Assembly: GCA_030583685.1 (NCBI GenBank) | Contig: CP129470.1 | Location: 745,292-809,291 of the forward strand | Direction: 5' to 3' | Length of the DNA stretch: 64,000 bases | Source: Candidatus Dojkabacteria bacterium | Lineage (GTDB): Bacteria; Patescibacteriota; Dojkabacteria; GCA-002793355 | Shown: in pieces, positions 1 through 64,000 of the stretch | Layout: the number at the start of each line of letters is the position of its first letter | Position numbering within the stretch: the first letter of the stretch is position 1 | The notes under the pieces: generated by a model | What the model saw: only the letters and a program-made list of their open reading frames with translations | What the model was told of the DNA's origin: nothing | The model's database searches: none | Translations under genes and position numbers: made by a program

Positions 1-119
1 GTATATACGGCGCAATTGGCCTATAAACGGCAACTTTCTCGGCACCGCTACGAAATTATAAGTTTTACACTTTTCATAGGAATTTTGTTAATTGCGTTTA
101 ACTTCGGATTTGTACGCGT

Positions 120-800
120 ATGAATCTCGCACTCGCACAAGGACTGACTGCTTTTTGGATAGCATTAGCGTTGTTTGGCTTACTCCCCTTGTATTTTCGT
201 CCGCTTGCACGAATCAAAAGGTTACTTGCGGTGTGTTTGATTGGAATTGGTACTTTTTTTCTTTCAGTTGCTTGGATGAGCGGGGGAATTTTTCTGATAA
301 GCATTTATCTTCTGGCTCTCCTGTTTGTTGTCGTATCGACTGTGATGACCTATTATCTTGGGAAACTTGACTACTATACAGAAGAAGTTTTGAGTGAAGC
401 GTTCATTGTTACGGTGTTGCTTGCAGTAATTGGAATTTCTTCATCGTTGTGGCAATGGGGATTACACTCCGGATTACTAAACATCACGCTGTTGCGTATC
501 ACTCTGGTTGCGTTACCCGTCGTTGCAATGGTCTGGTGTGCCTACTGGTTTCAAAAAAACTTTCTTTATTGGGTAGTTATCACTTTTATTGTTCTGATGG
601 CGGTGAAATGGATGACCCTTCCTTTCTGGGGTATTTGGACGAGTGTTATTGTGCTCTTGTACTCCGTACTCACTGGAAATGTGCTCGCATGGATGGCATC
701 AACGACCTATGCAGAAAAAATACTTGCATGGAATATTTCTCCATCAAAAGTGTGGGGGCTGCTTGTTGCGAGTGCAGGTATTTTAATCCTATTTTTCTAA
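120..800 (+). CDS. hypothetical polytopic membrane protein
   Basis: 226 aa ORF made almost entirely of hydrophobic helices (about 6-7 predicted TM segments); no recognisable catalytic motif. Confidence 0.45.
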   Translation: MNLALAQGLTAFWIALALFGLLPLYFRPLARIKRLLAVCLIGIGTFFLSVAWMSGGIFLISIYLLALLFVVVSTVMTYYLGKLDYYTEEVLSEAFIVTVLLAVIGISSSLWQWGLHSGLLNITLLRITLVALPVVAMVWCAYWFQKNFLYWVVITFIVLMAVKWMTLPFWGIWTSVIVLLYSVLTGNVLAWMASTTYAEKILAWNISPSKVWGLLVASAGILILFF

Positions 801-1255
801 CCGATTTTCACAATTTCAGCAACAGTTTCTCCTGCTGGTGTTTGTACTGTTACGGTTGTTCCTACTTTTTGCCCGACAACTGCTTTTCCAATGGGAGAAT
901 CACTTGAGAGTTTTTTGTTTACCGGATCTGCTTCAAGGGTGGGGACTATGGTGACTGTGGTTTTAATCCCATTCATGATGATAGTCACTTGATCACCGAC
1001 CTGAACGACGTTAGAGTTCTTTGATTCTTTGACGAGTGTCGCTGTTTTTAGTTGTAACTTGAGTTCAGCAATACGCATTCGGGTTATTTCCATTTCTTCC
1101 TTTGCGGTAATCCACGCATTGTTTTCGCTCAAATCGCCATCTGCGCGGGCTGTTGCCATACGCACTTTAATATCAGGGAGTACGCGAGTTTGTAAGTCTT
1201 TGAGTTCTTGTTCGAGAGATTTGAATCCATCGGCGGTAAGCAATAGGTTTCCCAT
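797..1255 (-). CDS. greA: transcription elongation factor GreA
   Basis: 152 aa; N-terminal coiled-coil with acidic DGDLSEN finger motif and C-terminal FKBP-like domain typical of GreA. Confidence 0.85.
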   Translation of the reverse strand: MGNLLLTADGFKSLEQELKDLQTRVLPDIKVRMATARADGDLSENNAWITAKEEMEITRMRIAELKLQLKTATLVKESKNSNVVQVGDQVTIIMNGIKTTVTIVPTLEADPVNKKLSSDSPIGKAVVGQKVGTTVTVQTPAGETVAEIVKIG

Positions 1256-1639
1256 GATGTTTTCAATAAATTTAGGTGTTTGGGGTTATGAAAATTGTTC
1301 CTTGTGCGTTGCACATACGACTTGTGTCGTAGGTAGAGCATGCTCTACAAGGTTCAAATATTGCTGTGCTTTTATAGTACGCCTGATAAGGCTTATGTTA
1401 CTTATTTCAAGCACGCTACGCAATAAAAAACCTGTTGTTGGTACAACTACTCTAGTGTAGCAGAGAAAGGGGAGTTGTCAAGTGTTGAAGCGGATTACGT
1501 ACTAAAAGCTGCGACGAGAAGGAGAGTGGTTAGAAGATGAGTAAAGGTTTCTCGTAAAGGATTTCTGCCCTTACTTCAGAACTTCAATAACGTTGCAGGT
1601 ATTAAGTTGTAATAATATCTTTCGCTTTACCTGCTTTCT

Positions 1640-1648
1640 TGTTATAAT
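1640..1648 (+). promoter_or_regulatory. extended -10 promoter element (TGtTATAAT) driving tRNA-Glu
   Basis: TGnTATAAT ends 9 nt upstream of the mature tRNA 5' end at 1658. Confidence 0.4.
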
Positions 1649-1657
1649 TCCCCATTC

Positions 1658-1729
1658 GCCGCTATCGTCTATCGGTTAGGACACCAGGTTCTCATCCTGG
1701 GAGGCGGGGTTCGATTCCCCGTAGCGGCA
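1658..1729 (+). tRNA. tRNA-Glu (anticodon CUC)
   Basis: 72 nt cloverleaf read by eye: acceptor GCCGCTA/TAGCGGC, anticodon stem CCAGG/CCTGG with loop TTCTCAT, T-loop GTTCGATTC. Confidence 0.8.
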
Positions 1730-1899
1730 ATAAATATTCAAATCATGTCTTACTCCAAATTCAAAAAGAAAGGAACGCATAAGGAGATCTTTGCGGTCAA
1801 TTCGCAAGTTACCAAAATCGGCGATTATCCAGATAGAACGATTAACCTTATCCTTTCGTCAGAACATATGTTTAAAACCTTGAAACCCGTTTTGGAAAA

Positions 1900-2463
1900 A
1901 TGCTTGGTGGAGACTTAGATGATAAAAAGGTGGTGTTGATTCCCAATGGGGGACTCGGGAGCGATCGTGCTCATATGAGTTATGTTTACCTCGAGCAGTT
2001 TACGACGATTAATAATATGTATTTGAAACAATTGGACTTAGATCGGTGGCCCGTTTCTATTTTGGAAAAAACGCTTGAAGACTGTGATGTTATTGTCATG
2101 AGCGGGGGACTCGTTTCTCGCCTATTGAAAGCAATAGATGAATCTGGAGTCAGAGAAAAACTGCTGCAACTAATCCGGTCTGGTAAGCCCGTTATCGGAT
2201 TTTCTGCAGGTGCCATGTGCCTTTCAAAAACGACGTACTTTGCCGAGAAATATATTGGAGAAACTGATCCTTCGGTCGTTAACTATGTCCCCTTAGGTTT
2301 TGTCGATTTTGAAGTATATCCACATGTCGAGGAGAAGACACTCATTCCTGCAATTAAAGCCTTGTTGCCACCAACGGTGAAAGGGTTTGCATTGAGCCCC
2401 GCTGATGCACTTATTGTGACGCAAGGGGAAGTTTTGCAAGCAGGAAGTCCTGTCGCGCTATAA
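1900..2463 (+). CDS. peptidase S51 family (dipeptidase E-like) protein
   Basis: VIVMSGG and GFSAGAM motifs (Ser nucleophile elbow) and overall layout of PepE/cyanophycinase-type class I glutamine amidotransferase-like fold; N-terminus somewhat short. Confidence 0.55.
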   Translation: MLGGDLDDKKVVLIPNGGLGSDRAHMSYVYLEQFTTINNMYLKQLDLDRWPVSILEKTLEDCDVIVMSGGLVSRLLKAIDESGVREKLLQLIRSGKPVIGFSAGAMCLSKTTYFAEKYIGETDPSVVNYVPLGFVDFEVYPHVEEKTLIPAIKALLPPTVKGFALSPADALIVTQGEVLQAGSPVAL

Positions 2464-2469
2464 TACCGT

Positions 2470-3120
2470 ATGCTTTCCATTAATCTGCAGCAAATCGTTG
2501 AGGAAATTAATAGTCGTCGAAATCGGATTCGTTATCCATTTCAGGAATTGGGAATGATGTTAACGACAAAGTTGAATGATCCTCGTCATAAAGCGCTCTA
2601 CATGAAACTTGCAAAGTTTGAAGAGCAAGAACTCTTGATGGACGCAATGCATTATGTCTTAGCGACGCCTAATATCAGTGGAAATGTTGGAGCACTCTTT
2701 ATGTGGAAATTGAAAGAGTTAAAAAATCGGCCACTCCAGCCACTTCCTGTGCGATTTGATACCGATAAGGGATATTTCTTGATTGGGATGTATAAACATG
2801 CGGTAAGAGGGGATATGCCAGTTTTACTTGCAGGAATATATGAGTTTCTTCGTGAACAAAAAACGCTATCGTGTACGATTCTTGAAAAGAAGTCTGAGAC
2901 GGGATACCTTGTTGCAGAAACATTTGTCGAGAAGTACAGTGAATTCAGTAGAGATTTTTTAAGAACCTATAACTGTGCAGCGCGACTTACAATGAATTCC
3001 CTTTGGATGTGGAAAGGTGAGGAGCAACTTACTCAACGCCTGTCGATTGTTGGTACCATAAAACTCGGTGTTCCCGTATTGACAAAGCGATTTGTGAAGG
3101 GTAGAATGCCGTCAACCTAA
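2470..3120 (+). CDS. hypothetical protein
   Basis: 216 aa ORF, coding-like composition, no motif recognised. Confidence 0.4.
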   Translation: MLSINLQQIVEEINSRRNRIRYPFQELGMMLTTKLNDPRHKALYMKLAKFEEQELLMDAMHYVLATPNISGNVGALFMWKLKELKNRPLQPLPVRFDTDKGYFLIGMYKHAVRGDMPVLLAGIYEFLREQKTLSCTILEKKSETGYLVAETFVEKYSEFSRDFLRTYNCAARLTMNSLWMWKGEEQLTQRLSIVGTIKLGVPVLTKRFVKGRMPST

Positions 3121-3164
3121 ATTAGTTGCTATATCGGGAAACCTCTGATATAATTAACCGTCTT

Positions 3165-3377
3165 ATGATATCGCTCGATGGAAAAGTCCTCTCTTCACTC
3201 CCTGATGGGAAGTACAAAGTAGAGGTTGAGCATAAAAATAAGAAACGTCAGTTTATCTGTTACGTTTCTGGTAGAATAAGAATGAACCATATCATTATCA
3301 CAGATAATGACAAGGTGAAAATAGAGGTCTCGGAGTACGATCCAGGCCAAGGTAAAATTGTTTATAGGTATCGATGA
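3165..3377 (+). CDS. infA: translation initiation factor IF-1
   Basis: MISLDGKV...[34 protein letters not shown] matches IF-1 S1-like fold end to end; start taken at internal Met of the longer ORF 3126..3377. Confidence 0.85.
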
Positions 3378-3517
3378 AGGTTAAAGCAAGCGTAACCAAG
3401 CGATGCCCTAAGTGCTACGTAGTTATCCGCACTAAAAAGGGCGCGCATAAACCGCAAAAAAAAGTAGTTTACATTTATTGCAGCGCCAACCCAAGGCACA
3501 AGCAGAAGCAAGGATAA
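3374..3517 (+). CDS. rpmJ: 50S ribosomal protein L36
   Basis: Not in ORF track (<60 aa). Manual translation [47 protein letters not shown] = L36 zinc-ribbon (C-x2-C...C-x4-H); ATG overlaps infA TGA stop. Confidence 0.85.
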
Positions 3518-3535
3518 CTTATTGTTTAGCATATT

Positions 3536-3919
3536 ATGCCACGAATCTTAGGTATACAAATCCCCGACGAAAAGAAAGTGAGAGTATCACTTCGCTATTT
3601 GTTTGGAATTGGTCCAGCGCGAGCAGAAAAGATTTGCACGGTGTGCAAAATTAATCCCGATAAGCGAGCGCATGAACTGACCGATCCCGAAATTAAAGCA
3701 ATCCAGAACTATATTGAAGAAAACTTTGTTGTTGAAGGGTATCTTCGACAAGAAGTTCGCGATCATATTCGACGTTTGAAAGATATTAAAAATTATCGTG
3801 GTGTTCGACATATTATTAATATGCCTGTTCGTGGTCAACGAACCCGACATAATGCACACACCCGCAGAGGTCGAAACATGGCAGTCGGTGGACTTAATCC
3901 GAAAGTAACCAAGACTTAA
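3536..3919 (+). CDS. rpsM: 30S ribosomal protein S13
   Basis: MPRILGIQIPDEKKV...YRGVRH...VRGQRTRHNAHTRRGR typical S13. Confidence 0.9.
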   Translation: MPRILGIQIPDEKKVRVSLRYLFGIGPARAEKICTVCKINPDKRAHELTDPEIKAIQNYIEENFVVEGYLRQEVRDHIRRLKDIKNYRGVRHIINMPVRGQRTRHNAHTRRGRNMAVGGLNPKVTKT

Positions 3920-3934
3920 TTTTCTTAGATAATT

Positions 3935-4339
3935 ATGGCAGAAACAAAGAAAGCAGCAGTCGTAAAGAAGCCACGAAAGGCAAAAGTAAAAGTTCTTTCT
4001 GGCGAAGCACATGTACTTGCAACATTTACTAATACAATGGTAACAATCACTGATGAATCAGGAAATACCTTGGTTCAGTATTCCCCAAGTCGCGTTGGCT
4101 TCAAAAACTCAAAGAAAAAGACACCATATGCAGCAACTAAAGCAGCATTTGCCGCAGCTTCAGAAGCAATAGATAAATACGGGCTTCGAGAAGTTAAGGT
4201 ATATGTAAAAGGTGCTGGTGTTGGACGAAATGCAGCAGTGAAGGGCCTTGCTTCTGCAGGCCTTGCAGTAACATTACTTGCCGATGTGACACGAACTCCA
4301 CACAATGGATGTCGTCCACCTCGCAAACCACGAAAGTAG
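3935..4339 (+). CDS. rpsK: 30S ribosomal protein S11
   Basis: ...VKGAGVGRNAAVKGL...TPHNGCRPPRKPRK S11 signature C-terminus. Confidence 0.9.
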   Translation: MAETKKAAVVKKPRKAKVKVLSGEAHVLATFTNTMVTITDESGNTLVQYSPSRVGFKNSKKKTPYAATKAAFAAASEAIDKYGLREVKVYVKGAGVGRNAAVKGLASAGLAVTLLADVTRTPHNGCRPPRKPRK

Positions 4340-4360
4340 GTTAGTTGATTAGAAAGAAGT

Positions 4361-4969
4361 ATGATTGGACCAAAAGAAAGATTAAGTAGAAGAGAAGGAA
4401 CGAACTTGTACGTGAAAGGTGCAAGAAGTTTTTCTGCAAAAGAAGCATGGGGAAAAAGGCAAACAAAACCAGGACAACACGGTGTCCAGCCTTCAAAACT
4501 ATCTTCGTATGCACGTCAGTTACGAGAAAAGCAAAAAGTTAAGCGAATTTATGGCATGCGCGAGAAACAATTTAGACGATTTTTCTCTCTTGCCGTAAAA
4601 ACTGCGAAAAACTCGAATCAAGACAAGGGCTATATTATGCTCCAACTTCTTGAGCGACGACTTGATAATGTTGTGTATGCGGCACTCCTTGCAAAATCTA
4701 AAAATGCAGCACGGCAGGCAGTTTCGCACGGTCATGTGTATGTCAACGGAAAGAGGGTAACAATTCCTTCCTTTGTTGTTCGAGTTAACGACGTTGTTGA
4801 ACTGAAAGAAGATTTATATAACACCATCAAAGTTGATTATAAAGGGCCAATGGTTCCTGCATGGTTAAACGTTGAAAAGAATAAGATCACTGTTGTGACG
4901 CTTCCAAGCAGACAACAAATTGATCCCTCAATTAGAGAGAATTTAATTGTCGAGTTGTACTCGAGATAA
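4361..4969 (+). CDS. rpsD: 30S ribosomal protein S4
   Basis: N-terminal MIGPKERLSRREG..., S4 RNA-binding domain (LERRLDNVVY), 202 aa. Confidence 0.9.
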   Translation: MIGPKERLSRREGTNLYVKGARSFSAKEAWGKRQTKPGQHGVQPSKLSSYARQLREKQKVKRIYGMREKQFRRFFSLAVKTAKNSNQDKGYIMLQLLERRLDNVVYAALLAKSKNAARQAVSHGHVYVNGKRVTIPSFVVRVNDVVELKEDLYNTIKVDYKGPMVPAWLNVEKNKITVVTLPSRQQIDPSIRENLIVELYSR

Positions 4970-4986
4970 CTTTAAACAGACAGAAA

Positions 4987-5934
4987 ATGGTAGATTTTTC
5001 AGGACTAACCCTAACAAAGACATCAGAAAAGGAAGTCGGCGTTGTTGGAACATTTGAAATTGGACCGTTACCAAAGGGGTACGGAAATACACTCGGAAAC
5101 TCACTACGACGAGTCATGCTTTCTTCTTTAGAGGGATCCGCAATAACGAGTGTCCGAATTAACAACTTGACACATGAATACACGACCATCCCAGGCGTCA
5201 AGCAAAATGTTCTTGATATCGTCCTGCGCTTGAAAAATGTTCGAGTAAAGATGGATGGTGCAGAAACCTCATCAGTACTAACACTTTCCAAGAAGGGTAA
5301 AGGGGTTATCAAAGCAAAAGATCTTTCTGTTGCAAAAGGGGTAGAAGTGATTAATGGTGACTATGTTCTTGCTGAAATTACCGATGAATCTACAACACTC
5401 TCACTCGAAGCAATTGTTGAAAAAGGTGTTGGATACAAGCGAGCAGACGAATCTCTTCGCGATGAAATCGGAAGAATTCCTGTTGATACCTTGTTTAGCC
5501 CTGTTAGATTAGTAGAATTTTCAGTACTTCCAACACGAAAGGGTGCCCAAGCTGATTTGGACAAAGTGATGATTACGGTGACGACAGATGGAACCATTAC
5601 TCCAGAAAAAGCGATTTCTGATGCTGGCGGAATTTTGCGTTCCTTCTTTGGACAGGTCGCTGTTGTCTTTGGAAGCGAGATGGAATCAACAACAGAGTCA
5701 GGATCAGTAACAATGGGTGACTGGAAACTTTCAGAACTTGGAGTTGATGAGAAAATGACGAAAAAATTGGATGCTGTTAATATTACCACCCTTGCAGAAG
5801 CTGCCGCACAGGCAAAAACTTACTTCACAAAAGAAGTAAAATTAACTGCAAAGCAGGTAAAAGAATTAACTGACTTATTGGCGCAGTATAACTTAGGGTT
5901 TGCGAAGAATGCGAAAAAGAGTAAAAAAGCTTAA
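4987..5934 (+). CDS. rpoA: DNA-directed RNA polymerase subunit alpha
   Basis: 315 aa; N-terminal dimerisation domain and C-terminal domain with HhH-like LTAKQVKELTDL; position in alpha operon after rpsD. Confidence 0.9.
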   Translation: MVDFSGLTLTKTSEKEVGVVGTFEIGPLPKGYGNTLGNSLRRVMLSSLEGSAITSVRINNLTHEYTTIPGVKQNVLDIVLRLKNVRVKMDGAETSSVLTLSKKGKGVIKAKDLSVAKGVEVINGDYVLAEITDESTTLSLEAIVEKGVGYKRADESLRDEIGRIPVDTLFSPVRLVEFSVLPTRKGAQADLDKVMITVTTDGTITPEKAISDAGGILRSFFGQVAVVFGSEMESTTESGSVTMGDWKLSELGVDEKMTKKLDAVNITTLAEAAAQAKTYFTKEVKLTAKQVKELTDLLAQYNLGFAKNAKKSKKA

Positions 5935-6289
5935 CCTCAACCAGAGTACAAAAGCACACGACAAATTACTAGCAAAGAATCTTTTTACCTCATTGCTTTT
6001 GTATGGAAAGGTTGTGACAACAAAACCACGTGCTTCGACATTAAAGGCGTATGCATTGTCTAAAGTGAACGCATTTCGTAAGTTGACAACATCTTTGGAT
6101 ACCAAGCGATGGTTAAGTGCAGAGCTTTCTACGCAAGCGTATAAAGCCCGTGCAACAGAGAAGTTGAAATCATTTGGTGCAGATTTTGCAGTCTCAGTGG
6201 TTATGACCAGTCCTCGAAAGGGTGACAATGCACCACAATATGAAGTGTCAATTATAAATTACGAGCCAAAGAAGACCGATGAACAATAG
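5900..6289 (+). CDS. rplQ: 50S ribosomal protein L17
   Basis: MRRMRKRVKKLNLNQSTKAHDKLLAKNLFTSLLLYGKVVTTKPRA matches L17 N-terminus; overlaps rpoA 3' end by about 35 nt (start could be the Met at 5909). Confidence 0.85.
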   Translation: MRRMRKRVKKLNLNQSTKAHDKLLAKNLFTSLLLYGKVVTTKPRASTLKAYALSKVNAFRKLTTSLDTKRWLSAELSTQAYKARATEKLKSFGADFAVSVVMTSPRKGDNAPQYEVSIINYEPKKTDEQ

Positions 6290-6713
6290 AACAACGTGGA
6301 AAAGCGTCAAGGACGTAAAGCGAAGTTGGTACGAAATTGATGCAACTGGAATGTCACTTGGACGACTGGCAGGAAAGATTGCGAAGTATCTGATGGGTAA
6401 AACCTCTCCTGAGTATGTTCCGAACCTTGATATGGGTCATTTTGTTATCGTTACCAATGCTGGTTTAGTAAAACTGACCGGAAAAAAGGAATCATATTTG
6501 ACACTCCAGCGATATACTGGATATCCAAGTGGTTTGAAAAAAACAAAGGTCAGCGAATTAATGAAAAACCGACCAGAGAAGGTCATTCACTCCGCGGTAA
6601 AAGGAATGCTTCCTGATACCAGATTGAAAGACTCCTATCTCTCTCGATTACATATCTATACAGAGGCGACTCATCCTCATGAGGCACAAAAGCCAACTAA
6701 GATTACCGTATAA
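6279..6713 (+). CDS. rplM: 50S ribosomal protein L13
   Basis: MNNRTTWKSVKDVKRSWYEIDATGMSLGRLAGKIAKYLMGK typical L13. Confidence 0.9.
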   Translation: MNNRTTWKSVKDVKRSWYEIDATGMSLGRLAGKIAKYLMGKTSPEYVPNLDMGHFVIVTNAGLVKLTGKKESYLTLQRYTGYPSGLKKTKVSELMKNRPEKVIHSAVKGMLPDTRLKDSYLSRLHIYTEATHPHEAQKPTKITV

Positions 6714-6718
6714 GTGTT

Positions 6719-7123
6719 ATGGCGACTGTTAAAGTGAAATATTTTGAAGGAATTGGGCGACGAAAAGAATCAGTTGCTCGTGTGCGGATTATGCAAGACG
6801 ATGCAAAGACATTCGTTGTTAACGGAAAAACATTAGAACAGGTATTTCCAAGCGCTCTTGCCCAAGAACGAATTATGAAACCTTTTGTTGTTTCTGGAAT
6901 GCAAGGCAAATTCAGTGTTTCTGTTAAAGCTCAGGGTGGTGGTATGACCGGTTGGGCAGATGCAATTTCTCTTGGACTAGCCAGAGCCTTGGTTGAGTTT
7001 GATGCAAAAATGAAATCAGCCTTGAGAAAAGAAGGGTTGATGACGAGAGATCCTCGACAGGTTGAAAGAAAGAAAGCTGGTTTAAAGAAGGCTCGAAAAG
7101 CACCACGATTCTCAAAGCGTTAG
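6719..7123 (+). CDS. rpsI: 30S ribosomal protein S9
   Basis: C-terminus ...KKARKAPRFSKR and GGGMTGWADAISLGLARAL are S9 signatures. Confidence 0.9.
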   Translation: MATVKVKYFEGIGRRKESVARVRIMQDDAKTFVVNGKTLEQVFPSALAQERIMKPFVVSGMQGKFSVSVKAQGGGMTGWADAISLGLARALVEFDAKMKSALRKEGLMTRDPRQVERKKAGLKKARKAPRFSKR

Positions 7124-7879
7124 TTCATGCAATTCATGGAGTTGTTGTTTGTATAGTTGCTTTTCTGTTTCCGTACAGATACAAGGAATCAATTCACAAG
7201 AGCATGCTTTTTGAGATAGCGTCAGGCGAATTTTCCCTAATTCTTTGAGAAAGGAGAGTTTCTTGGGATCAACCAATCTTGCACGGTACGAAAGATAAAA
7301 CCCCTGTTTTGTGTAGGTATCCTGAGGGATTTTTTTGAGAATTGGAAGGGGAGTTTTATTTATCGAAATGAGTCCATTCTGAAAAATTACACCAGGAAAA
7401 AACTCTTGCAGGTCAAAGGTCGGCGGAGAAAAGGGAAGTGGTGTGGTATGAAGATGGTGTAAAAGTGATTCAATTGTTTCTGCTTCTTGTATTGCAACAG
7501 TGCTGATTTGCGGAACTTCTTGGTGTCCGTGGGTATATTTTGGCAGGGAGAGCTGGTAATTCGCAAGGAACTTACCGGTGAAATAGAGTGACGTATTTGT
7601 TTGAAGCATTCCCGTAGCTTCAAGAATGCCAATAACAATTGGAAGTTGATAGTATGGCAATGCAAGCGGAAAGTCTGCTTCAATTCCAATATATATTTTT
7701 TGTAAATACTTCTTGTAACCAAGTTTTGCAAGGATATTCCATATTTTTGGGGAAAAATCACTATACTTTTTTCGAAGACTTGAACTAAAACGAAGTCGCC
7801 GTGCTCCTCGAAGTATGGTAATTTCGACGGGTACAAGCTCGGGAATTCGATACAATTCTAAGAGTGTTGTGTAAACCAT
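7112..7879 (-). CDS. hypothetical protein
   Basis: 255 aa, convergent with rpsI, Cys-containing C-terminus (CSCELIPCIC); no family recognised by eye. Confidence 0.4.
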   Translation of the reverse strand: MVYTTLLELYRIPELVPVEITILRGARRLRFSSSLRKKYSDFSPKIWNILAKLGYKKYLQKIYIGIEADFPLALPYYQLPIVIGILEATGMLQTNTSLYFTGKFLANYQLSLPKYTHGHQEVPQISTVAIQEAETIESLLHHLHTTPLPFSPPTFDLQEFFPGVIFQNGLISINKTPLPILKKIPQDTYTKQGFYLSYRARLVDPKKLSFLKELGKIRLTLSQKACSCELIPCICTETEKQLYKQQLHELHELTL

Positions 7880-7913
7880 CCTTATCTATACCTCGTCAAA
7901 AATGATTAAGAAA

Positions 7914-7922
7914 TGATATAAT
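7914..7922 (+). promoter_or_regulatory. extended -10 promoter element (TGaTATAAT) for RNase P RNA
   Basis: TGnTATAAT located 8-9 nt upstream of the predicted P1 5' end of rnpB. Confidence 0.4.
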
Positions 7923-7929
7923 ACGGTGA

Positions 7930-8165
7930 GAAGGATGCATGAGCAGGAGCTCTTTTTCATTGAAGAAGAGAGGAAAGTCCCGCCTCGAGTAGGTCACGAG
8001 CGAGAGCTCGGTAGGAGGAATCTTACGGATAGGGTCACAGAAATAGTCTCAGAAATGAGGTGAAATGCCAAATTGGCTACAGATAACCCCTGACATCGAG
8101 CAAGTGTAAACGCTGAGAGAAATTCCTGCATAAAACAGAAGCGGGCTTACGGTGCATCCAGCTCA
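7930..8165 (+). ncRNA. rnpB: RNase P RNA (bacterial type A-like, compact)
   Basis: Contains universally conserved P4 strands GAGGAAAGTCCCGCC (5') and ACAGAAGCGGGCTTAC (3') with compensatory changes maintaining P4 pairing; 5' AAGGATGCA pairs with 3' TGCATCC (P1); no ORF; about 235 nt. Confidence 0.65.
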
Positions 8166-8185
8166 TTTTTTAGTGAAAGGTTATA

Positions 8186-9316
8186 ATGCATATTTCTGAA
8201 TACGATTACGTCTACCCTGAACAGGCCATTGCGCTTCACCCACCGAAAAAACGAGGTGGTTCGAAACTTTTTGTTGTACTGACACAAACTGGTGAAATTA
8301 TCCAAGATGTATACGAAAATCTCGACCGGTATATTGCTAGTACCGATGTTCTTGTGAGAAATACCACCAAAGTGTTTCGAGCTCGGATACAAGGGGTTCC
8401 GGTCTTGCAGGATAAAACACGTGCTCCTGAATGTGAAATCTTTTTGACAGAACCACATGCTCAAACGTTTGAAGAATATGCTGCAAGACAGTATGATCAA
8501 GAAGCAAACGGGTATCGGTTGGTATTTTTGGCTCCAAAACGAAAGCTTTTCCTCTCACAGCTCAATTATGTCGACCTTGGAAATGGCGTGAGAATTAAGG
8601 CAATTTCAGAGCGAGCAGGGGCATTTGAAGGTGTATTTTGCCGAGAATACCAGAAACTATCAGTTGATGAGTTGTTTGCCTTCTTTGAGCAAGCAGGTAA
8701 AGTGCCACTCCCCCCGTATATTCGGAGGGAAACTGAGGCTGCAGATGCAGCTCGCTACCAAACTATTTTTGCAGAGAAATTAGGATCTGTTGCAGCACCG
8801 ACTGCTTCTCTGAATTTTACCAAAACACTCGAGAAACGTTTGAGACAGCAGGGAACGACATTGGTAGATGTTACGCTTCATGTTGGAAGGGGAACTTTTT
8901 TACCACTGCGGCACGATGACATTGAGAAGAATGAATTACATTTTGAGCCATATTTTCTTTCTGCAAGTGCAGCTCGCTCGTTGCATCAAGCAAAGTTCGC
9001 CATGAGACGTGTTATTGCGATGGGAACTACAGCGATGCGAACACTAGAAACAGTTGCATCGGAGTTGCTGCAACATGACTACGAAGCACGAGATTTATCC
9101 GGGGAAACCAATTTATTCATATATCCACCTTTTGAATTTCGCCTTGTTGATGCGTTGGTAACAAATTTTCATTTTCCGAAAAGTTCCTTGATTACGTTGG
9201 TTGATGCATTCCTTCAGCATAAACAAGCAAAACAAACATGGAGAGAAATCTATGAATATGCAATACAGAACGATGCAAAACTCTTTTCCTACGGAGACTC
9301 TTTGTTGATTCTTTAA
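8186..9316 (+). CDS. queA: S-adenosylmethionine:tRNA ribosyltransferase-isomerase
   Basis: 376 aa; N-terminus MHISEYDYVYPEQAIALHPPKKRGGSKLFVV and overall layout match QueA. Confidence 0.8.
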   Translation: MHISEYDYVYPEQAIALHPPKKRGGSKLFVVLTQTGEIIQDVYENLDRYIASTDVLVRNTTKVFRARIQGVPVLQDKTRAPECEIFLTEPHAQTFEEYAARQYDQEANGYRLVFLAPKRKLFLSQLNYVDLGNGVRIKAISERAGAFEGVFCREYQKLSVDELFAFFEQAGKVPLPPYIRRETEAADAARYQTIFAEKLGSVAAPTASLNFTKTLEKRLRQQGTTLVDVTLHVGRGTFLPLRHDDIEKNELHFEPYFLSASAARSLHQAKFAMRRVIAMGTTAMRTLETVASELLQHDYEARDLSGETNLFIYPPFEFRLVDALVTNFHFPKSSLITLVDAFLQHKQAKQTWREIYEYAIQNDAKLFSYGDSLLIL

Positions 9317-9921
9317 GAGGCAATCCCTTGCAGTAATTCACCGGATTTTCCGATGAGTAAGACTGAAGGTTTCTCCAGAATATTCCAAATGAAAGGATCA
9401 AGCTTTTGTTTTCTATTTTTGAAATCACCTGGCGTTAAAATGGTATACAACAACTCGCGTTGCAAACTTGTTTCGATATTATGGAGAAAAATTGAAACCT
9501 GATCAATTTTTGGTGAACCAACAATAAGGATGTCGATATCGTATTTGTCTTTGGGAGTTTTGAAAAGAAAATTTGAGGTCAAGAGCAGAAAATCTGTTCC
9601 CGAAAAAACGTCTTTATTATTCATAATCATGCCGCCGACACCGTACGATTTATGAAAGAGAGAAACTATTTCGTCGAAAAAAGGATGTTCAGTATTCAGG
9701 GAGTAGAAATTTTTTGCAGGTGTCTTTTCTTCAAGAAGCAGATTAGCTTTCTTAAGTAAGGCAATTTCACGACCAACGGCATGCACCTGCAATTTCACAA
9801 TACGACTCAATTCACGAAGGCCTGATCGAACCTCGATATTTTCGAGAAAGTGCCAGAGTATTCGAGTTCTGGTTTTTGAACGAAGCAGTTTTTCGAGCGT
9901 GAGTGCTGTATTAAATAGCAT
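9313..9921 (-). CDS. hypothetical protein with N-terminal winged-helix (HTH) domain
   Basis: N-terminal RTRILWHFLENIEVRSGLRELSRIV resembles ArsR/MarR-type wHTH; C-terminal domain unassigned. Confidence 0.35.
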   Translation of the reverse strand: MLFNTALTLEKLLRSKTRTRILWHFLENIEVRSGLRELSRIVKLQVHAVGREIALLKKANLLLEEKTPAKNFYSLNTEHPFFDEIVSLFHKSYGVGGMIMNNKDVFSGTDFLLLTSNFLFKTPKDKYDIDILIVGSPKIDQVSIFLHNIETSLQRELLYTILTPGDFKNRKQKLDPFIWNILEKPSVLLIGKSGELLQGIAS

Positions 9922-9996
9922 TACTTACCCCTCCATTTAGTTAATGTATACCTTTTTTATGATAGCATAGCCGAGGCAGAAATGCTATATTGCTGT

Positions 9997-10731
9997 ATGA
10001 ATTCACTCGTCATGGTAAGACATGGACAATCTCGATGGAATGCTTCTAATCGATTTACCGGTTGGGTTGATGTCACGTTAAGTGTTCGTGGTATAAGAGA
10101 AGCCCAAATTTGTGGCGATAAACTAAAAACGATTGATTTTGATGTTGCGTTTACCTCTGCACTCGTTCGTGCTCAGCAAACGTTGTTTACGATTCTGTCT
10201 CGTCAAAATAAAACAGGTATTGTTGTGCATACGGCTGAAAAAGATCCGTTAACGCTTAGTTCAAACTTTATGACTCAGGAAGATATCCCAATTTACGAGA
10301 CACACAAGTTGAATGAGCGTCACTACGGATTGCTTCAGGGTTTAGATAAAAGTGAGGTGAAGAAAAAATACGGAGAAGAACAAACGCTCGAATGGCGTCG
10401 AGGCTATGCGTCGAAACCTCCAGAAGGTGAAAGTCTGGAAGATGTTTACAAACGCGTCGTTCCTTACTTCAAGAATACGATTATGCCGTATGTCTCCTCT
10501 GGAAAAAACGTCATTATTTCTGGCCATGGAAACGCTTTGCGAGCGATTGTAAAGTACATCGAGAATATAACCGACGAGCAGATTGTCAATCTCGACATTC
10601 CCACGGGTGAAGTTATTACGTACGAGTTCGAAGCGGGTCAAGTCAGCAAACGAAGTGGAGAACTTTCCTTCGGTCGTAAGGTGTATTGGACGCCGTGGGT
10701 ACAGCATGATACACTTCCAGTAAAGAGTTAA
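9997..10731 (+). CDS. gpmA: 2,3-bisphosphoglycerate-dependent phosphoglycerate mutase
   Basis: LVMVRHGQSRWNASNRFTGWVDV (RHG catalytic His motif) and C-terminal GHGNALRA motif of dPGM; start moved to Met matching canonical N-terminus. Confidence 0.85.
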   Translation: MNSLVMVRHGQSRWNASNRFTGWVDVTLSVRGIREAQICGDKLKTIDFDVAFTSALVRAQQTLFTILSRQNKTGIVVHTAEKDPLTLSSNFMTQEDIPIYETHKLNERHYGLLQGLDKSEVKKKYGEEQTLEWRRGYASKPPEGESLEDVYKRVVPYFKNTIMPYVSSGKNVIISGHGNALRAIVKYIENITDEQIVNLDIPTGEVITYEFEAGQVSKRSGELSFGRKVYWTPWVQHDTLPVKS

Positions 10732-10834
10732 TGCGATAGGGCATTTGAAGCGAATTAAAGCAAACAAAGGCTTTATTCCTTTCTGGTTACTGCTCTAAAG
10801 CTTTACTTGCTTTATAATTTAATAGGGCTGCCCC

Positions 10835-11305
10835 ATGCCTCGTGCTGTAAAAAAAACTTCTGTTAAGAAAAGAACCGTTTCTGCGGTTAAAGCGAATCCC
10901 TCTGCGCAACCCACCCAAAAATCAATGATGCTTTCTGCTGCAGTTGTGGTAATGAGTGTCATCGTTGCCCCACTCTTGTGGTTGTTGACCGGGTCACTTG
11001 CTGCGCTCTTTGGATTGCCAATGGCAACATCAGTATTTGTGGCATTACTGTACAAGCAATACACTGGTGTCTCAATGTCTGCAGATTTCCGACGAGAAAC
11101 AACCACAATTACTGCTGTTTTTGCTGTTATACTGGGTGTCTTATCTGCACTCAATCTTCCAAAAATTGGTCTAGACGGTCGTGTTGATGAAACAGTTCTT
11201 CCAATTTTCATGATTGTGTATATGAGTGTATGGGCAATCGTGGCAACCTTGGTGACCGTTTTTCTTCCTTTGGGGATTACGGTTGAGCGAGCAAAAAAGA
11301 AGTAG
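10835..11305 (+). CDS. hypothetical membrane protein
   Basis: 156 aa, basic N-terminus followed by 4 hydrophobic helices. Confidence 0.45.
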   Translation: MPRAVKKTSVKKRTVSAVKANPSAQPTQKSMMLSAAVVVMSVIVAPLLWLLTGSLAALFGLPMATSVFVALLYKQYTGVSMSADFRRETTTITAVFAVILGVLSALNLPKIGLDGRVDETVLPIFMIVYMSVWAIVATLVTVFLPLGITVERAKKK

Positions 11306-11306
11306 G

Positions 11307-11747
11307 TTACTTTTTTCTTGTTTCTTTCAGGAGCTCGATATCCGGAACTGATATCCAGGCGCATGCACTCCCATACCCTTGTTTATTGATGGAAAAGGGC
11401 TGTGTTTTTTGAGGCTTTGAGAGAAAGATAAGAATCATATACCGCTTTTTGTGTAACCATTCGAGATTCGCGAGTGCATCTTCTGAAAGTTGAATCTGTT
11501 TTGCGAATTGTTTCAAAAACGGAAGTGCATCTGCAGGTGTTTGCAACTTTTTCTGTATTACCTTGTGTACGGTTGCGTGAACTGTTACGTGTTTTCCCGC
11601 GTCTTTAAAATACACGACATCTCCTGCTGTGATTTTACCCCAAGGGGCTATTTTGTGAACATACCAGCGAGATTCAATGGTCTTTTCTCCAGACAGAATT
11701 TTATCGAGCAATTTCCTTTTCGGATTCAGTATCGCAAGGTGATGCAT
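11307..11747 (-). CDS. ASCH domain protein
   Basis: ILSGEKTIESRW fits the ASCH GxKxxExR signature in a beta-barrel-sized 146 aa protein. Confidence 0.55.
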   Translation of the reverse strand: MHHLAILNPKRKLLDKILSGEKTIESRWYVHKIAPWGKITAGDVVYFKDAGKHVTVHATVHKVIQKKLQTPADALPFLKQFAKQIQLSEDALANLEWLHKKRYMILIFLSKPQKTQPFSINKQGYGSACAWISVPDIELLKETRKK

Positions 11748-11748
11748 A

Positions 11749-12333
11749 CTAGAGGAGATGTTGAATTTTTTTATAAAACGCCTCAGAAAAAGCTTCTTCT
11801 TGCCAGTTTCGATACCAGAGCGAAAATGAAGTAAAGGTAAACAGTTTCTGAGCGCTTTCCAATTGGAGAAGCCCGATCATTTCCTCAATGGTAGAGGAAA
11901 TTTGAACACGTCGTTCTGCCCCAACCATAAGGGAATCAGCGTGCGTTGTCAAAAGATGGGTTCTATACACCAAGAGAACAAGATTGCATAATAATTCAGA
12001 GGGGTTTGCGATCGTCCAAACCGTTGTGAAGTAAGGATGTGTCGCAAGAAGAGAGCCAATAATCGCAATATCCTGTTTGCTCAAGGATAGTTCGGTAAAC
12101 AATGGCAATTTTTCTTGATGAATACTGTTTAGTTCTCGAGCGTTTACAACATATGAGGGAAAATTCTGATGTTGTCGTAGTCGATTGTAGAGGGTAACCG
12201 CGTTGTCGAGTTCCTGTAACATGGTTTTAATTTTGGGCAAGTGAAGCATCTCAGCGAAGATGGTTTTTGGGACTTTTGCGTGAAGATGTTCGTCTAGGAT
12301 AACTTTTATTGCTTGTCGAATTGAATATGTCAT
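11749..12333 (-). CDS. hypothetical protein
   Basis: ORF directly upstream of and co-oriented with ASCH gene; start placed at MTYSIRQ; no motif recognised. Confidence 0.4.
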   Translation of the reverse strand: MTYSIRQAIKVILDEHLHAKVPKTIFAEMLHLPKIKTMLQELDNAVTLYNRLRQHQNFPSYVVNARELNSIHQEKLPLFTELSLSKQDIAIIGSLLATHPYFTTVWTIANPSELLCNLVLLVYRTHLLTTHADSLMVGAERRVQISSTIEEMIGLLQLESAQKLFTFTSFSLWYRNWQEEAFSEAFYKKIQHLL

Positions 12334-12519
12334 GAGCTCATTATAGCTTATGAAACAACAATACATAATTGCCATAGTTTCCTATAATTTCTTGCGTACT
12401 CGCAGAGTAATACTGCACATTTCTCGGCATTCAGGAATGTACGTTGACGTGGAACTTTTTAGCCTATATCGTGTTCAGTAAAGAGTTGTTTCTCTTTCAA
12501 TTAAGTTGGGTGATGAACC

Positions 12520-15500
12520 ATGAGACATACGATTGACGCGGTGCTTAAAGAGCATCTTGGGGAAAATGGATTAAAAGTAACAAGAGTCTTTACCAAACCA
12601 GAAGACAACAAACTTGAACAGATAGTCTACGAAAAGAGGACATCTAAAATCGTTGATATATCAGGGAAAGCAATATTCCAACAGGATAATGTAGAAGTAC
12701 CGCGAGAGTGGTCTCAGGTGGCAACAGATATTCTTGCCCAGAAATATTTACGAAAAAAAGGTGTGCCTGTTGAAATTGCAGAACGTGTCGATTTTTCTAA
12801 AGATGACAGCTATGAAGCACTCGCTACTTCTCTCCAACAACCGACAGAAACTACGGGCGAATGGTCAGTTCGGCAAGTAGCTCATCGATTGGCAGGGACT
12901 TGGACATGGTGGGGTGAGCAGTTTAATTATTTTGATACCTCAGAAGATGCGGCAGCTTTTTACGATGAGTTGAAGTATACCTTAATTACGCAAATGACCG
13001 CGCCAAACTCTCCGCAATGGTTTAATACCGGATTGCATTGGGCGTACGGAATCAACGGTCCGGCACAAGGTCATTCCTACGTCGATCCTGCAACTGGTGA
13101 ATTAACCCGCTCCTCTGATGCGTATTCACATCCACAACCCCATGCGTGTTTTATTCAAGAAGTTGAAGATGACTTGGTCAATCCACAAGGTATTTTTGAC
13201 TTGATGACACGAGAAGCTCGCGTTTTTAAATATGGATCAGGAACAGGAACAAACTTTTCCAATATTCGAGAAGAAGGAGCTGGCCTATCAGGTGGTGGAA
13301 GTTCCTCTGGTGTGATGTCTTTTTTGTCAGTTTTTGATAGAGCCGCTGGGTCCGTTAAATCTGGAGGGACAACAAGACGAGCAGCGAAAATGGTTATCCT
13401 GAATGTTGACCATCCTGATATTGAGAAATTTATTGAATGGAAAGTTCGTGAAGAGCGTAAAGTTGTTGCCTTAGTTACAGGAAGTCACCTTGCCTACTCA
13501 CACTTGAAAGCAATTATGGAGTCTGCAGAAAAAAGTGGAATAAATCCTGAAGCGAATCCAGAATTAAAAAAGAAAATCAGTGCGGCAAAGCAGCAGCATG
13601 TTCCCTTGAATTACATCAAGCGAGTGTTAATGTTGGTGGAGAATGGGGTAAAGTCTGAAGATTTTAAGTTTGCGACATTTGATACTGATTATCGTTCAGA
13701 AGCGTATGTTACTGTTGATGGTCAAAACTCCAATAACAGTGTGCGCGTTACTGATGCGTACATGCAAGCAGTTGAGGCCGACCGAGAATGGAATCTACTC
13801 AGCCGAATCGATGGAAGCATTAAGAGAACGGTAAAAGCAAAAGAAATTTGGGATAAAATTGCTGAAGCTGCATGGGAGTCTGCCGATCCCGGATTGCAGT
13901 TTGACTCAACCATTAACGATTGGCACACGTGCCCCAAAGATGGACGTATCAATGCATCAAACCCTTGTTCTGAATATATGTTTCTTGATGAAACAGCGTG
14001 CAATTTAGCGTCAATCAATTTGAACAAATTTTACGACTCAGCCACACGAACCTTTGATATTCAAACGTATCGTCACGTCATTCGTTTGTGGACAATGGTA
14101 TTGGAAATTTCTGTTTTAATGTCTCAGTCACCTTCAGAAAAAATGGCGATGCGAACCTTCCAGTATCGAACGCTTGGGTTGGGATATGCAAACCTTGGTA
14201 CTGTCCTGATGAAAATGGGGCTTCCATACGATAGCGACGAGGCACGTGGAGTAACGGGTGCGTTAACCGCAATTATGACCGGTGATTCATATGCTGCTTC
14301 CGCGGAAATGGCAAAAGCGGTTGGTACCTTTGAACGTTATGAAGCGAACAAGGAAGATATGCTCCGAGTTATCCGTAACCATCGCAGAGTTGCATATTCG
14401 GTAACACCTTCTGAATATGAGAACCTTTCAACAATTCCACAAGGGATTGATCCGTCGAAGACCCCTCCCTATCTTTTGAACGCTGCCCGTGAAAGTTGGG
14501 ACAAAGCCTTGGCTCTTGGGGAAGAATTTGGCTATCGAAATGCACAAGTAACTGTGATTGCGCCTACTGGAACAATCGGACTGGTAATGGATTGTGATAC
14601 CACTGGTTTTGAACCCGATTTTGCACTTGTTAAGTTTAAGAAATTGGTTGGTGGTGGGTATTTTAAAATCGTGAATCAGTCAGTTGAGCCTGCACTTACC
14701 TCACTAGGATACGATGAATACCAAGTGCATGATATTTTAAAGTATGTCCTTGGTTCAGCTTCATTGACGGGCGCTCCTCATATCAACCGGCAGTCACTCA
14801 AAGAAAAAGGTTTTACTGATGAAAAACTTGATGCAATTGAAACGCAACTTAGTTCGGCGTTCAGTATAACGTTTCTGTTTAATCAGTATGTTCTCGGGGC
14901 GGAATTTATTGAAAGTATTCTCCCTGGTGTGGATTACGCCGCTCCCACCTTTAACTTGTTGCAGGAGTTAGGCTTCACACAAGACGAAATTGAAGCTGCG
15001 AATGAGTATATCTGTGGTTCTATGACCGTGGAAGGTGCACCACATCTCAAGGAAGAGCACTATGCAGTCTTTGATTGTGCTAATAAATGTGGATCGAAAG
15101 GAAAACGATATATTGCGCCGATGGGGCATGTTCGAATGCTTGCTGCAGGACAACCGTTTATTTCCGGTTCTATCAGTAAAACCGTAAACCTTCCTGAAGA
15201 TGCATCAATTCAAGAAATTCAAGATATCTACATGAGCAGCTGGAAACTTGGCTTGAAGTGTAATGCGTTATATCGAGACGGCTCGAAATTGTCTCAGCCC
15301 TTATCAACGTCTTCTGATAGCGATGATGTCTACTCGAAGTTGTTTACGTTTGACGAGGAAGGAGAAGCAACAGACGAAGCCGAGGTAACTCCAATTACTG
15401 TTTCTCGTGCGGTGCAACAAGAAGCTACGACAGTTCAGGCAATAACCCAGTTACTCCCGCGAAGAAAGATGCCACTAGAACGCGTTAGTATCACGCATAA

Positions 15501-16224
15501 ATTTGAGATTGGGGGACACGAAGGGTACATCACAGCCAGCTTGTTTGAAGATGGAACCCCTGGCGAAATCTTTCTCACCATGAATAAAGAAGGAAGTACG
15601 CTCAGTGGCATTATGGATGCCTGGGCTATTTCGCTATCTTTGAATTTGCAGTACGGCGTTCCTTTGCAAGTGCTCATCAATAAATATTCACATGTACGCT
15701 TTGAGCCTTCAGGAATGACTAATAACAAGAACATCCCAATGGCAAAGTCGATTGTTGATTACCTGTCGCGATGGCTTGCGTTGAAGTTTCTTGATACTGA
15801 TACGGCAAAACGGTATCACACTGCAGAATTGGTTGACAGAGCGATGGGCAATGGCGATTTGAAAGCGGTTGATGTTATGAAGATATACAAACATCATGGG
15901 CCAGAAGAGGTGAAAGAACAGGTGAGTGTTTCTCATAGCAAAACAGTTACTGAAACAATTACGAAAACTCGTACTGTCGAAGATGAAACTGATACTGGAG
16001 AGTTAGCGCCCGTAGAAGCGAAAATTCAAGAAATTGAACAATCAGAAATTCCACCGGCACGAGTTGAAGTCGATTTGGAGATGCTCAGAAAAGAACAGGC
16101 GCAACAGGCAATGAAACAAAACAACGAAGATGCACCCTTATGTCCCGACTGCGGGTCAGTCATGATTAGAAACGGAGCGTGCTATAAGTGTTTGGACTGT
16201 GGTGCAACCACTGGGTGTTCTTAG
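12520..16224 (+). CDS. nrdJ: adenosylcobalamin-dependent ribonucleoside reductase (class II, long form)
   Basis: 1234 aa; N-terminal WSQVATDILAQKYLRKKGVP region, active-site NPCSEYMF...CNLASINL, C-terminal CPDCG...CYKCLDCG zinc ribbon typical of long monomeric NrdJ. Confidence 0.85.
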   Translation: MRHTIDAVLKEHLGENGLKVTRVFTKPEDNKLEQIVYEKRTSKIVDISGKAIFQQDNVEVPREWSQVATDILAQKYLRKKGVPVEIAERVDFSKDDSYEALATSLQQPTETTGEWSVRQVAHRLAGTWTWWGEQFNYFDTSEDAAAFYDELKYTLITQMTAPNSPQWFNTGLHWAYGINGPAQGHSYVDPATGELTRSSDAYSHPQPHACFIQEVEDDLVNPQGIFDLMTREARVFKYGSGTGTNFSNIREEGAGLSGGGSSSGVMSFLSVFDRAAGSVKSGGTTRRAAKMVILNVDHPDIEKFIEWKVREERKVVALVTGSHLAYSHLKAIMESAEKSGINPEANPELKKKISAAKQQHVPLNYIKRVLMLVENGVKSEDFKFATFDTDYRSEAYVTVDGQNSNNSVRVTDAYMQAVEADREWNLLSRIDGSIKRTVKAKEIWDKIAEAAWESADPGLQFDSTINDWHTCPKDGRINASNPCSEYMFLDETACNLASINLNKFYDSATRTFDIQTYRHVIRLWTMVLEISVLMSQSPSEKMAMRTFQYRTLGLGYANLGTVLMKMGLPYDSDEARGVTGALTAIMTGDSYAASAEMAKAVGTFERYEANKEDMLRVIRNHRRVAYSVTPSEYENLSTIPQGIDPSKTPPYLLNAARESWDKALALGEEFGYRNAQVTVIAPTGTIGLVMDCDTTGFEPDFALVKFKKLVGGGYFKIVNQSVEPALTSLGYDEYQVHDILKYVLGSASLTGAPHINRQSLKEKGFTDEKLDAIETQLSSAFSITFLFNQYVLGAEFIESILPGVDYAAPTFNLLQELGFTQDEIEAANEYICGSMTVEGAPHLKEEHYAVFDCANKCGSKGKRYIAPMGHVRMLAAGQPFISGSISKTVNLPEDASIQEIQDIYMSSWKLGLKCNALYRDGSKLSQPLSTSSDSDDVYSKLFTFDEEGEATDEAEVTPITVSRAVQQEATTVQAITQLLPRRKMPLERVSITHKFEIGGHEGYITASLFEDGTPGEIFLTMNKEGSTLSGIMDAWAISLSLNLQYGVPLQVLINKYSHVRFEPSGMTNNKNIPMAKSIVDYLSRWLALKFLDTDTAKRYHTAELVDRAMGNGDLKAVDVMKIYKHHGPEEVKEQVSVSHSKTVTETITKTRTVEDETDTGELAPVEAKIQEIEQSEIPPARVEVDLEMLRKEQAQQAMKQNNEDAPLCPDCGSVMIRNGACYKCLDCGATTGCS

Positions 16225-16235
16225 GGGGAATGGGA

Positions 16236-17792
16236 TTATTTCGTAGTTTCTAAAAGTTGCTCAACTTGTCGTTGAGTTAGAGGTGTCCAAGGTGAATTAG
16301 CGGGATTTAATGATGCTGCCGCCGGGCTGTCACCTTGTGTCCACCATCTTGCTTGATAAGGGATGCCCTCGAAAAGTACTCTGCTTCCAGTGTTGTATTG
16401 TTTACTTCCAGACCATTCAGGGTAAAATCCTGGTGGAAGAGTAATTGGCGGTAGTGGTTTCTCTCCCGGGAGAACTGGTCCAACAAGTTGCCAAGGTGTC
16501 TGCCAAGATTGCAGAACTGGATTGTCTGGCAAATCACCCTGAGTCCACCACTTTGCTTGGTAGACATTGCGTTTCCATACAATTTTTGTTCCTGCGAGAT
16601 ATACACCATCTTCGTTCCAAATAGGGTAAGGACTTGATTCTGGATCATCTTCTTCAATGATTGGCTCTGACTCTGCTTCTGCTATGGTTTCAGCTTGTGA
16701 ATTTGCTTCAATTTCTCCTGTAAATCCTTCACTGAGATAGACAATAAAATCGAGTTTATCTTGCGTGATACCACTACAAGAATCTGAAACCACTTTAACA
16801 TTGACATAATTCTCACCACATTGTATATCACGATTCGCAGACCACATTGACACTCTTTGGATGTTCTTTTCTCTAGCAAACGAATTGAGAATCTTGGCAT
16901 CTGAGACAGTAAAAACTTCATCTGAAATATCATTTTGACCAATCATTGGAGTAATTCCTATTTTAGTCCAAAGTGTGGATCGATTTAGGTAAATTCCTGC
17001 TTGGCTATAGAGAATTCCTAATTGTCTATGAGTTTCTATCATAGCGAGTTTCGATACTTCGGCAAGCGATTCTGTGTCTCCTTTACTCTCTCCGTAGTTC
17101 ATTGTCATAATATTGACACCTGCAAGATCAACTCCATTTTCAAGAAGTATTGAAACAGCATTGGTTCCTTCAGGAGTTAGACCTTGGGGAATAACAGGAA
17201 GGGTGACCCAAACTGCGAGAGGTTCTTTCTTTTTTCGTTTTTCTTTTTGAATCTCTGACAATACTTTTGCTCTTCTTACTCCTGCTTCCCAATCCTTCAA
17301 GCTGTCACCCTCAAGATCTAAATCAATTGTAGTGATTTCATAGGCGTCAATGACTGAAAGATAGGCATTTTTAAGTGAGTTTTCGTCGGTGCAATGAAGC
17401 GCAAGTTCATCGTTAAGTAAGCCTCCGAATGAAATAGCAATATCCCCTCCCTGTTGACGCAATCTTGCGATTCTTCGTTCTAGATCAAGTGCATGTGAAG
17501 CTCTCTCAATTGTATATGCATTTCCCCATGTTGGAGTACATGGATCAGTACTTGATGAAACAATGAAAGAAAGGATTACATTTTTTCCCTGGGTCGCACC
17601 AAGCTGTTCAAATGCATAACGCGGTTCTGCTGTTACATCAACATATGCAGCAAACCAAGGCGTATTTATCCCTAATTTTTTTGTTTGTTCCCAGTCAATA
17701 AAATGTGTATAACTAAAATAGCCAAGCCCAACTAGCAGCATTAGTGCAAACATGACCCTAAAAAAGGAGAGCTTTCTTCCAGATTGTGCCAT
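16236..17792 (-). CDS. membrane-anchored glycoside hydrolase family 18 (chitinase-like) protein with two C-terminal CBM5/12 chitin-binding modules
   Basis: N-terminal signal-anchor helix; GH18 hallmarks ISFGGLLN (SxGG) and IDLDLEGD (DxDxE catalytic motif); two repeats of AKWWTQGD/ARWWTQGD flanked by aromatic residues = CBM5/12 signature. Confidence 0.65.
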   Translation of the reverse strand: MAQSGRKLSFFRVMFALMLLVGLGYFSYTHFIDWEQTKKLGINTPWFAAYVDVTAEPRYAFEQLGATQGKNVILSFIVSSSTDPCTPTWGNAYTIERASHALDLERRIARLRQQGGDIAISFGGLLNDELALHCTDENSLKNAYLSVIDAYEITTIDLDLEGDSLKDWEAGVRRAKVLSEIQKEKRKKKEPLAVWVTLPVIPQGLTPEGTNAVSILLENGVDLAGVNIMTMNYGESKGDTESLAEVSKLAMIETHRQLGILYSQAGIYLNRSTLWTKIGITPMIGQNDISDEVFTVSDAKILNSFAREKNIQRVSMWSANRDIQCGENYVNVKVVSDSCSGITQDKLDFIVYLSEGFTGEIEANSQAETIAEAESEPIIEEDDPESSPYPIWNEDGVYLAGTKIVWKRNVYQAKWWTQGDLPDNPVLQSWQTPWQLVGPVLPGEKPLPPITLPPGFYPEWSGSKQYNTGSRVLFEGIPYQARWWTQGDSPAAASLNPANSPWTPLTQRQVEQLLETTK

Positions 17793-20083
17793 TACTTTGT
17801 CGACTTAATTAATTTTTTATCGTTAGTGACGAGTTCTTTAGTCTTGGAGTGTGGTACTTTCTGATCTGGATTTCCGTGGTAAAGCACTGACTGCCAATCA
17901 ATTTTCTGCTTTGTCTTGTTAACGCTTTCTTTTTGCTGGTTTTTTGTTTCGACATAAAGCCAACTTGTTAGTCCAATCCACATATCTTCTATAAAATTGA
18001 AGAAACCAATATATGCGAAAATAGCCCAACTCGCAAGTACCATATTGAAACCAGCATATGTAGCATTTCCCCAATTGCCTTTGAGATAATTGATATAGGT
18101 AATGTATGATGAAAAGAGTACAATTATCAGAGGAATAAGAAGATATTGTAATGATGCTGCAGTACGGTTTTTGACTTTTGGTGTCCTCGCAAATGGGATT
18201 TTCTTGCCTGTGACTGCCTGCTCCAAAGATTTTAATACACCAGCAAGATTTACCGGTAGTAAAATCAAATTAAATCCATAGATGTTTAATATATCAGAGT
18301 ATCTATAACCACAATATTTCAGATCAATTGCCATAGAAATGAAATATGGTACAGCAGTGAGTAATACTAATGTACTTAATAGTTGACCATCAAATGGATA
18401 TGCAAGCAAGAATACTAATCCGAAAGATGCCCATGCAATTGATGCCATGTAGTTAATTCGAAGAAGTACTTCAGACCATGGGACTATAAGATTTTTACTT
18501 TTCCTTTTGCGGATATAAGTAAATAACTTTGGTAGTATTAAGAGACCACCGTTTGCCCATCTCCTTCTTTGAATAATTAATGAACCAAAATCTGGCGGAG
18601 TAGCACTATAACTGAGTCGCTCAGGATAGTTGACCAGCTGCCAATTACTCAGAATCAAATCGACACTTGACTCCGTATCTTCAATAACGGTTCTATCCTG
18701 AACATACCGCTTAATTTCAAAACCTCCAATGTTCTCCTTTTCTACAATATCATCAAGTGCAATTTTTCTAATAACCGCATTTGCTCCGACCCAGAAAGTT
18801 GCACCAAAACGAGTCATTCCTTGGTGAATTATATGCTGTATATCTGTTGTTGCGCCTGATAGCCTCTCTATTCTTGAAAATGCACCTCTGTAAGATGAAT
18901 AAGGAGTTTGGGTTACAGCGACACGTTCGTTGCCCGATTGCTGGAGGAGATAAATGAGTCTGAGACAGTAGTCTTTAAGAAGGATAGAGTCTGCGTCTAA
19001 GGTCAAAAGGAATTCTGAATCTGGAAAACTAATACTGCCTTTTGTTTGAGGGTTCGACTGAATGAGTAACTTACCATCTGGAGAATCTTCTTCGACATAT
19101 GATCCACCCATCAACCCAATATAGGAGTTCAAGTTCATCGCTTTATTGAACTCTTTTGAAAGTGATGCGTATTTCTTTCTTTCAAAATAGGTCAGTTCAG
19201 CAGAGAAAATCCAAACGAGTCTTTGGTATAGCTCCTGAATTCGTTCTGGTGAAATTTGAGCTTTGTCTTGTACTGAAAGCTGTAATGCCTTGTGAATAAG
19301 ACGAAAATCTTGTGCCAAATCAAGAAGTACTTGTTCTACAAAAAATAAATCAACGTGGTCTTCAACCGACTCTTTGCTTGCAATCTCAGATATATAGTTC
19401 GCGGCCCATTTATAATGGTTTGCTAACGTTAGTGTACTCTCGTTTGAAACCTTTTTGTTTTGTTTGAAGGAATTGAATGCTCTTTGGAATCTTCTTTTCG
19501 GTATTGAAAGTACTTGTTGTATGTCGTTCGCAATTGCTCGCGTGGCATTAAGCTTTTCAATTGCAGATTCTTCGATTGGGTTTGGATTATCATCAATAAG
19601 TAACACAACTCTTTTCTTAGGAAATTCCTGCAATGCTGCCGACATCATAGTTTTTTTTACTACAGAGACTTCCTCATTATATGAGGGGATTAAAACTGTG
19701 ACATCCGAAGTGCTTTGGGAAAAGTGTTTCTCAAGTACTGCACGAGGGACTCTTGTGTGTTTGCTAAATCTTTCATAAGCACCTTGTCTTGCTATCAAAT
19801 ACATTAATGCCGAAAAAGTCAAAAATGTCATAACAGCAGTATAGCCAAAAGCTTCAACGGTAAAATTATAATTTTGTGGACCATCTACAAGTTGCTTTAA
19901 AAAGATCGAAAGAATGTAACTAATCCAAAAAAGTACGGTCAAAACAATTGCAACTCTATTAAATGCAAGTTGAAAAGTCGAAGGTTTTGCATGCAGAACT
20001 GGAAGTGGATCAACTTTTTTTTCACTGCCCAATTGTCGCTTTTTTGAGAAGCGTATTTTATCGCGAAGAGTTTGGAGATTCAT
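17792..20083 (-). CDS. processive family-2 glycosyltransferase (cellulose/chitin/PNAG-synthase-like), integral membrane
   Basis: 763 aa; N-terminal TM helices, LIDDNPNP (D,D), LTLDADS (DxD), VIEDTESSVDL (TED-like), QRRRWANGG (QxxRW) then about 6 C-terminal TM helices; stop overlaps start of downstream GH18 gene (ATGA). Confidence 0.7.
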   Translation of the reverse strand: MNLQTLRDKIRFSKKRQLGSEKKVDPLPVLHAKPSTFQLAFNRVAIVLTVLFWISYILSIFLKQLVDGPQNYNFTVEAFGYTAVMTFLTFSALMYLIARQGAYERFSKHTRVPRAVLEKHFSQSTSDVTVLIPSYNEEVSVVKKTMMSAALQEFPKKRVVLLIDDNPNPIEESAIEKLNATRAIANDIQQVLSIPKRRFQRAFNSFKQNKKVSNESTLTLANHYKWAANYISEIASKESVEDHVDLFFVEQVLLDLAQDFRLIHKALQLSVQDKAQISPERIQELYQRLVWIFSAELTYFERKKYASLSKEFNKAMNLNSYIGLMGGSYVEEDSPDGKLLIQSNPQTKGSISFPDSEFLLTLDADSILLKDYCLRLIYLLQQSGNERVAVTQTPYSSYRGAFSRIERLSGATTDIQHIIHQGMTRFGATFWVGANAVIRKIALDDIVEKENIGGFEIKRYVQDRTVIEDTESSVDLILSNWQLVNYPERLSYSATPPDFGSLIIQRRRWANGGLLILPKLFTYIRKRKSKNLIVPWSEVLLRINYMASIAWASFGLVFLLAYPFDGQLLSTLVLLTAVPYFISMAIDLKYCGYRYSDILNIYGFNLILLPVNLAGVLKSLEQAVTGKKIPFARTPKVKNRTAASLQYLLIPLIIVLFSSYITYINYLKGNWGNATYAGFNMVLASWAIFAYIGFFNFIEDMWIGLTSWLYVETKNQQKESVNKTKQKIDWQSVLYHGNPDQKVPHSKTKELVTNDKKLIKSTK

Positions 20084-20146
20084 TAGTGGAAGGATTACCT
20101 GATTGCGGTGTATTATAGCACTACTACAATAAAACGCAACAGGAAA

Positions 20147-20986
20147 TCACCATCCATACCACCATCGGAATATCCTGTGGCGAAAGGTGGCGGGCAGCAA
20201 AGCTACTGATAGTAACGCAAGTTTTGAGCCAAAACCAACAGTATATCTCTGTCTCGGTTGTTCTAAGTACGCAATGCGGACAACAAGATCTGCAACTTTT
20301 TGAGGATTTCTCATTCTATCTAGCCAGGGCAAACGTGCATCCAAATTTTTTCTGAAGCCAAGATACTTCGCATAGAGCTTCTGGTAGGGTGACTCCTTTG
20401 TGTACGATTGGGGATACTTCATATTTTTCCCAAAATTTGTTGCAAAACTGCCGGGTTCTACCTGCAAAACTGAAACACCAAAGGGAGCGAGTTCAAATGC
20501 GAGTGCATCAGAGAGCGCATGAAGTGCTTGTTTAGTTGCTGAGTACACACCATAAAGTGGAGCAGTAGATCGCGCTGCAAGCGAACTCATCATGATAATT
20601 TTTCCTTGCGATTGTTTCAGTAAAGGAAGTGCGAGACGGGTAACTTCGTGAACACCAAAGACATTGACCTCGAATTGCTCACGAATTTCCTCTGCAGAAA
20701 ATTCTTCGGTTGCCCCAATGTAGCCAACACCTGCATTATTGACTAAGACATCAAGTCGTCCTTGCTCTTGGGAAATTTTCGTTATTCCTGCGTGGATTGC
20801 TTTTTTGTCTGTGACGTCAAGGGTTATAAGGTGTACACCCTGTTCGGCGAGTTCGGTTGCAGCCACACTCTTGATGGTGCGAACAGTTCCATAAACAAGC
20901 CAACCGTGCGATGCAAAGGTTTTTGCAATCAAGTATCCGAAACCTGAGGAAACGCCGGTGACCAATACAACGTTACGGTTTGTCAT
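20147..20986 (-). CDS. short-chain dehydrogenase/reductase (SDR) family oxidoreductase
   Basis: VVLVTGVSSGFG Rossmann motif, NNAG, catalytic YSATK (YxxxK); start set at MTNRN to avoid overlap. Confidence 0.75.
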   Translation of the reverse strand: MTNRNVVLVTGVSSGFGYLIAKTFASHGWLVYGTVRTIKSVAATELAEQGVHLITLDVTDKKAIHAGITKISQEQGRLDVLVNNAGVGYIGATEEFSAEEIREQFEVNVFGVHEVTRLALPLLKQSQGKIIMMSSLAARSTAPLYGVYSATKQALHALSDALAFELAPFGVSVLQVEPGSFATNFGKNMKYPQSYTKESPYQKLYAKYLGFRKNLDARLPWLDRMRNPQKVADLVVRIAYLEQPRQRYTVGFGSKLALLSVALLPATFRHRIFRWWYGW

Positions 20987-21395
20987 TTTCTTGTGTGATG
21001 AGAGAGTCCAATATTTGTGCGAGTAATCCTGCCATAATGCCAAGAACGACCATTGAAAGGAAGGAGAAAATACTGGTTAAATCGGTCCATGATTTATCTG
21101 CGGAGAAAAGCACCTGTGTAAACATATAGAGATGTCCAATCGCAATACCTGAGAAAATTCCGAGTGCATAGCGTGAGTATCCGAAATAGCCGGGAATAAG
21201 AAATACGGAAATGATGCTCGAAATGATAAGAAATCCAGTCACTGAGCCGATGGTAATTGAAACGCCGAGAATGACTCTCGTAAGAAGGAGAAGTATGGCA
21301 TTTCCTACTGCAAGCCAAACTAAAAGTTTGCTCCATTTGGGAGAACGAGTTGGTGGCAACCAGTTCAGTGCCTTGTCAAGATATTTTGTCAACAT
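20973..21395 (-). CDS. hypothetical membrane protein
   Basis: 140 aa with 4 hydrophobic helices. Confidence 0.4.
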   Translation of the reverse strand: MLTKYLDKALNWLPPTRSPKWSKLLVWLAVGNAILLLLTRVILGVSITIGSVTGFLIISSIISVFLIPGYFGYSRYALGIFSGIAIGHLYMFTQVLFSADKSWTDLTSIFSFLSMVVLGIMAGLLAQILDSLITQENDKP

Positions 21396-21452
21396 ATAGC
21401 TGTTATAGCAAAAATATGAAGACTCAACAATATTAATAGAGTAAAATGACCA

Positions 21453-21956
21453 ATGAGAAGAAAATGGACTCTTGGCTCAGGTCAGAGGGTTTTTGATAGG
21501 TACGTCAGTCATATATTGCCGGTAGTTGAAGAGGTGCTTCCTGAGGTAGTACAAAAAATTTATATTGCACCAGATGACAGTGCACCTTTGAAAACAATTT
21601 CCGTTGAATTTGACCGTATTGTTGGGGTCAGCAGCATCGTTACGACCACGAAGAAGGATGATATATTTTTTGCAAAACGGAAGAATAGAAAGGGATTATC
21701 ACGCTTTGTCAGAAACCGTGTCCCGGTAGAAGTGAATATGGTGACTGTCATTCTGAAGAAGTATAGGGATTTACCGCAGTATGTGTTAATTACCGCATAC
21801 TTTGGAACTCCAACAGGACCAGAGCCTTGGGGTAAACGTGCGACTAAAGAGGATAATGAGTTTTGGAATAATCATGCGTTTGTTCCAGAGTTACAAGAAA
21901 TCGTTGCCGGAACGGAGACGGAGGAAATGCCAGAATACTTTCAAAAAATGAGGTAG
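21453..21956 (+). CDS. hypothetical protein
   Basis: 167 aa ORF, first gene of a three-gene co-oriented cassette. Confidence 0.4.
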   Translation: MRRKWTLGSGQRVFDRYVSHILPVVEEVLPEVVQKIYIAPDDSAPLKTISVEFDRIVGVSSIVTTTKKDDIFFAKRKNRKGLSRFVRNRVPVEVNMVTVILKKYRDLPQYVLITAYFGTPTGPEPWGKRATKEDNEFWNNHAFVPELQEIVAGTETEEMPEYFQKMR

Positions 21957-21965
21957 AATGATGTA

Positions 21966-22550
21966 ATGGAGACACCATCTAACCAAGAGCTTTTCTCCTT
22001 ATCAGAAAAGTTGTTCCAAGAATCTCAAGAAATCGTCACGGATCTTAATTTACTGTCCATTGCAAATAGATACTCAGAATGTCATCAGATTGGAAGTTCC
22101 GTCATGGGATTACAAATTGACGAAGATATTGATTTTACTTGTTATGTGGAAAACAAGGTATCAGTAGAAGAGTGTTTCTCTTTCGCGCAGGAATTAGTGA
22201 TGAATCCAAAAGTCGAGTTGCTTCGCATCAAAAACTTCTTAACAAAAGTCCCGTATTACCAATTTAAAGTGTATATCGATCCGTATTCTTACAAAGGACG
22301 ACAATGGCAAATTGCGTTCTCTTTTCAAGTTAAATCACAACAGCTCGTGTCAGGGGAAGTTGAAAAGATTGAATGGGTGAAAAGTCGCCTGAGCGATGAA
22401 AAAAAGCTCACCATCTTAAGGCTTAAATATCTTGTGAAAGCGCAGCAATTGAAAATCCCCAGCGCGACAATTTATAACGCGGTGCTTGAGAACGGAGTCT
22501 CAGATTTCACAGGATTACAAAACTACATTAATTCACACGAGACGAAATGA
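21966..22550 (+). CDS. putative nucleotidyltransferase (minimal pol-beta-type NTase fold)
   Basis: IGSSVMGLQIDEDIDF fits the GS-x(n)-DxD motif of the pol-beta NTase superfamily; stop overlaps next gene start (ATGA). Confidence 0.4.
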   Translation: METPSNQELFSLSEKLFQESQEIVTDLNLLSIANRYSECHQIGSSVMGLQIDEDIDFTCYVENKVSVEECFSFAQELVMNPKVELLRIKNFLTKVPYYQFKVYIDPYSYKGRQWQIAFSFQVKSQQLVSGEVEKIEWVKSRLSDEKKLTILRLKYLVKAQQLKIPSATIYNAVLENGVSDFTGLQNYINSHETK

Positions 22551-23068
22551 ACAAAACAATTGTACTTGAAACGCTCTCTTGGCAATACTCCTTGACCTGG
22601 AGGTTGGCGGAATATACGTTACAAGATCTTACGGATGAAGAATGTTTGTGGGAACCGACAAAAAATAGTTGGAATGTAAGAAAAGATGCCGAAGGCAGAT
22701 GGGTTCCTGACTGGATCGTTCCTGAGCCAGTTCCAATACCAACAACGTCAATTGCGTGGGTTACGTGGCATATTATGTGGTGGTGGAGCAGCGCGTCTGC
22801 TGTGCTGCGAGGTGATCAGAAGTTGGAGCATAATGAAGTATTTTGGCCTGGCTCCGCATCGAGAATAGCTGAGGTTTTACAGCAACTTAATACTGAATGG
22901 CTGTCACAATTAGAAAAAATGACGGAAGAAAAACTGGACACTCTCGTTGCACACCCTTGGAGTGAACCACGTCCTTTACGAATAATGATAGCGTGGGTAA
23001 ATAGTGAGTTAATGAAAAACGTTTCAGAAATAGGGTATGTGCGGCATTTGTGGGGAAATAGGGAATAA
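22547..23068 (+). CDS. DinB/YfiT-like (DinB_2) four-helix-bundle protein
   Basis: ETLSWQYSLTWRLAEYTLQDLTDEECLWEP and downstream WHIMWW/H-rich helices typical of DinB_2 family metalloprotein. Confidence 0.55.
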   Translation: MNKTIVLETLSWQYSLTWRLAEYTLQDLTDEECLWEPTKNSWNVRKDAEGRWVPDWIVPEPVPIPTTSIAWVTWHIMWWWSSASAVLRGDQKLEHNEVFWPGSASRIAEVLQQLNTEWLSQLEKMTEEKLDTLVAHPWSEPRPLRIMIAWVNSELMKNVSEIGYVRHLWGNRE

Positions 23069-23105
23069 TGTACGTAGGCTACGGAGAGTGGAAGCATTGA
23101 AGCAA

Positions 23106-23411
23106 TTATAGACGTGCCGAAACGAGGTAGGTGATTGCAATAACGAAAGGTACGATTGCGAAGTAACCAACAGTTTTCAAGAAGAAGGAGACACCTTCTT
23201 TTTTCTTGCCTTCAAGAAAGAGTGCGAGTGGATAGTACCCGAAGAGATATCCCATGACAGCCGCTGAGAGGGTAAAGAGGGAAATAAAGAGAATCGGCAT
23301 AACGAGCATAGGAGCATCATGTTCAATGGTTGCTGTTGCATTCATGATGACAACAACCAGCACAATATAGACATTTGCCGCAAGGGCATGAGCAAGTGGA
23401 TTTTTTGTCAT
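23106..23411 (-). CDS. small hypothetical membrane protein
   Basis: 101 aa, three hydrophobic helices. Confidence 0.4.
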   Translation of the reverse strand: MTKNPLAHALAANVYIVLVVVIMNATATIEHDAPMLVMPILFISLFTLSAAVMGYLFGYYPLALFLEGKKKEGVSFFLKTVGYFAIVPFVIAITYLVSARL

Positions 23412-23461
23412 ATTTCAAGTGTAGACCGAAAAGTGAATAAGTCAAGGGAACATTCTTGTTA

Positions 23462-23962
23462 TTATTCGCCTGCCTTTTTGATATCTTCGAGTATAAGTTT
23501 TTTCATCGGCATGAAAACAGCAGTAACTGCTTCTGCTTTATTTGGATCTCGCATCATTTCATCCAAGATTCTCGGAACGATTTGCCAGGTTACGCCAAAT
23601 TTGTCGGTACACCAACCACATTGAGCGGCTTCTTGTTCTGCACAAAGTCTTTCCCAAAAATAATCAATTTCTTCCTGCGTTTCGCATTCGACGATAAATG
23701 AGGCGGCGCCATTGAGTTTGTATGGTTCATTCGGACCGCCATTGAGAAGCATAAAGCTCATTCCGTCAATGGTGCATTCAGCCGTTAACACAGAGCCTTC
23801 AGGTCTGCCTGATACTCCTTCCGAAGCTTTTGGTGCAAAGGTGATATCGCCTAATTCTGCTGAATGATTTCCCGGTGCTGCGTTAAAGGTATCAAGGTAA
23901 TAACGAACTGCTTCTTCGCCGTTATTATTTTGAAACCAGAGACAGGTGATAAGTTTGCTCAT
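23462..23962 (-). CDS. VOC (glyoxalase/bleomycin resistance) family protein, PhnB-like
   Basis: MSKLITCLWFQNN...FMLLNGGP...FIVECETQEEIDYFWERL matches PhnB/3-demethylubiquinone methyltransferase-like VOC fold. Confidence 0.6.
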   Translation of the reverse strand: MSKLITCLWFQNNNGEEAVRYYLDTFNAAPGNHSAELGDITFAPKASEGVSGRPEGSVLTAECTIDGMSFMLLNGGPNEPYKLNGAASFIVECETQEEIDYFWERLCAEQEAAQCGWCTDKFGVTWQIVPRILDEMMRDPNKAEAVTAVFMPMKKLILEDIKKAGE

Positions 23963-24178
23963 GGGGCATTGTAGCACGAGGTGAGAAAAATAGTATGGCG
24001 TAAATTCCAGTGTAGGTTAAGAACGATTAACAGAGGAGTATTAATGAGAAGCGGAATAGCTTCCCTCGTTGGCACGTTTCGGAACGGAGAGCTAGACTTA
24101 GCAATCCCATTTGAGGCATTAAGCAAAGTACTTAATTTCACAACTCTTAACATTTCCTGTCGATAAGTCGCTGTATTC

Positions 24179-24637
24179 TTATTCAACTTTAAAAAGGTAA
24201 ACTTTCGCAGCAACTTCTCCAGGATATATTCTTATGCTATTGTTTCCAAGGTTTTTAATTTCAAATGTGATTGTAGAATTAGTACCAGGGTCAATGTGCA
24301 GTGATGAAAGATGTATTTGAAGGCCAAACTGTGCAAGGCTTCCTCTCGTGGTTATTAATCCGAAGAAATTTTCTGAAAGCGACACAGTTTCTTGGCTTTT
24401 GTTAAGTATGAACATTCCTGGTGGAAGTAATATTGAGTTATCTGGAGCAGTTTCTAATTTAATTATATTCTGTGGGTACTTACGCCTAATATCAACCTCA
24501 ATGTTTTTCTCGTAAATATAAAAATCATTACTAAATCGAAGCTCGAAGTATGGGTACTGAACATCGCTAGGAGATAGACCAGTTATGCTAATTTCACTTT
24601 CTCTGATTGCTTTGCTAATCGATTGCGCTGACAACAT
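24179..24637 (-). CDS. putative dCTP deaminase/dUTPase-superfamily protein
   Basis: GLITTRGSLAQFGLQIH resembles the dCTP deaminase/dUTPase beta-barrel motif; start trimmed because the longer ORF overruns tRNA-Asn. Confidence 0.35.
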   Translation of the reverse strand: MLSAQSISKAIRESEISITGLSPSDVQYPYFELRFSNDFYIYEKNIEVDIRRKYPQNIIKLETAPDNSILLPPGMFILNKSQETVSLSENFFGLITTRGSLAQFGLQIHLSSLHIDPGTNSTITFEIKNLGNNSIRIYPGEVAAKVYLFKVE

Positions 24638-24709
24638 AATTGAGTATATTACATTATCGGGGTAAGTGAACAATAACCGAAGGATGTATGGTAGAAGGCA
24701 ATAATACTT

Positions 24710-24781
24710 CTCCTCGGCATGGATTCGAACCATGGACCCAGCGCTTAACAGGCGCTTGCTCTACCGCTGAGCTACCGAGGA
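24710..24781 (-). tRNA. tRNA-Asn (anticodon GUU)
   Basis: Reverse complement TCCTCGGTAGCTCAGCGGTAGAGC...CTGTTAA...GGTTCGAATCCATGCCGAGGA folds as cloverleaf with GTT anticodon. Confidence 0.8.
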
Positions 24782-24844
24782 TCAGCTTCCGTAATTATAA
24801 CCTACTCGCGATTTTTTGCAACCATCTTGGCGTGTAAATAACTG

Positions 24845-25363
24845 TTAGATGAGTTTGATAATCTCAGGTACAGGTATTGCCAATCTGCCATCAACAAGTT
24901 TATCTTTCCAGTTTTCAAGTTGAACAAACTTATAAACAGCTGTTGGTGATGCTTTATACAATCGAAATGGAGCCTCCTTGAGAAAATCTTCGGGATGAGC
25001 AAGAAACTTCTTCGCTTCAGAGCTATTAAAGAACTTTTGTTGAAGCAGGCGTTGTGTGTAGGTTGAAAGGGATGCAATTGTTGCGCGTAACCCAGTAATT
25101 TCTTGTGCTTGAGCTTCAATATACAGGGCATCTACATTGTCATGTCCTGGGCCGACCCAGTACATATTAAGTGCAACTGAGGGGTTCTTTTCAATATTTT
25201 GTGAATGTCGTGTATCCTTTTTGGACATCCAGATAAAATCGAGATTTTTGTTATAGGCATAAAAAATTGTGGAGATCCATGGCTGGGAGTTATCTCCCAG
25301 AGTTGCCAATGAAAGATATCGTACTTCTGTAAGAATTCTAATAACTTTTTCGAGCTCTGTCAT
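24845..25363 (-). CDS. pyridoxamine 5'-phosphate oxidase-like FMN-binding protein
   Basis: LSLATLGDNSQPWISTIFYAY and split-barrel-sized 172 aa protein typical of PNPOx-like family. Confidence 0.55.
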   Translation of the reverse strand: MTELEKVIRILTEVRYLSLATLGDNSQPWISTIFYAYNKNLDFIWMSKKDTRHSQNIEKNPSVALNMYWVGPGHDNVDALYIEAQAQEITGLRATIASLSTYTQRLLQQKFFNSSEAKKFLAHPEDFLKEAPFRLYKASPTAVYKFVQLENWKDKLVDGRLAIPVPEIIKLI

Positions 25364-25401
25364 GAGAAATTATACACCACCACTCTGCGATATAATTACA
25401 T

Positions 25402-26157
25402 ATGGAACAAAAAACAATTCTGATTACAGGAGCCTCTTCAGGTTTTGGCGAAGCAATGGCGCGACTTTTTGCTGCGTCGGGTTACAGGCTGATTCTTGTC
25501 GCAAGAAGGCGTGAGCGTCTCGAGAATCTTCAGAAAGAGTTAAAAACGGATGTTTATATCCAGCAAGTCGATGTGACAAACAGAGGTGCAGTTGAAAACT
25601 TCTTTAAAGAGTTGCCGGAAAACTTTCGAAAAATTGATGTGTTAATTAATAATGCTGGACTTGCCGTGGGGCTGGATTTGGCACAAGAGGCGTCACTTGA
25701 CGATTGGGAGGCAATGATAGAGACAAACAATAAAGCTTTGGTATATTGTACAAGGTTAGCACTCGATAACATGAAAGAGAGGAATGCAGGGTTGATTATC
25801 AATATCGGCTCAGTTGCAGGGAGTGCACCTTATCCGAAAGGAAATGTCTACGGAGCAACAAAAGCGTTTGTTCGACAGTTCTCACGTAACTTGCGTGCAG
25901 ATTTAGCAGGCACAGATATTAAAGTTAGTGTCATCGAACCCGGAGCTGCAGAGACTGAGTTTTCACTTGTTCGATTCAGGGGAGATGCTGAAAAAGCCGC
26001 TGCAGTGTACAAGAATACTCGCGCACTGCAGGCAGGAGATATTGCAAAAGCCGCATTATGGATTATCGAGCAGCCACTACGAGTAAATATCGATGCAATT
26101 GAGATCATGCCAATTGACCAGACTTATGCAGGATTGGTAATGGTGAGGAAAGAGTAG
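25402..26157 (+). CDS. SDR family NADP-dependent oxidoreductase (YdfG-like)
   Basis: ILITGASSGFG, NNAG, YGATK catalytic motif, 251 aa. Confidence 0.8.
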   Translation: MEQKTILITGASSGFGEAMARLFAASGYRLILVARRRERLENLQKELKTDVYIQQVDVTNRGAVENFFKELPENFRKIDVLINNAGLAVGLDLAQEASLDDWEAMIETNNKALVYCTRLALDNMKERNAGLIINIGSVAGSAPYPKGNVYGATKAFVRQFSRNLRADLAGTDIKVSVIEPGAAETEFSLVRFRGDAEKAAAVYKNTRALQAGDIAKAALWIIEQPLRVNIDAIEIMPIDQTYAGLVMVRKE

Positions 26158-26204
26158 TATTTCTTCTGGAAATCTTGCTATCATGACTCAAAATGCGTTA
26201 TAAT

Positions 26205-26276
26205 TCACCTGAACGGGTTGGTAGCTCAATGGTAGAGCAGCTGACTTTTAATCAGTAGGTTCAGGGTTCGAGTCCC
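26205..26276 (+). tRNA. tRNA-Lys (anticodon UUU)
   Basis: GGGTTGGTAGCTCAATGGTAGAGC...CTTTTAA...GGTTCGAGTCCCTGCCGACCCA cloverleaf, anticodon TTT. Confidence 0.8.
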
Positions 26277-26281
26277 TGCCG
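26259..26281 (+). repeat. direct repeat copy 1 (tRNA-Lys 3' end, CGAGTCCCTGCCGACCCATTTTT)
   Basis: Exact 23-nt match to a second copy at 26447..26469. Confidence 0.75.
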
Positions 26282-26446
26282 ACCCATTTTTCTTTGTTGC
26301 GCAGTAACAAGGTACTACATGGTGAAGTAAATTGAGGGACGAGAAACCCCGAGTCAAATGTAGCAACCTACATTTGACGTAGTGGGAGGGCCCGAGTTCG
26401 AAACACCTTACTACGCGTAGCGCAGACACTGCGTTTCGTGAGTGGG

Positions 26447-26469
26447 CGAGTCCCTGCCGACCCATTTTT
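26447..26469 (+). repeat. direct repeat copy 2 (orphan duplicate of tRNA-Lys 3' end)
   Basis: Exact 23-nt match to 26259..26281; not part of a complete tRNA. Confidence 0.75.
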
Positions 26470-26482
26470 GCTATAATCTTCA

Positions 26483-27623
26483 ATGAAGAAACTCCACAAA
26501 CTATTACTAGGTAATTGGAATAAGCGCAGCTGTATTGGGTGGCGCATACTATTATTTTATATCCTTCCTCCGGCAGGGACAACGATTGAACAGAATGAGG
26601 CACAGGTTGCAACACCTTCCGTAATTGATGATCAAGTTTTAGAGAAAAGAGAACCAGAAGTTGTTGTTGAAGGTTTATCTGTCCCGTGGGAGGATTGCTT
26701 TTTTACCAACTGGCGAAATGTTGGTGACAGAGCGTGACGGTCGGATTGTGAAAATCGCAAACGATAGAAAAGTGTATCAAATTGAAGGTGTTACTCGAAC
26801 AAGTGAAGGTGGCCTTCTTGGTCTGGTACTTCATCCAAACTTTATGCAGAACAGTTATGTCTACATTTATAAAACAACGACTGAAACAAATCGGCTCAAT
26901 AATATTGTTGAGCGATATCGTCTCAATAGTGAGAAGCTTGAAGAGAGGAAAAGAAATATTCACCGGAATTCCTGGTGCTGCAATCCATGACGGGGGACGG
27001 ATGGTATTTGGTCCCGATGGAATGTTGTATATTGCAACTGGTGATGCAAATAGAAGTGAATCGGCACAGGTACGAGAACACCTGCACGGAAAGATATTGC
27101 GAGTAACAGATGAAGGGATGATTCCATCTGATAATCCATTTTCCGGTAGTCCTGTATTTTCACTCGGACATCGAAATCCACAGGGACTTTCATGGGATAC
27201 AGAAGGAAGATTGTGGTCCTCCGAACATGGAAGATCTGGCGTGGCGTCTGGCTATGATGAAATCAATCTGATTGAGGCGGAAAAAATTATGGATGGCCCA
27301 CCATTCAAGGTCCGCAGGCAAAAGTGGGATTGGTTTCTCCCGTTGCACAGTCTGGAGCTTCAACTACGTGGGCACCGGGGGGATTAGCATATTTTGAAGG
27401 GAATCTGTATTTTACTGGATTGCGGGGTGAAGCGTTATATCGCTATACGATCGAAACAAAGGAGCTGACGCAGTTCTATCACAAAAGGTACGGCAGGCTT
27501 CGCGCTGTCACGATGGGGGAGGATGGGTTTTTGTACTTTGGAACATCAAATAAGGATGGTCGAGGAAGTCCAAAATCGGGAGACGATAAAATACTAAGAA
27601 TTGAGCCAAAGAATTTGCGTTAG
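26483..27623 (+). pseudogene. PQQ-dependent soluble sugar (glucose/sorbosone) dehydrogenase, disrupted by three frameshifts
   Basis: Four consecutive ORFs in frames 2,3,1,3 (26483..26737, 26661..26990, 26782..27387, 27324..27623) together spell one sGDH beta-propeller protein (GLSVPWE / FLPTGEMLVTERDGRIV / GLLGLVLHPNF / GRMVFGPDGMLYIATGD / GHRNPQGLSWD / DEINLIEAEKI / GGLAYFEGNLYF). Confidence 0.6.
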
Positions 27624-27670
27624 AATATAGTCCCAATAGAATGGTATAATCGAGAATAACTTTGGAATAG

Positions 27671-27946
27671 TTGGATATGGCATTTGAAGGACCACAAGTT
27701 GAAAGAAGAACTCAGGGAACTATTAAAGCAAAATTCGAGGTTGGTACCATTCTGATTCATAAGAAGTCTAAGCTGAAATACTCCGTGATGGAAGTTGATA
27801 TGCGTAGAAGTGAATATGAGTTATATGGAGTCCTCAGAAATAATGAATTAGAATGGGAGAAGGCACCAACTCCTATGGACGGAACTGATAGCATTAGAGA
27901 ATCTTTCCAAGTAGTTCACGGTGAATACTCGAGAGTTCAGGAATAA
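27671..27946 (+). CDS. hypothetical small protein
   Basis: 91 aa ORF, hydrophilic, no motif recognised. Confidence 0.3.
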   Translation: MDMAFEGPQVERRTQGTIKAKFEVGTILIHKKSKLKYSVMEVDMRRSEYELYGVLRNNELEWEKAPTPMDGTDSIRESFQVVHGEYSRVQE

Positions 27947-27960
27947 TGTTTCGAATGCGG

Positions 27961-28568
27961 CTACTGCGATATTATGGCGGTAACTGTTTCAGCAAGTTCT
28001 TCTATCGAGTTGACGACTGCTCGCGGATTGCCTTGCTCCAACATCGCCTTGTCATGGTATCCCCATGTAACGGCGATTGCCTCAATCCCAACTTTTTCTG
28101 CCTCACGAATATCACCGAGAGTGTCTGTAATAAAATACATCTCTCGATTATGGTGTAGTTTTTGGACTGATTGTAATTTAATCACTTTTGATTTCTCAAC
28201 ATCTACCCCAAGGATGTTACCAAAATAGTGTCGGAGGTTATATTTCTCCAAAAAGCGTGTATCGGTGGGGTAATTGTCGATGAAACAATGGTTGGCTTTT
28301 CGGGGAAAAAATGCAGGACAGATTCAATTTTATCAACTGGAAGTAAGGAGAGAATTTGTTTGCTATAGGTGGAGAAAAATTTTTTAATTTCATTTGATCG
28401 TGTATTCGCGTTTTTTATTTGCTTAGCATCATAAATGTTTCCAGTAAACATATTCTTGTATTCAGGTATCGTTATCTCAGGGTGATTCTGTTTACTAATC
28501 TCGTATGCCATGGATAAGGTGTTAACGACAACACCGTCAAAATCGAAGATGAAGTAAGGAGAAGTCAT
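27961..28568 (-). pseudogene. HAD-superfamily hydrolase split by a frameshift
   Basis: 28203..28568 encodes N-terminal half with FDFDGVVVNT (motif I); 27961..28251 encodes C-terminal half with ITDTLGDIREAEKVGIEAIAV (motifs III/IV); halves overlap out of frame at 28203..28251. Confidence 0.5.
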
Positions 28569-28599
28569 GAGAGTTCTGTAAAAATTATAAGCACCACTA

Positions 28600-28672
28600 T
28601 CGGAGTGGCGGGACTCGAACCCACGACCTCACGCACCCCATGCGTGCATTCTACCAACTGAACTACACTCCG
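28600..28672 (-). tRNA. tRNA-Pro (anticodon GGG)
   Basis: Reverse complement CGGAGTGTAGTTCAGTTGGTAGAATGCACGCATGGGGTGCGTG...GGTTCGAGTCCCGCCACTCCGA; anticodon loop ATGGGGT. Confidence 0.8.
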
Positions 28673-28715
28673 ATGGTGAATTATATCGCACTAAAGACTT
28701 GTTTCCAATATACCC

Positions 28716-28746
28716 TTGACACCCCCTAGGGGTGTTTGCTACACTC
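28716..28746 (+). promoter_or_regulatory. putative sigma-70-like promoter (TTGACA ... TACACT) with embedded GC-rich palindromic operator CACCCCCTAGGGGTG
   Basis: Perfect -35 hexamer at 28716-28721; 15-nt near-perfect inverted repeat in the spacer, of the kind bound by CsoR/RcnR-family repressors; immediately upstream of the repressor gene. Confidence 0.45.
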
Positions 28747-28752
28747 TCTCGT

Positions 28753-28992
28753 ATGGAAAAAGATGTAACAGCAAGAATCCGAAATCTCATCGGGCAGCTC
28801 GAAGGAATTGTCCGACTGCGAGAGTCTGGTGTTGCGTGCGAACAACAAATCGTTCAGTTAAAAGCAGTTCGAGCTGGGGTGAATGCGGTAATGCAGAAAA
28901 TCATCGAAAAAGAGCTCGCACAATGCACCAAGCTTGCTGAACGTAAAGAGGTAACTGCAAAGTTATTTGCGCATCTGGTTAATCATACGTGA
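28753..28992 (+). CDS. CsoR/RcnR/CstR-family (DUF156) transcriptional repressor
   Basis: RIRNLIGQLEGIVRL helix and Cys29...Cys58 spaced exactly as CsoR Cys36/Cys65; the His position is Glu (C-E-C), suggesting a non-copper, thiol-based sensor. Confidence 0.6.
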   Translation: MEKDVTARIRNLIGQLEGIVRLRESGVACEQQIVQLKAVRAGVNAVMQKIIEKELAQCTKLAERKEVTAKLFAHLVNHT

Positions 28993-29013
28993 TAAATTGT
29001 TAGTATTGTACCT

Positions 29014-29343
29014 ATGGAGGGTATTATTGATATTGTTGGGCAAGAGCAGTTTCAGAAGGAAGTGCTGGAGTCACAAATCCCAGTACTCGTTGATTTTTGG
29101 GCACCATGGTGTACGCCCTGTTTAATGATGGCGCCAATTCTTGCAAAAGTGCAGGAAGAGATGGCAGGTAAAGCAAAAATTGTTAAAATTAACACTGAAG
29201 AACCTGGGAATATGCCAATTGCAATGGAATACAAAATTATGAGTATTCCTAATATGAAAATCTTTAAAAATGGAGAATACGTCAAAGAAATCATTGGCTT
29301 GAGGCCAAAAGATTTTGTTATTCAAGAGCTACAGTCCGCGTAA
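29014..29343 (+). CDS. trxA: thioredoxin
   Basis: 109 aa, active site WAPWCTPC (WCxPC), thioredoxin-length and fold. Confidence 0.85.
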   Translation: MEGIIDIVGQEQFQKEVLESQIPVLVDFWAPWCTPCLMMAPILAKVQEEMAGKAKIVKINTEEPGNMPIAMEYKIMSIPNMKIFKNGEYVKEIIGLRPKDFVIQELQSA

Positions 29344-29381
29344 TTGCCACGCAAGTAAAGTTATAGTATAGTAACCGTAAT

Positions 29382-30968
29382 ATGAGGTTACACAAGAAAA
29401 CTGTCTGGTTTGCTATTGCCATCATTGCGGTACTTTCTCTCATAGGAGGCGGTGCATTTTTCTCCATAAAAATGATGAATGTGTGGGATGATGAGAGTAC
29501 TTGGAGCGTAGATTCTTCAGTTGCATTGCCAGTTGTTGCAGACGGAACGTTTAAGATGACCAGCGAAAAAAACGATTCTGGTGGTACCACAATAACGGTA
29601 CCGTTTTGTGTCCTGTACGATGCAGCAGAAGTTGAGAATGGTGCCACAGAATACTACTGTGCTGCGATACCATATTCAACATTGCAATTAATAGACTATT
29701 TTCCGACAAGTTTTCAGTTTAAAAAGGACATCGTTTTTACTTACAACCCCGAGCGCGATCCGTTACCTGAAGAGTTTATTGGCCGATTAGGCATTACCTC
29801 TGAAACGATCAAGTCGATAGGATCAGAGCCATTGCCGGTGTCAATGGAGGCAGAGGTCTCGCACACGAAGCCAAAGCTTACCCCTGTTTCACTGGTTACT
29901 CATTATTTAATGGTTATGCGAGGTGAAAAGGAAGTGTATGAAGCAACTGCAATGGAATCGTGGAAAATTTCAAAGGTGAAACTTGCAGCAGATTATTCAG
30001 AAGCAGAAAAAAAAGAAGTTGTTGCGGAATGGAGAAAACAAGCATGGCAAGATATCAATAAACTTCTCAAAACTGAAGAGTATTTAAATGCCCCAAACAA
30101 TAAAGAATTGGTAACAAAGCTAGGACCAGCCATGGCATGGCGAAGTGTGTATTGTCCGACGGCAGAGGTCGCCGAACAGTGTGAAGTATCCTATCCGCAA
30201 AATGCGTCTACAAACATTATGTATTATGTGTACGCAGCAAGTCGTATCGATGAGCGTGTGGCAAAACAAATGACTTTGGCGTTACGAGAGAAGGTTATTC
30301 CGTTTGTGTTTGATAATAATCCTGACATGGCTACCTATTACGGTAACTGTGATCCAGAAGGAGAGTGTGCGTACTATCACAATATGCAGGTGTATGATTA
30401 CCCTGTTTGTCCGATTAACCATTTGGCAAGCGCACGGAAAAGTACCTATATAGAGGAGTTGTATGAAGAGCTTCGATTTGTGTTAATTGATGACGAATTC
30501 ATTGAGGAGCCTCTGAATTATGCTGAGATTGAGCGTGAGATTAACGCGTTAAAACAGGATTTCTTGAAGAGCGGGATATATCGAGCCTTTAACAGTTACG
30601 AAGTAGGAGAGGCGATTTCAAAAATTGACAAGCTTTGTCTTCATATGGTTTACAATCAGACACTTCCTGACCAGCGACTTGTTGCTATGATGAAGGAGAT
30701 TTACTATCTCTATGTGTTCGGACAGGTATTTACTGATGAACAAGATTTTAACATTACACCAGATAAGGTCGACGAAAAGTTGTTCCAACTAGTGCTCAAT
30801 GCGGGTGTATTGAATCCGTATGCGTATTCGATTGTTCCACAACCTTACACGAGTTATCACAGAATTTTAACCGGCGTGTATAAAGCTGACGCAGACTACT
30901 TGCTCGATGGCTATTGGGGCTCGATCAATATGACACTTGTACTACTTTATCTAACATCTTCCTATTAA
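29382..30968 (+). CDS. hypothetical membrane-anchored/secreted protein
   Basis: 528 aa with N-terminal signal-anchor (WFAIAIIAVLSLIGGGAFF), otherwise hydrophilic; no motif recognised. Confidence 0.45.
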   Translation: MRLHKKTVWFAIAIIAVLSLIGGGAFFSIKMMNVWDDESTWSVDSSVALPVVADGTFKMTSEKNDSGGTTITVPFCVLYDAAEVENGATEYYCAAIPYSTLQLIDYFPTSFQFKKDIVFTYNPERDPLPEEFIGRLGITSETIKSIGSEPLPVSMEAEVSHTKPKLTPVSLVTHYLMVMRGEKEVYEATAMESWKISKVKLAADYSEAEKKEVVAEWRKQAWQDINKLLKTEEYLNAPNNKELVTKLGPAMAWRSVYCPTAEVAEQCEVSYPQNASTNIMYYVYAASRIDERVAKQMTLALREKVIPFVFDNNPDMATYYGNCDPEGECAYYHNMQVYDYPVCPINHLASARKSTYIEELYEELRFVLIDDEFIEEPLNYAEIEREINALKQDFLKSGIYRAFNSYEVGEAISKIDKLCLHMVYNQTLPDQRLVAMMKEIYYLYVFGQVFTDEQDFNITPDKVDEKLFQLVLNAGVLNPYAYSIVPQPYTSYHRILTGVYKADADYLLDGYWGSINMTLVLLYLTSSY

Positions 30969-30975
30969 GCGTGCT

Positions 30976-33900
30976 ATGACGATACGATTTCACATAAAAC
31001 ACCTCCTGTTAGCAATGGTAGGAATGGCTGCCCTAGTATTTATTGTTGGTACTGCCACAGGGTCTTCCGACTATAAAGTGCAAGCGTGGTATTGTTCGGG
31101 AGGGTGTGATATCAAGCAACCTTGTGAATGTAAAAAACGCGATAAGAATGGTAAGTGTATTTCGTATCCACAATGCGGTGTAACCTGTGGTCCAAAACTG
31201 CAAGGTGGAGAAACGTGGTGTGGCGGTGGGAAAACTGCTGCCTGTACCTGTGTCGGCGGTGACTGTCGAGAATCAGGTGGGCAGTCATGTTCAAATCTTG
31301 GTGCGGTATGTCCTGCCTGTTCTTGTGATCCCGTTAGTTGTCCCCCAGGATCTCCCCCTACAAAGTTTATGACCCGTCCAATCTCCAATGGAAATGGTGT
31401 TCGATGTAATGGATGTGATGGACAAACCTATGCGTGTGATCCAACGCACGCAAATACCCCGCCTGTGTGCTCAATTCTTCCGGGTAATATTGTTATTGAT
31501 AGGCAAGATGATCCAAAGCAATTTGCGCTTACTGTTACGGATAACGATTGGGGTGATGCAGTCGAAATAACGGGAATTAAGATTTTGGATGTTCAGGGGC
31601 AGCTCAATTCCTGTGCTCAGATAACTGGAACTTCCGGCCAAAGTCTTCTTGGTGCCGTAGTCAGACCAGGAAGATCGGACGCCGACAAGGCAAGGATTTC
31701 TGAAACAACGAATTTTCTGGTTGATGCTCGTGAATCTCATGGTGTATATACTCGAAATGCAAATGGTCGTTCAGTCTGTCAAGGAAGTTTGAACATTGAG
31801 ATTAGAGATTTGGATTCTGATGGTGCAGGGCCTGACAAGTCTGATGTCGCTGTCTGTAAAGTTAATGTTACGGTCACGAACCATGCACCGACTGTATCAG
31901 GCATTCGCTTAGAAGATAGAGACACGATGACGGCGATGCGTACTTCAGGAAATTTGATTAATGGGACAGATACCATCGTAAATGTTGGTTCGCGATTAAC
32001 AACTGCAAATAAGTTCAGAGCGTATTACTGTAAAGAAACGCTTGCCAATATTATGCCGATAACGTGTCCTGTTGGTGCAGAAGAGTATCTTTCTGGGGTA
32101 AAAAACCCGTTATTCTTTGAATTCACGGTAACTGATAGAAATGGTGCAAATGATATCATGCAAGCAGGTGTATGGTTACAGCTTCGAGAAACCGGAAAAA
32201 ACAGTAATGTAGCAAATTTTCCGCTTGTTGGTGCACAGCGGTTCAGTTTCCAAGCACTTTATTCTGAGAAAGAAACCTTGAAGATTGGTGCTTTTGATCA
32301 TTTTACCTCGCGAGGGTGTTTGACTGAAGCATGTGGGCCATTAAATATGACAACAAGTCCGAAAACAGTATTTACCGGATTAGGAAGAATAACCAGTTTA
32401 GGAAATCCTGCAACTGTCGGTTCTAAGAACGGCAATTTGTATATGTCTCAGGCGGCGGATAGAAAAAAGTCTGCAACTACCAATGAATGGCATCGTGTGG
32501 GTTATCCTGATTGTCTCGTTCGTGGTGGCTGTAATAATACTAATGTTCCTGCAGTTGCAAAACTTGCTCCAACAAATGACACCTCGCTTCCTGATAATTA
32601 TGCATGGGCAATCGGTGCTGATGAAAATAATATGCTTTGTTATCCAAAAGCAGGGCACGCACCAACAGTGGTTGCTGCTAGCAGTTCGAATATTTGTCCT
32701 GCAAACTGTGCCGCATGTATTAAACGAGAAGGCATGGAGGCAAAAGGTACTGACTCGATTACCTATCGATTTGGCCTATATTTTAATGATGGCGAGTCAT
32801 TAACTGGACAAGGGATGCCCTCAGGCGATTACTCTCTCTTAATAAGTGCTCTGGATAAAGTTGGTGCCCCGTTGTATCAAGTCGAAGGGAAAGGTCCTGA
32901 AGGATGGACTTTGTTTGATAAGTTTGGTGAGGTATGTCAGGGTGCATCATGTGTATCAGGTAATGGCTTTAGAATCAGGTACGATACTATTGCACCTCAA
33001 GTAACTGTAACAAATTGGTCTTCTAATGCAGATAATGAGACTGTTCGAGCAGTTGTGACAATTGTTGATAATACTGGTGGTTCCGGTGTTCGTGGGGTAA
33101 CAAATCGCTTCCTAGCGTTCCAAAATATGGTTGATGGAGAGCCTTCTGGCACCTGGGAATGGACGAAGAAAGAAGCAAGTGACGAAGATTTTGACGGAAA
33201 GAATGATCATCAACGATTTACTGGCTCATCAATGACGCTCATTGGTCGAGGCATGTCTTCTGGTGATGAGATTGTAGCTGGGCTTTGTGCCTACGATGCA
33301 GCAGGAAACATGGGATGTGGAAAGAACGCTGAGAATTATGTATTTCTTGCCAACTGGATGAAGACATCATTTGGAAATATCTATAGTGGTACTGGTTCAA
33401 GTGCACCATTTAGTATGTCCTTGCCGTCAAATCAAGTGTTTAACGGTAATGAAACAAGGGACGAAACCAGAAAAGAGAGTAAGCAGTATTCACAAGTTAC
33501 AATATATTCACCGTATTCTGAACAGGAGTTTACTGTTGGGACAGGGCTATTACTAAGTAGTTCTGGTGCAAGCAATTCTGGATTGCTTGGTGGAAAGTCT
33601 TCAGGCTCGACTCAAACGCCACTTGGTTTTCTCAATAATTATCGACAAGGGTCAGGGACAACAGTATATAATTTCTTCTCGTTAACCTCCTTCAGCCAAG
33701 GAAATGAATTTGAGCGACTGCAATCGATTGCAAAAGTTAATTGTCAATTGTTAAATGCAGGCAATCCTGGAACATGTACTGAATCGTCGAGTATTTCTGA
33801 GTTGGGAAGTAATAATTACACGGTATTAACGGTCAACAGTGCGTCAATTTCAAGTGATTTGGTATGTAAGAAAGTCAATGTCATCTTTATTACCGGCGAT

Positions 33901-34347
33901 GTAAGAATAACGGGTAATCTTACAAAGGAAAATGAGCAATCGGGGTGTCTCTTTGTCGTTGGGAACGGAGGTTCTCTCTCAGTTCAAGATAGGCCATCTG
34001 GTGATCGTCAGAGAACTGAAGTAAGTGGAGGTAAAGGTGCCCCAATTGTCGACCAATTCCATGCAGGTATTGTAGGAACAAATGGGTCTACTGTTTCATT
34101 TAAAAAGCCAGAGACACCTGCTAGAACGGGTAATGATCGATTAGAAATTCACGGCTGGGTGTACACAGTCGGAAGACCCGCCAATTTTTTGAGAGATTTG
34201 GCGGCTGTCGATAACCGTCGTTTCCCTGCAGAGTGGATTATTTACGACGCAACATTACTTGATGTTTTGAGACCGTTGGTTGGATTTGAAAAAACTGCTG
34301 ATCTTCTCTGTGGTACATCTGGCCACGTTCTCTGCCGATCGCAATAA
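30976..34347 (+). CDS. large secreted surface protein with Cys-rich N-terminal domain
   Basis: 1123 aa; signal peptide; about 24 Cys in residues 40-170 (CSGGCDIKQPCECK...CNGCDGQTYACDP), then long Gly/Ser/Thr/Asn-rich beta-type region. Confidence 0.5.
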   Translation: MTIRFHIKHLLLAMVGMAALVFIVGTATGSSDYKVQAWYCSGGCDIKQPCECKKRDKNGKCISYPQCGVTCGPKLQGGETWCGGGKTAACTCVGGDCRESGGQSCSNLGAVCPACSCDPVSCPPGSPPTKFMTRPISNGNGVRCNGCDGQTYACDPTHANTPPVCSILPGNIVIDRQDDPKQFALTVTDNDWGDAVEITGIKILDVQGQLNSCAQITGTSGQSLLGAVVRPGRSDADKARISETTNFLVDARESHGVYTRNANGRSVCQGSLNIEIRDLDSDGAGPDKSDVAVCKVNVTVTNHAPTVSGIRLEDRDTMTAMRTSGNLINGTDTIVNVGSRLTTANKFRAYYCKETLANIMPITCPVGAEEYLSGVKNPLFFEFTVTDRNGANDIMQAGVWLQLRETGKNSNVANFPLVGAQRFSFQALYSEKETLKIGAFDHFTSRGCLTEACGPLNMTTSPKTVFTGLGRITSLGNPATVGSKNGNLYMSQAADRKKSATTNEWHRVGYPDCLVRGGCNNTNVPAVAKLAPTNDTSLPDNYAWAIGADENNMLCYPKAGHAPTVVAASSSNICPANCAACIKREGMEAKGTDSITYRFGLYFNDGESLTGQGMPSGDYSLLISALDKVGAPLYQVEGKGPEGWTLFDKFGEVCQGASCVSGNGFRIRYDTIAPQVTVTNWSSNADNETVRAVVTIVDNTGGSGVRGVTNRFLAFQNMVDGEPSGTWEWTKKEASDEDFDGKNDHQRFTGSSMTLIGRGMSSGDEIVAGLCAYDAAGNMGCGKNAENYVFLANWMKTSFGNIYSGTGSSAPFSMSLPSNQVFNGNETRDETRKESKQYSQVTIYSPYSEQEFTVGTGLLLSSSGASNSGLLGGKSSGSTQTPLGFLNNYRQGSGTTVYNFFSLTSFSQGNEFERLQSIAKVNCQLLNAGNPGTCTESSSISELGSNNYTVLTVNSASISSDLVCKKVNVIFITGDVRITGNLTKENEQSGCLFVVGNGGSLSVQDRPSGDRQRTEVSGGKGAPIVDQFHAGIVGTNGSTVSFKKPETPARTGNDRLEIHGWVYTVGRPANFLRDLAAVDNRRFPAEWIIYDATLLDVLRPLVGFEKTADLLCGTSGHVLCRSQ

Positions 34348-34392
34348 AGATTCGGATTGACCTTGTGTTTGTATAGTAAATATCTGTGAATT

Positions 34393-34401
34393 TGTTATAA
34401 T
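34393..34401 (+). promoter_or_regulatory. extended -10 promoter element (TGtTATAAT)
   Basis: TGnTATAAT ending 6 nt before the GTG at 34407. Confidence 0.3.
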
Positions 34402-34406
34402 CGCAT

Positions 34407-35570
34407 GTGAACGAAGAATCTCAACAACAACCAGTGCAACCTGAAATCCCAGAAATTCCTGTTGTTCCAGATGGTGAACAAGGAGGGAAACCAGCTGATA
34501 CCGGCAGGTATTCACGCTTCATTACAGGTTTTATTCTCTTGGTAGTTCTTTTGTTGATTATTGGAGGAGTTCTCGCAATTACTGCACCCGCTACATTCTC
34601 GGCAATTATTAATGCTTTTTGGCTTTTTATGTTCTGTTTAGTTTTGCTCTTTTTGATTTTGGGAATACTAGTCATGGTAGGGTTGAAAAACCAAGTACGC
34701 CAGATTCTCGATATTTTTATTGAAGGGACCCTAACAATTGTTGATTTGATGAATTTTTTGAAGCTTGCGTTACAGTTTATACGAGATATTATCAAACAAG
34801 CAATCTATTTTTTAATTCCCTTCTTTGCATACTTACTCGGAGGCTTACTATATTTTGCACTTATTTATGCATATAAATGGGTAGGCAAGTCGTACGATGT
34901 GACCGTGTTTACCATAGTTCTTACTGCCATGTTAATCGTAGCAACAGGTTTCTTAAACAAAAAATCAAAGCACGAAGATCTCGTAGAGAAAACATGGAAA
35001 CAGAAGGTGCAAGTGAGATTCAAAGATATTTTTGGCGATGCTGTTGAAGTCGTACTCTTTATTTTCTTTCTGACCATGGACAGTCAGAATCTGTTCTTCT
35101 TGCCAGATGCACTCAATGTTGAGCTTCATGCAGCTGTTGGTGATTATAATTTCATGACTCGCGGATGGACACTCGATCAGCAGCTATTTACGACACTTAA
35201 TTTGGTGATGGCTGCTGTTGGAATCGAAGTTCTTCGGTTTGGTATGAGAATTGTTGCTGCTGGCTTTGCTTTTTATAAAGAAGTCAATTCGTATGTTGGT
35301 GAAGCAAACCAGCAAATGTCTGGAGCTGCACAAATTAAATGGGCACTCCGCCAAAGCTTTCAAGTACATAAAGATGATGTTATCCGATTTATAACGTATA
35401 CAACCTTTATTGTTGCTGTATTCTTGGCTTTCCCCAGATTGAAATTACTCGCAATGGCGGTTGCGAGTTTAACAGCATTTGTCATGGATTTATGGATGCG
35501 CGATCGACTCGTCATAAAGAAGGGAAATGATCTCTTTTCTAAACTCGTTTCAGGCATTTTTAAGGTCTAA
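34407..35570 (+). CDS. hypothetical polytopic membrane protein with Pro/Glu-rich N-terminus
   Basis: 387 aa, about 8 hydrophobic helices; GTG start as given by ORF track (true start uncertain). Confidence 0.45.
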   Translation: MNEESQQQPVQPEIPEIPVVPDGEQGGKPADTGRYSRFITGFILLVVLLLIIGGVLAITAPATFSAIINAFWLFMFCLVLLFLILGILVMVGLKNQVRQILDIFIEGTLTIVDLMNFLKLALQFIRDIIKQAIYFLIPFFAYLLGGLLYFALIYAYKWVGKSYDVTVFTIVLTAMLIVATGFLNKKSKHEDLVEKTWKQKVQVRFKDIFGDAVEVVLFIFFLTMDSQNLFFLPDALNVELHAAVGDYNFMTRGWTLDQQLFTTLNLVMAAVGIEVLRFGMRIVAAGFAFYKEVNSYVGEANQQMSGAAQIKWALRQSFQVHKDDVIRFITYTTFIVAVFLAFPRLKLLAMAVASLTAFVMDLWMRDRLVIKKGNDLFSKLVSGIFKV

Positions 35571-35887
35571 TGGCTCACGAGGACTTTCGGAAATTAAATA
35601 TGGCGTTTCGTTGCGAGAATTGCGGAAAACATGTTGCTCCAGCAAGAAAGACGTCGAGAAATCACTGTCCGTTTTGCTTATATTCTAAACATGTTGACAT
35701 AATTCCTGGTGATCGAAAAGAGGTATGCCAAGGGTTGATGGAAGTAATCGATTATGAACTGCATCACGGGGAGGTGCGATTGATTCATAAATGTCAAAAG
35801 TGTGGTAAAGTGGGTGTTAATAAATCCTCAGACGATGACCATATTGAACAATTGTTACAAGCTTCAGCTGGGAGCAGTCAAGGGTAG
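35570..35887 (+). CDS. RNHCP domain protein (zinc-ribbon-like)
   Basis: CENCGKH...SRNHCPFCLYSKH...CQKCGK : literal RNHCP motif with flanking CxxC pairs. Confidence 0.55.
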   Translation: MAHEDFRKLNMAFRCENCGKHVAPARKTSRNHCPFCLYSKHVDIIPGDRKEVCQGLMEVIDYELHHGEVRLIHKCQKCGKVGVNKSSDDDHIEQLLQASAGSSQG

Positions 35888-35922
35888 AGTATAATAGATA
35901 AAGTAAATTAGTAAAAACAAAT

Positions 35923-36975
35923 ATGGGAGTTCTGAAAAAGAAAAAGGACGAGCAAGGTGATACGCCAGTTGCAGAGATTACCACCCCTCAAAACAATGAA
36001 GAAAGACAAAAGATTATTGACGCTGCACTAACAATGATTGATAAACGGTTTGGTGAGGGTAGCCTGATGAGACTTGGGTCTCGAAAGAAATTGAATGTGG
36101 AAACTATTTCGACCGGTGCACTATCTTTGGATGCTGCACTTGGCGTTGGTGGTGTTCCTCGAGGACGGGTGATGGAAATTTATGGCCCAGAGGCATCAGG
36201 AAAAACAACATTAGCCTTAAGTATTGTTGCAGAGGCACAAAGAGCAGGTGGAAAAGCGGCATTTATAGATGCAGAACACGCACTCGACCCTTCATATGCC
36301 AAGAGAATCGGTGTTGATGTGAACGATTTATATGTCTCACAGCCAGATTTTGGTGAACAAGCACTTGATATTTTGGAAACCTTAATTCGTTCTGGCGCAT
36401 TTGATGTCATTGTTGTCGATTCTGTTGCTGCTCTTGTTCCAAAAGCAGAAGTAGATGGGGAGATGGGTGATGTTCACATGGGGTTGCAAGCACGATTGAT
36501 GTCTCAGGCGTTGCGAAAGATTACTCCATTAACTGCAAAGAGTAATACCGTTGTCATCTTTCTTAACCAGATTCGTCTAAACCTCGGAGTAAAATTTGGA
36601 AATCCAGAAACCACAACTGGAGGCAATGCACTCAAGTTTTACTGCAGTCTTCGTTTGGATATTCGCAGACGAGAAGAAATTACAAAGAACGGTGAGTTAT
36701 TGGGGCATACTCGCGAAGTAAAAGTAGTTAAAAACAAAGTCGCACCTCCATTCAGGAATGCTCATTTTGATATTCGGTTCGCCTCAGGAATCGACAAAGT
36801 GAGTAGTATTTTTGAAGCAGGAGTAAAATATGGAATTATCGAACAAGCAGGAGCATGGTATAGCCTTAATGGAGAAAAAATTGGCCAAGGGAAAGAATCA
36901 GTCATAGAGTTTCTTCGAGATAAACCTGAACTGCAGGAGAAAATTCGTAAGGACGTTTTGGACAAACTACAGTAA
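35923..36975 (+). CDS. recA: recombinase RecA
   Basis: [19 protein letters not shown] (Walker A), L1/L2 loop regions, 350 aa. Confidence 0.95.
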
Positions 36976-38688
36976 ATGAAAGAATATCAGTTGCGAAGCC
37001 TTCCTGTTAGTGCAGCGTTTGATGAACTTGTTGCTATACTTGGCAGTCCCGCTTTGGCGGCAGTATATTGGGCAAAAGGGCTGCAAAATAAAAAACAAAT
37101 TAGTGAGTTTACCAATTCATTTGACTTGCTTCCGGCGGATGAGCTTCATGATTTAGTGAGCTTCGGTAAACTATTCTTACGACATTACCAGTCGGCTCAG
37201 AAGAAAATTGTCGTGTACGGTGATTACGATGCAGATGGTGCTGTTGCTGCAACGATTTTATGGCGATTTCTCTATCGTATCTTAGGGATAACTGACGCCA
37301 CCGTGTATATTCCCGACAGAAGAGAAGAGGGTTATGGATTGAATAAGGAGGCCCTCTTGCAACTCGCACAAAAAGGAACGTCTTTAGTCATTACCGTTGA
37401 CTGTGGGGTTCGAGATTCTGATTTAATCGCCGAAGTTACGGAAAAAACTGGTATGGAGATTGTTGTTACTGATCACCATCAACCAAGTGATAATTTTCCA
37501 CACTGCGTATCAGTTCATCCTTTGTATCCAGCACATGAATCGAAAAATAGGTTTACTTCAGGAGGGGTCGTAGCATGGAAAGTAGTTCGCTATCTTGAAG
37601 ATCTATTGCATAAATCGCATGAATTTTCTGATTCGGTGGTTGATCTTGTTGGGCTTTCGTTAATTACTGATATTATGCCTTTAGTGGGGGAGAACCGAAG
37701 TATTCTCAAGCGTGCCTTGCAAAAGGCAAAAACCAATCCATCACTCGGGTTACGAGTCCTTATGGAGCAAGCTCAGATACGTCAGGATGAGGTTTCACCA
37801 TATCATTTCGGGTATATGATTGGCCCTCGGTTAAATGCGAGTGGGCGAATCGGAGATCACTATCTGAGTACAAAACTACTGTCAACGGATTCCCCTGACG
37901 CCGCAAAAGAATATGCACGCCAAGTTTCTGAAATTAATGAACAACGACAGCAGATGACCCAAGACTTGCTTGAGCGAGCAGATGCAGAGAAGCTTATTAT
38001 TGAAAATAAAGTTCAAATTGCAGCGGGTTTCGATTGGGAAGAAGGAATTGTTGGGCTTGTTGCAGGGAAACTGATGAATAAGCATGATTTGCCAACAATC
38101 GTTGTCTCGAAGAACCAAGAGAAGCAAAGTGCAAAAGGGTCTGCGAGAAGTTTTGGTGAGTTGAATATTACCGCCTTGTTTGAGCAAATTGCTTCGGTGT
38201 TTACCCGTTTTGGAGGTCATCATAGTGCTGCAGGATTTACGTTGAAAGATGGCTCTGAGCAACCGCTTATTTCAGCTCTTCGCTCAATATTGCACAGCAA
38301 TTACGAATCATATGTCCCTAAAGCAGTCCGTACAATCGATGCCTATATTTCACCAGATATCTTAACCGAAACATTTTTTGAAGGCTTGGGTGCTCTTGAA
38401 CCTTTCGGACCTGAGAATGCTGAACCACTTTTTGCGGTGGGAGGCAAGGTAGAGCAGTTTGGAACGATTGGAAAACAAAATAATCATATTAAGCTTGAAC
38501 TAGCAACAGAAAAAGGTGCAATAACAGTATTGCTGTTTGGAAGACTCGATTTGCTGAAAGAACTTGATCAAGGAAAGGAAGTTATTGTTGTGGGGAAGCC
38601 AAAACGAGAAGAGTTTCGCGGTGCTATGCAAATTACGCTCATAGGAGAAACAATTTTACCTGCTGAATGGGACCTCGTGAAAGCGTAA
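36976..38688 (+). CDS. recJ: single-stranded-DNA-specific exonuclease RecJ
   Basis: DHH motifs VVYGDYDADGAVAATIL, VTDHHQP, DHH-associated DHHA1 domain GGHHSAAG; 570 aa. Confidence 0.85.
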   Translation: MKEYQLRSLPVSAAFDELVAILGSPALAAVYWAKGLQNKKQISEFTNSFDLLPADELHDLVSFGKLFLRHYQSAQKKIVVYGDYDADGAVAATILWRFLYRILGITDATVYIPDRREEGYGLNKEALLQLAQKGTSLVITVDCGVRDSDLIAEVTEKTGMEIVVTDHHQPSDNFPHCVSVHPLYPAHESKNRFTSGGVVAWKVVRYLEDLLHKSHEFSDSVVDLVGLSLITDIMPLVGENRSILKRALQKAKTNPSLGLRVLMEQAQIRQDEVSPYHFGYMIGPRLNASGRIGDHYLSTKLLSTDSPDAAKEYARQVSEINEQRQQMTQDLLERADAEKLIIENKVQIAAGFDWEEGIVGLVAGKLMNKHDLPTIVVSKNQEKQSAKGSARSFGELNITALFEQIASVFTRFGGHHSAAGFTLKDGSEQPLISALRSILHSNYESYVPKAVRTIDAYISPDILTETFFEGLGALEPFGPENAEPLFAVGGKVEQFGTIGKQNNHIKLELATEKGAITVLLFGRLDLLKELDQGKEVIVVGKPKREEFRGAMQITLIGETILPAEWDLVKA

Positions 38689-38692
38689 GTAT

Positions 38693-39937
38693 TTAACGAG
38701 TCGTTGGTCTCGCGTCATAATCGATTGCGGGGACATAGAGTGCAATATCCCCTCGTGCACCATTTTCAAAGACGACCTCACCCGAAGCTACATAAATTGG
38801 CTGTAAGTAGGGTTGAATTCTGTTTGGTTCATAATACGCAAGTTCTAGATTGTAAAGATTGATTTCTTTAAGCGGTGCCGAGGTGCGAGGTTGTAGGGGG
38901 TCCCCTCCTTTTTCAATCGCATAGACGATAGTTCCTTCACCTTGAGAGATCTTGCTAATAGCATCTGCTGGACGAATAATTGGATACGTACCACAAGGGA
39001 CTTCTTCAACTTTCCAGTTGTTGTAGTGAAGTTGTTGGATTCCATCTGAAGGGTGACCTCCCTGACTACGAATGTAAATTTGTACATTTGCGGTCTCAGG
39101 GGTTCGAGAAACCCGACGTGATTCGAATTTGATGTAAGCAGGATTATCTTCTCCTTTTTTCTTCATCAAATCGATAAAGCCGACAAAATCAATGCCACGA
39201 GCTGCATCAAAGGTTGGCGATAACACCGCACGATCATAGACAAGTGAGTAGTTTACTTTTTGAAAATCAACGCGAATTAGTTGGGCAACATCAAGGGATT
39301 TTGCTAATACCGGTTGACCGTTTACCATAGTTACTGGATACGCAAAAGATTTTCCTTTTGCAAAGTCGTTGGTATACAAGCCAAGTGCGCGGAGATAATT
39401 ACCCGCGTATTCTGGGGCACGAAATACTGTTGCAGGTAACTGTAAATTTGGGACGGCGGGTAATACCGCATCTTCACGAATATACGAGAAATGGAGCGTG
39501 TCAGTATTTACTGTTAAAGTAGAACGTTTTGCTGGATCCTTCCATTGATAGATGGTTGAACCGGCAGCATGCTGCACATCGGTCCGAATATTGAAGTCAC
39601 GCGCTAAGGAATATGCCAAATCTCTCGTTTCAAATGTTTCCCCTTTGACATCGATCTTGTACACATAAGTAATTAAAGGGACACGGTCATTGGGGAGTGA
39701 GGGGCCAAGTGCAACAACCTGAATAGAGGCATTGCCAAATTCGGTACTTTCTTGAGCTTCGATCTCAACTTTTGGAAGTTCCCCACATCGGAAATCTGCT
39801 CGAAAAACTTGATCTGGTGTTCTGGTGATACTAATAACGTACAAATAGGCATAGTACCCGACAATGATGAGAACAACGAATACTCCTACAAACTTCGATG
39901 CAGCTTTCGTCCAAAATACTGTTTCAGTTAATGTCAT
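38693..39937 (-). CDS. hypothetical membrane-anchored extracellular protein
   Basis: 414 aa, single N-terminal TM helix then hydrophilic beta-rich domain. Confidence 0.4.
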   Translation of the reverse strand: MTLTETVFWTKAASKFVGVFVVLIIVGYYAYLYVISITRTPDQVFRADFRCGELPKVEIEAQESTEFGNASIQVVALGPSLPNDRVPLITYVYKIDVKGETFETRDLAYSLARDFNIRTDVQHAAGSTIYQWKDPAKRSTLTVNTDTLHFSYIREDAVLPAVPNLQLPATVFRAPEYAGNYLRALGLYTNDFAKGKSFAYPVTMVNGQPVLAKSLDVAQLIRVDFQKVNYSLVYDRAVLSPTFDAARGIDFVGFIDLMKKKGEDNPAYIKFESRRVSRTPETANVQIYIRSQGGHPSDGIQQLHYNNWKVEEVPCGTYPIIRPADAISKISQGEGTIVYAIEKGGDPLQPRTSAPLKEINLYNLELAYYEPNRIQPYLQPIYVASGEVVFENGARGDIALYVPAIDYDARPTTR

Positions 39938-39941
39938 ACTT

Positions 39942-39950
39942 TGCTATAAT
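39942..39950 (+). promoter_or_regulatory. extended -10 promoter element (TGcTATAAT) upstream of gltX
   Basis: TGnTATAAT 30 nt upstream of gltX ATG. Confidence 0.35.
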
Positions 39951-39980
39951 CAACCTATTGAATTGATTGTATCAGAAGTT

Positions 39981-41519
39981 ATGTCATCTGTCAGAGTAAG
40001 AATGGCTCCAAGTCCAACGGGTTGGATTCATATTGGAACTGCAAGAACATTTTTGTTCGATTATTATATGGCGAAACAACAGAAGGAGGGGAGTTTAGTG
40101 CTACGAATCGAGGATACTGATCAAAAGCGTACGGTTGCTGGCGGAGTTGAATCGCTGATTCAGTCACTCAAGTTATTGGGAATAGAACATGACGAAGGAC
40201 CCGGAGTCGGTGGCGCGTATGGCCCTTATACACAAACGGAACGGACTGATATCTATCAAAAATATGTGAATAAGCTTCTTGCTTCAGGACATGCATACCA
40301 TTGTTTTTGTTCTGAAGAAAGATTAGAGAATTTGCGGAAAGAGCAAGAAGCTCTGAAGCAGAAGTCTCGTTATGATGGGTTGTGTCGTAATTTGTCACCG
40401 GAAGAAGTATCACAGCGAATTGCAGCAGGAGAAAAACCTGTTGTTCGTATGAGAGTACCAGAAAATGAAACGGTTTCTTTTGAGGACTTGGTATTCGGGA
40501 GAGTTCAGTTTGAGACCTCAGAAATTGACGAACAAGTTATTGTCAAGGCGAGCGGAATTCCAACATATCATCTTGCCGTCGTGGTAGATGATATAGAAAT
40601 GAAAATTACGCATATCTTACGCGGAGTCGAATGGATTCCAAGTACTCCGAAACATGTGTTACTGTACCAGTATTTAGATCAGAAACCACCGATCTTTGTA
40701 CACGTTCCCCTTATCTTAAATCCTGATGGAAAAGGAAAACTCAGTAAACGAAAAGGAAATGTTGCAGTTTTGGATTTTTTTAGAGAAGGATACATTCGTG
40801 AAGGACTTGTCAACTTTCTCTCGTTGATTGGGTGGAATCCTGATCCTCGTGTTGCGCATAAAGATGAAATATACGATATTGCTTACTTTATTGAGCATTT
40901 TGATCCGAAACGAATTAAACGTTCCTCTGGTCGATTTCAGGTGGAGAAACTTGAGGCAATTAATGCGGCATGGATAGCAAAATTATCTAAAGAGGAGCTT
41001 CTTGAACGGGTATATCAGTGGATTGATTTGGTGGTTACTGACAATGTTGTTGATGCAATGCGAGGTGTCTCGGATGAACTGATAGAAAAACGTGAGAAGT
41101 ACCTAAAACTTCGTGCTTTTTTGCAGCAGGACGAAGAAAAAAGCAGGGAATTACTTGGGATAATTCAACAGCGGGTTAAAAAGTTACCAGATGTTTTCGA
41201 CTGGTTAGCGGTCCTCTTTACGGATGTCTCCTTTGATTTGGAGGCATTGGAATCTGTGGTCCCTGAAGTTGAGAAAAGAACCGAAATCATTTATAATTTG
41301 CGAGAAGCTCTTGAAAAACTAGACTCTTGGAGTCAGGAAAAGTGGGAACCGACAATTCGTGCCTTGGCCGATACGTATGCACTGAAACATGGCGACTTAT
41401 TTATGATTCTGCGTATAATCGTTACAGGAAAACGAATTTCTCCACCACTTCGTGAGTTTATGGAATTGGCCGGTCGCGACTTTGTCTCGCAGCGCTTTCA
41501 GAAGTGTCTACACAAATAG
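39981..41519 (+). CDS. gltX: glutamyl-tRNA synthetase (probably non-discriminating)
   Basis: RMAPSPTGWIHIGTARTFLFDYY (HIGH), KLSKRKG (KMSKS); start set at MSSVRVRMAPS to avoid overlap with convergent gene. Confidence 0.9.
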   Translation: MSSVRVRMAPSPTGWIHIGTARTFLFDYYMAKQQKEGSLVLRIEDTDQKRTVAGGVESLIQSLKLLGIEHDEGPGVGGAYGPYTQTERTDIYQKYVNKLLASGHAYHCFCSEERLENLRKEQEALKQKSRYDGLCRNLSPEEVSQRIAAGEKPVVRMRVPENETVSFEDLVFGRVQFETSEIDEQVIVKASGIPTYHLAVVVDDIEMKITHILRGVEWIPSTPKHVLLYQYLDQKPPIFVHVPLILNPDGKGKLSKRKGNVAVLDFFREGYIREGLVNFLSLIGWNPDPRVAHKDEIYDIAYFIEHFDPKRIKRSSGRFQVEKLEAINAAWIAKLSKEELLERVYQWIDLVVTDNVVDAMRGVSDELIEKREKYLKLRAFLQQDEEKSRELLGIIQQRVKKLPDVFDWLAVLFTDVSFDLEALESVVPEVEKRTEIIYNLREALEKLDSWSQEKWEPTIRALADTYALKHGDLFMILRIIVTGKRISPPLREFMELAGRDFVSQRFQKCLHK

Positions 41520-41531
41520 ACATGTAATAGC

Positions 41532-41602
41532 TGCCGGGTCGTCTAATGGTAGGACAGCGGTCTCTGGAACCGCCGGTTTTGGTTCGAATCCAAGCCCGGC
41601 AA
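41532..41602 (+). tRNA. tRNA-Gln (anticodon CUG)
   Basis: TGCCGGGTCGTCTAATGGTAGGAC AGCGGTCTCTGGAACCGC ...GGTTCGAATCCAAGCCCGGCA, U1-A72 pair and CTG anticodon. Confidence 0.75.
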
Positions 41603-41643
41603 AATGAGTGATCGAGCCAACAACTAATATAACTGGGGCCAGA

Positions 41644-42318
41644 ATGCAATTTTCTACGGTCTTGCTCGATTGGGATGGCTGTATGGCGAAAACACTGCAA
41701 GTATGGATGTCAACCTATCAGAAAGTATATTCACGTCGAGGTATTCGTGCAACTTCTGCCGAGATTATTGAGAAGTCGTGGGGTAATCTTTCACATGGGC
41801 CAAAGAATTTTGGTATAGAGGATAATGAGGAATGTTGGAGAGAAATTATTGTCGAAGTCAGAAAAGGTACTGCTCAAGTTCCTTTATATCCTGGTGTCGT
41901 CGAAACCATCACAACGTTAAAGGAAAGAAAGGTAAAACTCGCGATTGTTACCTCTTCAGAAAAAAGTGTGCTGTTACCTGCACTCAAATTTAATCAATTG
42001 GATGAGCTTATTGATGTTGTAGTTACCGAGGAGGATGTCAATCATCCAAAACCGCACCCAGAAATTGTAACGTATGCACTAGAAAAATTGTCAAGTGATG
42101 TAGCCGAAAGTATCATTATTGGTGATACAGGAAAGGATATTGAGGCAGGAAAAGCTGCTGGCATTGCAACAATTTTGCTGTGCCATCAAGAAAACAGTCA
42201 GTTTTATGATTTTGCGAAATATATTGCGTTGCGACCAGATTTTATTGCCACAGAGTTTTCAGATTTGGAACGTATTGTTTCTGGGGAGTATTCTTCAGAA
42301 ATGACAACAGCAGAGTAA
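41644..42318 (+). CDS. HAD-superfamily hydrolase (phosphatase)
   Basis: VLLDWDGCM (DxDG motif I), IVTSS (motif II), GDTGKDIEAGKAAG (motifs III/IV). Confidence 0.6.
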   Translation: MQFSTVLLDWDGCMAKTLQVWMSTYQKVYSRRGIRATSAEIIEKSWGNLSHGPKNFGIEDNEECWREIIVEVRKGTAQVPLYPGVVETITTLKERKVKLAIVTSSEKSVLLPALKFNQLDELIDVVVTEEDVNHPKPHPEIVTYALEKLSSDVAESIIIGDTGKDIEAGKAAGIATILLCHQENSQFYDFAKYIALRPDFIATEFSDLERIVSGEYSSEMTTAE

Positions 42319-42374
42319 TAGTTCCGAGAGGTTAGTAAACAAAGTTTTTCATAATTGGGTGAGTATACTTCGTT

Positions 42375-43517
42375 ATGAATGAATTAAGGGCAATACTCTA
42401 TCATCTTATTTCGACAAAAATAACAACAAGTCAGTCCCTTGCAAACTGGTTCCCAGATTTTCAAAGGAAGTTTCAGGCGCATTTTCAAGAGGCACTTCTT
42501 TCTGGGGAAATTCACCACTATGTTCGGGATCTCTACGAAAGAAAAGTGATACGCGGGGATTGTGCAACGCACCTGTTGCAAATGACCTTATGGCTGGATG
42601 AGGAGAAAAGAACAGTGAACGATCTTCACAGAAAGGGAGTGATTATGATTATCCCTGGTGATGATGAATATCCGGAAGCATTCGAAAATATTGTCGATAA
42701 ACCAGCAGTACTTTTCGTATACGGTAAGGTTGCTCTTCTTCAGATGAATTGTCGGAAGATCACACTGGTCGGGACAAGACATCCATCAGCGTGGGCAATG
42801 CTAAAAGCAAAGCAATTTGCATATGAAGCAGCAGCATGTCAGGTAACGACAGTATCAGGATACGCAAACGGTATAGATACAGGTATTTTCAATGAGACGC
42901 TCGCTCGACATGGAAATACTATAGCAATCCTCCCACAGTTACCGAGAGAACCTTTACTTCCGGATAGGGATACGAGTTTACTTATTTCCGAATTTCCACC
43001 ACAAAAAAGCGAACCTTCGAAGTGGCAGTTTATCGCAAGAAATCGTTTGCTTGCAGCACTATCTCCGGTGACTGTTATCGTCGAAGCCCCTCTGAGAAGT
43101 GGCACCTTAATAACTGCAGAATTGGCACAATCTTACGGTAAATCAGTGTATGTTGTTGTCCCTGAACCGTATGAGGATAGTGCATATGGGGGATTGTGTT
43201 ATGGAATAGTACAACTCCAAGGAGGATTTATACAGAGTATATACGACGTATTTTTCAATGAGAATTGGGAGGATTCTCTGGAAAAATATAAAGAATTCAT
43301 CGACAAGCTCTCACTTCACAGGTTGCATATCCAAAAAAAAGACCATCGTCATCTTGCTGTCGCTGATGTAAAACGTATTCTTCTGCAGTTTTGCCGAGGT
43401 GATTTATCGCGTTTTGAGCAAGTCGTGATAGAATTACAACGGTTTGGTATTATTAGAGAACGAAAAAATAACATCGTAATAAATTTTTCAGGATACAACT
43501 CATGGCCAAAAATTTAG
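42375..43517 (+). CDS. dprA: DNA processing protein DprA (Smf)
   Basis: Rossmann-like core LVGTRHPSAWA...VSGYANGIDTGIF...TIAILPQ characteristic of DprA; 380 aa with N-terminal extension. Confidence 0.8.
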   Translation: MNELRAILYHLISTKITTSQSLANWFPDFQRKFQAHFQEALLSGEIHHYVRDLYERKVIRGDCATHLLQMTLWLDEEKRTVNDLHRKGVIMIIPGDDEYPEAFENIVDKPAVLFVYGKVALLQMNCRKITLVGTRHPSAWAMLKAKQFAYEAAACQVTTVSGYANGIDTGIFNETLARHGNTIAILPQLPREPLLPDRDTSLLISEFPPQKSEPSKWQFIARNRLLAALSPVTVIVEAPLRSGTLITAELAQSYGKSVYVVVPEPYEDSAYGGLCYGIVQLQGGFIQSIYDVFFNENWEDSLEKYKEFIDKLSLHRLHIQKKDHRHLAVADVKRILLQFCRGDLSRFEQVVIELQRFGIIRERKNNIVINFSGYNSWPKI

Positions 43518-45721
43518 TAATTGTCGAATCTCCGGCAAAAGCAAAAACAATTCAAGGATATCTCGGCAAGGACTTTGCAGTAATTGCAACAGTAGGCCAT
43601 TTGATTGATTTACCGACGAGTAAGTTAGGCGTAGATATTGAGAATGGATACGAAATGCTGTATACCACGATTAAGGGGAAGGATAAGGTAATTAAGGATA
43701 TCAAAAAGGCCGTGAAAACAACAAGCGGAACGGTCTATTTAGCGCAAGATCCTGATCGTGAAGGGGAATCGATTGCATGGCAAGTTATACAGATTTGTGA
43801 GTTATCAAAAAAACCTGAATTAGTGAAGCGCGCAGTTTTTCATGAAATTACAAAAGCCGCAGTCAATGAAGCAATTTCCGCAACAAGGGATGTTGATGAT
43901 TCCTTAGTTGAAGCGCAGCAATCCCGTCGTGTTCTTGACCGGCTGGTAGGGTATCCGCTTTCACAATTACTCTGGAAAAAAATTCAATTTGGACTTTCCG
44001 CAGGACGAGTACAATCAGCTGCGTTGCGATTGTTAGTTGAGCGCGAAGAGGAAATTCGTGCCTTTGTGCCAACACCGTATATGACTTTTTCTGTGTTGTA
44101 CACACGAAGTAATGTTGTATTCAATCTTGTTGATGGGAGGGGAAGCATGGTCAAAGCTGATCCGGAAGCTGGAAAATTGCTTGACGAACAGCTTAGGGAG
44201 ACCAAAGAACACGAGGTGATTGATTATAAAAAGAAAACAGTCACCTCGTCACCACCACCACCCTTAGTGACGTCAACTATGCAACAGGCAGCAAATAAGA
44301 CATTTGGTTTTACCGCAAAAATGACGATGAAAATCGCGCAGGAACTATATCAAGGAATCGATGTGAAAGAAAAAGGTGGGAGAATCGGTCTTATTTCATA
44401 TATGAGAACAGATTCAGTCAACATGAGTGAGCAGGCAATTGCAAGCATGAGAGACTTAATTGTTTCGAAATATGGGAAAGAGTACTTAAGTGAAAGTGTT
44501 CGTCGGTATAAGACGAAATCACGAGTTGCACAAGAAGCGCACGAGGCAATCAGACCAACTCATGTCGAGTTGACTCCTGAAAGTGTAAAACAGTATCTGA
44601 CACCACAGCAATACAAATTATATGCACTTATCTGGAGAAGAGCGGTCGCAACACAAATGAAGCCGCAACTTCTAGAGGAGGAGCATTTAAAGACGCTCCC
44701 CGTTGCTGGTCAGGCAAGGGAAAATCTCGAGAAGAAAAAATGGGTATTTGAAGCAGTGTCTCAGCGAGAGTTATTTGCGGGGTATCGGTTATTAAAACAT
44801 GCGGGAGAAAAAGAAATCATCCCACTGCCGCAGGGAGCAGTTGGTTCAAAACTGACTGTCAGAAAAATTACTTCAGAAGAGCTCATGACAATACCTAAGG
44901 CGCGTTATAACGACGCTTCTCTTGTTAAGGAGATGGAAAAGTTAGGTATTGGTCGACCTTCTACCTATGCTTCCATAATCGCAACGTTGATGACGAGGAA
45001 TTATGTTGTTCGTGAGCTCAAGTTTCTTATTCCAACAGAAATCGGAATGTTGGTCTGCAACTTCCTAAAAAAACATTTTTTCAAGATTGTCGACTATGCA
45101 TTCACCGCGGAGATGGAAAAGGAACTGGACGATATTGCGAATGCAAAACTGACCAAGAAGAAGATGATTGATTCCTTCTATCCGCATTTCGCGAAAGAAA
45201 TTGAAGAAAAGAATAAAAGCATCCAAAAGGAAGAACTTACTTCGCTTGGAGAAACTGATAAAGAGTGTCGCAAATGTCAGACAAAAATGCATCTTAAAAT
45301 TGGTCCTTGGGGCAAATATTATCTCTGTCCTAATGATTCATGTAAGAACAAGGAGCCCTTTGTTGATATGGAAAAGTATCATGTGCCAGATGAAGTCGAG
45401 AAGGAAGGGTATATTTTGAAAAAAGGAAGATTTGGTATTTTCTGGGCTCACCCAGGGTATCCTGAAGTAAAAAAGACACTCCCTGTTATGTTGAAGGAAG
45501 TTTGTCCTGATTGTGGGGCACACTTAGTTGAAAGGCGAGGAAAAACAGGAAGACCTTTTATCGGTTGCTCTGGATATCCTCATTGTAAATATATTAAGAG
45601 TCGTTTTGTTAGAAAAGGAAAAGCCACCACAAAAAAGGCTGCGGTAACTAAAAAGACTTCAGTAAAACGTGGAGCGGCAAAAAAGACATCCTCTGCAAGA
45701 AAAACCAAGAGAGCTAAGTAA
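43502..45721 (+). CDS. topA: DNA topoisomerase I
   Basis: Toprim N-terminus MAKNLVIVESPAKAKTIQGYLG, catalytic domain, C-terminal C4 zinc ribbons (CRKCQ...CPNDSC; CPDCG...CSGYPHC) and Lys-rich tail. Confidence 0.9.
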   Translation: MAKNLVIVESPAKAKTIQGYLGKDFAVIATVGHLIDLPTSKLGVDIENGYEMLYTTIKGKDKVIKDIKKAVKTTSGTVYLAQDPDREGESIAWQVIQICELSKKPELVKRAVFHEITKAAVNEAISATRDVDDSLVEAQQSRRVLDRLVGYPLSQLLWKKIQFGLSAGRVQSAALRLLVEREEEIRAFVPTPYMTFSVLYTRSNVVFNLVDGRGSMVKADPEAGKLLDEQLRETKEHEVIDYKKKTVTSSPPPPLVTSTMQQAANKTFGFTAKMTMKIAQELYQGIDVKEKGGRIGLISYMRTDSVNMSEQAIASMRDLIVSKYGKEYLSESVRRYKTKSRVAQEAHEAIRPTHVELTPESVKQYLTPQQYKLYALIWRRAVATQMKPQLLEEEHLKTLPVAGQARENLEKKKWVFEAVSQRELFAGYRLLKHAGEKEIIPLPQGAVGSKLTVRKITSEELMTIPKARYNDASLVKEMEKLGIGRPSTYASIIATLMTRNYVVRELKFLIPTEIGMLVCNFLKKHFFKIVDYAFTAEMEKELDDIANAKLTKKKMIDSFYPHFAKEIEEKNKSIQKEELTSLGETDKECRKCQTKMHLKIGPWGKYYLCPNDSCKNKEPFVDMEKYHVPDEVEKEGYILKKGRFGIFWAHPGYPEVKKTLPVMLKEVCPDCGAHLVERRGKTGRPFIGCSGYPHCKYIKSRFVRKGKATTKKAAVTKKTSVKRGAAKKTSSARKTKRAK

Positions 45722-46352
45722 GAAGTTTGGGTATCAGTCACTCGGCTGGGCAGACTTACTTGCGCTTGTACTTAAATCGGGAACAAAATATCAAACTATT
45801 TTTACGCTTAGTAAACGGCTTGCCCCTTTGGTTCAAACTCATCTTACAAAACGTACTGATACGCAAGTGTTCTTACGAAAGTTGCGAGAGAAGCATCTGC
45901 TGGGTGAAGCACAGCAGCATTCCTTGTGTGCTGTTTACGAATTACTTCTACGCACGAAGAGAACATCAGATTCTCCAATTATCTTTAGTAAGCCTTCTCT
46001 GGTTGCTGCGATGTTTCAAGATGTTGCTCGAAGTAAGATTGAGAAACTGTATTGCTTGTATTTGTCGCCTCGATTGGAACTTCTTAAGAAACGGCTCTTG
46101 TCTCGTGGAACGGTCGACTCGGTATCTGTGCCTGTGCGCGACCTGTGTTATTACGCAATCAAGCACCGGTCGCGCAACATTATTCTTGTTCACAATCATC
46201 CCAGTGGTGATGCAATGCCAAGTCGCGAGGATGTATTACAAACAAAAAGAATTATTGCCGCAGGAGAACTTCTCTCTGTTACCGTTATTGATCACGTCAT
46301 TGTGACAACAGCAGGCTTTTATAGCTTTAAAGAATCGAAAAATATGCTATAA
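45669..46352 (+). CDS. radC: RadC-like JAB-domain protein
   Basis: HNHPSGDAMPSREDVLQTKRI (JAMM/MPN HxHPSG motif), N-terminal HhH-like LGWADLLALVL; GTG start overlapping topA 3' end, exact start uncertain. Confidence 0.7.
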   Translation: MERQKRHPLQEKPRELSKKFGYQSLGWADLLALVLKSGTKYQTIFTLSKRLAPLVQTHLTKRTDTQVFLRKLREKHLLGEAQQHSLCAVYELLLRTKRTSDSPIIFSKPSLVAAMFQDVARSKIEKLYCLYLSPRLELLKKRLLSRGTVDSVSVPVRDLCYYAIKHRSRNIILVHNHPSGDAMPSREDVLQTKRIIAAGELLSVTVIDHVIVTTAGFYSFKESKNML

Positions 46353-46438
46353 TAGTTCACCTCGCAAGAGGAATTTTATATAAGTCAGGCTTTCGTACTC
46401 CTGCCAAATGGTCGAAAGCTTAGGTAAAAGGAGCAGTT

Positions 46439-47491
46439 ATGAATAAAGAAAAAATTTCAGTTGTCTTCCCTACAACGGAAGAATTACTCAAGTCAGGTGC
46501 GCAATTCGGGCACTCAACGCAACGCTGGCATCCAGCATTCGCGCCGTATATCTATAGAGAAGCTAAAGGAATTCACATCATTGATGTTCGTCAGACAGTA
46601 CCAGCACTCGAAAATGCAGTCGACTTTCTTGGTGCTGCCGTCCAAAAAGAAGCACGAGTGTTGATTGTTGGAACGAAAAAACAGGCCGCAGGAATCGTGA
46701 AAGAAATGGGCGAGAAATTCGGAATCTTCTATGTGAATGACAAATGGCCCTCAGGTCTCTTGACGAACTTCAAGACGGTTTCACAATCTATTCAAAAGTT
46801 ACAACGATTACAGGAGTTACATATTAAAAAAAGATATGTTCTTCCAAAAAAAGAATTACTGTCAATGCAACGAGAAATCGAGAAGCTAAAAGCAAGGTTT
46901 AATGGCGTTATGTTTATGGATAGACTACCGCAAGTGATAATAGTCATTGATACGAAGTATGAAAAGATTGCGGTAAAGGAAGCTCGCGCAATTGGTATCC
47001 CAGTAGTCGGCATAATTGACTCAAATTGTGATCCAAGGCTTATTGACTACCCTGTTCCGTCAAATGATGATGCAATTAAAGCCATTCGATTGATCCTTGG
47101 CGTGTTTAGTGAAGTTTTAAGTAAATATAGCTCAAAACGCTTGGTTCCTATGCGAGAACAATTCGCAAAGCGCTTAGCCGAACTCAATCGATCTATTGAA
47201 GAAGAGCATCGAATTAAGGTAGCAAGCGAGTTGCCTGTTGAACAAAAGACTGAAACAACCGTTACTCCTCGAGAAGAATCAAAATCGGGCCGTACAGTTC
47301 GAGTGACCTCCTTTAGAGCAATTTCTGAATTGAAACTTCCAGAAACAGTTCTCGAAAAATTAACGCAAGCAGGGATTACTTCTATTGAACAAATCAAAGA
47401 GAAATCCTTCGAAGAGTTGAAGAGTTTGAAAGGAATTGGTGCAAAGACGGCAGAAAAGATAATCTCAGTGGTACAGAAATATGGCAAATAA
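46439..47491 (+). CDS. rpsB: 30S ribosomal protein S2 with C-terminal helix-hairpin-helix extension
   Basis: N-terminal 250 aa = S2 (FGHSTQRWHPAFAPYIY...); extra about 90 aa ending LKSLKGIGAKTAEKIISVV (HhH motif). Confidence 0.85.
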   Translation: MNKEKISVVFPTTEELLKSGAQFGHSTQRWHPAFAPYIYREAKGIHIIDVRQTVPALENAVDFLGAAVQKEARVLIVGTKKQAAGIVKEMGEKFGIFYVNDKWPSGLLTNFKTVSQSIQKLQRLQELHIKKRYVLPKKELLSMQREIEKLKARFNGVMFMDRLPQVIIVIDTKYEKIAVKEARAIGIPVVGIIDSNCDPRLIDYPVPSNDDAIKAIRLILGVFSEVLSKYSSKRLVPMREQFAKRLAELNRSIEEEHRIKVASELPVEQKTETTVTPREESKSGRTVRVTSFRAISELKLPETVLEKLTQAGITSIEQIKEKSFEELKSLKGIGAKTAEKIISVVQKYGK

Positions 47492-48065
47492 TGAAATTCT
47501 ACTCCGATTAAGGAAAGAGACAAAGGCAAGCTTTGGGTTGTGTAAAGAAGCCGCTGACAAATATCCAGACAACTACGAAGAAGCAAAAAAATATATTGTT
47601 GAATTGATAAAGCAAAAGGCAGGTAAGCGTGAAGGACGTGTCACTCAGAATGGAATTATTCACGCATACGTTCATGGTAATGGTGCTCTGGCCTCGTTAG
47701 TTGAAATTCTTTGTGAAACAGACTTTGTTGCTCGTAATGAGGAATTAAAACAATTTGCACATGATGTTGCGTTACAAATTGTTGCCACAAATCCACAATT
47801 TGTGTCTTCTGAATCTATCGATGCGAAAGTTGTTGAAGACTTAAAAGCGCAGTGGAAGGAAGAATTGTTGCAAGAAGGAAAGCCAGAAGCAGCAGTTGAA
47901 AAGATTATCGACGGAAAACTAAAGAAATACCTTGCAGAAAATACACTTATCGATCAACCATTCTTTAAGGATGAAAGCAAGACAATTCGTGATATGCTTG
48001 AAGAAGTAACCGGCAAACTCGGAGAAAACATTAAAATATCACGATTTGAAAGATGGCAGATTTAG
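47481..48065 (+). CDS. tsf: elongation factor Ts (short form)
   Basis: N-terminal UBA-like LRKETKASFGLCKEAA, LVEILCETDFVARNEE core; 194 aa. Confidence 0.85.
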   Translation: MANNEILLRLRKETKASFGLCKEAADKYPDNYEEAKKYIVELIKQKAGKREGRVTQNGIIHAYVHGNGALASLVEILCETDFVARNEELKQFAHDVALQIVATNPQFVSSESIDAKVVEDLKAQWKEELLQEGKPEAAVEKIIDGKLKKYLAENTLIDQPFFKDESKTIRDMLEEVTGKLGENIKISRFERWQI

Positions 48066-48616
48066 CCCAAGTCTGGACTGATGTCGATAACGACATGGAA
48101 TTGGCCGTTATGGCGTTTCAAGAGGAAGCTCAAAAAATGCGTGCAGGCGCGGTAAATGTAGACGCTTTGAAGAATACTCAGGTAACGGTCTATGGTTCTT
48201 CCATGCCGTTATATCAAGTTGCAACCATCAGCGCACCCAGTGCAGCAACTGCAATAATTACACCGTGGGACAAAGGAAACTTGAAGACCATTGGCGATGC
48301 ATTGACTGCTGAACTGAAAAACGAAGTAACACCAACCGTCAAAGAAGATGCAATTTATCTTAACTTTCCTCCTCTTACACAGGAAAAGAAAGAAGAATAT
48401 GCACGCCTTCTGAAAGATCGCTCCGAAAGCTTTCGACAAAGATTGCGTGAAGTTCGTCAGACTGCAAAAACAAAGATTGAGGAGATGAAGAAGACAGGTG
48501 AACTTCCCGAAGATGCGATGTATAAAGCGTTAGAGGACCTTGATGAAACGACGAAAAAATATACCGATCAAATAAACGATATTTACGATAAGAAAAGAGA
48601 CTTACTCTTGAAATAG
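48053..48616 (+). CDS. frr: ribosome recycling factor
   Basis: 187 aa, coiled three-helix bundle plus beta domain pattern of RRF; directly after tsf. Confidence 0.8.
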   Translation: MADLAQVWTDVDNDMELAVMAFQEEAQKMRAGAVNVDALKNTQVTVYGSSMPLYQVATISAPSAATAIITPWDKGNLKTIGDALTAELKNEVTPTVKEDAIYLNFPPLTQEKKEEYARLLKDRSESFRQRLREVRQTAKTKIEEMKKTGELPEDAMYKALEDLDETTKKYTDQINDIYDKKRDLLLK

Positions 48617-48625
48617 TCACTCATT

Positions 48626-49735
48626 ATGCTGCTCAATATCATCATTGCCCTTCTTGTTCTCAATATTATGGTAATAGCCCACGAGCTTGGGCATTATCTG
48701 TTTGCCCGACGGAATGGCATTGAGGTTGATGAGTTTGCTGTTGGGTTCGGACCAACACTCTGGAAGAAGAGATGGAATGGGACAATGTGGTTACTGAAAC
48801 TTTTTCCGCTTGGTGGGTACAACGGTTTAAAAGGTGAAATGGAAGCTGAAGAAGGAAAAGGAAATTTCGCAACTGCGGGTAAAAAAGCAAAATTTCAGGT
48901 ATTGATTGCTGGTTCAGCCATGAATGTTTTGGTCGCAATTGTGGCCTTCTACCTTGCTATCGCACTCTATGGTTGGAAAGTGCCAATTCCCGTAAATTTT
49001 TCGCCAATCGGGGGAAAAATAAATGAAGTCGCACTCGAGAAGGTTACGCTTATTGCTGTTGCTCCCGGCTCTCCTGCCGAAAAGGCTGGAATTGTTCCTC
49101 CTCTCCATATTGTTGAAATCAATGGAAAGGCTGTGTCAGCTCCTGCTGACGTTGGTCAGCATATCGTGGATTCGCCGACAGATGAAGTTTCATTATTGGT
49201 GCAAGTACCCGGTGGTGAATCACGTGTTGTTTCTGTAGTTCGAGACGAAAATAAACGAATCGGTGTTCAGTTACAAAGTGCTGCTTTAATTCTTGATTAT
49301 AGCGGGTCACTGGTAACAAAAGCATTCGCAGGTATTTCACATGCAGCAAATGTTACCATATTGACTTGGGATATGCTCTCCCTCTTGATAGGATATTCAC
49401 AACAGACAGGCGACTTAGAACCGGTGGGATATGCACTTGCCGGTCCAGTAGCCATTGTTGCTGCTGTGGATTCAGTTGTAACGGTTTCTCCTACCGTTAT
49501 TGCCGACTTAGCAAGTATGACGGGATTGATCGGTATTAGTCTTGCGATTTTTAACCTCCTTCCATTTCCCGGACTTGATGGTTGGCATATTTTTCTTCTT
49601 TTTTACGAAAAAGCTCGAGGAAGAAAACCAAATCAAAAGCTTGTCAGTTTATTAACAGGATTAGGACTCTTTTTCTTAATCGGCCTTGGTGTCGCCATAA
49701 TGATTAAGGATGTCTGGATGTTTTTCGTGAGGTAA
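48626..49735 (+). CDS. rseP: RIP metalloprotease RseP (site-2 protease, M50 family)
   Basis: HELGHY (HExxH) in first TM helix, central PDZ domain, C-terminal LDGWH motif. Confidence 0.8.
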   Translation: MLLNIIIALLVLNIMVIAHELGHYLFARRNGIEVDEFAVGFGPTLWKKRWNGTMWLLKLFPLGGYNGLKGEMEAEEGKGNFATAGKKAKFQVLIAGSAMNVLVAIVAFYLAIALYGWKVPIPVNFSPIGGKINEVALEKVTLIAVAPGSPAEKAGIVPPLHIVEINGKAVSAPADVGQHIVDSPTDEVSLLVQVPGGESRVVSVVRDENKRIGVQLQSAALILDYSGSLVTKAFAGISHAANVTILTWDMLSLLIGYSQQTGDLEPVGYALAGPVAIVAAVDSVVTVSPTVIADLASMTGLIGISLAIFNLLPFPGLDGWHIFLLFYEKARGRKPNQKLVSLLTGLGLFFLIGLGVAIMIKDVWMFFVR

Positions 49736-49776
49736 CGAGCGTCGTTTCGTTGCTCTTGCTGCTCATCACTCAAAAA

Positions 49777-49785
49777 TGCTATAAT
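49777..49785 (+). promoter_or_regulatory. extended -10 promoter element (TGcTATAAT) for proS leader
   Basis: TGnTATAAT about 190 nt upstream of proS start; defines leader 5' end near 49792. Confidence 0.35.
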
Positions 49786-49791
49786 AAAGAA

Positions 49792-49978
49792 GAGTCACGC
49801 GAAGAACAGGAATAGTAGCTTTCGAGCGAACCCGCCTGAGAGCGTTTGAGAAACCGAAATGCTAACTCAACTGCCAGAGCAGGACAACTCTGAAAATGAG
49901 CCGATATTCATCGGAAAGGTAAGGTGGTACCACGAGCAACTCGTCCATACCAAATAATAAGTTTTTTATTACTTGGTC
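49792..49978 (+). promoter_or_regulatory. putative T-box riboswitch leader (Pro-specific) upstream of proS
   Basis: Conserved T-box sequence AAGGTGGTACCACGAG (49920-49935) matching consensus AANNNGGGTGGNACCGCG; UGGU bulge would pair with the NCCA end of a tRNA with discriminator A (tRNA-Pro has A); Pro codons CCC/CCG occur in upstream stem region; followed by hairpin ACGAGcaaCTCGT. Confidence 0.5.
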
Positions 49979-51403
49979 ATGGAAAAAATTCCAAACATTT
50001 CTGAAAATTTTGCTGATTGGTATCAGTTCGTCACGCTAAAAACGGGACTTGCGGATTACGGTCCAGTGAAAGGAACAATGATTCATAGACCATATGGGTT
50101 TGCATTATGGAAGCAAGTGCAGAAAGTGCTTGGTCAAATGATTGAAGCAGATGGGGTAGAAGATGTATATTTTCCTTTATTTATTCCGTATTCTTTTCTG
50201 GCAGCAGAAAAAGAGCATGTTGAAGGGTTTGCCCCTGAAGTTGCAATGATTACCGAAGCAGGCGGTGAAAAGCTGGAAGAACCTTTAGTTATTCGCCCAA
50301 CGTCAGAGACAATAATGTACAAGACGTTTCCTAACTGGATTCAATCTTACCGAGATCTCCCTCTAAAAATTAACCAATGGTGCAACATTGTTCGCTGGGA
50401 AAAAAGAACCGTAATGTATATGAGAACGTCAGAATTCCTTTGGCAGGAAGGGCATACTGCACACGCAACTCGTGATGGAGCAGTAGAAGATGTCCTGTCA
50501 GCAGCAACCCGTTATGAAAAATTTTTACGAGAATATATGGCAATTCCGGGTTATAAGGGGTACAAGACCACAGGTGAAAAGTTTGCAGGTGCAGATTTTA
50601 CTGTCACCATTGAATCTTTAGTAAAGAACAAAAAGGCTTTACAAATCTGTACATCACATTTACTTGGTCAGAATTTTGCGAAAGCGTTTGGAATTACCTT
50701 TCTTGACGAAAAAAATGAATCTCAGCATGTATGGCAAACAAGCTGGGGTTTTAGTACTCGTACACTGGGAGGCATGATAGGCATTCATGGCGATGAAAAG
50801 GGCCTCGTCCTTCCTCCTCGTATGGCACCCGTGCAAATAGTCATAATTCCTATTGTTAAATCAGAAGAGGACCGTATTGCGATTGCAAACTACTGTGAGG
50901 GAATTGAAAAAATGCTGAAAAACGTTGGTATTAGAACGAAAACAGATTGGGGGAACGAAACTCCAGGGTGGAAATTTAATCAATGGGAACTGAAAGGTGT
51001 ACCACTGAGAATTGAAATTGGGATTCGAGAGGTTGAGCAGAAACAATTAACGGTTGCCACGCGTTTAGGGAATAAGTCAGTAATAGCACTTTATTCTGAA
51101 GTTTACAAAGAATTGAATGCCCTGCTTGACGAGATTCAGGCATTACTTTTATCTCAGGCGGAGCAGCTTTTGTTTGAAAACACCGTAGACGTCGCGTCTG
51201 AAGCAGAATTAGTTGCTGCAATGGAATCTGGAAAGGCAATGTACCGAGTTTTCTTTAAAGATGACACGGAACGAGCAAAAACATTGCAAGAAAAGTACAA
51301 AATCACCCCAAGAGTCATTCCTTTTGATACGATTGATCAAAAAGGTCCGGACTTTATGACAGGTGAGGAAGGTACGCCGACCATCTTTGCAAAAGCATAT
51401 TAA
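49979..51403 (+). CDS. proS: prolyl-tRNA synthetase (compact archaeal/eukaryote-like type)
   Basis: Class II motifs, VIRPTSETIMY, about 475 aa without bacterial INS editing domain; start set at ATG 49979. Confidence 0.85.
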   Translation: MEKIPNISENFADWYQFVTLKTGLADYGPVKGTMIHRPYGFALWKQVQKVLGQMIEADGVEDVYFPLFIPYSFLAAEKEHVEGFAPEVAMITEAGGEKLEEPLVIRPTSETIMYKTFPNWIQSYRDLPLKINQWCNIVRWEKRTVMYMRTSEFLWQEGHTAHATRDGAVEDVLSAATRYEKFLREYMAIPGYKGYKTTGEKFAGADFTVTIESLVKNKKALQICTSHLLGQNFAKAFGITFLDEKNESQHVWQTSWGFSTRTLGGMIGIHGDEKGLVLPPRMAPVQIVIIPIVKSEEDRIAIANYCEGIEKMLKNVGIRTKTDWGNETPGWKFNQWELKGVPLRIEIGIREVEQKQLTVATRLGNKSVIALYSEVYKELNALLDEIQALLLSQAEQLLFENTVDVASEAELVAAMESGKAMYRVFFKDDTERAKTLQEKYKITPRVIPFDTIDQKGPDFMTGEEGTPTIFAKAY

Positions 51404-51420
51404 TTGTGTATAATTCGACC

Positions 51421-51657
51421 ATGGCAGTTATTGTTGTACATAAAAATGAAGCAATCGACTCTGTATTGAGACGTTTTCAGCGACAAGTGATCAAGGAAGG
51501 AATTATCAGTGATGTTCTTGATAAACGCTATTTCGTATCAAAATCAGAAGCAAAACGAATTAAAAAACACGAATTACAAAGATCTGCATCTCGAAAGCGA
51601 CGACGAGCAAAGAGCAAGCCTCGAACTGTTGTCAAAGTCAAGAAGAAGATGTTTTAA
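51421..51657 (+). CDS. rpsU: 30S ribosomal protein S21
   Basis: MAVIVVHKNEAIDSVLRRFQRQVIKEGI... and basic C-terminus typical of S21. Confidence 0.8.
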   Translation: MAVIVVHKNEAIDSVLRRFQRQVIKEGIISDVLDKRYFVSKSEAKRIKKHELQRSASRKRRRAKSKPRTVVKVKKKMF

Positions 51658-51663
51658 TACTGC

Positions 51664-52119
51664 ATGGAGTTTTCCTACACAGTAGCAACTAGCGTACAGA
51701 AAGAATTCGTTCAGCGTGTACTATCTTTCTTTTCAACACCTCAATGTCTCCAAGAATTAAATAAATGTCCGGTGCTTCAGGAGAAGGCTCACAAACATCG
51801 AATAGAAATTTCTGTTGTTTCACCCGCTCAGATGGCGCAAGTTAATGCAGCGTATCGCGGTAAGAATGTTCCAACCGATGTACTTAGTTTTGAGTTGTTC
51901 GAAAATGGGTTGATGGGAGAGTTGTATTTATGTCCTCTCGAAATTCAAAAAAACGCCGAGTTTCTAGGACATTCTTTTGAACGAGAACTGATTGAGATTA
52001 CCATTCACGGACTGTTGCACCTTTCGGGTTATGATCATTCTGATGACATGTTCCAGTGGCAGGAGAAATTAACTAATTCATTGGTAAAGATGTATGAAAC
52101 TACTGGTAGGACTGGGTAA
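51664..52119 (+). CDS. ybeY: rRNA maturation endoribonuclease YbeY
   Basis: HGLLHLSGYDH (H-x3-H-x5-H zinc motif). Confidence 0.85.
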   Translation: MEFSYTVATSVQKEFVQRVLSFFSTPQCLQELNKCPVLQEKAHKHRIEISVVSPAQMAQVNAAYRGKNVPTDVLSFELFENGLMGELYLCPLEIQKNAEFLGHSFERELIEITIHGLLHLSGYDHSDDMFQWQEKLTNSLVKMYETTGRTG

Positions 52120-52660
52120 TCCAGGAAAGGAATTTGAGAATACTCCTCATAACGCTGGTTTTCTGGCAATCGATGTAATTGCTCAGACGATACGGAAACG
52201 GGGATATGCCGTTGAGGAGTGGAAATATGCATCACGAGAGGGTGCAGAGATTGCCGAAGTATATTCGACGCAAGGTGAACGATTCGCGGTACTCGTAAAA
52301 CCGCAGACGTATATGAATCTGAGTGGTAGTGCAGTCCAAAAGATTATGCGAAAATATGGTGTCAAAGATCAACGCAATGTGCTGATTATCTATGACGAGC
52401 TTGATATAGAATTAGGAAAGTATAAATATTCACCCCTTAAGAATTCTCGGACACATAAGGGAATTGCGTCGGTTCTTGCATCCGTTGGAACGCAAGTTCA
52501 GTCACTTCGGATTGGTGTTGATAACCGAGGTCCGGTACGAAAAATTCCCGGTGAGACGTATGTTTTAAAGAAATATTCAGTCAAAGAGCAAGAAGTATTA
52601 CACGCGACTATTGCGGAAGCAATTCCTGACGTTCTCGCTCAGTTTGCCGGGCTGGTATAA
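52094..52660 (+). CDS. pth: peptidyl-tRNA hydrolase
   Basis: MKLLVGLGNPGKEFENTPHNAGF N-terminus with catalytic His. Confidence 0.85.
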   Translation: MKLLVGLGNPGKEFENTPHNAGFLAIDVIAQTIRKRGYAVEEWKYASREGAEIAEVYSTQGERFAVLVKPQTYMNLSGSAVQKIMRKYGVKDQRNVLIIYDELDIELGKYKYSPLKNSRTHKGIASVLASVGTQVQSLRIGVDNRGPVRKIPGETYVLKKYSVKEQEVLHATIAEAIPDVLAQFAGLV

Positions 52661-52695
52661 TAGAGTATTTACGGATAAGTTAAACACTGCACAGC

Positions 52696-53271
52696 ATGAA
52701 TGTACCAATTTTGTTTACTGGAAGAAACGTCGAAGTTACCGACTCAATGAAATCATATATCGAAGACAAAATCAATAAATTACCACATGTTGAACTTGCC
52801 ACACAAATTAGTGTAGAAGTAGGAAAAACAGTATTTCACAAAGGTGCAGATAAAGATTTTTATGTACGAATCTTAATGAATTTACCAAAAGCAGTGGTAC
52901 GTATGAAAAAAGATGGAGGAGATGTGTATGTACTAGTTGATGATATGATGCCCAGTTTGCACGCGAAATTAGTAAAATATAAGGATAACTTCCGAAAATG
53001 GGACGGTGCCGAATCCTGGCCAGAAGCTGCTATTGTAGAAGACCTCGCAGTAACGGACCATGACGAATCTGCGAGTGCAATTTATGCAGGGTATGTTCCT
53101 CCAGTTCGCAGGAAAGTAATCAAGGAAATGCCTCCTATGTCCGTAACAGAAGCGATAGAACGAATGGAATTACTCGATAAATCTCTCTTCATCTTTAAAG
53201 ATGTACAGTCAGGAAATGTTGCTGTCGTTGTCAAGAAAGATGACGAATACGAAATGGTTATCGCAGGATAA
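52696..53271 (+). CDS. hpf: ribosome hibernation promoting factor (long HPF)
   Basis: N-terminal RaiA/YfiA domain (ITGRNVEVTDSMKSYIEDK) plus C-terminal dimerisation domain; 191 aa. Confidence 0.8.
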   Translation: MNVPILFTGRNVEVTDSMKSYIEDKINKLPHVELATQISVEVGKTVFHKGADKDFYVRILMNLPKAVVRMKKDGGDVYVLVDDMMPSLHAKLVKYKDNFRKWDGAESWPEAAIVEDLAVTDHDESASAIYAGYVPPVRRKVIKEMPPMSVTEAIERMELLDKSLFIFKDVQSGNVAVVVKKDDEYEMVIAG

Positions 53272-53343
53272 GATTTTTCTCAACGCAGCGCGAAGGTGTA
53301 AACAAGCATATTCTTGCAGGCATATGAGCAAGAGTGGTTCCTG

Positions 53344-54072
53344 TTATTTTGTTGGGTCGTTACTGAAAAGTCTTTGGAGCAGGGTGATGCTCTTCATGAA
53401 TCCGTACTGACGACTATCTTGTGTGACAAGAGTGTTCTCTTTATTGTATCCGGCAAGTGCTTTACTCAACCAATCTTGCCTGAGTGTATTGAGGTTTGAT
53501 TGTTTAATGTCGGTTGCAATTTGCTCTTTAACATCCTCAAGCTTTTGGTCAGCAAAATATTCTTTATTATCTGCATAATACTCCTCAATTTCCTTTTCTG
53601 TTGGTTCGGCAACTGTTCCTTCGAGTAATCTGTCTAATGTTACCGTTACCTTAACGTACGCGCGGTAATCACTTTCAGAGATGCCATTCTGCGCGAGTAC
53701 GGAAGTAAACTCGTCGTCGGAAGTGATTCCTGCGCTTTGTTTATCACGTTCGATTGCCGCATCCACTTCTTCGTTCGAAATCGTAATCCCTCGTTCCTTT
53801 GCTGCTTGTGCGATTGCTGCTTTTGCAAGCATTTCATTGACCACTTGGTCGCCATATTGTCGCTCTAATTCTTTGACATATGCTGCACGAGAGACATCGG
53901 AGCTCTTATAAAATGCGACATATTGGGAGGTAATAGAAGTTTGAATCAACCAGTCAAGCACAGGAAGCATAATAACTGCCACCAATAAACCAATAGCGAA
54001 CTTCATTGCGGTTTCTTTTTTGAGAGAAAGTGCAACCTTTTTAGATGAAACTTTTTGTATTACCTCGGCCAT
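53344..54072 (-). CDS. SurA N-terminal domain-like secreted chaperone-like protein
   Basis: Signal-anchor MKFAIGLLVAVIMLPV (likely true start), then helical domain resembling SurA/PpiD N-terminal chaperone module; no PPIase motif seen. Confidence 0.35.
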   Translation of the reverse strand: MAEVIQKVSSKKVALSLKKETAMKFAIGLLVAVIMLPVLDWLIQTSITSQYVAFYKSSDVSRAAYVKELERQYGDQVVNEMLAKAAIAQAAKERGITISNEEVDAAIERDKQSAGITSDDEFTSVLAQNGISESDYRAYVKVTVTLDRLLEGTVAEPTEKEIEEYYADNKEYFADQKLEDVKEQIATDIKQSNLNTLRQDWLSKALAGYNKENTLVTQDSRQYGFMKSITLLQRLFSNDPTK

Positions 54073-54139
54073 GTAATCGTCAGAATTAGATTATGATATG
54101 CAACCATTATAACAGAATTTTTGTGCTTGCCAAGAGAAA

Positions 54140-55498
54140 CTAGAGGATTTTCTTTTTGGCGTCTGGACCATCAAGGTGCCAGTAAATACTTTTAAGAAGC
54201 TTCCCGTTATACGCTTTACCGTGATCAATAATCGCGTATCTTCCTCCCATACTGTCAACCCCGTAATATACTTTACCGTCGAGTGCAGAGTAAATAGGGG
54301 CACCCCATCCGTTAAGTGAGTGGGTACTTCCTTTGGTTTGCCAACAAACAGGAGTTATGACTTGATATTTTCGTGATCTATCTTGATTCCCTGAAGTAGT
54401 TGAGACCATATCAATTGAGTAATTGTCATGAAAGCCCCATGTCAGAAGAGCTCCGGGAAGTGGTGATTTTGCTCTTCCGTCAACGACATAGGAGCCAGAT
54501 TGCCTCAATAAGCCAGAAGAGAAAGGATTTACATTTGTATAGTATGTTCCTGTTCCTGAAATAAAGCCATAGTGGATATGTGACCCAAAACTACAACCGG
54601 TGAAGCCTTGTCTGCCGATTATGTCTCCTCGTTTTACCGAAGTACCGTTTCCGAGTTTATTAGCTTCAAAAAGTTGAATCGCAATCGCAAGTGCTTGTCG
54701 ATCTGCAGCATTTTGTTGAGCCATCAGTTTTGACCTTTCTGCCGCAAGTGCCTTTTCCTGCTTTTCAAGCTCTGCAAGTAATACTTTTTGCTTATCCCGT
54801 TGTGTTGCTAAACTTGCCTTGAGTTCAATAATTTTCAGATTCGCTTCTTCCATTGAGTTTCTTTTTTCGATTATCGACGCTTGAGCAATGCCAAGAACTT
54901 CCTCTTCGGTCGAGAGTTGTGATTGAAGATTCGTAAATTGCGCAAGGCGAACCTTTTCTTGTTCTGATACGTAATCGAAGTAGCGAAGCATCTCTAAGGT
55001 AGAGATAAGATCATTTTGTGCGAGGAGATACCACACCGGTATACTGTTGACTTTATATGCAAGTAAAGCAACTTCATTAACCTTCTGCATCGATCGATGT
55101 GTTTCCTGCTTTAGTGTATCTATCCTGTTTTTTGTTTCTGCAATATCTTCTCCAATGTTTGCAATTTCGATGCTTGCAATTTCGATATCAACTTGTTTTT
55201 GCGCAAGCTCGTTCTCGCTCGCACTGATTTGGGCATTGAGTGTATTAATTTGGGATTGAATATCTCCTTCCTGAGCACGAACAGAATTTAGCGTTCCCTC
55301 TATTTTTTTTCTTTGGGCTTGCAGTTCATTTCGCTTCTTAATCAGGTAGTCGTAACACTGGCTGAGTGAGTAGCCAGAGGGACAGTCATTTGCAGCATTA
55401 ACCTGAGGTTGAGAGAAGAGATTTGAAACAACGAGTGAAGTTGCGACAAAAATAATAAGAAGTGGAATGTTTGTTCGAGAAAAAGCTGTTTTATTCAT
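54140..55498 (-). CDS. M23 family peptidase with long N-terminal coiled-coil (EnvC-like)
   Basis: Signal peptide, about 300 aa heptad-rich Q/E/L region, C-terminal GRQGFTGCSFGSHIHYGF (HxH of LytM/M23 fold). Confidence 0.7.
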   Translation of the reverse strand: MNKTAFSRTNIPLLIIFVATSLVVSNLFSQPQVNAANDCPSGYSLSQCYDYLIKKRNELQAQRKKIEGTLNSVRAQEGDIQSQINTLNAQISASENELAQKQVDIEIASIEIANIGEDIAETKNRIDTLKQETHRSMQKVNEVALLAYKVNSIPVWYLLAQNDLISTLEMLRYFDYVSEQEKVRLAQFTNLQSQLSTEEEVLGIAQASIIEKRNSMEEANLKIIELKASLATQRDKQKVLLAELEKQEKALAAERSKLMAQQNAADRQALAIAIQLFEANKLGNGTSVKRGDIIGRQGFTGCSFGSHIHYGFISGTGTYYTNVNPFSSGLLRQSGSYVVDGRAKSPLPGALLTWGFHDNYSIDMVSTTSGNQDRSRKYQVITPVCWQTKGSTHSLNGWGAPIYSALDGKVYYGVDSMGGRYAIIDHGKAYNGKLLKSIYWHLDGPDAKKKIL

Positions 55499-55509
55499 GA
55501 GGGCAGTAG

Positions 55510-56427
55510 TTATTTTATGTATCGTTTTGTCGCGTAGTAAGCGCAGACATAGCCGATAGCTGTACCTGCAACCAGTTCTATTACTCCAAAGGTAACAAAG
55601 AGGAGAGAAGGATAGAACAATGCTTGCATTCCAATATCTGACATTAAGCCATAAATATACTCAAAGAGAATATTATTTTTCAGGACAACATTTGCTATTG
55701 CCCAGAGCGTTGTAATTGATGCGAAAGAAATAAAAGCTGCGACCGCACCATAAACACTACCTTGTAGAATAAAGGGCAAGGCAATAACCTTCGGGTCAGC
55801 CCCCACCAAATCCATAATTTCTATTTCTTGTGCAAAGCGGTTTATGGTAAAACTGATGGTCAGGTAGACAAGCACGATGGAGATAATGAAAAGAAATGCC
55901 GTAACAACAATGCTACTGATGGTTACAGTGTTGCTGAATTGCCGTATCTTTTCGACGATGTCTTGGAAAAAGACAGTATCAAGGATGAGTGCGCCTTTAT
56001 TCTTTTCATCTTCGACCGTTTGAACAAATGGTTTAAAGTCAACACCAGGTTGCAATTGTACGCGTAAAATTCGAATTTGATTGGCATCAAAGGTGAATTC
56101 GCCTTGACGATCGGGGGAAATGCCAATGCTGGTAAGATATTGCTTTTGAATATCCGCAGAAGTTGAGTAGGAAACAGAAAGCACGCCCTCCTTTTTTTCG
56201 AGTTGATTCTTGAAGGTAATAATATTTTCTTCTTTTTCCTTGGGGTCATAAAAAATTGAGAGTGTCGGCTGACTTTGTAGATAATCGACTGCTCGTGCAG
56301 CAAATTGATTTACTACGAAGAAAATGGTGCCGAGGGAAAATGTAACCGTAATAATGACAATACTTGCCAACGAAAGCCCTGGGTTCCGCTTGATGTATTT
56401 CATTGTCGTACTCCAAACAAGGTTCAT
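55510..56427 (-). CDS. ftsX: cell division permease FtsX
   Basis: 305 aa; TM1, large extracellular loop, three C-terminal TM helices; adjacent to ftsE. Confidence 0.75.
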   Translation of the reverse strand: MNLVWSTTMKYIKRNPGLSLASIVIITVTFSLGTIFFVVNQFAARAVDYLQSQPTLSIFYDPKEKEENIITFKNQLEKKEGVLSVSYSTSADIQKQYLTSIGISPDRQGEFTFDANQIRILRVQLQPGVDFKPFVQTVEDEKNKGALILDTVFFQDIVEKIRQFSNTVTISSIVVTAFLFIISIVLVYLTISFTINRFAQEIEIMDLVGADPKVIALPFILQGSVYGAVAAFISFASITTLWAIANVVLKNNILFEYIYGLMSDIGMQALFYPSLLFVTFGVIELVAGTAIGYVCAYYATKRYIK

Positions 56428-56429
56428 GA

Positions 56430-57299
56430 TTATGCGAGTTTCTTTAGGTTATCTGTAAGTAAGGTAATTTCCTTATCGGTAAACTTGAGTTCTTCTCTGA
56501 AAAAACTTGGCGTAAGGGAGAGTAATTCTGAAATATCTTCGGGATTTAATGCCTCAAGTTTGTTCATAATTTCATCTGGAAGGAGTTTTGCCAATTTCTG
56601 CATAAACGTTTGTTTCTTTGAGCTCTTGCCTGGTTTTCCTTGGTTAAGTTCACCTGCATCAAGATGCCAATGAGAGTGAGGAAATCTTTCTACTAAATCG
56701 AGGTTGTGGGTTGTCATCATGACACTCGTCCCGGCCTTGTTAATTTTTGACAGTAATTCCATAATATTATTGGAATTGTCAGGGTCTAAATCTCCTGTTG
56801 GTTCATCAGCAATGAGTAATTTCGGATTGTTTGCGATTGCTCGAGCGATGACTACTCGTCTTTTTTCTCCACCGGAAAGTTGTTTTGGAAATAATTCTTT
56901 TTTGTCTGCTAATCCAACGTAGTCGAGTAAATATTCAACGGTCTGCTTAACTTCTTGAGGTGTTTTGTTGAGAATTTCTAATACAAACGCGACGTTCTCG
57001 TAAACATTCTTATGCTCAAGCAACTTGTAATCTTGAAAGACGACTCCTACCGTTCTTCGATATGAAGGAACAAGTTGTCGTGGTAGCTTTTCGATGGGAA
57101 CCGTTTCGAAAACAATGCTCCCCTTTGTTGGCAATTCTTGCCGAATCAGCAGTTTGATGAGGGTTGTTTTACCTGATCCTGAAGCACCGGTGAGGAATAC
57201 GAATTCACCACGGTCTAGCGTAAACGAAACATTTTTGAGTACAGGGAGAACAGCACCTCCGAGTTGATAAAATTTTGATAGTTTTGATACAAGGAGCAT
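56430..57299 (-). CDS. ftsE: cell division ATP-binding protein FtsE with C-terminal extension
   Basis: Walker A GASGSGKTT, ABC signature LSGGEKRR, Walker B LLIADEPTGDLD; extra about 60 aa C-terminal tail. Confidence 0.85.
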   Translation of the reverse strand: MLLVSKLSKFYQLGGAVLPVLKNVSFTLDRGEFVFLTGASGSGKTTLIKLLIRQELPTKGSIVFETVPIEKLPRQLVPSYRRTVGVVFQDYKLLEHKNVYENVAFVLEILNKTPQEVKQTVEYLLDYVGLADKKELFPKQLSGGEKRRVVIARAIANNPKLLIADEPTGDLDPDNSNNIMELLSKINKAGTSVMMTTHNLDLVERFPHSHWHLDAGELNQGKPGKSSKKQTFMQKLAKLLPDEIMNKLEALNPEDISELLSLTPSFFREELKFTDKEITLLTDNLKKLA

Positions 57300-57323
57300 G
57301 TCTCATTGTAACATATTGCGCTG

Positions 57324-58250
57324 TTAGCGTGAGAGAACAAGGATTTCTCGCCACAAAAAGGGCAGTAAATCTCCTTTTAGTACCTTTTCGACGTGAGAGG
57401 TCTTAAATCCAATTCGAGAATCCTTAATATAGTTTAAGGCGAGATCGTATGTTCGAATTACGGATTCAAGCGACTTTGCCTTATATGTCGCCAATTCCTT
57501 TTCTTGTCGTTCCTCTTCTTGTTTGAGAAGGAGTGCAGCGATCATTTGTATGGCATTCTGTTTGTTTTGCAGCTGACTTCTCGTCTGGCTGCTTTTGACT
57601 GAGATTCCTGTTGGAATATGTTTGACAATGACTGCTGTTTCGACTTTGTTGACGTTCTGACCTCCAGGACCACTGGATCGTCCTGTTTTAATCTCGAGAT
57701 CACTCTCTTTAATGGTTGTATCTCGTGGTGTTGCAAGTGGATGTATCTGAACTAAGCAGTTGGATGTCTGTAATTTTCCTTTTGCATTGAAAGGGGATTT
57801 TCGTTCAAGCCGGTGTGAGCCTTCTTCGTGTCTGAACGAAAGGTATGCATAGGGAGAAGGAACAGAAAGCATAGCGTGGGTGATACCCGCTGTAGGATCT
57901 GGCTCGTACTCAAGAACTTCATAAGAGAGTGATAATTTTTTGAAACTTTCAAGGTATGTCGTGAATAGCATACTCGTCCAATCTTGAGCATCTAAACCGC
58001 CTTGCCCAACGCGCAAATCAATAATGCATCCTCTCGAATCGAAGGAATCTGCGTGAGCTTCAAGAGCATGCGGGAGTTGTGATTGTGTCTCGGTAAGTAC
58101 CTCGTGAAGGAGCGTTTGGTCTGTTTGTGCCATTTCCCAAAGTTCTTGTAAGGAACTCCCCTCTGGAGTATTCCAAAATGACGATTGTAGCGAGAATAAT
58201 TCAGAAAGATCTTTTTCAGTTAGTTGTGAATAGATGTTGTGAAGTACCAT
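57324..58250 (-). CDS. prfB: peptide chain release factor 2 (no programmed frameshift)
   Basis: SPF tripeptide (RKSPFNAKG) and GGQ (SGPGGQNVNK); 308 aa contiguous ORF. Confidence 0.85.
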   Translation of the reverse strand: MVLHNIYSQLTEKDLSELFSLQSSFWNTPEGSSLQELWEMAQTDQTLLHEVLTETQSQLPHALEAHADSFDSRGCIIDLRVGQGGLDAQDWTSMLFTTYLESFKKLSLSYEVLEYEPDPTAGITHAMLSVPSPYAYLSFRHEEGSHRLERKSPFNAKGKLQTSNCLVQIHPLATPRDTTIKESDLEIKTGRSSGPGGQNVNKVETAVIVKHIPTGISVKSSQTRSQLQNKQNAIQMIAALLLKQEEERQEKELATYKAKSLESVIRTYDLALNYIKDSRIGFKTSHVEKVLKGDLLPFLWREILVLSR

Positions 58251-58273
58251 AAGTAAGGTATAATGATTTCAGC

Positions 58274-59854
58274 ATGAAGCCCCTATTGCTTATTATAATG
58301 GATGGATTGGGTATTGGCAAAGAGTATGCCGGTAATGCAGTTCTCCATGCAAAAACACCAACGCTTGACCGTTTATGGACTCGAGCTGATCGCAAATTAT
58401 TGTTAGGGGCATCAGGTCCTGACGTTGGATTGCCCGCAGGTGTTCCCGGAAATAGTGAAGTTGGCCATCTGAATCTTGGGGCTGGAACCGTCGTTTACCA
58501 AATGATTTCTACGATTAATGACTCCATTGTTGACGGCTCGTTTTTTCAAAGTGAAGTACTCCTCCGAATGGTTAAAGATGTTACTCAAAATCGTCGAACA
58601 CTTCACATATTCGGGTTATTAACTGCATCAGGAGTGCATGCAGACGTTCGGCATTTATTTGCATTGCTTGAATTTTGCAAGATGAACCAGGTTGACCCAG
58701 TATTACATATCATTACGGATGGACGTGATACTCCACGATTTGAGGCTCGATTTTATCTGAAAAAATTACGAGAAAAAATGTTTCAACTTGGAATAAAACG
58801 AATTGGGAGTGTTATCGGCAGGTTTTATGCTATGGACAGAAATAACGCATGGGATCGAACAAAACTTGCGTATGAGGCGCTTCTTGGAAGGAATGGACTA
58901 AAAGAGCGCGAACCTGAGGTCGCGCTCGAACACGCTTATGCAAGGCAAGAGGATGATGAAACGGTTACTCCTACGATTATTGTCAATGAGCAGGGGGCAC
59001 CTGTTGGGCCAATTACAGAAAATGATGTTGTTCTCTTTTATAATTTTCGTGAAGATCGGGCTCGACAAATCACAAAGGCATTTGTACAAAAGGAGTTCTC
59101 TGAGTTTGAGAGACCCTTTGTGACAGAACGATTCATAACGATGTCGGGATATGAAGAAGGATTACCGGTTGATGTACTTTTTGAATCAACAGAGAATTAT
59201 GAACCAATTTCTGACACCTTGGCGAAAGCAGGGCGCAGACAATTTCACATTGCCGAGACAGAAAAATATGCCCATGTAACCTATTTTTTCAATGGAGGTC
59301 GTGAAGCTCCCACAACAGGAGAAGAGTTTCATATCATTCAATCGCCAAAGGTGAGAGATTATTCAACAGTTCCTGAGATGTCTGCCTATCAGGTTACTGA
59401 TGTCTTATTACAACGAATTCGTCAGAAAAAAGATGATTTTTATCTTTTGAATCTTGCAAATCCCGATATGGTGGGACACAGCGGCAAGCTCTTGCAAACC
59501 GCACGGGCAGTTGAAGTTACCGATAGATGTATCTATTTTCTTGTCAAGGAGATGTTGTCGCAAGGTGGTCAGGTAATCATTACTGCAGATCATGGCAATG
59601 CCGAACAGAAAATTAATCCAATTTCTGGTGAGCCTGATAAAAACCATACGTTAAATCTCGTTCCGTTTATGCATATTACGAATCCTGATGTGTTGGAAGA
59701 TGGCAAATGGCAAGATGTACTTGCTTTGAAAAGACTGGTGTTTGAAGCAAATGAGATGGAGAAGAACGGTATTCTATCTGATATTCCGGCAACGGTTTTG
59801 TCGCTGTTAGAGGTACACGGAGCACCAAGCATGACGGGGCAGATGTTGGTATAA
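58274..59854 (+). CDS. gpmI: 2,3-bisphosphoglycerate-independent phosphoglycerate mutase
   Basis: MKPLLLIIMDGLGIG..., alkaline-phosphatase-like core with DHGNAE; 526 aa. Confidence 0.85.
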   Translation: MKPLLLIIMDGLGIGKEYAGNAVLHAKTPTLDRLWTRADRKLLLGASGPDVGLPAGVPGNSEVGHLNLGAGTVVYQMISTINDSIVDGSFFQSEVLLRMVKDVTQNRRTLHIFGLLTASGVHADVRHLFALLEFCKMNQVDPVLHIITDGRDTPRFEARFYLKKLREKMFQLGIKRIGSVIGRFYAMDRNNAWDRTKLAYEALLGRNGLKEREPEVALEHAYARQEDDETVTPTIIVNEQGAPVGPITENDVVLFYNFREDRARQITKAFVQKEFSEFERPFVTERFITMSGYEEGLPVDVLFESTENYEPISDTLAKAGRRQFHIAETEKYAHVTYFFNGGREAPTTGEEFHIIQSPKVRDYSTVPEMSAYQVTDVLLQRIRQKKDDFYLLNLANPDMVGHSGKLLQTARAVEVTDRCIYFLVKEMLSQGGQVIITADHGNAEQKINPISGEPDKNHTLNLVPFMHITNPDVLEDGKWQDVLALKRLVFEANEMEKNGILSDIPATVLSLLEVHGAPSMTGQMLV

Positions 59855-59860
59855 TACCAA

Positions 59861-60628
59861 GTGAGTGAATTAGATCTTAGTTTCGTTAATACTCCACCAG
59901 ACGAAACGTACGTGCACAGTCATGTATCAAACCTTCGATATCTTGGTTTCAAATTTACTGTACATTCGGTAGTGAAGCCTTCCGACAATTGTATTGTCGA
60001 GGAATGGAGAGCAGAAGAAACTCCTGGAGTTCGTGCCGTAAAATTTTCACTTGAAAAAGAATATTTACCGAACGATCGTCTCCCTTTCACTCTTATAAAA
60101 ACGCATGTTGAGGATGCTGGTAAAAGGAATGGTGTTACTTGGAGACAGTGTGAGATTTTTGAAACTCGAGGACTAGAGAGAAAATTCCAGTGCAATAGTG
60201 AATTGCATATTCATGCAGCATTTTATCAAGGGCGCAGCGTCGTTGTGAAGTCAGAGGTACAAGTAGATGTTTCAGGAAATCATGTTGCTTTGGGAATCGA
60301 AATTGACGGATTGAATTATCCAATCATTATAAATACCTTTCCTACACTGACACGAGGCAATTACTCCTCTGCTCTTCGTGACTATTATAGATTAGATGAT
60401 GAGTTGCATAAATTTTGTGACGAGGAAAGAATGACATACCAGCTTTATAGAACTGATACTGAATTGACTTTGTTTTTATACCCTTCAGGAGAGCAGGGGC
60501 TTGCAATTACGTTACAACTGCCACAAATTCGGTATATAAAGAACATGTTCTTTTCTCATCTTAGGAAGTACTCATACGATGGTCGCGAGTTGTTGTTATT
60601 CGCGCCAACAATCGAAACCGTTTCGTGA
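59861..60628 (+). CDS. hypothetical protein
   Basis: 255 aa soluble ORF, no motif recognised. Confidence 0.4.
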   Translation: MSELDLSFVNTPPDETYVHSHVSNLRYLGFKFTVHSVVKPSDNCIVEEWRAEETPGVRAVKFSLEKEYLPNDRLPFTLIKTHVEDAGKRNGVTWRQCEIFETRGLERKFQCNSELHIHAAFYQGRSVVVKSEVQVDVSGNHVALGIEIDGLNYPIIINTFPTLTRGNYSSALRDYYRLDDELHKFCDEERMTYQLYRTDTELTLFLYPSGEQGLAITLQLPQIRYIKNMFFSHLRKYSYDGRELLLFAPTIETVS

Positions 60629-60647
60629 AGGTGTTACAATCCTCTCG

Positions 60648-61889
60648 ATGTCAAAAATTTCCCTTTTTATTACGAAATACTGGCAACCAATCACCTTGAT
60701 TTTATTGGCAATCACCTCAAAGTTTGTTGGATTTCTTCGCAATGCATTCATCGCATACTACTTTGGTACCAGTCCTGAATCAGATCTCCTTGGATTACTC
60801 CTGCTTCCAACAGATTTCGTCACGGCATACCTCATCAATCAAACAATAATTACGTCATTGACCATATTTTTCGGAAGAAGCTCGGAAGGTAAACGAGATA
60901 TATTCTTGAGAACGTTTCATTTTTATCGTGTCATACTGATTCTCGCTTCGGTAATTTTAGGAGTCGTGATGGTGACTGCGTATCCTCACATCCCCTGGTA
61001 TTATTCAGTACTTGCTGCGACTCCCGGTGTTTTTTACGGAATGGCAGGAATCATTCAAAGTTATTTGAATTACAATAGAGTTTTTTTGTGGCCAGGTGCT
61101 CAGGAATTGATTGCCCATGTGTTTCTTCTTGTTGGTGTTGTCATTGCATGGAAATACGGAATCTTCTGGTACGTTGTGGTGATGTTGGGAACTGGAATTT
61201 TGAGAGTTGGAATACTGCTGCCCGATTTGAGGAAATTTTTGAAAGGTAAACAATGGGTTCGCGAACTTTTTGCTTTTCAAAAAGTTCGCTTCGAACCAAA
61301 GCTCCTTTGGTACATTTCCCCAATTGTGTTGACGTTTATCTTGTCGGGAATTCCCAATTTTGTCATTTTAAGTAAACTATTTTCCGCTGGCGAGGGATAT
61401 ATCGCAGCTCATAACTATGCAAATAAAATAATTGGACTCTTTAACCCAATTGTGGTTATTCCTTTGACTACCTATTTGATTCCCACAATGCAGCGATGGA
61501 TCGAAGAGAAAAAATCTATTACCACCGTTAATACGGCCGTTTTCTTGCTTATTGGCGGGTTATCTCTCGTTTCTGCTGTGGTGCTGGTAGTGGCTCCAAA
61601 TTTTATCATCTCGCTCATTTATGCTCGAGGAAGCTTCGCCACTGACTCTACAGAACTCACCGGGAATTTTTTGAGATTTCAGGCATTTGCGATGGTTGGA
61701 TATGCCTTGATGTATTACTTACTGCAATTAACACTCTTGCAAGGAAATATGAGAAAACTTATTCTTTCCTTTGTAGTGGGAACGCTTGTGATTCTTTTCC
61801 TTCTTGCAATTCTTCCTTTTGCACCGTACATTTCTGTTGGAATTTCATTAACTATTGGGGTTATGGTAAGTGTTCTTATGTTACTCTAG
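60648..61889 (+). CDS. murJ: putative lipid II flippase MurJ/MviN-like (short)
   Basis: VGFLRNAFIAYYFGTSPESDLLGLLLLPTDFV matches conserved MurJ TM1-2 region; about 12 TM helices; start set at Met 60648. Confidence 0.5.
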   Translation: MSKISLFITKYWQPITLILLAITSKFVGFLRNAFIAYYFGTSPESDLLGLLLLPTDFVTAYLINQTIITSLTIFFGRSSEGKRDIFLRTFHFYRVILILASVILGVVMVTAYPHIPWYYSVLAATPGVFYGMAGIIQSYLNYNRVFLWPGAQELIAHVFLLVGVVIAWKYGIFWYVVVMLGTGILRVGILLPDLRKFLKGKQWVRELFAFQKVRFEPKLLWYISPIVLTFILSGIPNFVILSKLFSAGEGYIAAHNYANKIIGLFNPIVVIPLTTYLIPTMQRWIEEKKSITTVNTAVFLLIGGLSLVSAVVLVVAPNFIISLIYARGSFATDSTELTGNFLRFQAFAMVGYALMYYLLQLTLLQGNMRKLILSFVVGTLVILFLLAILPFAPYISVGISLTIGVMVSVLMLL

Positions 61890-61895
61890 AGCTAT

Positions 61896-62585
61896 ATGCA
61901 GGTACTCATCGTAGAAGATGACGAAGAACTCGCAGACGCGTTAGCAACCTACCTTTCAGCAAGAGGTCTATCGACAACATACGTTACCACTTGTGCGCAA
62001 CTTTTGTCGTCCTCTTACGAGGAAGCAACGACTCTCTTGTTGGATTTGTATTTACCCGATGGTGATGCAATTGAGCTTATTCCAAAACTTTTGACAACAG
62101 CGCCTGCGTGCAAGATTATTGTAATGACGGGGAGAGATTCGCTTCCGCGTCGATTGCGAATATTTCGAGAAGGAGCAGTGGATTACATACAAAAACCAGT
62201 ATTTCCTGCAGAAATATACGAGCGAATTGTAAGGTTTGAGAGATATACACAACACGACCGCCTGCCTTCCTTCTTTTATCCAGGATTATCTCGAGAGGAA
62301 ACGAGTGTGTTGCAAATTCTCCTGCATTCAGAAGGATCTCCTGTTTCGTCAGACGTGTTCCTTGAAGAAGCGGTACACTCAAAATCTGCCTTGTATACGG
62401 TACTCTCAAGGCTGAAAGCCAAGGTAGAAGCAACATATATCATTACGTGTGCGTATGGCAGGGGATGGTATATAAGAAAAAGAGTTGAAGCGACAATGCA
62501 GAGCAAAACAGTTAATCAATGCGTACCGAAGAATTCTGAGCAGAATAGGGGACGCCATCGGCGGCTTTGCGAAAAATTGCGTTAG
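61896..62585 (+). CDS. two-component response regulator (REC domain plus OmpR-like winged-helix)
   Basis: MQVLIVEDDEELAD...LLLDLYLPDGDAIEL...IIVMTGR (phospho-acceptor Asp region) and C-terminal wHTH; no adjacent histidine kinase. Confidence 0.6.
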   Translation: MQVLIVEDDEELADALATYLSARGLSTTYVTTCAQLLSSSYEEATTLLLDLYLPDGDAIELIPKLLTTAPACKIIVMTGRDSLPRRLRIFREGAVDYIQKPVFPAEIYERIVRFERYTQHDRLPSFFYPGLSREETSVLQILLHSEGSPVSSDVFLEEAVHSKSALYTVLSRLKAKVEATYIITCAYGRGWYIRKRVEATMQSKTVNQCVPKNSEQNRGRHRRLCEKLR

Positions 62586-62602
62586 GGATTATAATTCCAG
62601 GA

Positions 62603-62911
62603 ATGGAAGAAACACCGATTGATGGCAAAACAATTGAACATATTGCTGAGCTTGCGATGATTTCGTTGACGGAAGAGGAGAAACTTCGATACCAGAAGCA
62701 AATCCCGTCAATTCTTGCATATGTTAAAAAAATTGCTGAAGTTGAGACGGCTGAAGATTCATACTACAAGCAAACAGACAATGAAAATATTATGTTTGAT
62801 GATGTCGTTGAGCCTTCCCTCTCTCAGGAACAGGTTATGAGTAATCGAGAAGCTTCTTCAGATCGAGGATATATTTCACTTGTTGGTGTATTCGAAGCAT
62901 CGGAGGGGTAA
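62603..62911 (+). CDS. gatC: Asp-tRNA(Asn)/Glu-tRNA(Gln) amidotransferase subunit C
   Basis: IEHIAELAMISLTEEEKLRYQKQIPSILAYV typical GatC; immediately upstream of gatA. Confidence 0.8.
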   Translation: MEETPIDGKTIEHIAELAMISLTEEEKLRYQKQIPSILAYVKKIAEVETAEDSYYKQTDNENIMFDDVVEPSLSQEQVMSNREASSDRGYISLVGVFEASEG

Positions 62912-62913
62912 CT

Positions 62914-64000
62914 ATGAGTAACACGCTTGATTTAGTAAAATTAACAGTAGCCGATGCGGCAAAAATGCTTGATTCAAAACAAATTTCTGCAACAGAATTG
63001 ACGCAGGAAAGCCTTCGTTGTATCAAAGCTCGAGAGCCGGAGATTAACGCATTTATTTCGGTAACAGAAGAAATCGCGCTTACACGAAGTAAGCACGTTG
63101 ATGCTGACAGAGCAACAGGGAAGGCGCTCTCTGCGTTGGCGGGTATCCCTTATTCACTCAAGGATGTTTATAATGTAGTTGGGACAAAGACAACGGCAGG
63201 CTCAAAAATTCTCGAGTCATATACCTCAGTGTACGATGCCACTGTTGAGCGCAAGTTACAGGAAGCGCAAGGAGTTCTTATTGGTAAAACAAACTGCGAT
63301 AGTTTTGGGTTCGGTTCGACGGGAGAACATTCTGCATTTGGTCCAACAAAGAATCCTATCAATACAACGCTAGTACCGGGAGGTTCGAGTTCTGGCTCAG
63401 GAGCAGCAGTCGCGTACGGTGGGGGGTTATATTCAATTGGGGAAGATACTGGTGGCTCGATTCGTTGTCCGGCAGCATTTTGTAATATTGTTGGGCTCAA
63501 GCCGACGTATGGGCGAGTATCTCGGTATGGCGCAATTGCCTATGCAAGTTCCTATGATTCTATTGGTCCAATGACGAAATCTGTGCAAGACGCTGCAATT
63601 GTTTTGCAGCATATTGCAGGAAAAGATCCTTACGATGCAACAACTGGTGAGAGTGCAGTTCCGGAGTACACTGCATACCTTGAAAATTCTTTACATGGAA
63701 AGAAAATTGGCCTTCCTAAAGAGTATTTTGTCGACGGTCTGGATCCTCTTGTTCGCCAAAAAATTATGCAGGCAGTTGAGGTGTATACCTCGCTGGGTGC
63801 AGAAATAATTGAAATATCTCTTCCAAATACAGAACATGCAATTGCGGCATATTATATTGTTGGCATCAGCGAGGCTAGTTCAAATCTTGGAAGAATGGAT
63901 GGTATTCGGTTTGGAACGGAAGTTGAAGGGAAGAATTGGAGTGAAAAAATTAAGAACGCACGAGGAATTGGTTTTAATGATGAGGCAAAACGAAGAATTA
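62914..64000 (+). CDS. gatA: Glu-tRNA(Gln) amidotransferase subunit A (partial, runs off window end)
   Basis: Manual translation from ATG 62914: amidase signature GGSSSGSGAAVAYGG and EDTGGSIRCPAAFCNIVGLKPTYGRVSRYG; no stop before 64000. Confidence 0.85.
   Translation, partial: MSNTLDLVKLTVADAAKMLDSKQISATELTQESLRCIKAREPEINAFISVTEEIALTRSKHVDADRATGKALSALAGIPYSLKDVYNVVGTKTTAGSKILESYTSVYDATVERKLQEAQGVLIGKTNCDSFGFGSTGEHSAFGPTKNPINTTLVPGGSSSGSGAAVAYGGGLYSIGEDTGGSIRCPAAFCNIVGLKPTYGRVSRYGAIAYASSYDSIGPMTKSVQDAAIVLQHIAGKDPYDATTGESAVPEYTAYLENSLHGKKIGLPKEYFVDGLDPLVRQKIMQAVEVYTSLGAEIIEISLPNTEHAIAAYYIVGISEASSNLGRMDGIRFGTEVEGKNWSEKIKNARGIGFNDEAKRRI

Follow-up and report, generated by a model that had tools for sequence, protein, structure and literature searches.

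Duplicated tRNA 3′ ends are the standard footprint by which genomic islands are delimited, and the mobile elements of CPR bacteria are poorly known. Among small elements, MITEs carry terminal inverted repeats, are flanked by a short target-site duplication of fixed length and occur as many dispersed copies per genome. Two described systems tied to tRNA genes come closest to the locus reported here. Phage Ms6 inserts in tRNA-Ala through a core of 26 bases, with strand exchange in the 7-base T-loop, and small changes to this core redirect the phage to a different tRNA whose T-loop is similar (PMC1762012). CIMEs are decayed ICEs or IMEs that keep attL and attR, having lost their integration and transfer genes, and they often lie in tandem accretions at tRNA-Lys (PMC5704250).

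Here we analyse a 178-bp non-coding unit at a tRNA-Lys gene of a Candidatus Dojkabacteria bacterium, contained in a 64,000-nt stretch of its genome (the window). The unit comprises a 23-nt tRNA end, a 42-nt left module and a 113-nt core, and is followed by an exact orphan copy of the tRNA end. A diverged second copy lies at the end of a tRNA-Pro on a single 2.6-kb contig from a sister lineage (L082). We put the probability at roughly 0.5 that the unit, which lacks genes and is flanked by att-like repeats, is a miniature integrative element of the T-loop class, similar to a CIME. Four observations are direct: the flanking repeats, the absence of the arrangement at the tRNA-Lys of a related genus, the second copy with an identical junction and matching period, and the lack of genes between the repeats. 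The features of the locus are as follows.

26175..26204, plus strand: promoter-like site of tRNA-Lys, TTGCTA-18-TATAAT (promoter scan)
26215-26286, plus strand: intact tRNA-Lys(UUU) (ARAGORN and Rfam RF00005, 76.6 bits)
26269..26291, plus strand: repeat copy 1, attL-like (exact 23-mer search)
26292..26333, plus strand: left module, with hairpin 1 (CTTTGTTGC GCA GTAACAAGG) at 26292-26312 (folding)
26334..26446, plus strand: conserved core (matches the L082 copy)
26447..26469, plus strand: repeat copy 2, attR-like, the orphan tRNA-Lys 3′ end (exact match; invariant in all haplotypes)
26469..26485, plus strand: extended −10 element TGCTATAAT of GSDH, the element itself at 26469-26477 (read from sequence; conserved in all strains)
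26483..27623, plus strand: GSDH, PQQ-dependent sugar dehydrogenase, PF07995 (from the open reading frames; outside the repeats; five frameshifts, in the window only)
28599..28673, minus strand: tRNA-Pro(GGG) (ARAGORN; last 18 nt CGAGTCCCGCCACTCCGA; site unoccupied in the window)

This architecture resembles the Ms6-type T-loop class in several respects. The identity block runs from the 7-nt T-loop to the tRNA 3′ end (22–23 nt here, 26 in the phage), the tRNA is restored at one end while an orphan 3′ end lies at the other, and the retargeting of Ms6 is paralleled by the Lys-type and Pro-type copies found here. The whole unit is roughly the size of a bare attP. Unlike elements of the Ms6 type, it has no integrase, no cargo and no TT at the junction, and neither excision nor an empty-site polymorphism was observed. 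Like CIMEs, it is gene-less and bounded by att-like repeats at a tRNA 3′ end, and its L082 copy is arranged in tandem; unlike them, it sits in a CPR (Patescibacteria) host, and no parent element or partner integrase was found for it. To our knowledge, described CIMEs are much larger than 178 bp and have a recognisable origin in a known ICE or IME. With MITEs and with Correia, RUP and RPE elements it shares a size of about 100–200 bp, a lack of coding sequence, an abundance of hairpins and occurrence at more than one site. It differs from MITEs in that its ends, CTTTGTTGCG… and …GTGAGTGGG, do not form inverted repeats and in that its flanking duplication is tRNA-specific, at least 22–31 nt long and not fixed in length (23 nt here and 31–79 nt in L082). 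From the sequence searched, only two loci are known, Lys in this species and Pro in L082; this may be a further difference from MITEs and is a point against the integrative reading itself.

Several lines of evidence bear on how this arrangement arose. First, direct repeats of the 3′ part of a tRNA are present, one within an intact gene and the other an orphan. A search of the 64-kb window for the 23-mer CGAGTCCCTGCCGACCCATTTTT gave exactly two matches (26269-26291 and 26447-26469) against an expectation of 0; none of 100 shuffled sequences contained even one match at ≤3 mismatches. The T-arm of tRNA-Lys reads CAGGG TTCGAGT CCCTG, and CCA is not encoded. Repeat copy 1 begins with the final 5 nt of the T-loop and continues through the 3′ strand of the T-stem, the 3′ strand of the acceptor and the discriminator to a further TTTTT, that is, the last 18 nt of the tRNA plus 5 nt more. 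Haplotypes L002 and L086, whose first copy ends in TTTTA, have a repeat of 22 nt. Its borders are sharp, with homology confined to the 23 nt. The earlier note had described an intact tRNA-Lys(UUU) with an exact 23-nt duplicate of its 3′ end and no second tRNA body, and ARAGORN, Rfam and the exact search confirm this description. Its distances need correction: the copies start 178 nt apart rather than 188 nt, and the short unique spacer between them (26292-26446) measures 155 nt rather than about 165 nt.

The orphan end could in principle belong to a pseudo-tRNA, a decayed tandem duplicate of tRNA-Lys of which only the 3′ end stayed intact. The stretch GTAGCGCAG weakly resembles the D-arm GTAGAGCAG, and GGGAGGG could pair at 5/7 positions with the 3′ strand of the acceptor. 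Against this, ARAGORN, run with its thresholds relaxed or allowing introns, detected no tRNA body at repeat copy 2, its tmRNA and mitochondrial modes were likewise negative, and the Rfam tRNA model returned nothing there at E ≤ 10. Shuffled sequences align with the tRNA-Lys body or the upstream flank as well as the spacer does (p 0.23-0.85), and the same is true of the tRNA-Lys and tRNA-Pro bodies taken together (p 0.23-0.94). It is also implausible that 23 nt would stay perfect beside a body decayed past recognition, and the same core abuts the end of a different tRNA, tRNA-Pro, in L082. Because no tRNA body was detected and the spacer aligns at shuffle level, we reject a decayed tandem duplication and consider it very improbable.

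Second, the arrangement is absent from a related genus. Dojkabacteria whose SDR is 77–79% identical to that of the window have a different gene order, with synteny lost, and the closest non-self GSDH homologue is only 55% identical and offered no route by synteny. A syntenic relative from a different genus (L090) was reached through a downstream 528-aa protein (49% identity); it retains the order PNPOx … Trx, the 528-aa protein, a 1127-aa protein and RecA. Its orthologous tRNA-Lys(UUU) is identical at 67/72 nt and has the same TGCGTTATAAT promoter motif upstream. Neither a duplicate of its 3′ end nor a homologue of the spacer was found at this tRNA-Lys by sequence inspection, BLAST, nhmmer or covariance model. 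The site is thus unoccupied in L090, in a rearranged locus of a different genus with the T-loop TTCGAAT. Because of this absence we regard the arrangement as a lineage-specific insertion and not as a conserved tandem tRNA or a tRNA-linked RNA; the conserved tandem or pseudo-tRNA pair that the earlier note had named as a contrary outcome was not seen in this relative. The attL/attR-like interpretation of the duplicated tRNA end gains support from the sharp borders, the empty tRNA-Lys of L090 and a core that begins in the T-loop. Between tRNA-Lys and tRNA-Pro, the window species and the genus of L090 carry different cargo, which marks the region as a hot spot.

Third, the unit is fixed within its species. 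The SDR protein upstream in the window is identical to WKZ23863.1 of a Candidatus Dojkabacteria bacterium, and we compared independent short-read (Logan) assemblies of the same species. The order SDR, tRNA-Lys, spacer, orphan end and GSDH is present in every independent assembly of the locus recovered, in three haplotypes, and therefore is not an assembly artefact. No empty site and no presence–absence polymorphism was seen among them: all are occupied, with 325 or 324 nt between SDR and GSDH. The haplotypes differ at 4–8 positions of the 155-nt spacer (2.6–5%), compared with 3.2% at third codon positions of GSDH, so the spacer is drifting at roughly the neutral rate. The orphan copy shows no differences between haplotypes, and tRNA-Lys has 0 substitutions across the three.

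Fourth, the spacer has an internal anatomy of its own, most of it in the core.

26334-26350, plus strand: T-arm-like hairpin GAGGGACGAGAAACCCC
26353-26363 and 26368-26378, plus strand: the two arms of a perfect 11-bp hairpin
26381-26397, plus strand: invariant block AGTGGGAGGGCCCGAGT
26388-26404, plus strand: T-arm-like GGGCCCGAGTTCGAAAC (read from sequence)
26411-26420, plus strand: palindrome CTACGCGTAG
26439-26446, plus strand: right end of the core, TGAGTGGG, abutting repeat copy 2

The T-arm-like sequence reported earlier inside the spacer is GGGCCCGAGTTCGAAAC. The perfect 11-bp stem was likewise found as described, around a 4-nt loop (CAAC) and not the caacc given for it, and the 10-bp palindrome is present in the window but not conserved, haplotype L086 having CTAGGC-TAG in its place. 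Motifs of the T-arm-like form GGG-(N)-CGAG-(N)-CCC occur in the core, and CGAG is enriched across the 202 nt of 26269-26470 (5 observed against 0.76 expected; shuffle p 0.0009). The interval between the repeats holds no open reading frame of note; with att-like repeats and a gene-less interval, the unit matches the definition of a CIME (PMC5704250) in its architecture.

This hairpin-rich sequence might instead be a functional structured RNA, co-transcribed with tRNA-Lys or acting as a leader or regulator of GSDH, with the tRNA-like 3′ end serving in processing or competing with the acceptor strand of the tRNA. The fold of the unit is more stable than that of shuffled sequences (z −3.4, and −3.95 for the copy in L082). 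Where strains differ within hairpins 1 and 2, the substitutions preserve pairing or fall in loops; in hairpin 1, two stem substitutions preserve pairing and one is in the loop. The Lys and Pro copies show two compensatory pairs, and the core carries invariant runs of 16–17 nt. In a predicted fold of the whole transcript, the 5′ acceptor strand of the tRNA could also pair with repeat copy 2. The two strands, however, are equally structured (z −3.40, and −3.34 for the minus strand), which fits inverted repeats in DNA as protein-binding sites. Of the predicted pairs, seven are broken in L082, against two that are compensated and one that is a wobble. Haplotype L086 has lost the palindrome, substitutions accumulate at about the synonymous rate, the related genus lacks the unit, and neither a promoter nor a terminator was found for a separate gene. 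Rfam 15, searched over the whole window at gathering thresholds and over the locus at E ≤ 10, reported only tRNA-Lys at the locus, with no tmRNA, 6S or SRP RNA and no match in 26292-26469; the L082 copy had no Rfam match either. The folding and covariance check proposed in the earlier note thus turned up no known RNA family, and its suggestion of a structured RNA is not supported, given equal strands, near-neutral divergence and more pairs broken than compensated. We hold such a role to be decidedly unlikely.

Fifth, the core recurs at a second tRNA. The sister-lineage contig is 86% identical in nucleotide sequence to window positions 26457-28301, and its GSDH is 94% identical in amino acid sequence; the contig matches the window strain at 99% over its first 129 nt and at only 86% beyond them. 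Window positions 26334-26454 match L082 1906-2026 on the minus strand at 102/121 positions (84%, E 3e-32), and the L082 core scores 145 bits against the covariance model. This shared stretch of 121 nt consists of 113 nt of spacer and the first 8 nt of the repeat. In both copies homology stops at an identical junction, …(A/G)TGAGTGGG^CGAGTCCC…, that is …GAGTGGG^CGAGTCCC…, where the caret marks the junction. After CGAGTCCC, L082 continues with GCCACTCCGA, and the two together are the exact last 18 nt of tRNA-Pro(GGG) as it occurs in the window. Among the five tRNAs of the window, only those for Lys and Pro have the T-arm GGGTTCGAGTCCC. The L082 copy adjoins HAD, as does tRNA-Pro in the window.

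The L082 copy forms a tandem array of 1.45 units, a full 179-nt unit and, after it, 79 nt from the start of a second at about 80% identity. Aligned to each other, the partial and full units score 79, against 19 ± 3.4 in shuffles, with a period of 177–179 nt. The tRNA-proximal module of this copy, about 45–60 nt long, has a different hairpin from that of the Lys-type module, and the similarity between the Lys-type and Pro-type left modules is not significant (p 0.22). The upstream repeat of the array is degenerate, matching the downstream repeat at 24/31 nt, and has no recognisable tRNA attached. A third tandem unit upstream of the array was considered and rejected (p 0.92), as was a decayed tRNA-Pro body in the same place (p 0.81). 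Judged from their sequences, the two copies appear to belong to a small family with a shared core and a target-specific tRNA-proximal module that holds the tRNA 3′ end and a hairpin. On this evidence, what lies within a tRNA 3′-end footprint can be a self-contained unit, about 178 bp long, with a second occurrence at another tRNA.

The second copy also bears on whether the locus is a one-off scar, that is, a full-size island or prophage at tRNA-Lys that was almost wholly deleted, leaving attL, attR and an arm of 155 nt. The repeat architecture, the gene-free interval between the repeats, the fixation of the unit in all strains with neutral-like drift, and the island hot spot indicated by the differing cargo between tRNA-Lys and tRNA-Pro would all agree with such a history. 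Two independent deletions are improbable, however, as the source of the same 121-nt core, the same junction and a period of 178–179 nt at two tRNAs, and the 1.45-unit array of L082 shows that the small unit was itself duplicated or integrated, since two scars would not share core, junction and period. We therefore consider a scar unlikely. Of the two possibilities raised in the earlier note for the insert, remnant or miniature element, the sequence evidence favours a miniature mobile element, with the same core, junction and period at tRNA-Pro, over the remnant of a deleted island.

A process that needs no recombinase must also be weighed. The core could have been copied beside tRNA 3′ ends by template switching at microhomology or by illegitimate recombination; the T-arm-like end GGGCGAGTCCC and the genuine T-arms GGGTTCGAGTCCC would supply the microhomology, giving a fixed right junction and variable repeats. 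The right junction is in fact identical in both copies and lies within the 8-nt microhomology CGAGTCCC, the repeat varies in length (23 nt versus 31–79 nt), the T-loop TT is absent at the junction, and target-specific repeats are explained directly. On the other side, the period is constant (178 and 179 nt) despite dissimilar left modules, which would not be expected if the first switch point were free; tRNA-Lys is perfectly restored; and no donor locus is known. We rate this process about as unlikely as a scar.

Returning to a miniature integrative element, we infer from this arrangement a recombinase, a direction of events and past mobility. The most likely mechanism would be site-specific recombination of the tyrosine-integrase type, T-loop class, by which the 178-bp unit would have been inserted at the T-loop and 3′ end of tRNA-Lys, with the 23-nt repeat marking both ends. 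Because the element would carry a copy of the tRNA 3′ end, the tRNA would remain intact after integration: it would be remade at attL, and the original 3′ end would be left as an orphan at attR, beside the old downstream flank. The unit would be a non-autonomous derivative with its integrase supplied in trans, and accretion in tandem at att sites, a documented result of such recombination, would yield the L082 array. Excision today would show as an empty-site junction of …CCGACCCATTTTT^GCTATAATCTTC directly after a single tRNA end, and a circle or tandem junction of …GTGAGTGGG^CGAGTCCCTGCCGACCCATTTTT^CTTTGTTGCG.

Some features sit less easily with it. Each copy's repeats match its own tRNA, so one integrase event could not have produced either copy from the other, and a swap of modules between the Lys and Pro types must be assumed because the repeats are target-specific. 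On the element side, the attR junction has the sequence GTGGG-CGAGT; with the T-loop TT missing there, the overlap region would not be a simple copy of the T-loop. For excision and integration by an integrase, a circle of 178 bp is very small. More tentatively, and with a probability well below that of the miniature element as such, the two copies could represent a Dojkabacteria family of gene-less elements, about 178 bp long, that homes to T-arms of sequence GGGTTCGAGTCCC, built of the 121-nt core and an exchangeable module that restores the tRNA 3′ end and carries a hairpin, and spread and accreted in tandem by an integrase acting in trans.

Searches for the corresponding integrase and for further copies covered several collections. 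Compared with Pfam, none of 15 open reading frames (13 from the window and 2 from L082, including a 140-aa frame beside the L082 copy) was a recombinase, nor was one present in the precomputed Pfam annotations of neighbouring genes; no tyrosine or serine recombinase gene thus lies in or beside the element at the locus and neighbours searched. Beyond the known unit, no copy lies in the 64-kb window or in a further 28 kb or so from the same species (together about 10% of the genome), and nhmmer and covariance-model searches of these and of the contigs of relatives returned nothing beyond the Lys and L082 copies. The 18-mer att core had 60 matches in GTDB genomes, all in tRNAs of unrelated phyla and none in Patescibacteria. 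A 28-mer over the D-arm and anticodon arm of tRNA-Lys gave 3 matches in metagenomes, all unrelated. In IMG/VR, the att core and three blocks of the core had 0 matches or chance ones lacking extended similarity, and BLAST against phages and plasmids gave nothing relevant and no parent element. The hairpin pattern, whose other copies the earlier note had proposed to look for, had 0 matches in metagenome contigs and in viral contigs; the second copy of the core was found in L082 only.

Should these units prove mobile, they would rank as the smallest integrase-dependent elements on record and would mark integrase activity in CPR bacteria. A T-arm-homing family, if it is one, would be the integrase-world counterpart of a MITE.

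Finally, the genes beside the unit (SDR, GSDH, HAD, PNPOx and DCD) inform its annotation. Repeat copy 2 keeps the original upstream context of the GSDH promoter. The ATG of GSDH (26483) starts 6 nt after the −10 element, and because of this short distance the GSDH mRNA is probably leaderless. Relative to other strains, the window has six 1-nt indels, at positions 26512, 26555, 26692, 26947, 27279 and 28253, all within GSDH and HAD; the flanking 20 kb or so have zero. GSDH (379 aa) and HAD (202 aa) are intact in all other assemblies, and L001, an assembly of the same haplotype (11 kb, 1 mismatch), lacks the two indels in its covered range. The frameshifts of the window are either real or consensus errors. 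Frameshifted genes do lie immediately downstream, as had been pointed out in favour of a decaying island, but they provide no evidence for one because GSDH and HAD are outside the repeats and intact elsewhere. With the neighbouring genes intact in all other assemblies, annotators should not label the locus a decaying island.

Two further similarities link the tRNA genes at either end of this interval. The −10 context TGCGTTATAATTCACC is common to the promoters of tRNA-Lys and tRNA-Pro, and an inverted repeat, I10, joins their promoter regions (26194-26209 and 28675-28690).

The interval between tRNA-Lys and tRNA-Pro carries different cargo in a contig of a related genus (L090) from that in the window, and this difference marks the region as a variable hot spot. 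On that contig, a copper-resistance cluster lies between PNPOx and an inverted tRNA-Lys:

L090 757–5672: cupredoxin, HMA, DUF305, CopA-type ATPase, DsbD_2 and CsoR

On a contig of the sister lineage (L082, positions 1–2630; Logan SRR33696296), the segment between the tRNA-Lys end and an inverted copy of the element encodes the PQQ-dependent sugar dehydrogenase (GSDH), a small open reading frame (ORF) and a truncated HAD protein of 116 aa. Identity to the window strain is 99% over the first 129 nt of the contig and only 86% over the remainder. Beyond the inverted copy lies a 140-aa ORF that matches nothing in Pfam and lacks a homologue in the window.

Within the species, window positions 27500–28000 form a hyper-divergent stretch with 32–46 mismatches per 500 nt between strains, against fewer than 10 per 500 nt in most adjoining bins. 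Inside this stretch, a 47-nt indel (27646–27692) lies where the small ORF that follows GSDH begins. Other strains carry a GNAT acetyltransferase gene (164 aa) between tRNA-Pro and the CsoR-like repressor (positions 9281–9775 of L002, a contig of another haplotype); this segment, of about 500 nt, is absent from the window at 28692–28712.

Six 1-nt indels distinguish the window from all other strains, five in GSDH (26512, 26555, 26692, 26947 and 27279) and one in the HAD gene (28253), and none was found outside these two genes in the surrounding ~20 kb. The contig of the window's own haplotype (L001) covers two of the six positions and has neither indel. The indels are either strain-specific pseudogene mutations or local consensus errors.

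The promoters of tRNA-Lys (26194–26209) and tRNA-Pro (28675–28690) have in common the context TGCG(T/A)TATAATTCACC. For GSDH, an extended −10 element, TGCTATAAT, lies within 26469–26485, and the ATG follows 6 nt downstream, a spacing that suggests a leaderless mRNA.

In metagenome contig Ga0209515_10002284 (~5535–5660), an unrelated tRNA-Lys(UUU) gene has its T-arm and acceptor 3′ end repeated in inverted orientation ~18 nt downstream of the gene. In a Polyangiaceae metagenome-assembled genome (JAXLYM010000007.1), the 18-mer CGAGTCCCTGCCGACCCA occurs twice on the same strand, 7.2 kb apart (116–133 and 7344–7361); the pair may bound a genuine island between tRNA-end repeats or belong to two tRNA genes.

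Elsewhere in the window, ribosomal protein S2 bears a C-terminal helix-hairpin-helix domain resembling the C-terminal domain of the RNA polymerase alpha subunit:

46439–47491, +: ribosomal protein S2, 350 aa; Pfam match to PF03118, E = 2e-6
4987–5934, +: RpoA, 315 aa; Pfam matches to the N-terminal domain only

Two paired proteins of unknown function (528 and 1123 aa; 29382–34347) have a paralogous pair elsewhere in the species' genome (519 and 1126 aa; contig L091, 10001–14943), and this second pair adjoins a sortase. Identity between the 528-aa protein and its 519-aa counterpart is 42%.

Follow-up and report, generated by a model that had tools for sequence, protein, structure and literature searches.

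We analysed a 64-kb stretch of a Candidatus Dojkabacteria MAG (the window), in which three co-oriented genes of the forward strand follow one another: gene A (29382..30968, ATG start, 528 aa), gene B (30976..34347, ATG start, 1123 aa) and gene C (34407..35570, GTG start, 387 aa). The three ORFs are as described in the sequence-only reading, which could assign none of them to a family, and our searches agree, as no match to A, B or C was detected in Pfam, NCBIfam, PHROGs, PADLOC or PDB sequences and an intracellular-enzyme domain was looked for in the three proteins without any being found. Topology was derived from hydropathy and motif conservation, and the export or anchor signals expected at the N-termini of A and B are present. 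The treatment of the three genes as a single functional block did not hold: A and B form a mobile, multi-copy two-gene cassette and C is a single-site gene.

Gene C and its genomic context

Gene C encodes a polytopic membrane protein with about eight hydrophobic segments and a Pro/Glu/Gln-rich tail (residues 1-33), in agreement with the earlier description. The TGtTATAAT element noticed upstream of it is an extended -10 element (TGTTATAAT, 34393..34401, + strand), located 5 nt before the GTG start and conserved in three other genomes; the element (TGnTATAAT), the N5 spacing and the GTG are kept at the loci L002, L004 and L008, and we therefore assign gene C a separate transcription start. Its mRNA is possibly leaderless. 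The last base of gene C is the first base of an ORF for an RNHCP zinc-ribbon protein (35570..35887, + strand; PF12647, E 5.8e-27), also outside the cassette, and the same gene order including RNHCP is found at L002. Gene C was detected only at the Trx...RecA site; it is separate from the cassette and belongs with RNHCP-RecA-RecJ. We propose that a promoter of its own drives C and the RNHCP gene as one transcript, ahead of recA and recJ.

The co-orientation of A, B and C, the B-C gap of 59 nt and the same A-B-C order at L002, L004 and L008 would fit one functional block in which the polytopic C is a dedicated exporter or anchor for B. Against it, gene C is present at only one of at least three cassette sites, and a UvrD-like helicase gene or other genes lie downstream of the other cassettes, including L001 of the same genome. 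At L002, L004 and L008 the identity is 75-78% for gene C, compared with 43-48% for B and 25-42% for A. Gene C starts from a conserved TGnTATAAT-N5-GTG of its own and shares a base with the RNHCP gene, and L004 carries two cassettes ahead of a single C. We consider the one-block explanation very unlikely.

Architecture of the A and B proteins

Gene A, the upstream partner in the cassette, encodes a bitopic protein identical to NCBI QY312_03870 (Ca. Dojkabacteria MAG). It has one N-terminal hydrophobic segment (residues 11-29, 29412..29468, + strand; Kyte-Doolittle mean 2.33) after a basic MRLHKK, and we take this segment to be a signal anchor because no AXA-type site follows it. A juxtamembrane W-x5-W motif (W35...W41; 29484..29504, + strand) is invariant among 13 aligned A proteins, as are C76, C93, P97, H174 and P307. 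A promoter-like site, TTGCCA-17-TATAGT (29344..29372, + strand), ends 9 nt before the start codon of gene A, in a scan that overall was at chance level (18 sites found, 17.4 expected); most A genes at other loci have a -10-like TATAGT or TATACT 5-10 nt ahead of the start codon. The gene A transcript is potentially short-leader or leaderless.

B also has a single N-terminal hydrophobic segment (residues 10-28), which falls within a signal peptide predicted from hydropathy and alignment (residues 1-37, h-region 10-25; 30976..31086, + strand). The AXA-type signal-peptidase site V-Q-A|W-Y-C is kept in close homologues as V-x-A|W/Y-x-C, and many B relatives have an AXA-like motif immediately ahead of the first Cys; cleavage at this site is predicted from the sequence. 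The single N-terminal hydrophobic segments, the conserved cleavage-type site of B and the many invariant cysteines suggest that A and B are extracytoplasmic. A bacterial lipoprotein was considered and rejected, since Cys is absent from residues 1-39 of B and 1-75 of A.

B contains 43 cysteines, 20 of them in residues 40-165; the earlier count of about 24 for this N-terminal part was too high, but the enrichment itself is clear (probability of at least 20 Cys in 130 aa about 1.6e-20, with the background of 0.73% Cys in the 46 other long ORFs of the window). The CxC and CxxC spacings are borne out (CEC50, CTC90, CPAC112, CNGC144). Across eight aligned B sequences, 29 cysteines spread along the whole length are invariant. 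The first stretch of the mature protein, residues 38-100 with 11 Cys (31087..31275, + strand), is the least conserved part (mean identity 20-35% versus 40-67% elsewhere), and Cys positions in residues 40-100 vary even between close homologues; at least six Cys occur within 90 aa after the N-terminal hydrophobic segment in 30 of the 41 B relatives having such a segment. It is followed by a conserved Cys-rich module, residues 101-165 (31276..31470, + strand; defined by alignment), with the consensus CSCxPVSCPPGxPPTKFMTRP...CDG.TYACDP...CSILPG and invariant C115, C117, C122, C144, C147, C154 and C165. The AF2 model has low confidence over this module. The resemblance to EGF-like or disulfide-knot modules suggested previously found no support from any domain model: no Pfam family of any kind matched the whole protein at E <= 1, and the PDB profile search returned only eS26 (E 0.26). 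The Gly/Ser/Thr/Asn-rich character of B was confirmed (G 11.2, S 8.6, T 8.3, N 6.8%), the richest stretch being residues 801-1000.

Two all-beta regions were modelled between the Cys-rich part and the C-terminal module. Beta-sandwich region 1 (residues ~166-315, 31471..31920, + strand; AF2 pLDDT ~70-88) carries the motifs TVTDNDWGD and DLDSDGAGPD, which we presume to be Ca-binding-like. Beta-sandwich region 2 (residues ~550-785, 32623..33330, + strand; pLDDT ~55-80) ends in a conserved YDxAGNMxC, in which D774, A776, G777, N778 and C781 are invariant in eight sequences, and a D.ACN motif is again present in distant B relatives. Foldseek matches of these regions were only generic Ig/fn3/MG arrays (E down to 8e-7), among them integrin legs, C3, the CfaB and Saf pilins and SdrD. 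Because the full-length AF2 model is poor (mean pLDDT 50) and the query-normalised TM is at most 0.13, the model-based term Ig-like adhesin applies to B as a statement of fold class only. B matched none of the Pfam and NCBIfam adhesin models (Ig-like, fn3, cadherin-like, Big).

The family is defined by the C-terminal module of B, residues 794-1123 (33355..34344, + strand), which starts with W(L/M)KTSFG(D/N)(I/V)YS and to which the alignments of most distant relatives are confined. Among 56-68 aligned relatives, W794, T797, G800, P817, C964, F971, C991, F993, D1026, D1054, L1056, G1060, R1073, L1075, N1080, P1084, E1086, Y1090, D1091 and G1103 are conserved. Residues 905-1123 (33688..34344, + strand) were modelled confidently by AF2 on 32 sequences (pLDDT 89.3, pTM 0.85) as a long alpha-helix on a beta-rich body, ending in a CGTSxHxLC loop. 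Structural searches with this model gave nothing significant in either PDB (best E 0.74) or BFVD (best E 0.25), a PDB sequence-profile search was without match, and a DUF7305 match in one of 32 family members (E 0.038) is at chance level. The module is probably a new protein domain.

The only neighbours of the C-terminal model, all weak, were beta-solenoid domains (IBP-1/DUF3494, PL6 lyases, phage tailspikes, bactofilin) at E 0.7-10, probabilities of at most 0.08 and TM of at most 0.29. IBP-1 resembles it in the long helix and beta-rich body; unlike beta-solenoids, the domain has no Pfam match and its strand lengths are not rung-like. A right-handed beta-helix/tailspike/IBP-1 fold was rejected, as there was no significant superposition on a solved beta-solenoid.

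Such neighbours could point to B being a secreted enzyme, for instance a depolymerase or hydrolase that attacks polymers of the host envelope, with a catalytic C-terminal module, beta-sandwich or CBM-type domains that would bind the substrate, and A as an accessory or maturation factor. The family-wide invariant D1026, D1054, R1073, N1080, E1086 and D1091 argue for an enzyme, as do the PL6 lyases, the P22 and CBA120 tailspikes and fusolisin among the mostly beta-solenoid neighbours, the xylan-binding module CBM60 in distant B relatives, and the polysaccharide-binding or -degrading domains of essential saccharibacterial envelope proteins (PMC10633639). On the other side, every structural match is non-significant (E >= 0.74, TM <= 0.29), the modelled strands are 10-13 residues long, unlike typical beta-solenoid rungs, no enzyme family was found among the Pfam, NCBIfam and PDB profile matches, and a conserved C-terminus with a variable N-terminus is also typical of anchoring or sorting domains. 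An enzymatic B is in our judgement improbable.

Conservation, copies and distribution of the cassette

An A-like gene is located directly upstream of the B-like gene in all 14 cassettes with readable upstream DNA, the distance from the A stop to the B start being -35 to +7 nt, and partner A is across cassettes a membrane-anchored protein of 450-545 aa. Each genome carries two or three cassettes, sometimes in tandem (L004, L011), and the cassettes occupy at least three genomic sites. The window's own genome has a second one, where P0011 (QY312_01145) is identical to the A gene of L001, which adjoins P0002. The identity matrices of A and B correlate (r 0.37, reached by 4 of 2000 permutations), with A diverging at about twice the rate of B; tandem copies are 61% identical in B and only 26% in A.

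B homologues are rare: we detected 7 among 5.8 billion clusters and 70 among 1.84 billion cluster representatives, and only four loci were found in JGI metagenomes. Every record with a named source among the 70 matches is patescibacterial, and the genome matches are all Patescibacteria, Dojkabacteria or Saccharibacteria-labelled MAGs. The description of B as lineage-specific is therefore sound for the named sources, while the word giant is generous for 1123 aa. Adhesin or carbohydrate-binding domains do occur in distant relatives that have the C-terminal module in common with B (fn3, CBM60, Big_7, SpaA-like SpaA_4 and DUF2341); fn3 (5 of 37), Big_7 and SpaA_4 were seen only in the more distant relatives, and the source record of one distant relative calls it a 'carbohydrate-binding domain-containing protein'. 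At L014, L015 and L017 a B-like C-terminal module occurs without A, with two unrelated small membrane proteins upstream instead, and at L018 it occurs without any partner gene.

The pair could also be a structural part of the envelope, S-layer-like or a wall scaffold, without a specific ligand and with redundant or condition-specific copies. The cassettes are located among housekeeping genes, in the window as well, and are kept at syntenic sites across genera; B is well conserved from end to end (40-67% per 50-aa block), and one Foldseek match is the Deinococcus HPI S-layer protein. However, the family is very rare and confined to few lineages, unlike a core envelope component, and the paralogues have strongly diverged, A to near saturation, which suggests diversification over redundancy. 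High Cys content is also atypical of S-layer proteins. We regard a purely structural role as unlikely.

B-type proteins might be accessory or tip proteins of type IV pili, analogous to PilY1, linked to the machinery by A or by the small partners. PilY1/PilC proteins are, like B, about 1100 aa long and secreted, with a conserved C-terminal domain and a variable N-terminal part. At L015 PilM_2 and a PilN-like gene come after the B-like gene in the same orientation, and at L017 the B-like gene converges with PilB (T2SSE), PilC (T2SSF) and N_methyl pilins; two reports describe T4P-mediated host attachment in Saccharibacteria (PMC10633639; PMC11623550). T4P genes adjoin these two distant relatives only, and in small genomes two such adjacencies out of about eight distinct contexts might arise by chance. 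Pilus genes adjoin none of the 14 A-B cassettes, minor-pilin genes being absent beside every one of them; A is not a pilin, neither A, B nor the small partners have a prepilin (N_methyl) motif or a PilX/PilY1 Pfam match, and B, unlike PilY1, has no PilY1 beta-propeller or vWA domain in Pfam. A pilus role is decidedly improbable.

Several other candidates were rejected. For a polymorphic toxin or contact-dependent inhibition system the pattern is reversed, with the N-terminus of B variable and the C-terminus conserved, and the partner is upstream and 450-545 aa long, not a small downstream immunity gene. No repeat of 30 nt or longer involving 29382-35570 was detected in the window. DGR diversification was discarded, as there is no such repeat and no reverse transcriptase among the scanned neighbour genes, and an anti-phage defence or phage protein was dismissed for want of a PADLOC, PHROG or phage-genome match.

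A putative surface cassette of Patescibacteria

A and B most likely represent a family of adhesin-like surface proteins that are extracytoplasmic, have a dedicated partner and have not been described before. We propose a self-contained, co-transcribed and probably translationally coupled pair, present in a few lineages of the ultra-small Patescibacteria (CPR). B would leave the cell via Sec, lose its signal peptide and fold outside as a disulfide-rich protein, the mature form comprising a variable Cys-rich head, the conserved Cys-rich module, several beta-sandwich domains and a C-terminal module of about 330 aa that appears unique to the B family. A would sit in the membrane by its N-terminal helix, with about 490 residues exposed outside, and cooperate with B on the cell surface, either by docking, retaining or assembling it or by being displayed beside it as a second subunit. 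The pair may mediate a cell-surface interaction such as adhesion to a host cell or substrate, and the two or three diverged cassettes per genome may provide alternative specificities. B is called adhesin-like because the confidently modelled AF2 parts are all-beta sandwiches and because of the domains found in distant relatives. In Saccharibacteria, epibiotic growth requires large surface proteins with adhesion domains (PMC10633639), and large surface proteins were proposed as host-recognition factors in Absconditicoccaceae (PMC13059738). Taken as a whole, the reading of A-B as a Patescibacteria-specific surface cassette for interaction or adhesion, with C separate, has in our view about an even chance of being correct; the attachment to a host or partner put forward previously may apply to the A-B pair.

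Some results count against this surface-cassette explanation. B has no LPXTG, no lipobox Cys in the signal peptide and no C-terminal TM, and it could be released rather than retained at the surface. The faster divergence of A speaks against A as a conserved docking partner for the C-terminal module, more distant proteins with this module occur without A, and the invariant D1026, D1054, R1073, N1080 and D1091 would fit a catalytic or metal site equally well.

The closest known systems are the large adhesins of Patescibacteria, namely the essential fn3/VCBS/dockerin envelope proteins SEML1_0890, SEML1_0891 and SEML1_0315 of Southlakia epibionticum (PMC10633639) and the Absconditicoccaceae surface proteins of more than 1500 aa (PMC13059738). 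They share with A-B the kind of organism, a signal peptide or anchor, a beta-sandwich-rich extracellular architecture, as predicted for B, adjacent gene pairs and a proposed role at the host interface, and the same kinds of domains (fn3, CBM, Big) occur in distant B relatives. Unlike those adhesins as described, B has a Cys-rich head, a signature C-terminal module and an obligatory upstream partner, and contains no adhesion domain recognisable by any HMM.

The sortase-anchored LPXTG proteins of monoderms, MSCRAMM-type adhesins and SpaA-type pilins, are secreted and have tandem Ig-like domains, which the beta-sandwich regions modelled in B may resemble; SdrD B-domains and pilin fusions are among the Foldseek matches of B, SpaA_4 was found in one distant relative, and a paralogous cassette in L001, L010 and L011 has a sortase directly upstream and sortase-substrate-like proteins nearby. 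This adjacency is confined to one syntenic cassette site, and no sortase gene was found in the scanned neighbourhood of the window's cassette. An LPXTG-type anchor was rejected, as neither A nor B contains [LIVN]Px[TSA]G or a C-terminal hydrophobic segment with a basic tail; B ends in ...CGTSGHVLCRSQ, without a hydrophobic segment.

Mycoplasmas encode adhesion complexes in adjacent genes, P1 with P40/P90 in M. pneumoniae and P140 with P110 in M. genitalium, and these resemble the proposed A-B pair in consisting of two large extracytoplasmic proteins from neighbouring co-expressed genes of a reduced-genome, host-dependent bacterium, with multiple diverged genomic copies. Unlike them, B itself lacks a membrane anchor, the additional A-B copies are complete cassettes and not partial recombination donors, recombination-type repeats were not found in the window, and no similarity in sequence or fold was found.

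A more far-reaching version of the surface-cassette explanation, which we think rather unlikely to be right in full, sees A-B as a Patescibacteria-specific two-component surface apparatus with B as a disulfide-stabilised fibre. The C-terminal module would then be a new fold for sortase- and lipid-independent surface retention in a monoderm, the hyper-divergent A ectodomain would determine host-cell specificity, and the two or three cassettes per genome would form a repertoire by which host range is set or switched. The occurrence of the C-terminal module with other partners, namely pairs of small membrane proteins that in some cases lie beside type IV pilus genes, would mark a broader, CPR-wide display system.

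Taken together, these results define a recognisable unit, a Cys-rich secreted B with a signature C-terminal module and a fast-evolving membrane partner A, which is multi-copy, limited to some patescibacterial lineages and missing from all annotation libraries. Should the pair have no role in attachment, it would be one more lineage-specific hypothetical surface protein family. If attachment is its function, A-B would supply candidate determinants of host specificity in uncultured Dojkabacteria and their relatives, serve as a marker in comparative genomics and offer a probably new protein domain for structural study.

The A-B gene pair and its genomic surroundings

ORF mapping placed three consecutive co-oriented genes on the + strand, as the sequence-only reading had described to the nucleotide: A (29382-30968, 528 aa), B (30976-34347, 1123 aa) and C (34407-35570, 387 aa, GTG start). 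The A product is 100% identical to the NCBI protein QY312_03870 from a 'Candidatus Dojkabacteria bacterium' MAG. Genes for a CsoR-like repressor and a thioredoxin lie 5' of the block, and those for an RNHCP zinc-ribbon protein, RecA and RecJ lie 3' of it. The thioredoxin was considered as a disulfide-formation helper for B and was rejected, since it has no export signal and its adjacency is conserved synteny.

We detected an A-like gene directly 5' of the B-like gene in 14 of 14 cassettes by tblastn of the fetched loci, ORF maps and the A-family HMM, a count that takes in every B-like gene with available upstream DNA, including B relatives down to 26-31% identity. The distance from the A stop to the B start is only -35 to +7 nt across the cassettes, which points to translational coupling of the predicted ORFs. 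A-B cassettes are seen at three genomic sites or more: (i) thioredoxin-[A-B]-C-RNHCP-RecA-RecJ, which the window shows; (ii) GT2 ... sortase-[A-B]-UvrD-like helicase, in the homologous loci L001, L010 and L011; and (iii) Sua5-[A-B], in L003 and L009. Tandem duplicates were found in L004 and L011, and single MAGs can carry three cassette copies. The genome of the window has at least a second cassette, as its A-type protein P0011 (QY312_01145) is identical to the product of the L001 A gene, which precedes the gene for P0002, a B paralogue with 60% identity.

Pairwise identities show that A diverges far more quickly than its partner: between the tandem copies of L004 and of L011 identity is 61% for B and 26% for A, and A pairs mostly stand at 22-28% identity. 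The A and B identity matrices are modestly correlated (r 0.37, a value reached in 4 of 2000 permutations), as would be expected if the cassettes duplicated and diverged as units.

Gene C behaves differently from this pair. It was found only at site (i), where its identity of 75-78% compares with 43-48% for B and 25-42% for A. Its product begins with a Pro/Glu/Gln-rich tail, after which come about eight hydrophobic segments. The element noted ahead of C, TGTTATAAT, is indeed present on the + strand (34393-34401), with 5 nt between it and the GTG, and the arrangement AAATTTGnTATAAT-N5-GTG is conserved with a spacing of exactly 5 nt in four diverged genomes (window 34393-34409; L002 about 6285-6305; L004 about 11280-11297; L008 about 13285-13303). 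The C mRNA would be leaderless or near-leaderless and would start with GUG, which is an unusual start for leaderless translation. The C and RNHCP ORFs share one base, the last of C and the first of RNHCP. The restriction to site (i), the higher identity, the conserved element of its own and the RNHCP overlap together indicate that C and RNHCP make up a conserved transcription unit of their own, ahead of recA and recJ. The single three-gene block that the earlier reading implied is corrected accordingly: the functional unit is the A-B pair, and C is an unrelated conserved neighbour at site (i) only.

Short leaders are also suggested for the cassettes, because most A genes (75 nt upstream in L001-L011, and window 29344-29381) have a -10-like TATAGT, TATACT or GTATAC with no more than 5-10 nt between it and the start codon. 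At site (ii), one or two proteins of ~300 aa are encoded ahead of the sortase gene (L001 5680-8398; L010 6464-8125; L011 2192-2890). Each runs from a signal peptide through a Cys-containing domain and a Thr/Pro-rich linker to a C-terminal ...HTP(T/E)DTG-FADD, TM and KR tail, which is likely a non-canonical sortase sorting signal. A different conserved protein of ~300-320 aa with 8-9 Cys, no Pfam match and the C-terminus ...KL(D/T)AF(A/T)(T/N)AIK(K/N)HEGF... is encoded downstream of B at site (iii) (L003 13672-14634; L009 14269-15240) and beside the separate cassette of L006 (6607-7512, -).

The remaining window is housekeeping in character, with genes for class II ribonucleotide reductase, a GT2 glycosyltransferase, a CBM_5_12 protein, DprA, topoisomerase I, ribosomal protein S2, EF-Ts, RRF, RseP and ProRS and five tRNA genes. 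The ribonucleotide reductase (12520-16224, +, 1234 aa) matches the barrel domain over residues 209-759 in two stretches, which may reflect an insertion, and has a weak internal TACO1/YebC_N match at 307-369. The genes at 16236-20083 (-) encode the 763-aa GT2 glycosyltransferase and, next to it, a 518-aa protein that ends in a CBM_5_12 module of chitin/cellulose-binding type; the two may work as a pair that makes and binds a surface polysaccharide. A PQQ-type glucose/sorbosone dehydrogenase gene (GSDH, PF07995; 26483-27623, +) is broken into three overlapping ORFs in different frames (26661-26990, 26782-27387 and 27324-27623) and may be a pseudogene with frameshifts or else reflect a mistake in the assembly. 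Adjoining it, a HAD-family hydrolase gene (27961-28568, -) is split into overlapping N-terminal (28203-28568) and C-terminal (27961-28251) parts by an apparent second frameshift. After RecJ, a syntenic gene encodes a 414-aa protein (38693-39937, -) that has a membrane anchor at its N-terminus, matches nothing in Pfam or NCBIfam and is 67-72% conserved in L002, L004 and L008. Ribosomal protein S2 (46439-47491, +) has a C-terminal helix-hairpin-helix extension (HHH_5 / RNA_pol_A_CTD-like, residues 293-346).

Architecture of the A and B proteins

A has one N-terminal hydrophobic segment (residues 11-29) after a basic MRLHKK, and this N-terminal anchor is common to all thirteen aligned A proteins (450-545 aa). 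Invariant in the thirteen are a juxtamembrane W-x5-W, C76, C93, P97, H174 and P307; C343 and C419 are near-invariant, and the family ends in a hydrophobic ...LYLT... motif.

B likewise has one N-terminal hydrophobic segment (residues 10-28), followed by V-Q-A|W-Y-C, and the predicted signal peptide ends in the conserved V-x-A|W/Y-x-C. The extreme Cys richness claimed for the B N-terminus is confirmed as an enrichment, with the count corrected from about 24 to 20: residues 40-165 hold 20 of the 43 Cys (P about 1.6e-20 against a background of 0.73% Cys in the 46 other long ORFs of the window). Alignment of eight sequences gave 29 invariant Cys along the whole length of B. Conservation by 50-residue block is lowest in residues 1-100 (20-35%) and highest in 351-400 and 1051-1123 (62-67%). 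The Cys-rich stretch at residues 38-100 has Cys positions that vary between homologues and is followed by a conserved Cys-rich module (101-165), all-beta regions (about 166-315 and 550-785, pLDDT 55-88 in the full-length AF2 model), a Gly/Ser/Thr-rich unmodelled stretch (about 787-905) and a C-terminal domain (905-1123). The full-length AF2 model, built from 8 sequences, is poor overall (mean pLDDT 50), and Foldseek returned for it only generic Ig/fn3/MG-domain arrays with TM <= 0.13 when query-normalised (integrin legs, complement C3, alpha-2-macroglobulin, the CfaB and Saf pilins, SdrD and the Deinococcus HPI S-layer).

Distant B relatives mostly align to the C-terminal part only. An iterated HMM over 79 aligned segments gave W794, T797, G800, P817, C964, F971, C991, F993, D1026, D1054, L1056, G1060, R1073, L1075, N1080, P1084, E1086, Y1090, D1091 and G1103 as conserved family-wide, so that the signature module of the B family covers about 794-1123. 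As a rival to the surface-interaction reading given below, the invariant Asp, Arg and Asn of this module may form an active site, B then being an enzyme. Per-member Pfam scans of 32 B C-terminal domains and of the A family gave only scattered chance-level matches, in the C-terminal scan DUF7305 (E 0.038), Cthe_2159 and PATR, each in one of the 32 members.

Distribution and relatives of the family

The sequence-only reading found none of the three proteins assignable to a family, and this held: A, B and C have no Pfam, NCBIfam or PHROGs match at E <= 1 and no PADLOC match at E <= 0.1. The PDB was also searched with sequence profiles of the A and B families, of the C-terminal domain and of gene C, and only spurious matches came back (eS26, VPS15, EutS). 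A phage origin found no support: tblastn with B as the query gave no match in 50,697 phage records, and PHROGs gave none. There was no sign of a defence system by PADLOC (E <= 0.1), and DGR or repeat-mediated variation was not evident, with no relevant repeats found.

B is rare. A word-indexed search of 5.8 billion clusters detected 7 homologues (1120-1208 aa, 45-99% identical, no Pfam domains), and a profile search reading all 1.84 billion cluster representatives detected 70 related proteins at E <= 0.001, 33 of them at E <= 1e-30. The cluster P0001 comprises 7 member sequences, which lie on 13 contigs. Ten loci were found in 185,579 species genomes, all in MAGs labelled Patescibacteria, Dojkabacteria or Saccharibacteria, and four in 241 million JGI metagenome records by a scan with full-length alignment.

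Among 37 distant relatives, fn3 occurs in 5, CBM60 in 2, and Big_7, SpaA_4 and DUF2341 in single proteins; two relatives are named at source 'carbohydrate-binding domain-containing protein [Patescibacteria group bacterium]' and 'fibro-slime domain-containing protein'. The Cys-rich head after the signal peptide is a recurrent, sequence-variable family feature, because 30 of the 41 relatives with an N-terminal hydrophobic segment have at least six Cys in the 90 residues after it, often directly after an AXA-like motif.

The distant B-like genes of L014, L015, L017 and L018 are without A. Two small membrane-anchored proteins precede each such gene in L014, L015 and L017, and L018 has three B-like copies in tandem with no partner gene. 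The suggestion that A is a fusion of these two small proteins was rejected, as hhalign aligned only the TM helix, with probabilities of 2% and 17%, and homology to A was seen nowhere else in them. B may alternatively be a type IV pilus accessory protein: PilM and PilN-like genes follow the B-like gene in L015, and in L017 PilB, PilC and pilin genes lie in convergent orientation to it. Pilus genes adjoin no A-B cassette. The idea that the upstream 305-306-aa proteins of L016 and L014 are PilX-like pseudopilins found no Pfam support. Two T4SS_pilin (PF18895) genes (L014 18419-19139) lie ~7 kb from a distant B-like gene pair in this patescibacterial contig.

A probable role at the cell surface

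The export-type N-termini of both proteins, their dense conserved Cys against 0.7% otherwise, the beta-sandwich content of B and the adhesin and carbohydrate-binding domains of its relatives place the large domain of A and mature B outside the cytoplasm, and taken together point to a role in surface interaction. Such a role has been proposed for large surface proteins of other Patescibacteria and is genetically supported for some (PMC10633639, PMC13059738). A and B may alternatively be a plain envelope scaffold. The earlier suggestion of large surface proteins, candidates for host or partner attachment, is partly supported, for the A-B pair and not for a three-gene unit.

B has no LPXTG, lipobox or C-terminal TM as an anchor of its own. 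Because it is anchorless and tightly coupled to a membrane-anchored partner, the simplest mechanism would be retention or assembly of B at the surface through A, a proposal weakened by the rapid divergence of A and by the A-less distant relatives that keep the C-terminal module.

We found no published description of the A/B family, and the combination of a Cys-rich head, a signature C-terminal module, an obligatory fast-evolving partner and a multi-copy cassette is in no library or paper found. What is new is thus the specific A-B family; already known in kind is the secreted multi-domain surface protein of an episymbiotic lineage, probably adhesive, to which it belongs.

Follow-up and report, generated by a model that had tools for sequence, protein, structure and literature searches.

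A putative T-box riboswitch with a truncated Stem I upstream of proS in Candidatus Dojkabacteria

Introduction

T-boxes are best known as regulators in Firmicutes and Actinobacteria, and occur scattered in other Terrabacteria. The classical T-boxes that respond to proline act on transcription and include those of proBA and proI in Bacillus subtilis, as well as those of proS in other Firmicutes.

Class II T-boxes are taken here as they are defined in two reviews (PMC7583486; PMC7778990). Examples are the translational T-boxes with a short or ultrashort Stem I upstream of ileS in the Actinobacteria Mycobacterium smegmatis, M. tuberculosis, and Nocardia farcinica (Sherwood et al. 2015, as summarized in PMC7583486 and PMC7778990). 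T-boxes of this class, found mainly on actinobacterial ileS, are without the double T-loop that binds the tRNA elbow, rely on Stem II and a pseudoknot, and act on translation (PMC7583486). In TBDB, the class II model was run only in Actinobacteria, alongside which there are class I matches with truncated stems (PMC7778990).

In the limited literature that was searched, no report of a T-box in the Candidate Phyla Radiation (CPR), Patescibacteria, or Saccharibacteria was found, which is not proof of absence, and none of the papers on riboswitches and CPR describes a native riboswitch. Here, a leader upstream of the prolyl-tRNA synthetase (ProRS) gene proS is described from Candidatus Dojkabacteria, a CPR/Patescibacteria lineage. 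The leader lies in a 64-kb stretch of DNA that was analyzed as a whole (hereafter the window). It is very probably a functional T-box riboswitch that is specific for tRNA-Pro and controls the single downstream gene proS. Its identity as a T-box and its specificity for proline are well supported by the sequence comparisons presented below.

The proS Locus and Its Relatives

The product of proS (Table 1) matches, at 100% identity, a Candidatus Dojkabacteria MAG protein that is named proline--tRNA ligase, and features the Pfam domains PF00587, PF03129, and PF09180. It is encoded by the single ProRS gene of this Dojkabacteria subclade. Relatives of the window share the gene order rpsB-tsf-frr-rseP-proS-rpsU-ybeY-pth-hpf, and seven of them (L081, L082, L083, L086, L089, L090, and L213) bear a leader within a gap of 220-280 nt on the 5′ side of proS. 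The ProRS proteins of these seven are 70-82% identical, and the N-terminus MEKIPNI is kept among relatives. Seven leaders from the syntenic rseP-proS loci, including that of the window, can be aligned, and L213 brings the total to eight.

The initial annotation of this DNA reported a promoter (TGCTATAAT) followed by a leader of about 190 nt, and both are found. The TGnTATAAT box shows no variation among the aligned leaders, L213 included, and its spacing to Stem I is constant. Transcription is predicted to start at ~49791-49793, about 7 nt on the 3′ side of the −10 box, which gives a leader of ~187 nt from ~49792 to the ATG at 49979. Similar leaders on other aminoacyl-tRNA synthetase genes, a point that was also raised initially, are not found within the window, where gltX is the sole other gene of this kind. 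A T-box on gltX is ruled out by an upstream space of only ~40 nt and by the absence of a covariance model match.

Table 1. Coordinates of the proS leader and associated features in the window.
Feature	Position	Strand	Sequence, basis, or remark
Extended −10 promoter, TGnTATAAT type	49777-49785	+	TGCTATAAT
T-box aptamer and discriminator (Stem I, Stem II, IIA/B pseudoknot, Stem III, antiterminator)	49792-49952	+	Rfam RF00230, model R1, covariation
Truncated Stem I	49797-49845	+	Helices covary; K-turn GA dinucleotides invariant
Stem I base helix	49797-49800/49842-49845	+	Covariation
K-turn strands	GAAGAA 49801-49806, AGA 49839-49841	+	Invariant GA dinucleotides
Stem I inner helix CAGG/CCUG	49807-49810/49835-49838	+	Covariation
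Specifier-loop 5′ side AAUAGUA	49811-49817	+	
Stem I cap GCU-UUCG-AGC, 3 bp	49818-49827	+	Stands in place of distal Stem I
S-turn GAA; specifier CCC (proline); purine G	49828-49830; 49831-49833; 49834	+	Rfam alignment
Stem II UUGAG/CUCAA	49846-49850/49866-49870 (element 49846-49870)	+	Covariation
Stem IIA CUG/CAG	49871-49873/49880-49882	+	
IIB pseudoknot, CAGAG with CUCUG	49875-49879 with 49888-49892 (IIA/B region 49871-49892)	+	Covariation
Stem III CCGAU/AUCGG	49901-49905/49910-49914 (element 49894-49917)	+	Covariation; purine flanks AAAUGAG, AAA
Antiterminator/antisequestrator	49918-49951	+	A1, T-box bulge, A2
Helix A1 GGUAAGG/CCAUACC	49918-49924/49945-49951	+	Compensatory and wobble changes
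T-box bulge UGGUACC, 7 nt	49925-49931 (UGGU 49925-49928)	+	Invariant
Helix A2 ACGAG/CUCGU	49932-49936/49940-49944	+	Hairpin ACGAG-CAA-CTCGT 49932-49944
Competing hairpin (candidate sequestrator)	49944-49983	+	Minimum-energy fold −13.6 kcal/mol
proS, putative regulated gene	49979-51403	+	Archaeal/eukaryote-type prolyl-tRNA synthetase, 474 aa
tRNA-Pro(GGG), predicted ligand	28599-28673	−	ARAGORN and Rfam

Match to the T-Box Family and Covariation

Support for a T-box leader on proS, as first proposed from the letters of the sequence, comes from an Rfam match that spans the model, from strong covariation among eight homologous leaders, and from a cognate tRNA in the window. The covariance model scan that was suggested along with this proposal gives a match that is complete in extent and low in score. 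Under permissive filters, RF00230 matches 49793-49951 across model positions 1-219, that is, over its whole length, with 52.7 bits. The E-value of this match is 6e-11 locally, and 1.1e-08 when both strands of the 64-kb window are taken as the search space. The gathering score of RF00230 is 93 bits, so the leader falls short of it, and curated thresholds give only five tRNAs in the window. The score lies below the cutoff because 53 distal Stem I positions of the model are replaced by 2 nt. No other Rfam family gives a credible match to the leader in the permissive scan. The six relatives that were first collected all match RF00230 as well, at 39-66 bits and likewise under the cutoff.

The initial annotation had named a sub-threshold score and the absence of distal Stem I elements as grounds for rejecting a T-box. 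Both are literally what is found here, yet this standard is too strict, because the described class II T-boxes with a short Stem I are also without distal elements (PMC7583486; PMC7778990).

A covariance model, R1, was built from the seven leaders without L213. It scores the window leader, of which it is the family model, at 166.5 bits, and L213, which lies outside the training set, at 79.8 bits (E = 4e-22).

Covariation was measured on a model-based alignment of the seven leaders, to which the pseudoknot was added by hand. In this alignment pairing holds in 94.1% of the cells, vs. 36-45% once the partners are offset by 1-3 columns. Changes on both sides occur in 24 of the 39 pairs, and the observed values are reached by none of 500 shuffles. 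Three pseudoknot cells that are unpaired result from a register shift of one column in L089. RNAalifold on a plain MAFFT alignment, which was not fitted to any model, recovers Stem I, its cap, Stem II, IIB, Stem III, A1, and A2, with compensatory changes in 22 of 36 pairs. Every helix of the leader shows covariation.

Stem I and the Specifier

At the base of Stem I, a K-turn (GA motif) is present at the sequence level, with the layout GC-GAA-GA…/…A-GA-GC and flanking helices that covary. Above it lies an S-turn specifier loop, AGUA/GAA, which holds a proline codon and a purine 5′ of proS (AAUAGUA … GAA-CCC-G at 49811-49834). The Rfam alignment puts the codon immediately 3′ of the S-turn GAA, which is also its place in canonical T-boxes. 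The specifier slot is CCC-G in five of the eight leaders and CCU-A in the other three, and all are proline codons. Two candidates for the specifier had been put forward in the initial annotation. The CCC noted near 49836 is retained, with its position corrected to 49831-49833, and the CCG (49901-49903) is ruled out by its position inside Stem III.

The distal platform of Stem I, with its AG bulge, distal loop, and interdigitated double T-loop motif, is absent from the window leader, and GCU-UUCG-AGC stands there instead. Caps in the relatives consist of 2-3 bp with a tetraloop or pentaloop, with three exceptions: that of L083 has 8 bp, and L086 and L213 carry longer inserts in which no T-loops can be recognized.

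Stem II, the Pseudoknot, and Stem III

All 5 pairs of Stem II change on both sides. Its 5′ side carries a conserved purine run (GAGAAA in the window, with GAGGAA and AAGGAA as variants), and its 3′ strand features (G)CUAA rather than the AGUA of a loop E; the GAA…CUAA motifs are conserved. The IIB pseudoknot covaries in 5 of 5 pairs even though it is absent from the alignment model and was added by hand. Its strand pairs are of eight kinds, namely CAGAG/CUCUG, AAGAG/CUCUU, UGGAG/CUCCA, UCAGA/UCUGA, AAGCA/UGCUU, CUAAG/CUUAG, CGGAG/CUUCG, and UUCAG/CUGAA.

Stem III with flanking purines is present (AAAUG-AG-[CCGAU…AUCGG]-AAA in the window), and the stem covaries in all leaders. Its variants are CCGA/UCGG, CCGAAG/CUUCGG, CUGGC/GCCAG, GGGC/GCCC, CUUGUUAU/AUAACAAG, CCGAG/CUCGG, and CUCGC/GCGAG. 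The flanks in the window are similar to the described RRRxG-Stem III-AA motif (PMC7583486). Across the leaders the flanks are purine-rich, with a motif that is not identical in every one.

The Antiterminator and Its Cognate tRNA

The T-box sequence AAGGTGGTACCACGAG lies at 49921-49936, in line with the initial reading of a T-box consensus with a UGGU bulge, and its 13-nt core, GGUGGUACCACGA, shows no variation across the eight leaders. The antiterminator has the layout of helix A1, a 7-nt bulge of the form UGGNACC, and helix A2, in which N is complementary to the discriminator of tRNA-Pro. The fit to an A discriminator that was noted at the outset also holds, as the window encodes a tRNA-Pro(GGG) with discriminator A and without an encoded CCA. 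The 3′ end of such a tRNA, ACCA, is the complement of UGGU, while the anticodon GGG pairs with CCC and, by wobble, with CCU.

The hairpin ACGAG-CAA-CTCGT was also seen correctly at first, but it forms helix A2 of the antiterminator and is not the sequestrator or terminator that it was suggested to be. A conserved G·U at the foot of helix A2 has been described as a steric sensor of the aminoacyl group (PMC7583486). This G·U is not found in the eight leaders, all of which have an A-U pair at this position (A49932-U49944 in the window) in which the uridine, the base said to clash with the aminoacyl group, is kept.

The Output Domain

Fold energies identify an alternative helix that excludes the antiterminator and is favored without tRNA, the hairpin at 49944-49983. 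Its outer pairing joins UCCAUACCAA with UUGGU-C-AUGGA, and its inner helix is AUAAUAAG/UUAUUAC. The start codon (49979-49981) is paired in this hairpin with CAU at 49946-49948. Since 8 nt (49944-49951) are common to the hairpin and to A1/A2, the two folds are mutually exclusive. In the seven leaders other than L213, forcing the antiterminator costs the ensemble 0.5-4.9 kcal/mol in stability relative to free folding, and in six of these seven it makes the start region modestly more accessible.

The complementarity behind this fold was examined with shuffled controls. The sequestrator of the window gives p = 0.026 in a shuffle control. A duplex-only test with RNAduplex is significant for the window and L089 only, and was replaced by a whole-fold test with linker shuffling. 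The linkers between the antiterminator and the start are 32-106 nt long and unalignable. In the whole-fold test, all eight minimum-energy folds pair CUCGUCC plus 7 nt with the region from −20 to +5 of the start over 4-10 bp, compared to a mean of 0.2-2.1 bp with shuffled linkers. The p-values range from 0.002 to 0.29 per sequence, and Fisher's combined value of 2.6e-07 is overstated since the eight sequences are related. L213 and L090 show no significance in this test.

The same tRNA-Pro T-box could also act by transcription attenuation in the classical style of Firmicutes, wherein the hairpin would be an intrinsic terminator and uncharged tRNA would lead to read-through. U-rich tails follow hairpins in L213 (AA and U8), L081 (U5), and L090 (UUAUUUGU), and the terminator-like hairpin of L213 begins on the 3′ strand of the antiterminator. 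A short Stem I is compatible with this output, since clean terminators are present in all of the sister metagenome leaders listed with a short Stem I, where …GACGAG is the partner of the same strand and U6-8 comes next. The nearest outside relative, the leader L175, is also of the terminator type.

Other features of the window and its relatives speak against attenuation. No U-tract stands on the 3′ side of the window hairpin, where AAAAAAUUCC is found, and the U6 run of the window sits in the loop. A U-tract after the competing helix is also absent in L089, L082, L083, and L086. The competing helix of all eight leaders stops at the start codon itself or 3-10 nt short of it. The Dojkabacteria leaders retain the pairing partner of the sister leaders, but the start codon stands where a U-tract would be, 3-10 nt downstream, or within the helix in the case of the window. 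The inner hairpins of most relatives do not overlap with the antiterminator, and tRNA binding therefore could not control them. Furthermore, no enrichment of terminator-like sites is seen across 40 kb of the window. Attenuation is accordingly considered rather unlikely as the output of this leader.

Upstream of many genes in the window, a TATAAT box stands 5-9 nt from the start codon, and strong Shine-Dalgarno sequences are rare. The proS start in the window has no recognizable canonical Shine-Dalgarno sequence. With many genes appearing leaderless and few strong Shine-Dalgarno sequences, occlusion of the start codon is a plausible block to initiation. With the AUG base-paired and no U-tract after the hairpin, translational sequestration would be the likeliest output in the window, a reading of the fold models that is held with moderate confidence.

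Proposed Mechanism

Transcription would begin just 3′ of the conserved TGnTATAAT box. The K-turn-based Stem I would then present CCC in the S-turn specifier loop, and would end in a 3-bp stub capped by UUCG in place of the usual long distal arm that stacks on the tRNA elbow. Stem II, with its purine string, and the IIA/B pseudoknot come next, as in the short-Stem-I T-boxes of Actinobacteria, and presumably clamp the codon-anticodon duplex, while Stem III and the antiterminator would test the 3′ end of the tRNA. When tRNA-Pro(GGG) is uncharged, its ACCA end may pair with the UGGU of the bulge and stabilize A1 and A2. When uncharged tRNA is lacking, A1/A2 would lose their 3′ strand to pairing with the translation start region (49944-49983), which would bury the AUG. 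As the AUG would be buried without uncharged tRNA, proS would be translated mainly when the charging of tRNA-Pro is low. In this scheme the binding of tRNA, the sensing of its charge, and an output in translation rather than transcription are all predicted from the folds and complementarities described above.

Comparison With Class II and Classical Proline T-Boxes

The Dojkabacteria leaders share several features with class II T-boxes. Their Stem I is cut short right above the specifier, without the elbow-binding double T-loop motif, and is followed by a Stem II with a purine string, a IIA/B pseudoknot, Stem III, and a UGGN bulge. In the window and most relatives, a competing helix also covers the translation start, without a U-tract terminator. 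The differences are considerable as well. The leaders pair proline with proS where class II pairs isoleucine with ileS, and the host belongs to a CPR/Patescibacteria lineage of ~40-50% GC instead of the Actinobacteria. Ultrashort metagenome leaders of the ileS type have their specifier in a terminal loop, unlike the internal S-turn loop (AGUA/GAA) with a 2-3 bp cap that is observed here. Unlike in class II, the helix in the window buries the AUG itself, without a Shine-Dalgarno sequence and among many leaderless-looking genes, and some Dojkabacteria relatives have terminator-like tails.

Classical proline T-boxes are represented in this comparison by L175, a Chloroflexia-like proS leader, and by L072 from Bacillus luti. 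The ProRS of L175 is nearest to Chloroflexia. Like the window leader, L175 has a proline specifier (CCC), controls proS, and features the same order of elements. The flanks of Stem I are nearly identical, with GAUCAGGAACAGUAG … CCCACCUGAGAGCG in L175 and GAACAGGAAUAGUAG … CCCGCCUGAGAGCG in the window. Leaders of the L175 type differ from that of the window by having distal elements on a long Stem I (236 nt vs. 161 nt) and a GC-rich terminator with U7. Outside the antiterminator, L175 is 60% identical to the window leader over 99 columns, and the other outside matches listed reach 49-55%. Leaders from the metagenome scan share the antiterminator core by construction, so that similarity there carries no meaning.

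In their sequence, the Dojkabacteria leaders look like a T-box of the L175 type from which the top of Stem I and the U-tract are missing. This suggests that they may descend from a classical proline T-box through deletion of the Stem I top, although the margin of L175 over the other matches is small.

Distribution

Among the Dojkabacteria and other CPR proS loci that were examined, the leader is restricted to the subclade in which ProRS is at least 70% identical. Four further clades (L084/L085, L087/L088, L211, and L212), with ProRS 58-65% identical, are syntenic as well but leave no gap between rseP and proS, which abut or overlap, and these gapless loci give no match to RF00230. A scan of metagenomes with the antiterminator core gives no further Dojkabacteria proS leader among the matches listed. 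R1 was also searched against a taxon-labeled panel of at least 80 distant ProRS loci, obtained from a ProRS-alignment scan that has no Dojkabacteria among the matches listed. Within this panel, the proS genes of the other CPR genomes (about nine) have no R1 match on their 5′ side, and the only matches of R1 among the loci listed are Bacillus luti and one Chloroflexia locus. One further locus, L138, was not accepted as CPR; its ProRS is nearest to Parcubacteria loci, but genes for the biosynthesis of proline and aromatic amino acids are present.

The element could also be a decaying relic, that is, an inherited or acquired T-box whose regulation has been lost and which is now a mere 5′ UTR. The loss of distal Stem I fits this explanation, as do the A-U pair at the foot of A2 in place of G·U and the absence from the four other Dojkabacteria-level clades examined, which makes the element dispensable in the group. 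Such decay is very improbable nonetheless, given that every functional element is kept, and all helices show compensatory changes, across eight genomes in which ProRS identity is only 70-82%, that the 13-nt T-box core is invariant, and that the specifier is always a proline codon. A naturally truncated Stem I is moreover functional in Actinobacteria (PMC7583486). It is barely conceivable that the leader is some other structured RNA with a chance resemblance, for example an autoregulatory leader that binds a protein or a leader-peptide attenuator with proline codons, for despite a Rfam score under the curated threshold the match covers the whole model (E = 1e-08), the pseudoknot, Stem III, and antiterminator covary in canonical order, and no other Rfam family matches credibly. 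Leader-peptide attenuation in particular is ruled out, as the open reading frames in the leaders are conserved in neither position nor length and contain only 0-3 prolines.

Implications

The unexpected host that was pointed out initially is confirmed, as the T-box is present in the genome of a Candidatus Dojkabacteria (CPR/Patescibacteria). What is new here is the taxonomic extension of T-boxes to a CPR lineage, a notable extension that comes with some variant features of a kind of regulator already known. A stronger claim is put forward only tentatively. The leaders may be the first described CPR lineage of T-boxes and a distinct sub-type, in which the S-turn specifier is kept and the elbow-binding arm is lost, and in which a terminator has turned into a start-codon sequestrator without a Shine-Dalgarno sequence in a largely leaderless genome. 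This sub-type would have been gained, or uniquely retained, in one Dojkabacteria subclade.

All eight leaders score under the Rfam cutoff, a gap through which annotation based on thresholds misses T-boxes with a short Stem I. R1 could be used to survey CPR genomes for them. The leaders also provide a natural series of Stem I forms, from an ultrashort cap to an 8-bp stem and longer inserts, as well as a natural series of output domains that runs from sequestrator-like to terminator-like. Both are useful for asking how T-boxes manage without contact to the elbow, and how terminators become sequestrators. In addition, its predicted response to tRNA would make the leader a native switch in a group for which genetic tools are sought (PMC11665869).

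If the proposed reading is true, an ultrasmall and probably host-dependent bacterium senses the charging of tRNA-Pro directly. The supply of amino acids would then still be monitored by at least one RNA sensor in the reduced genomes of this Dojkabacteria subclade.

Short T-box leaders with terminators

Transcriptional T-boxes have been generalised to need a long Stem I (PMC7583486). Four ileS leaders on metagenome contigs run contrary to this generalisation, as each features a strong terminator with U7 despite an ultrashort Stem I, whose 6-7 nt terminal loop displays AUC-A. Read from their sequences, these leaders are predicted to achieve transcriptional output without an elbow-binding arm.

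Short T-box leaders with terminators also precede proline genes on five further metagenome contigs: ornithine cyclodeaminase plus proS on one, proC on another, proB on two, and a tRNA-binding protein plus proS on the last. No proline codon is found at the specifier-aligned position of these five leaders, which reads GUC, GGC or GGA; immediately 3′ of this position is a conserved CCG. One of the contigs, L138, carries a second T-box upstream of an operon encoding chorismate mutase, a DAHP synthase-like protein, prephenate dehydrogenase and a hisC-like protein. Such biosynthetic content is unusual in CPR. The ProRS of L138 is nearest to Parcubacteria and Paceibacterota loci (~65%).

Variation at the proS locus in Dojkabacteria

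In the leader of the relative L086, Stem I and Stem II each hold longer inserts, ~40 nt and branched in the case of Stem I; this leader may show the truncated Stem I in an intermediate form. An additional ORF of 202 aa without Pfam hits sits between rseP and this leader. In the relative L082, the public gene call gives a ProRS of 493 aa (L082:2501-3982) whose start lies 57 nt too far upstream, within the T-box expression platform; the conserved proS start is the GTG at 2558. Within the coding region, a small hairpin (GGAA-AAAA-UUCC) lies at codons 1-5 of proS (MEKIP) in the window, and is predicted at the same place in every leader, in the window and in all relatives. This hairpin may merely reflect the conserved N-terminus.

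Coordinates of the features discussed
Feature	Location	Strand
Extra ORF	L086:1613-2221	
T-box leader	L086:2244-2453	
proS start hairpin	window 49981-49992	
ileS leader	L092:10041-10193	+
ileS leader	L174:1041-1193	-
ileS leader	L122:4403-4558	+
ileS leader	L121:6190-6338	+
Proline-gene leader	L138:8776-8924	-
Proline-gene leader	L136:6894-7071	-
Proline-gene leader	L171:858-1030	-
Proline-gene leader	L127:1972-2122	+
Proline-gene leader	L134:1000-1152	-
Second T-box	L138:5221-5366	-
RNase P RNA	window 7931-8165	+
Example starts with close TATAAT-like box	window 2464, 25396, 34401, 58253, 59855	+
Example starts with close TATAAT-like box	window 25369, 57302	-

RNase P RNA and start signals

The window also encodes a bacterial RNase P RNA (class A), found as a covariance-model match in which all 367 model positions are covered by only 235 nt. 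This RNA is a strongly reduced form; its match of 87.3 bits falls under the gathering score of 100 bits, and default annotation would overlook it.

In many long ORFs of the window, a TATAAT-like box ends ~5-9 nt upstream of the first start codon. An AGGAGG-type Shine-Dalgarno sequence is present in only about one third, even with start choice biased towards one. Together, the close boxes and scarce Shine-Dalgarno sequences suggest that leaderless or near-leaderless mRNAs are widespread in this Dojkabacteria genome.
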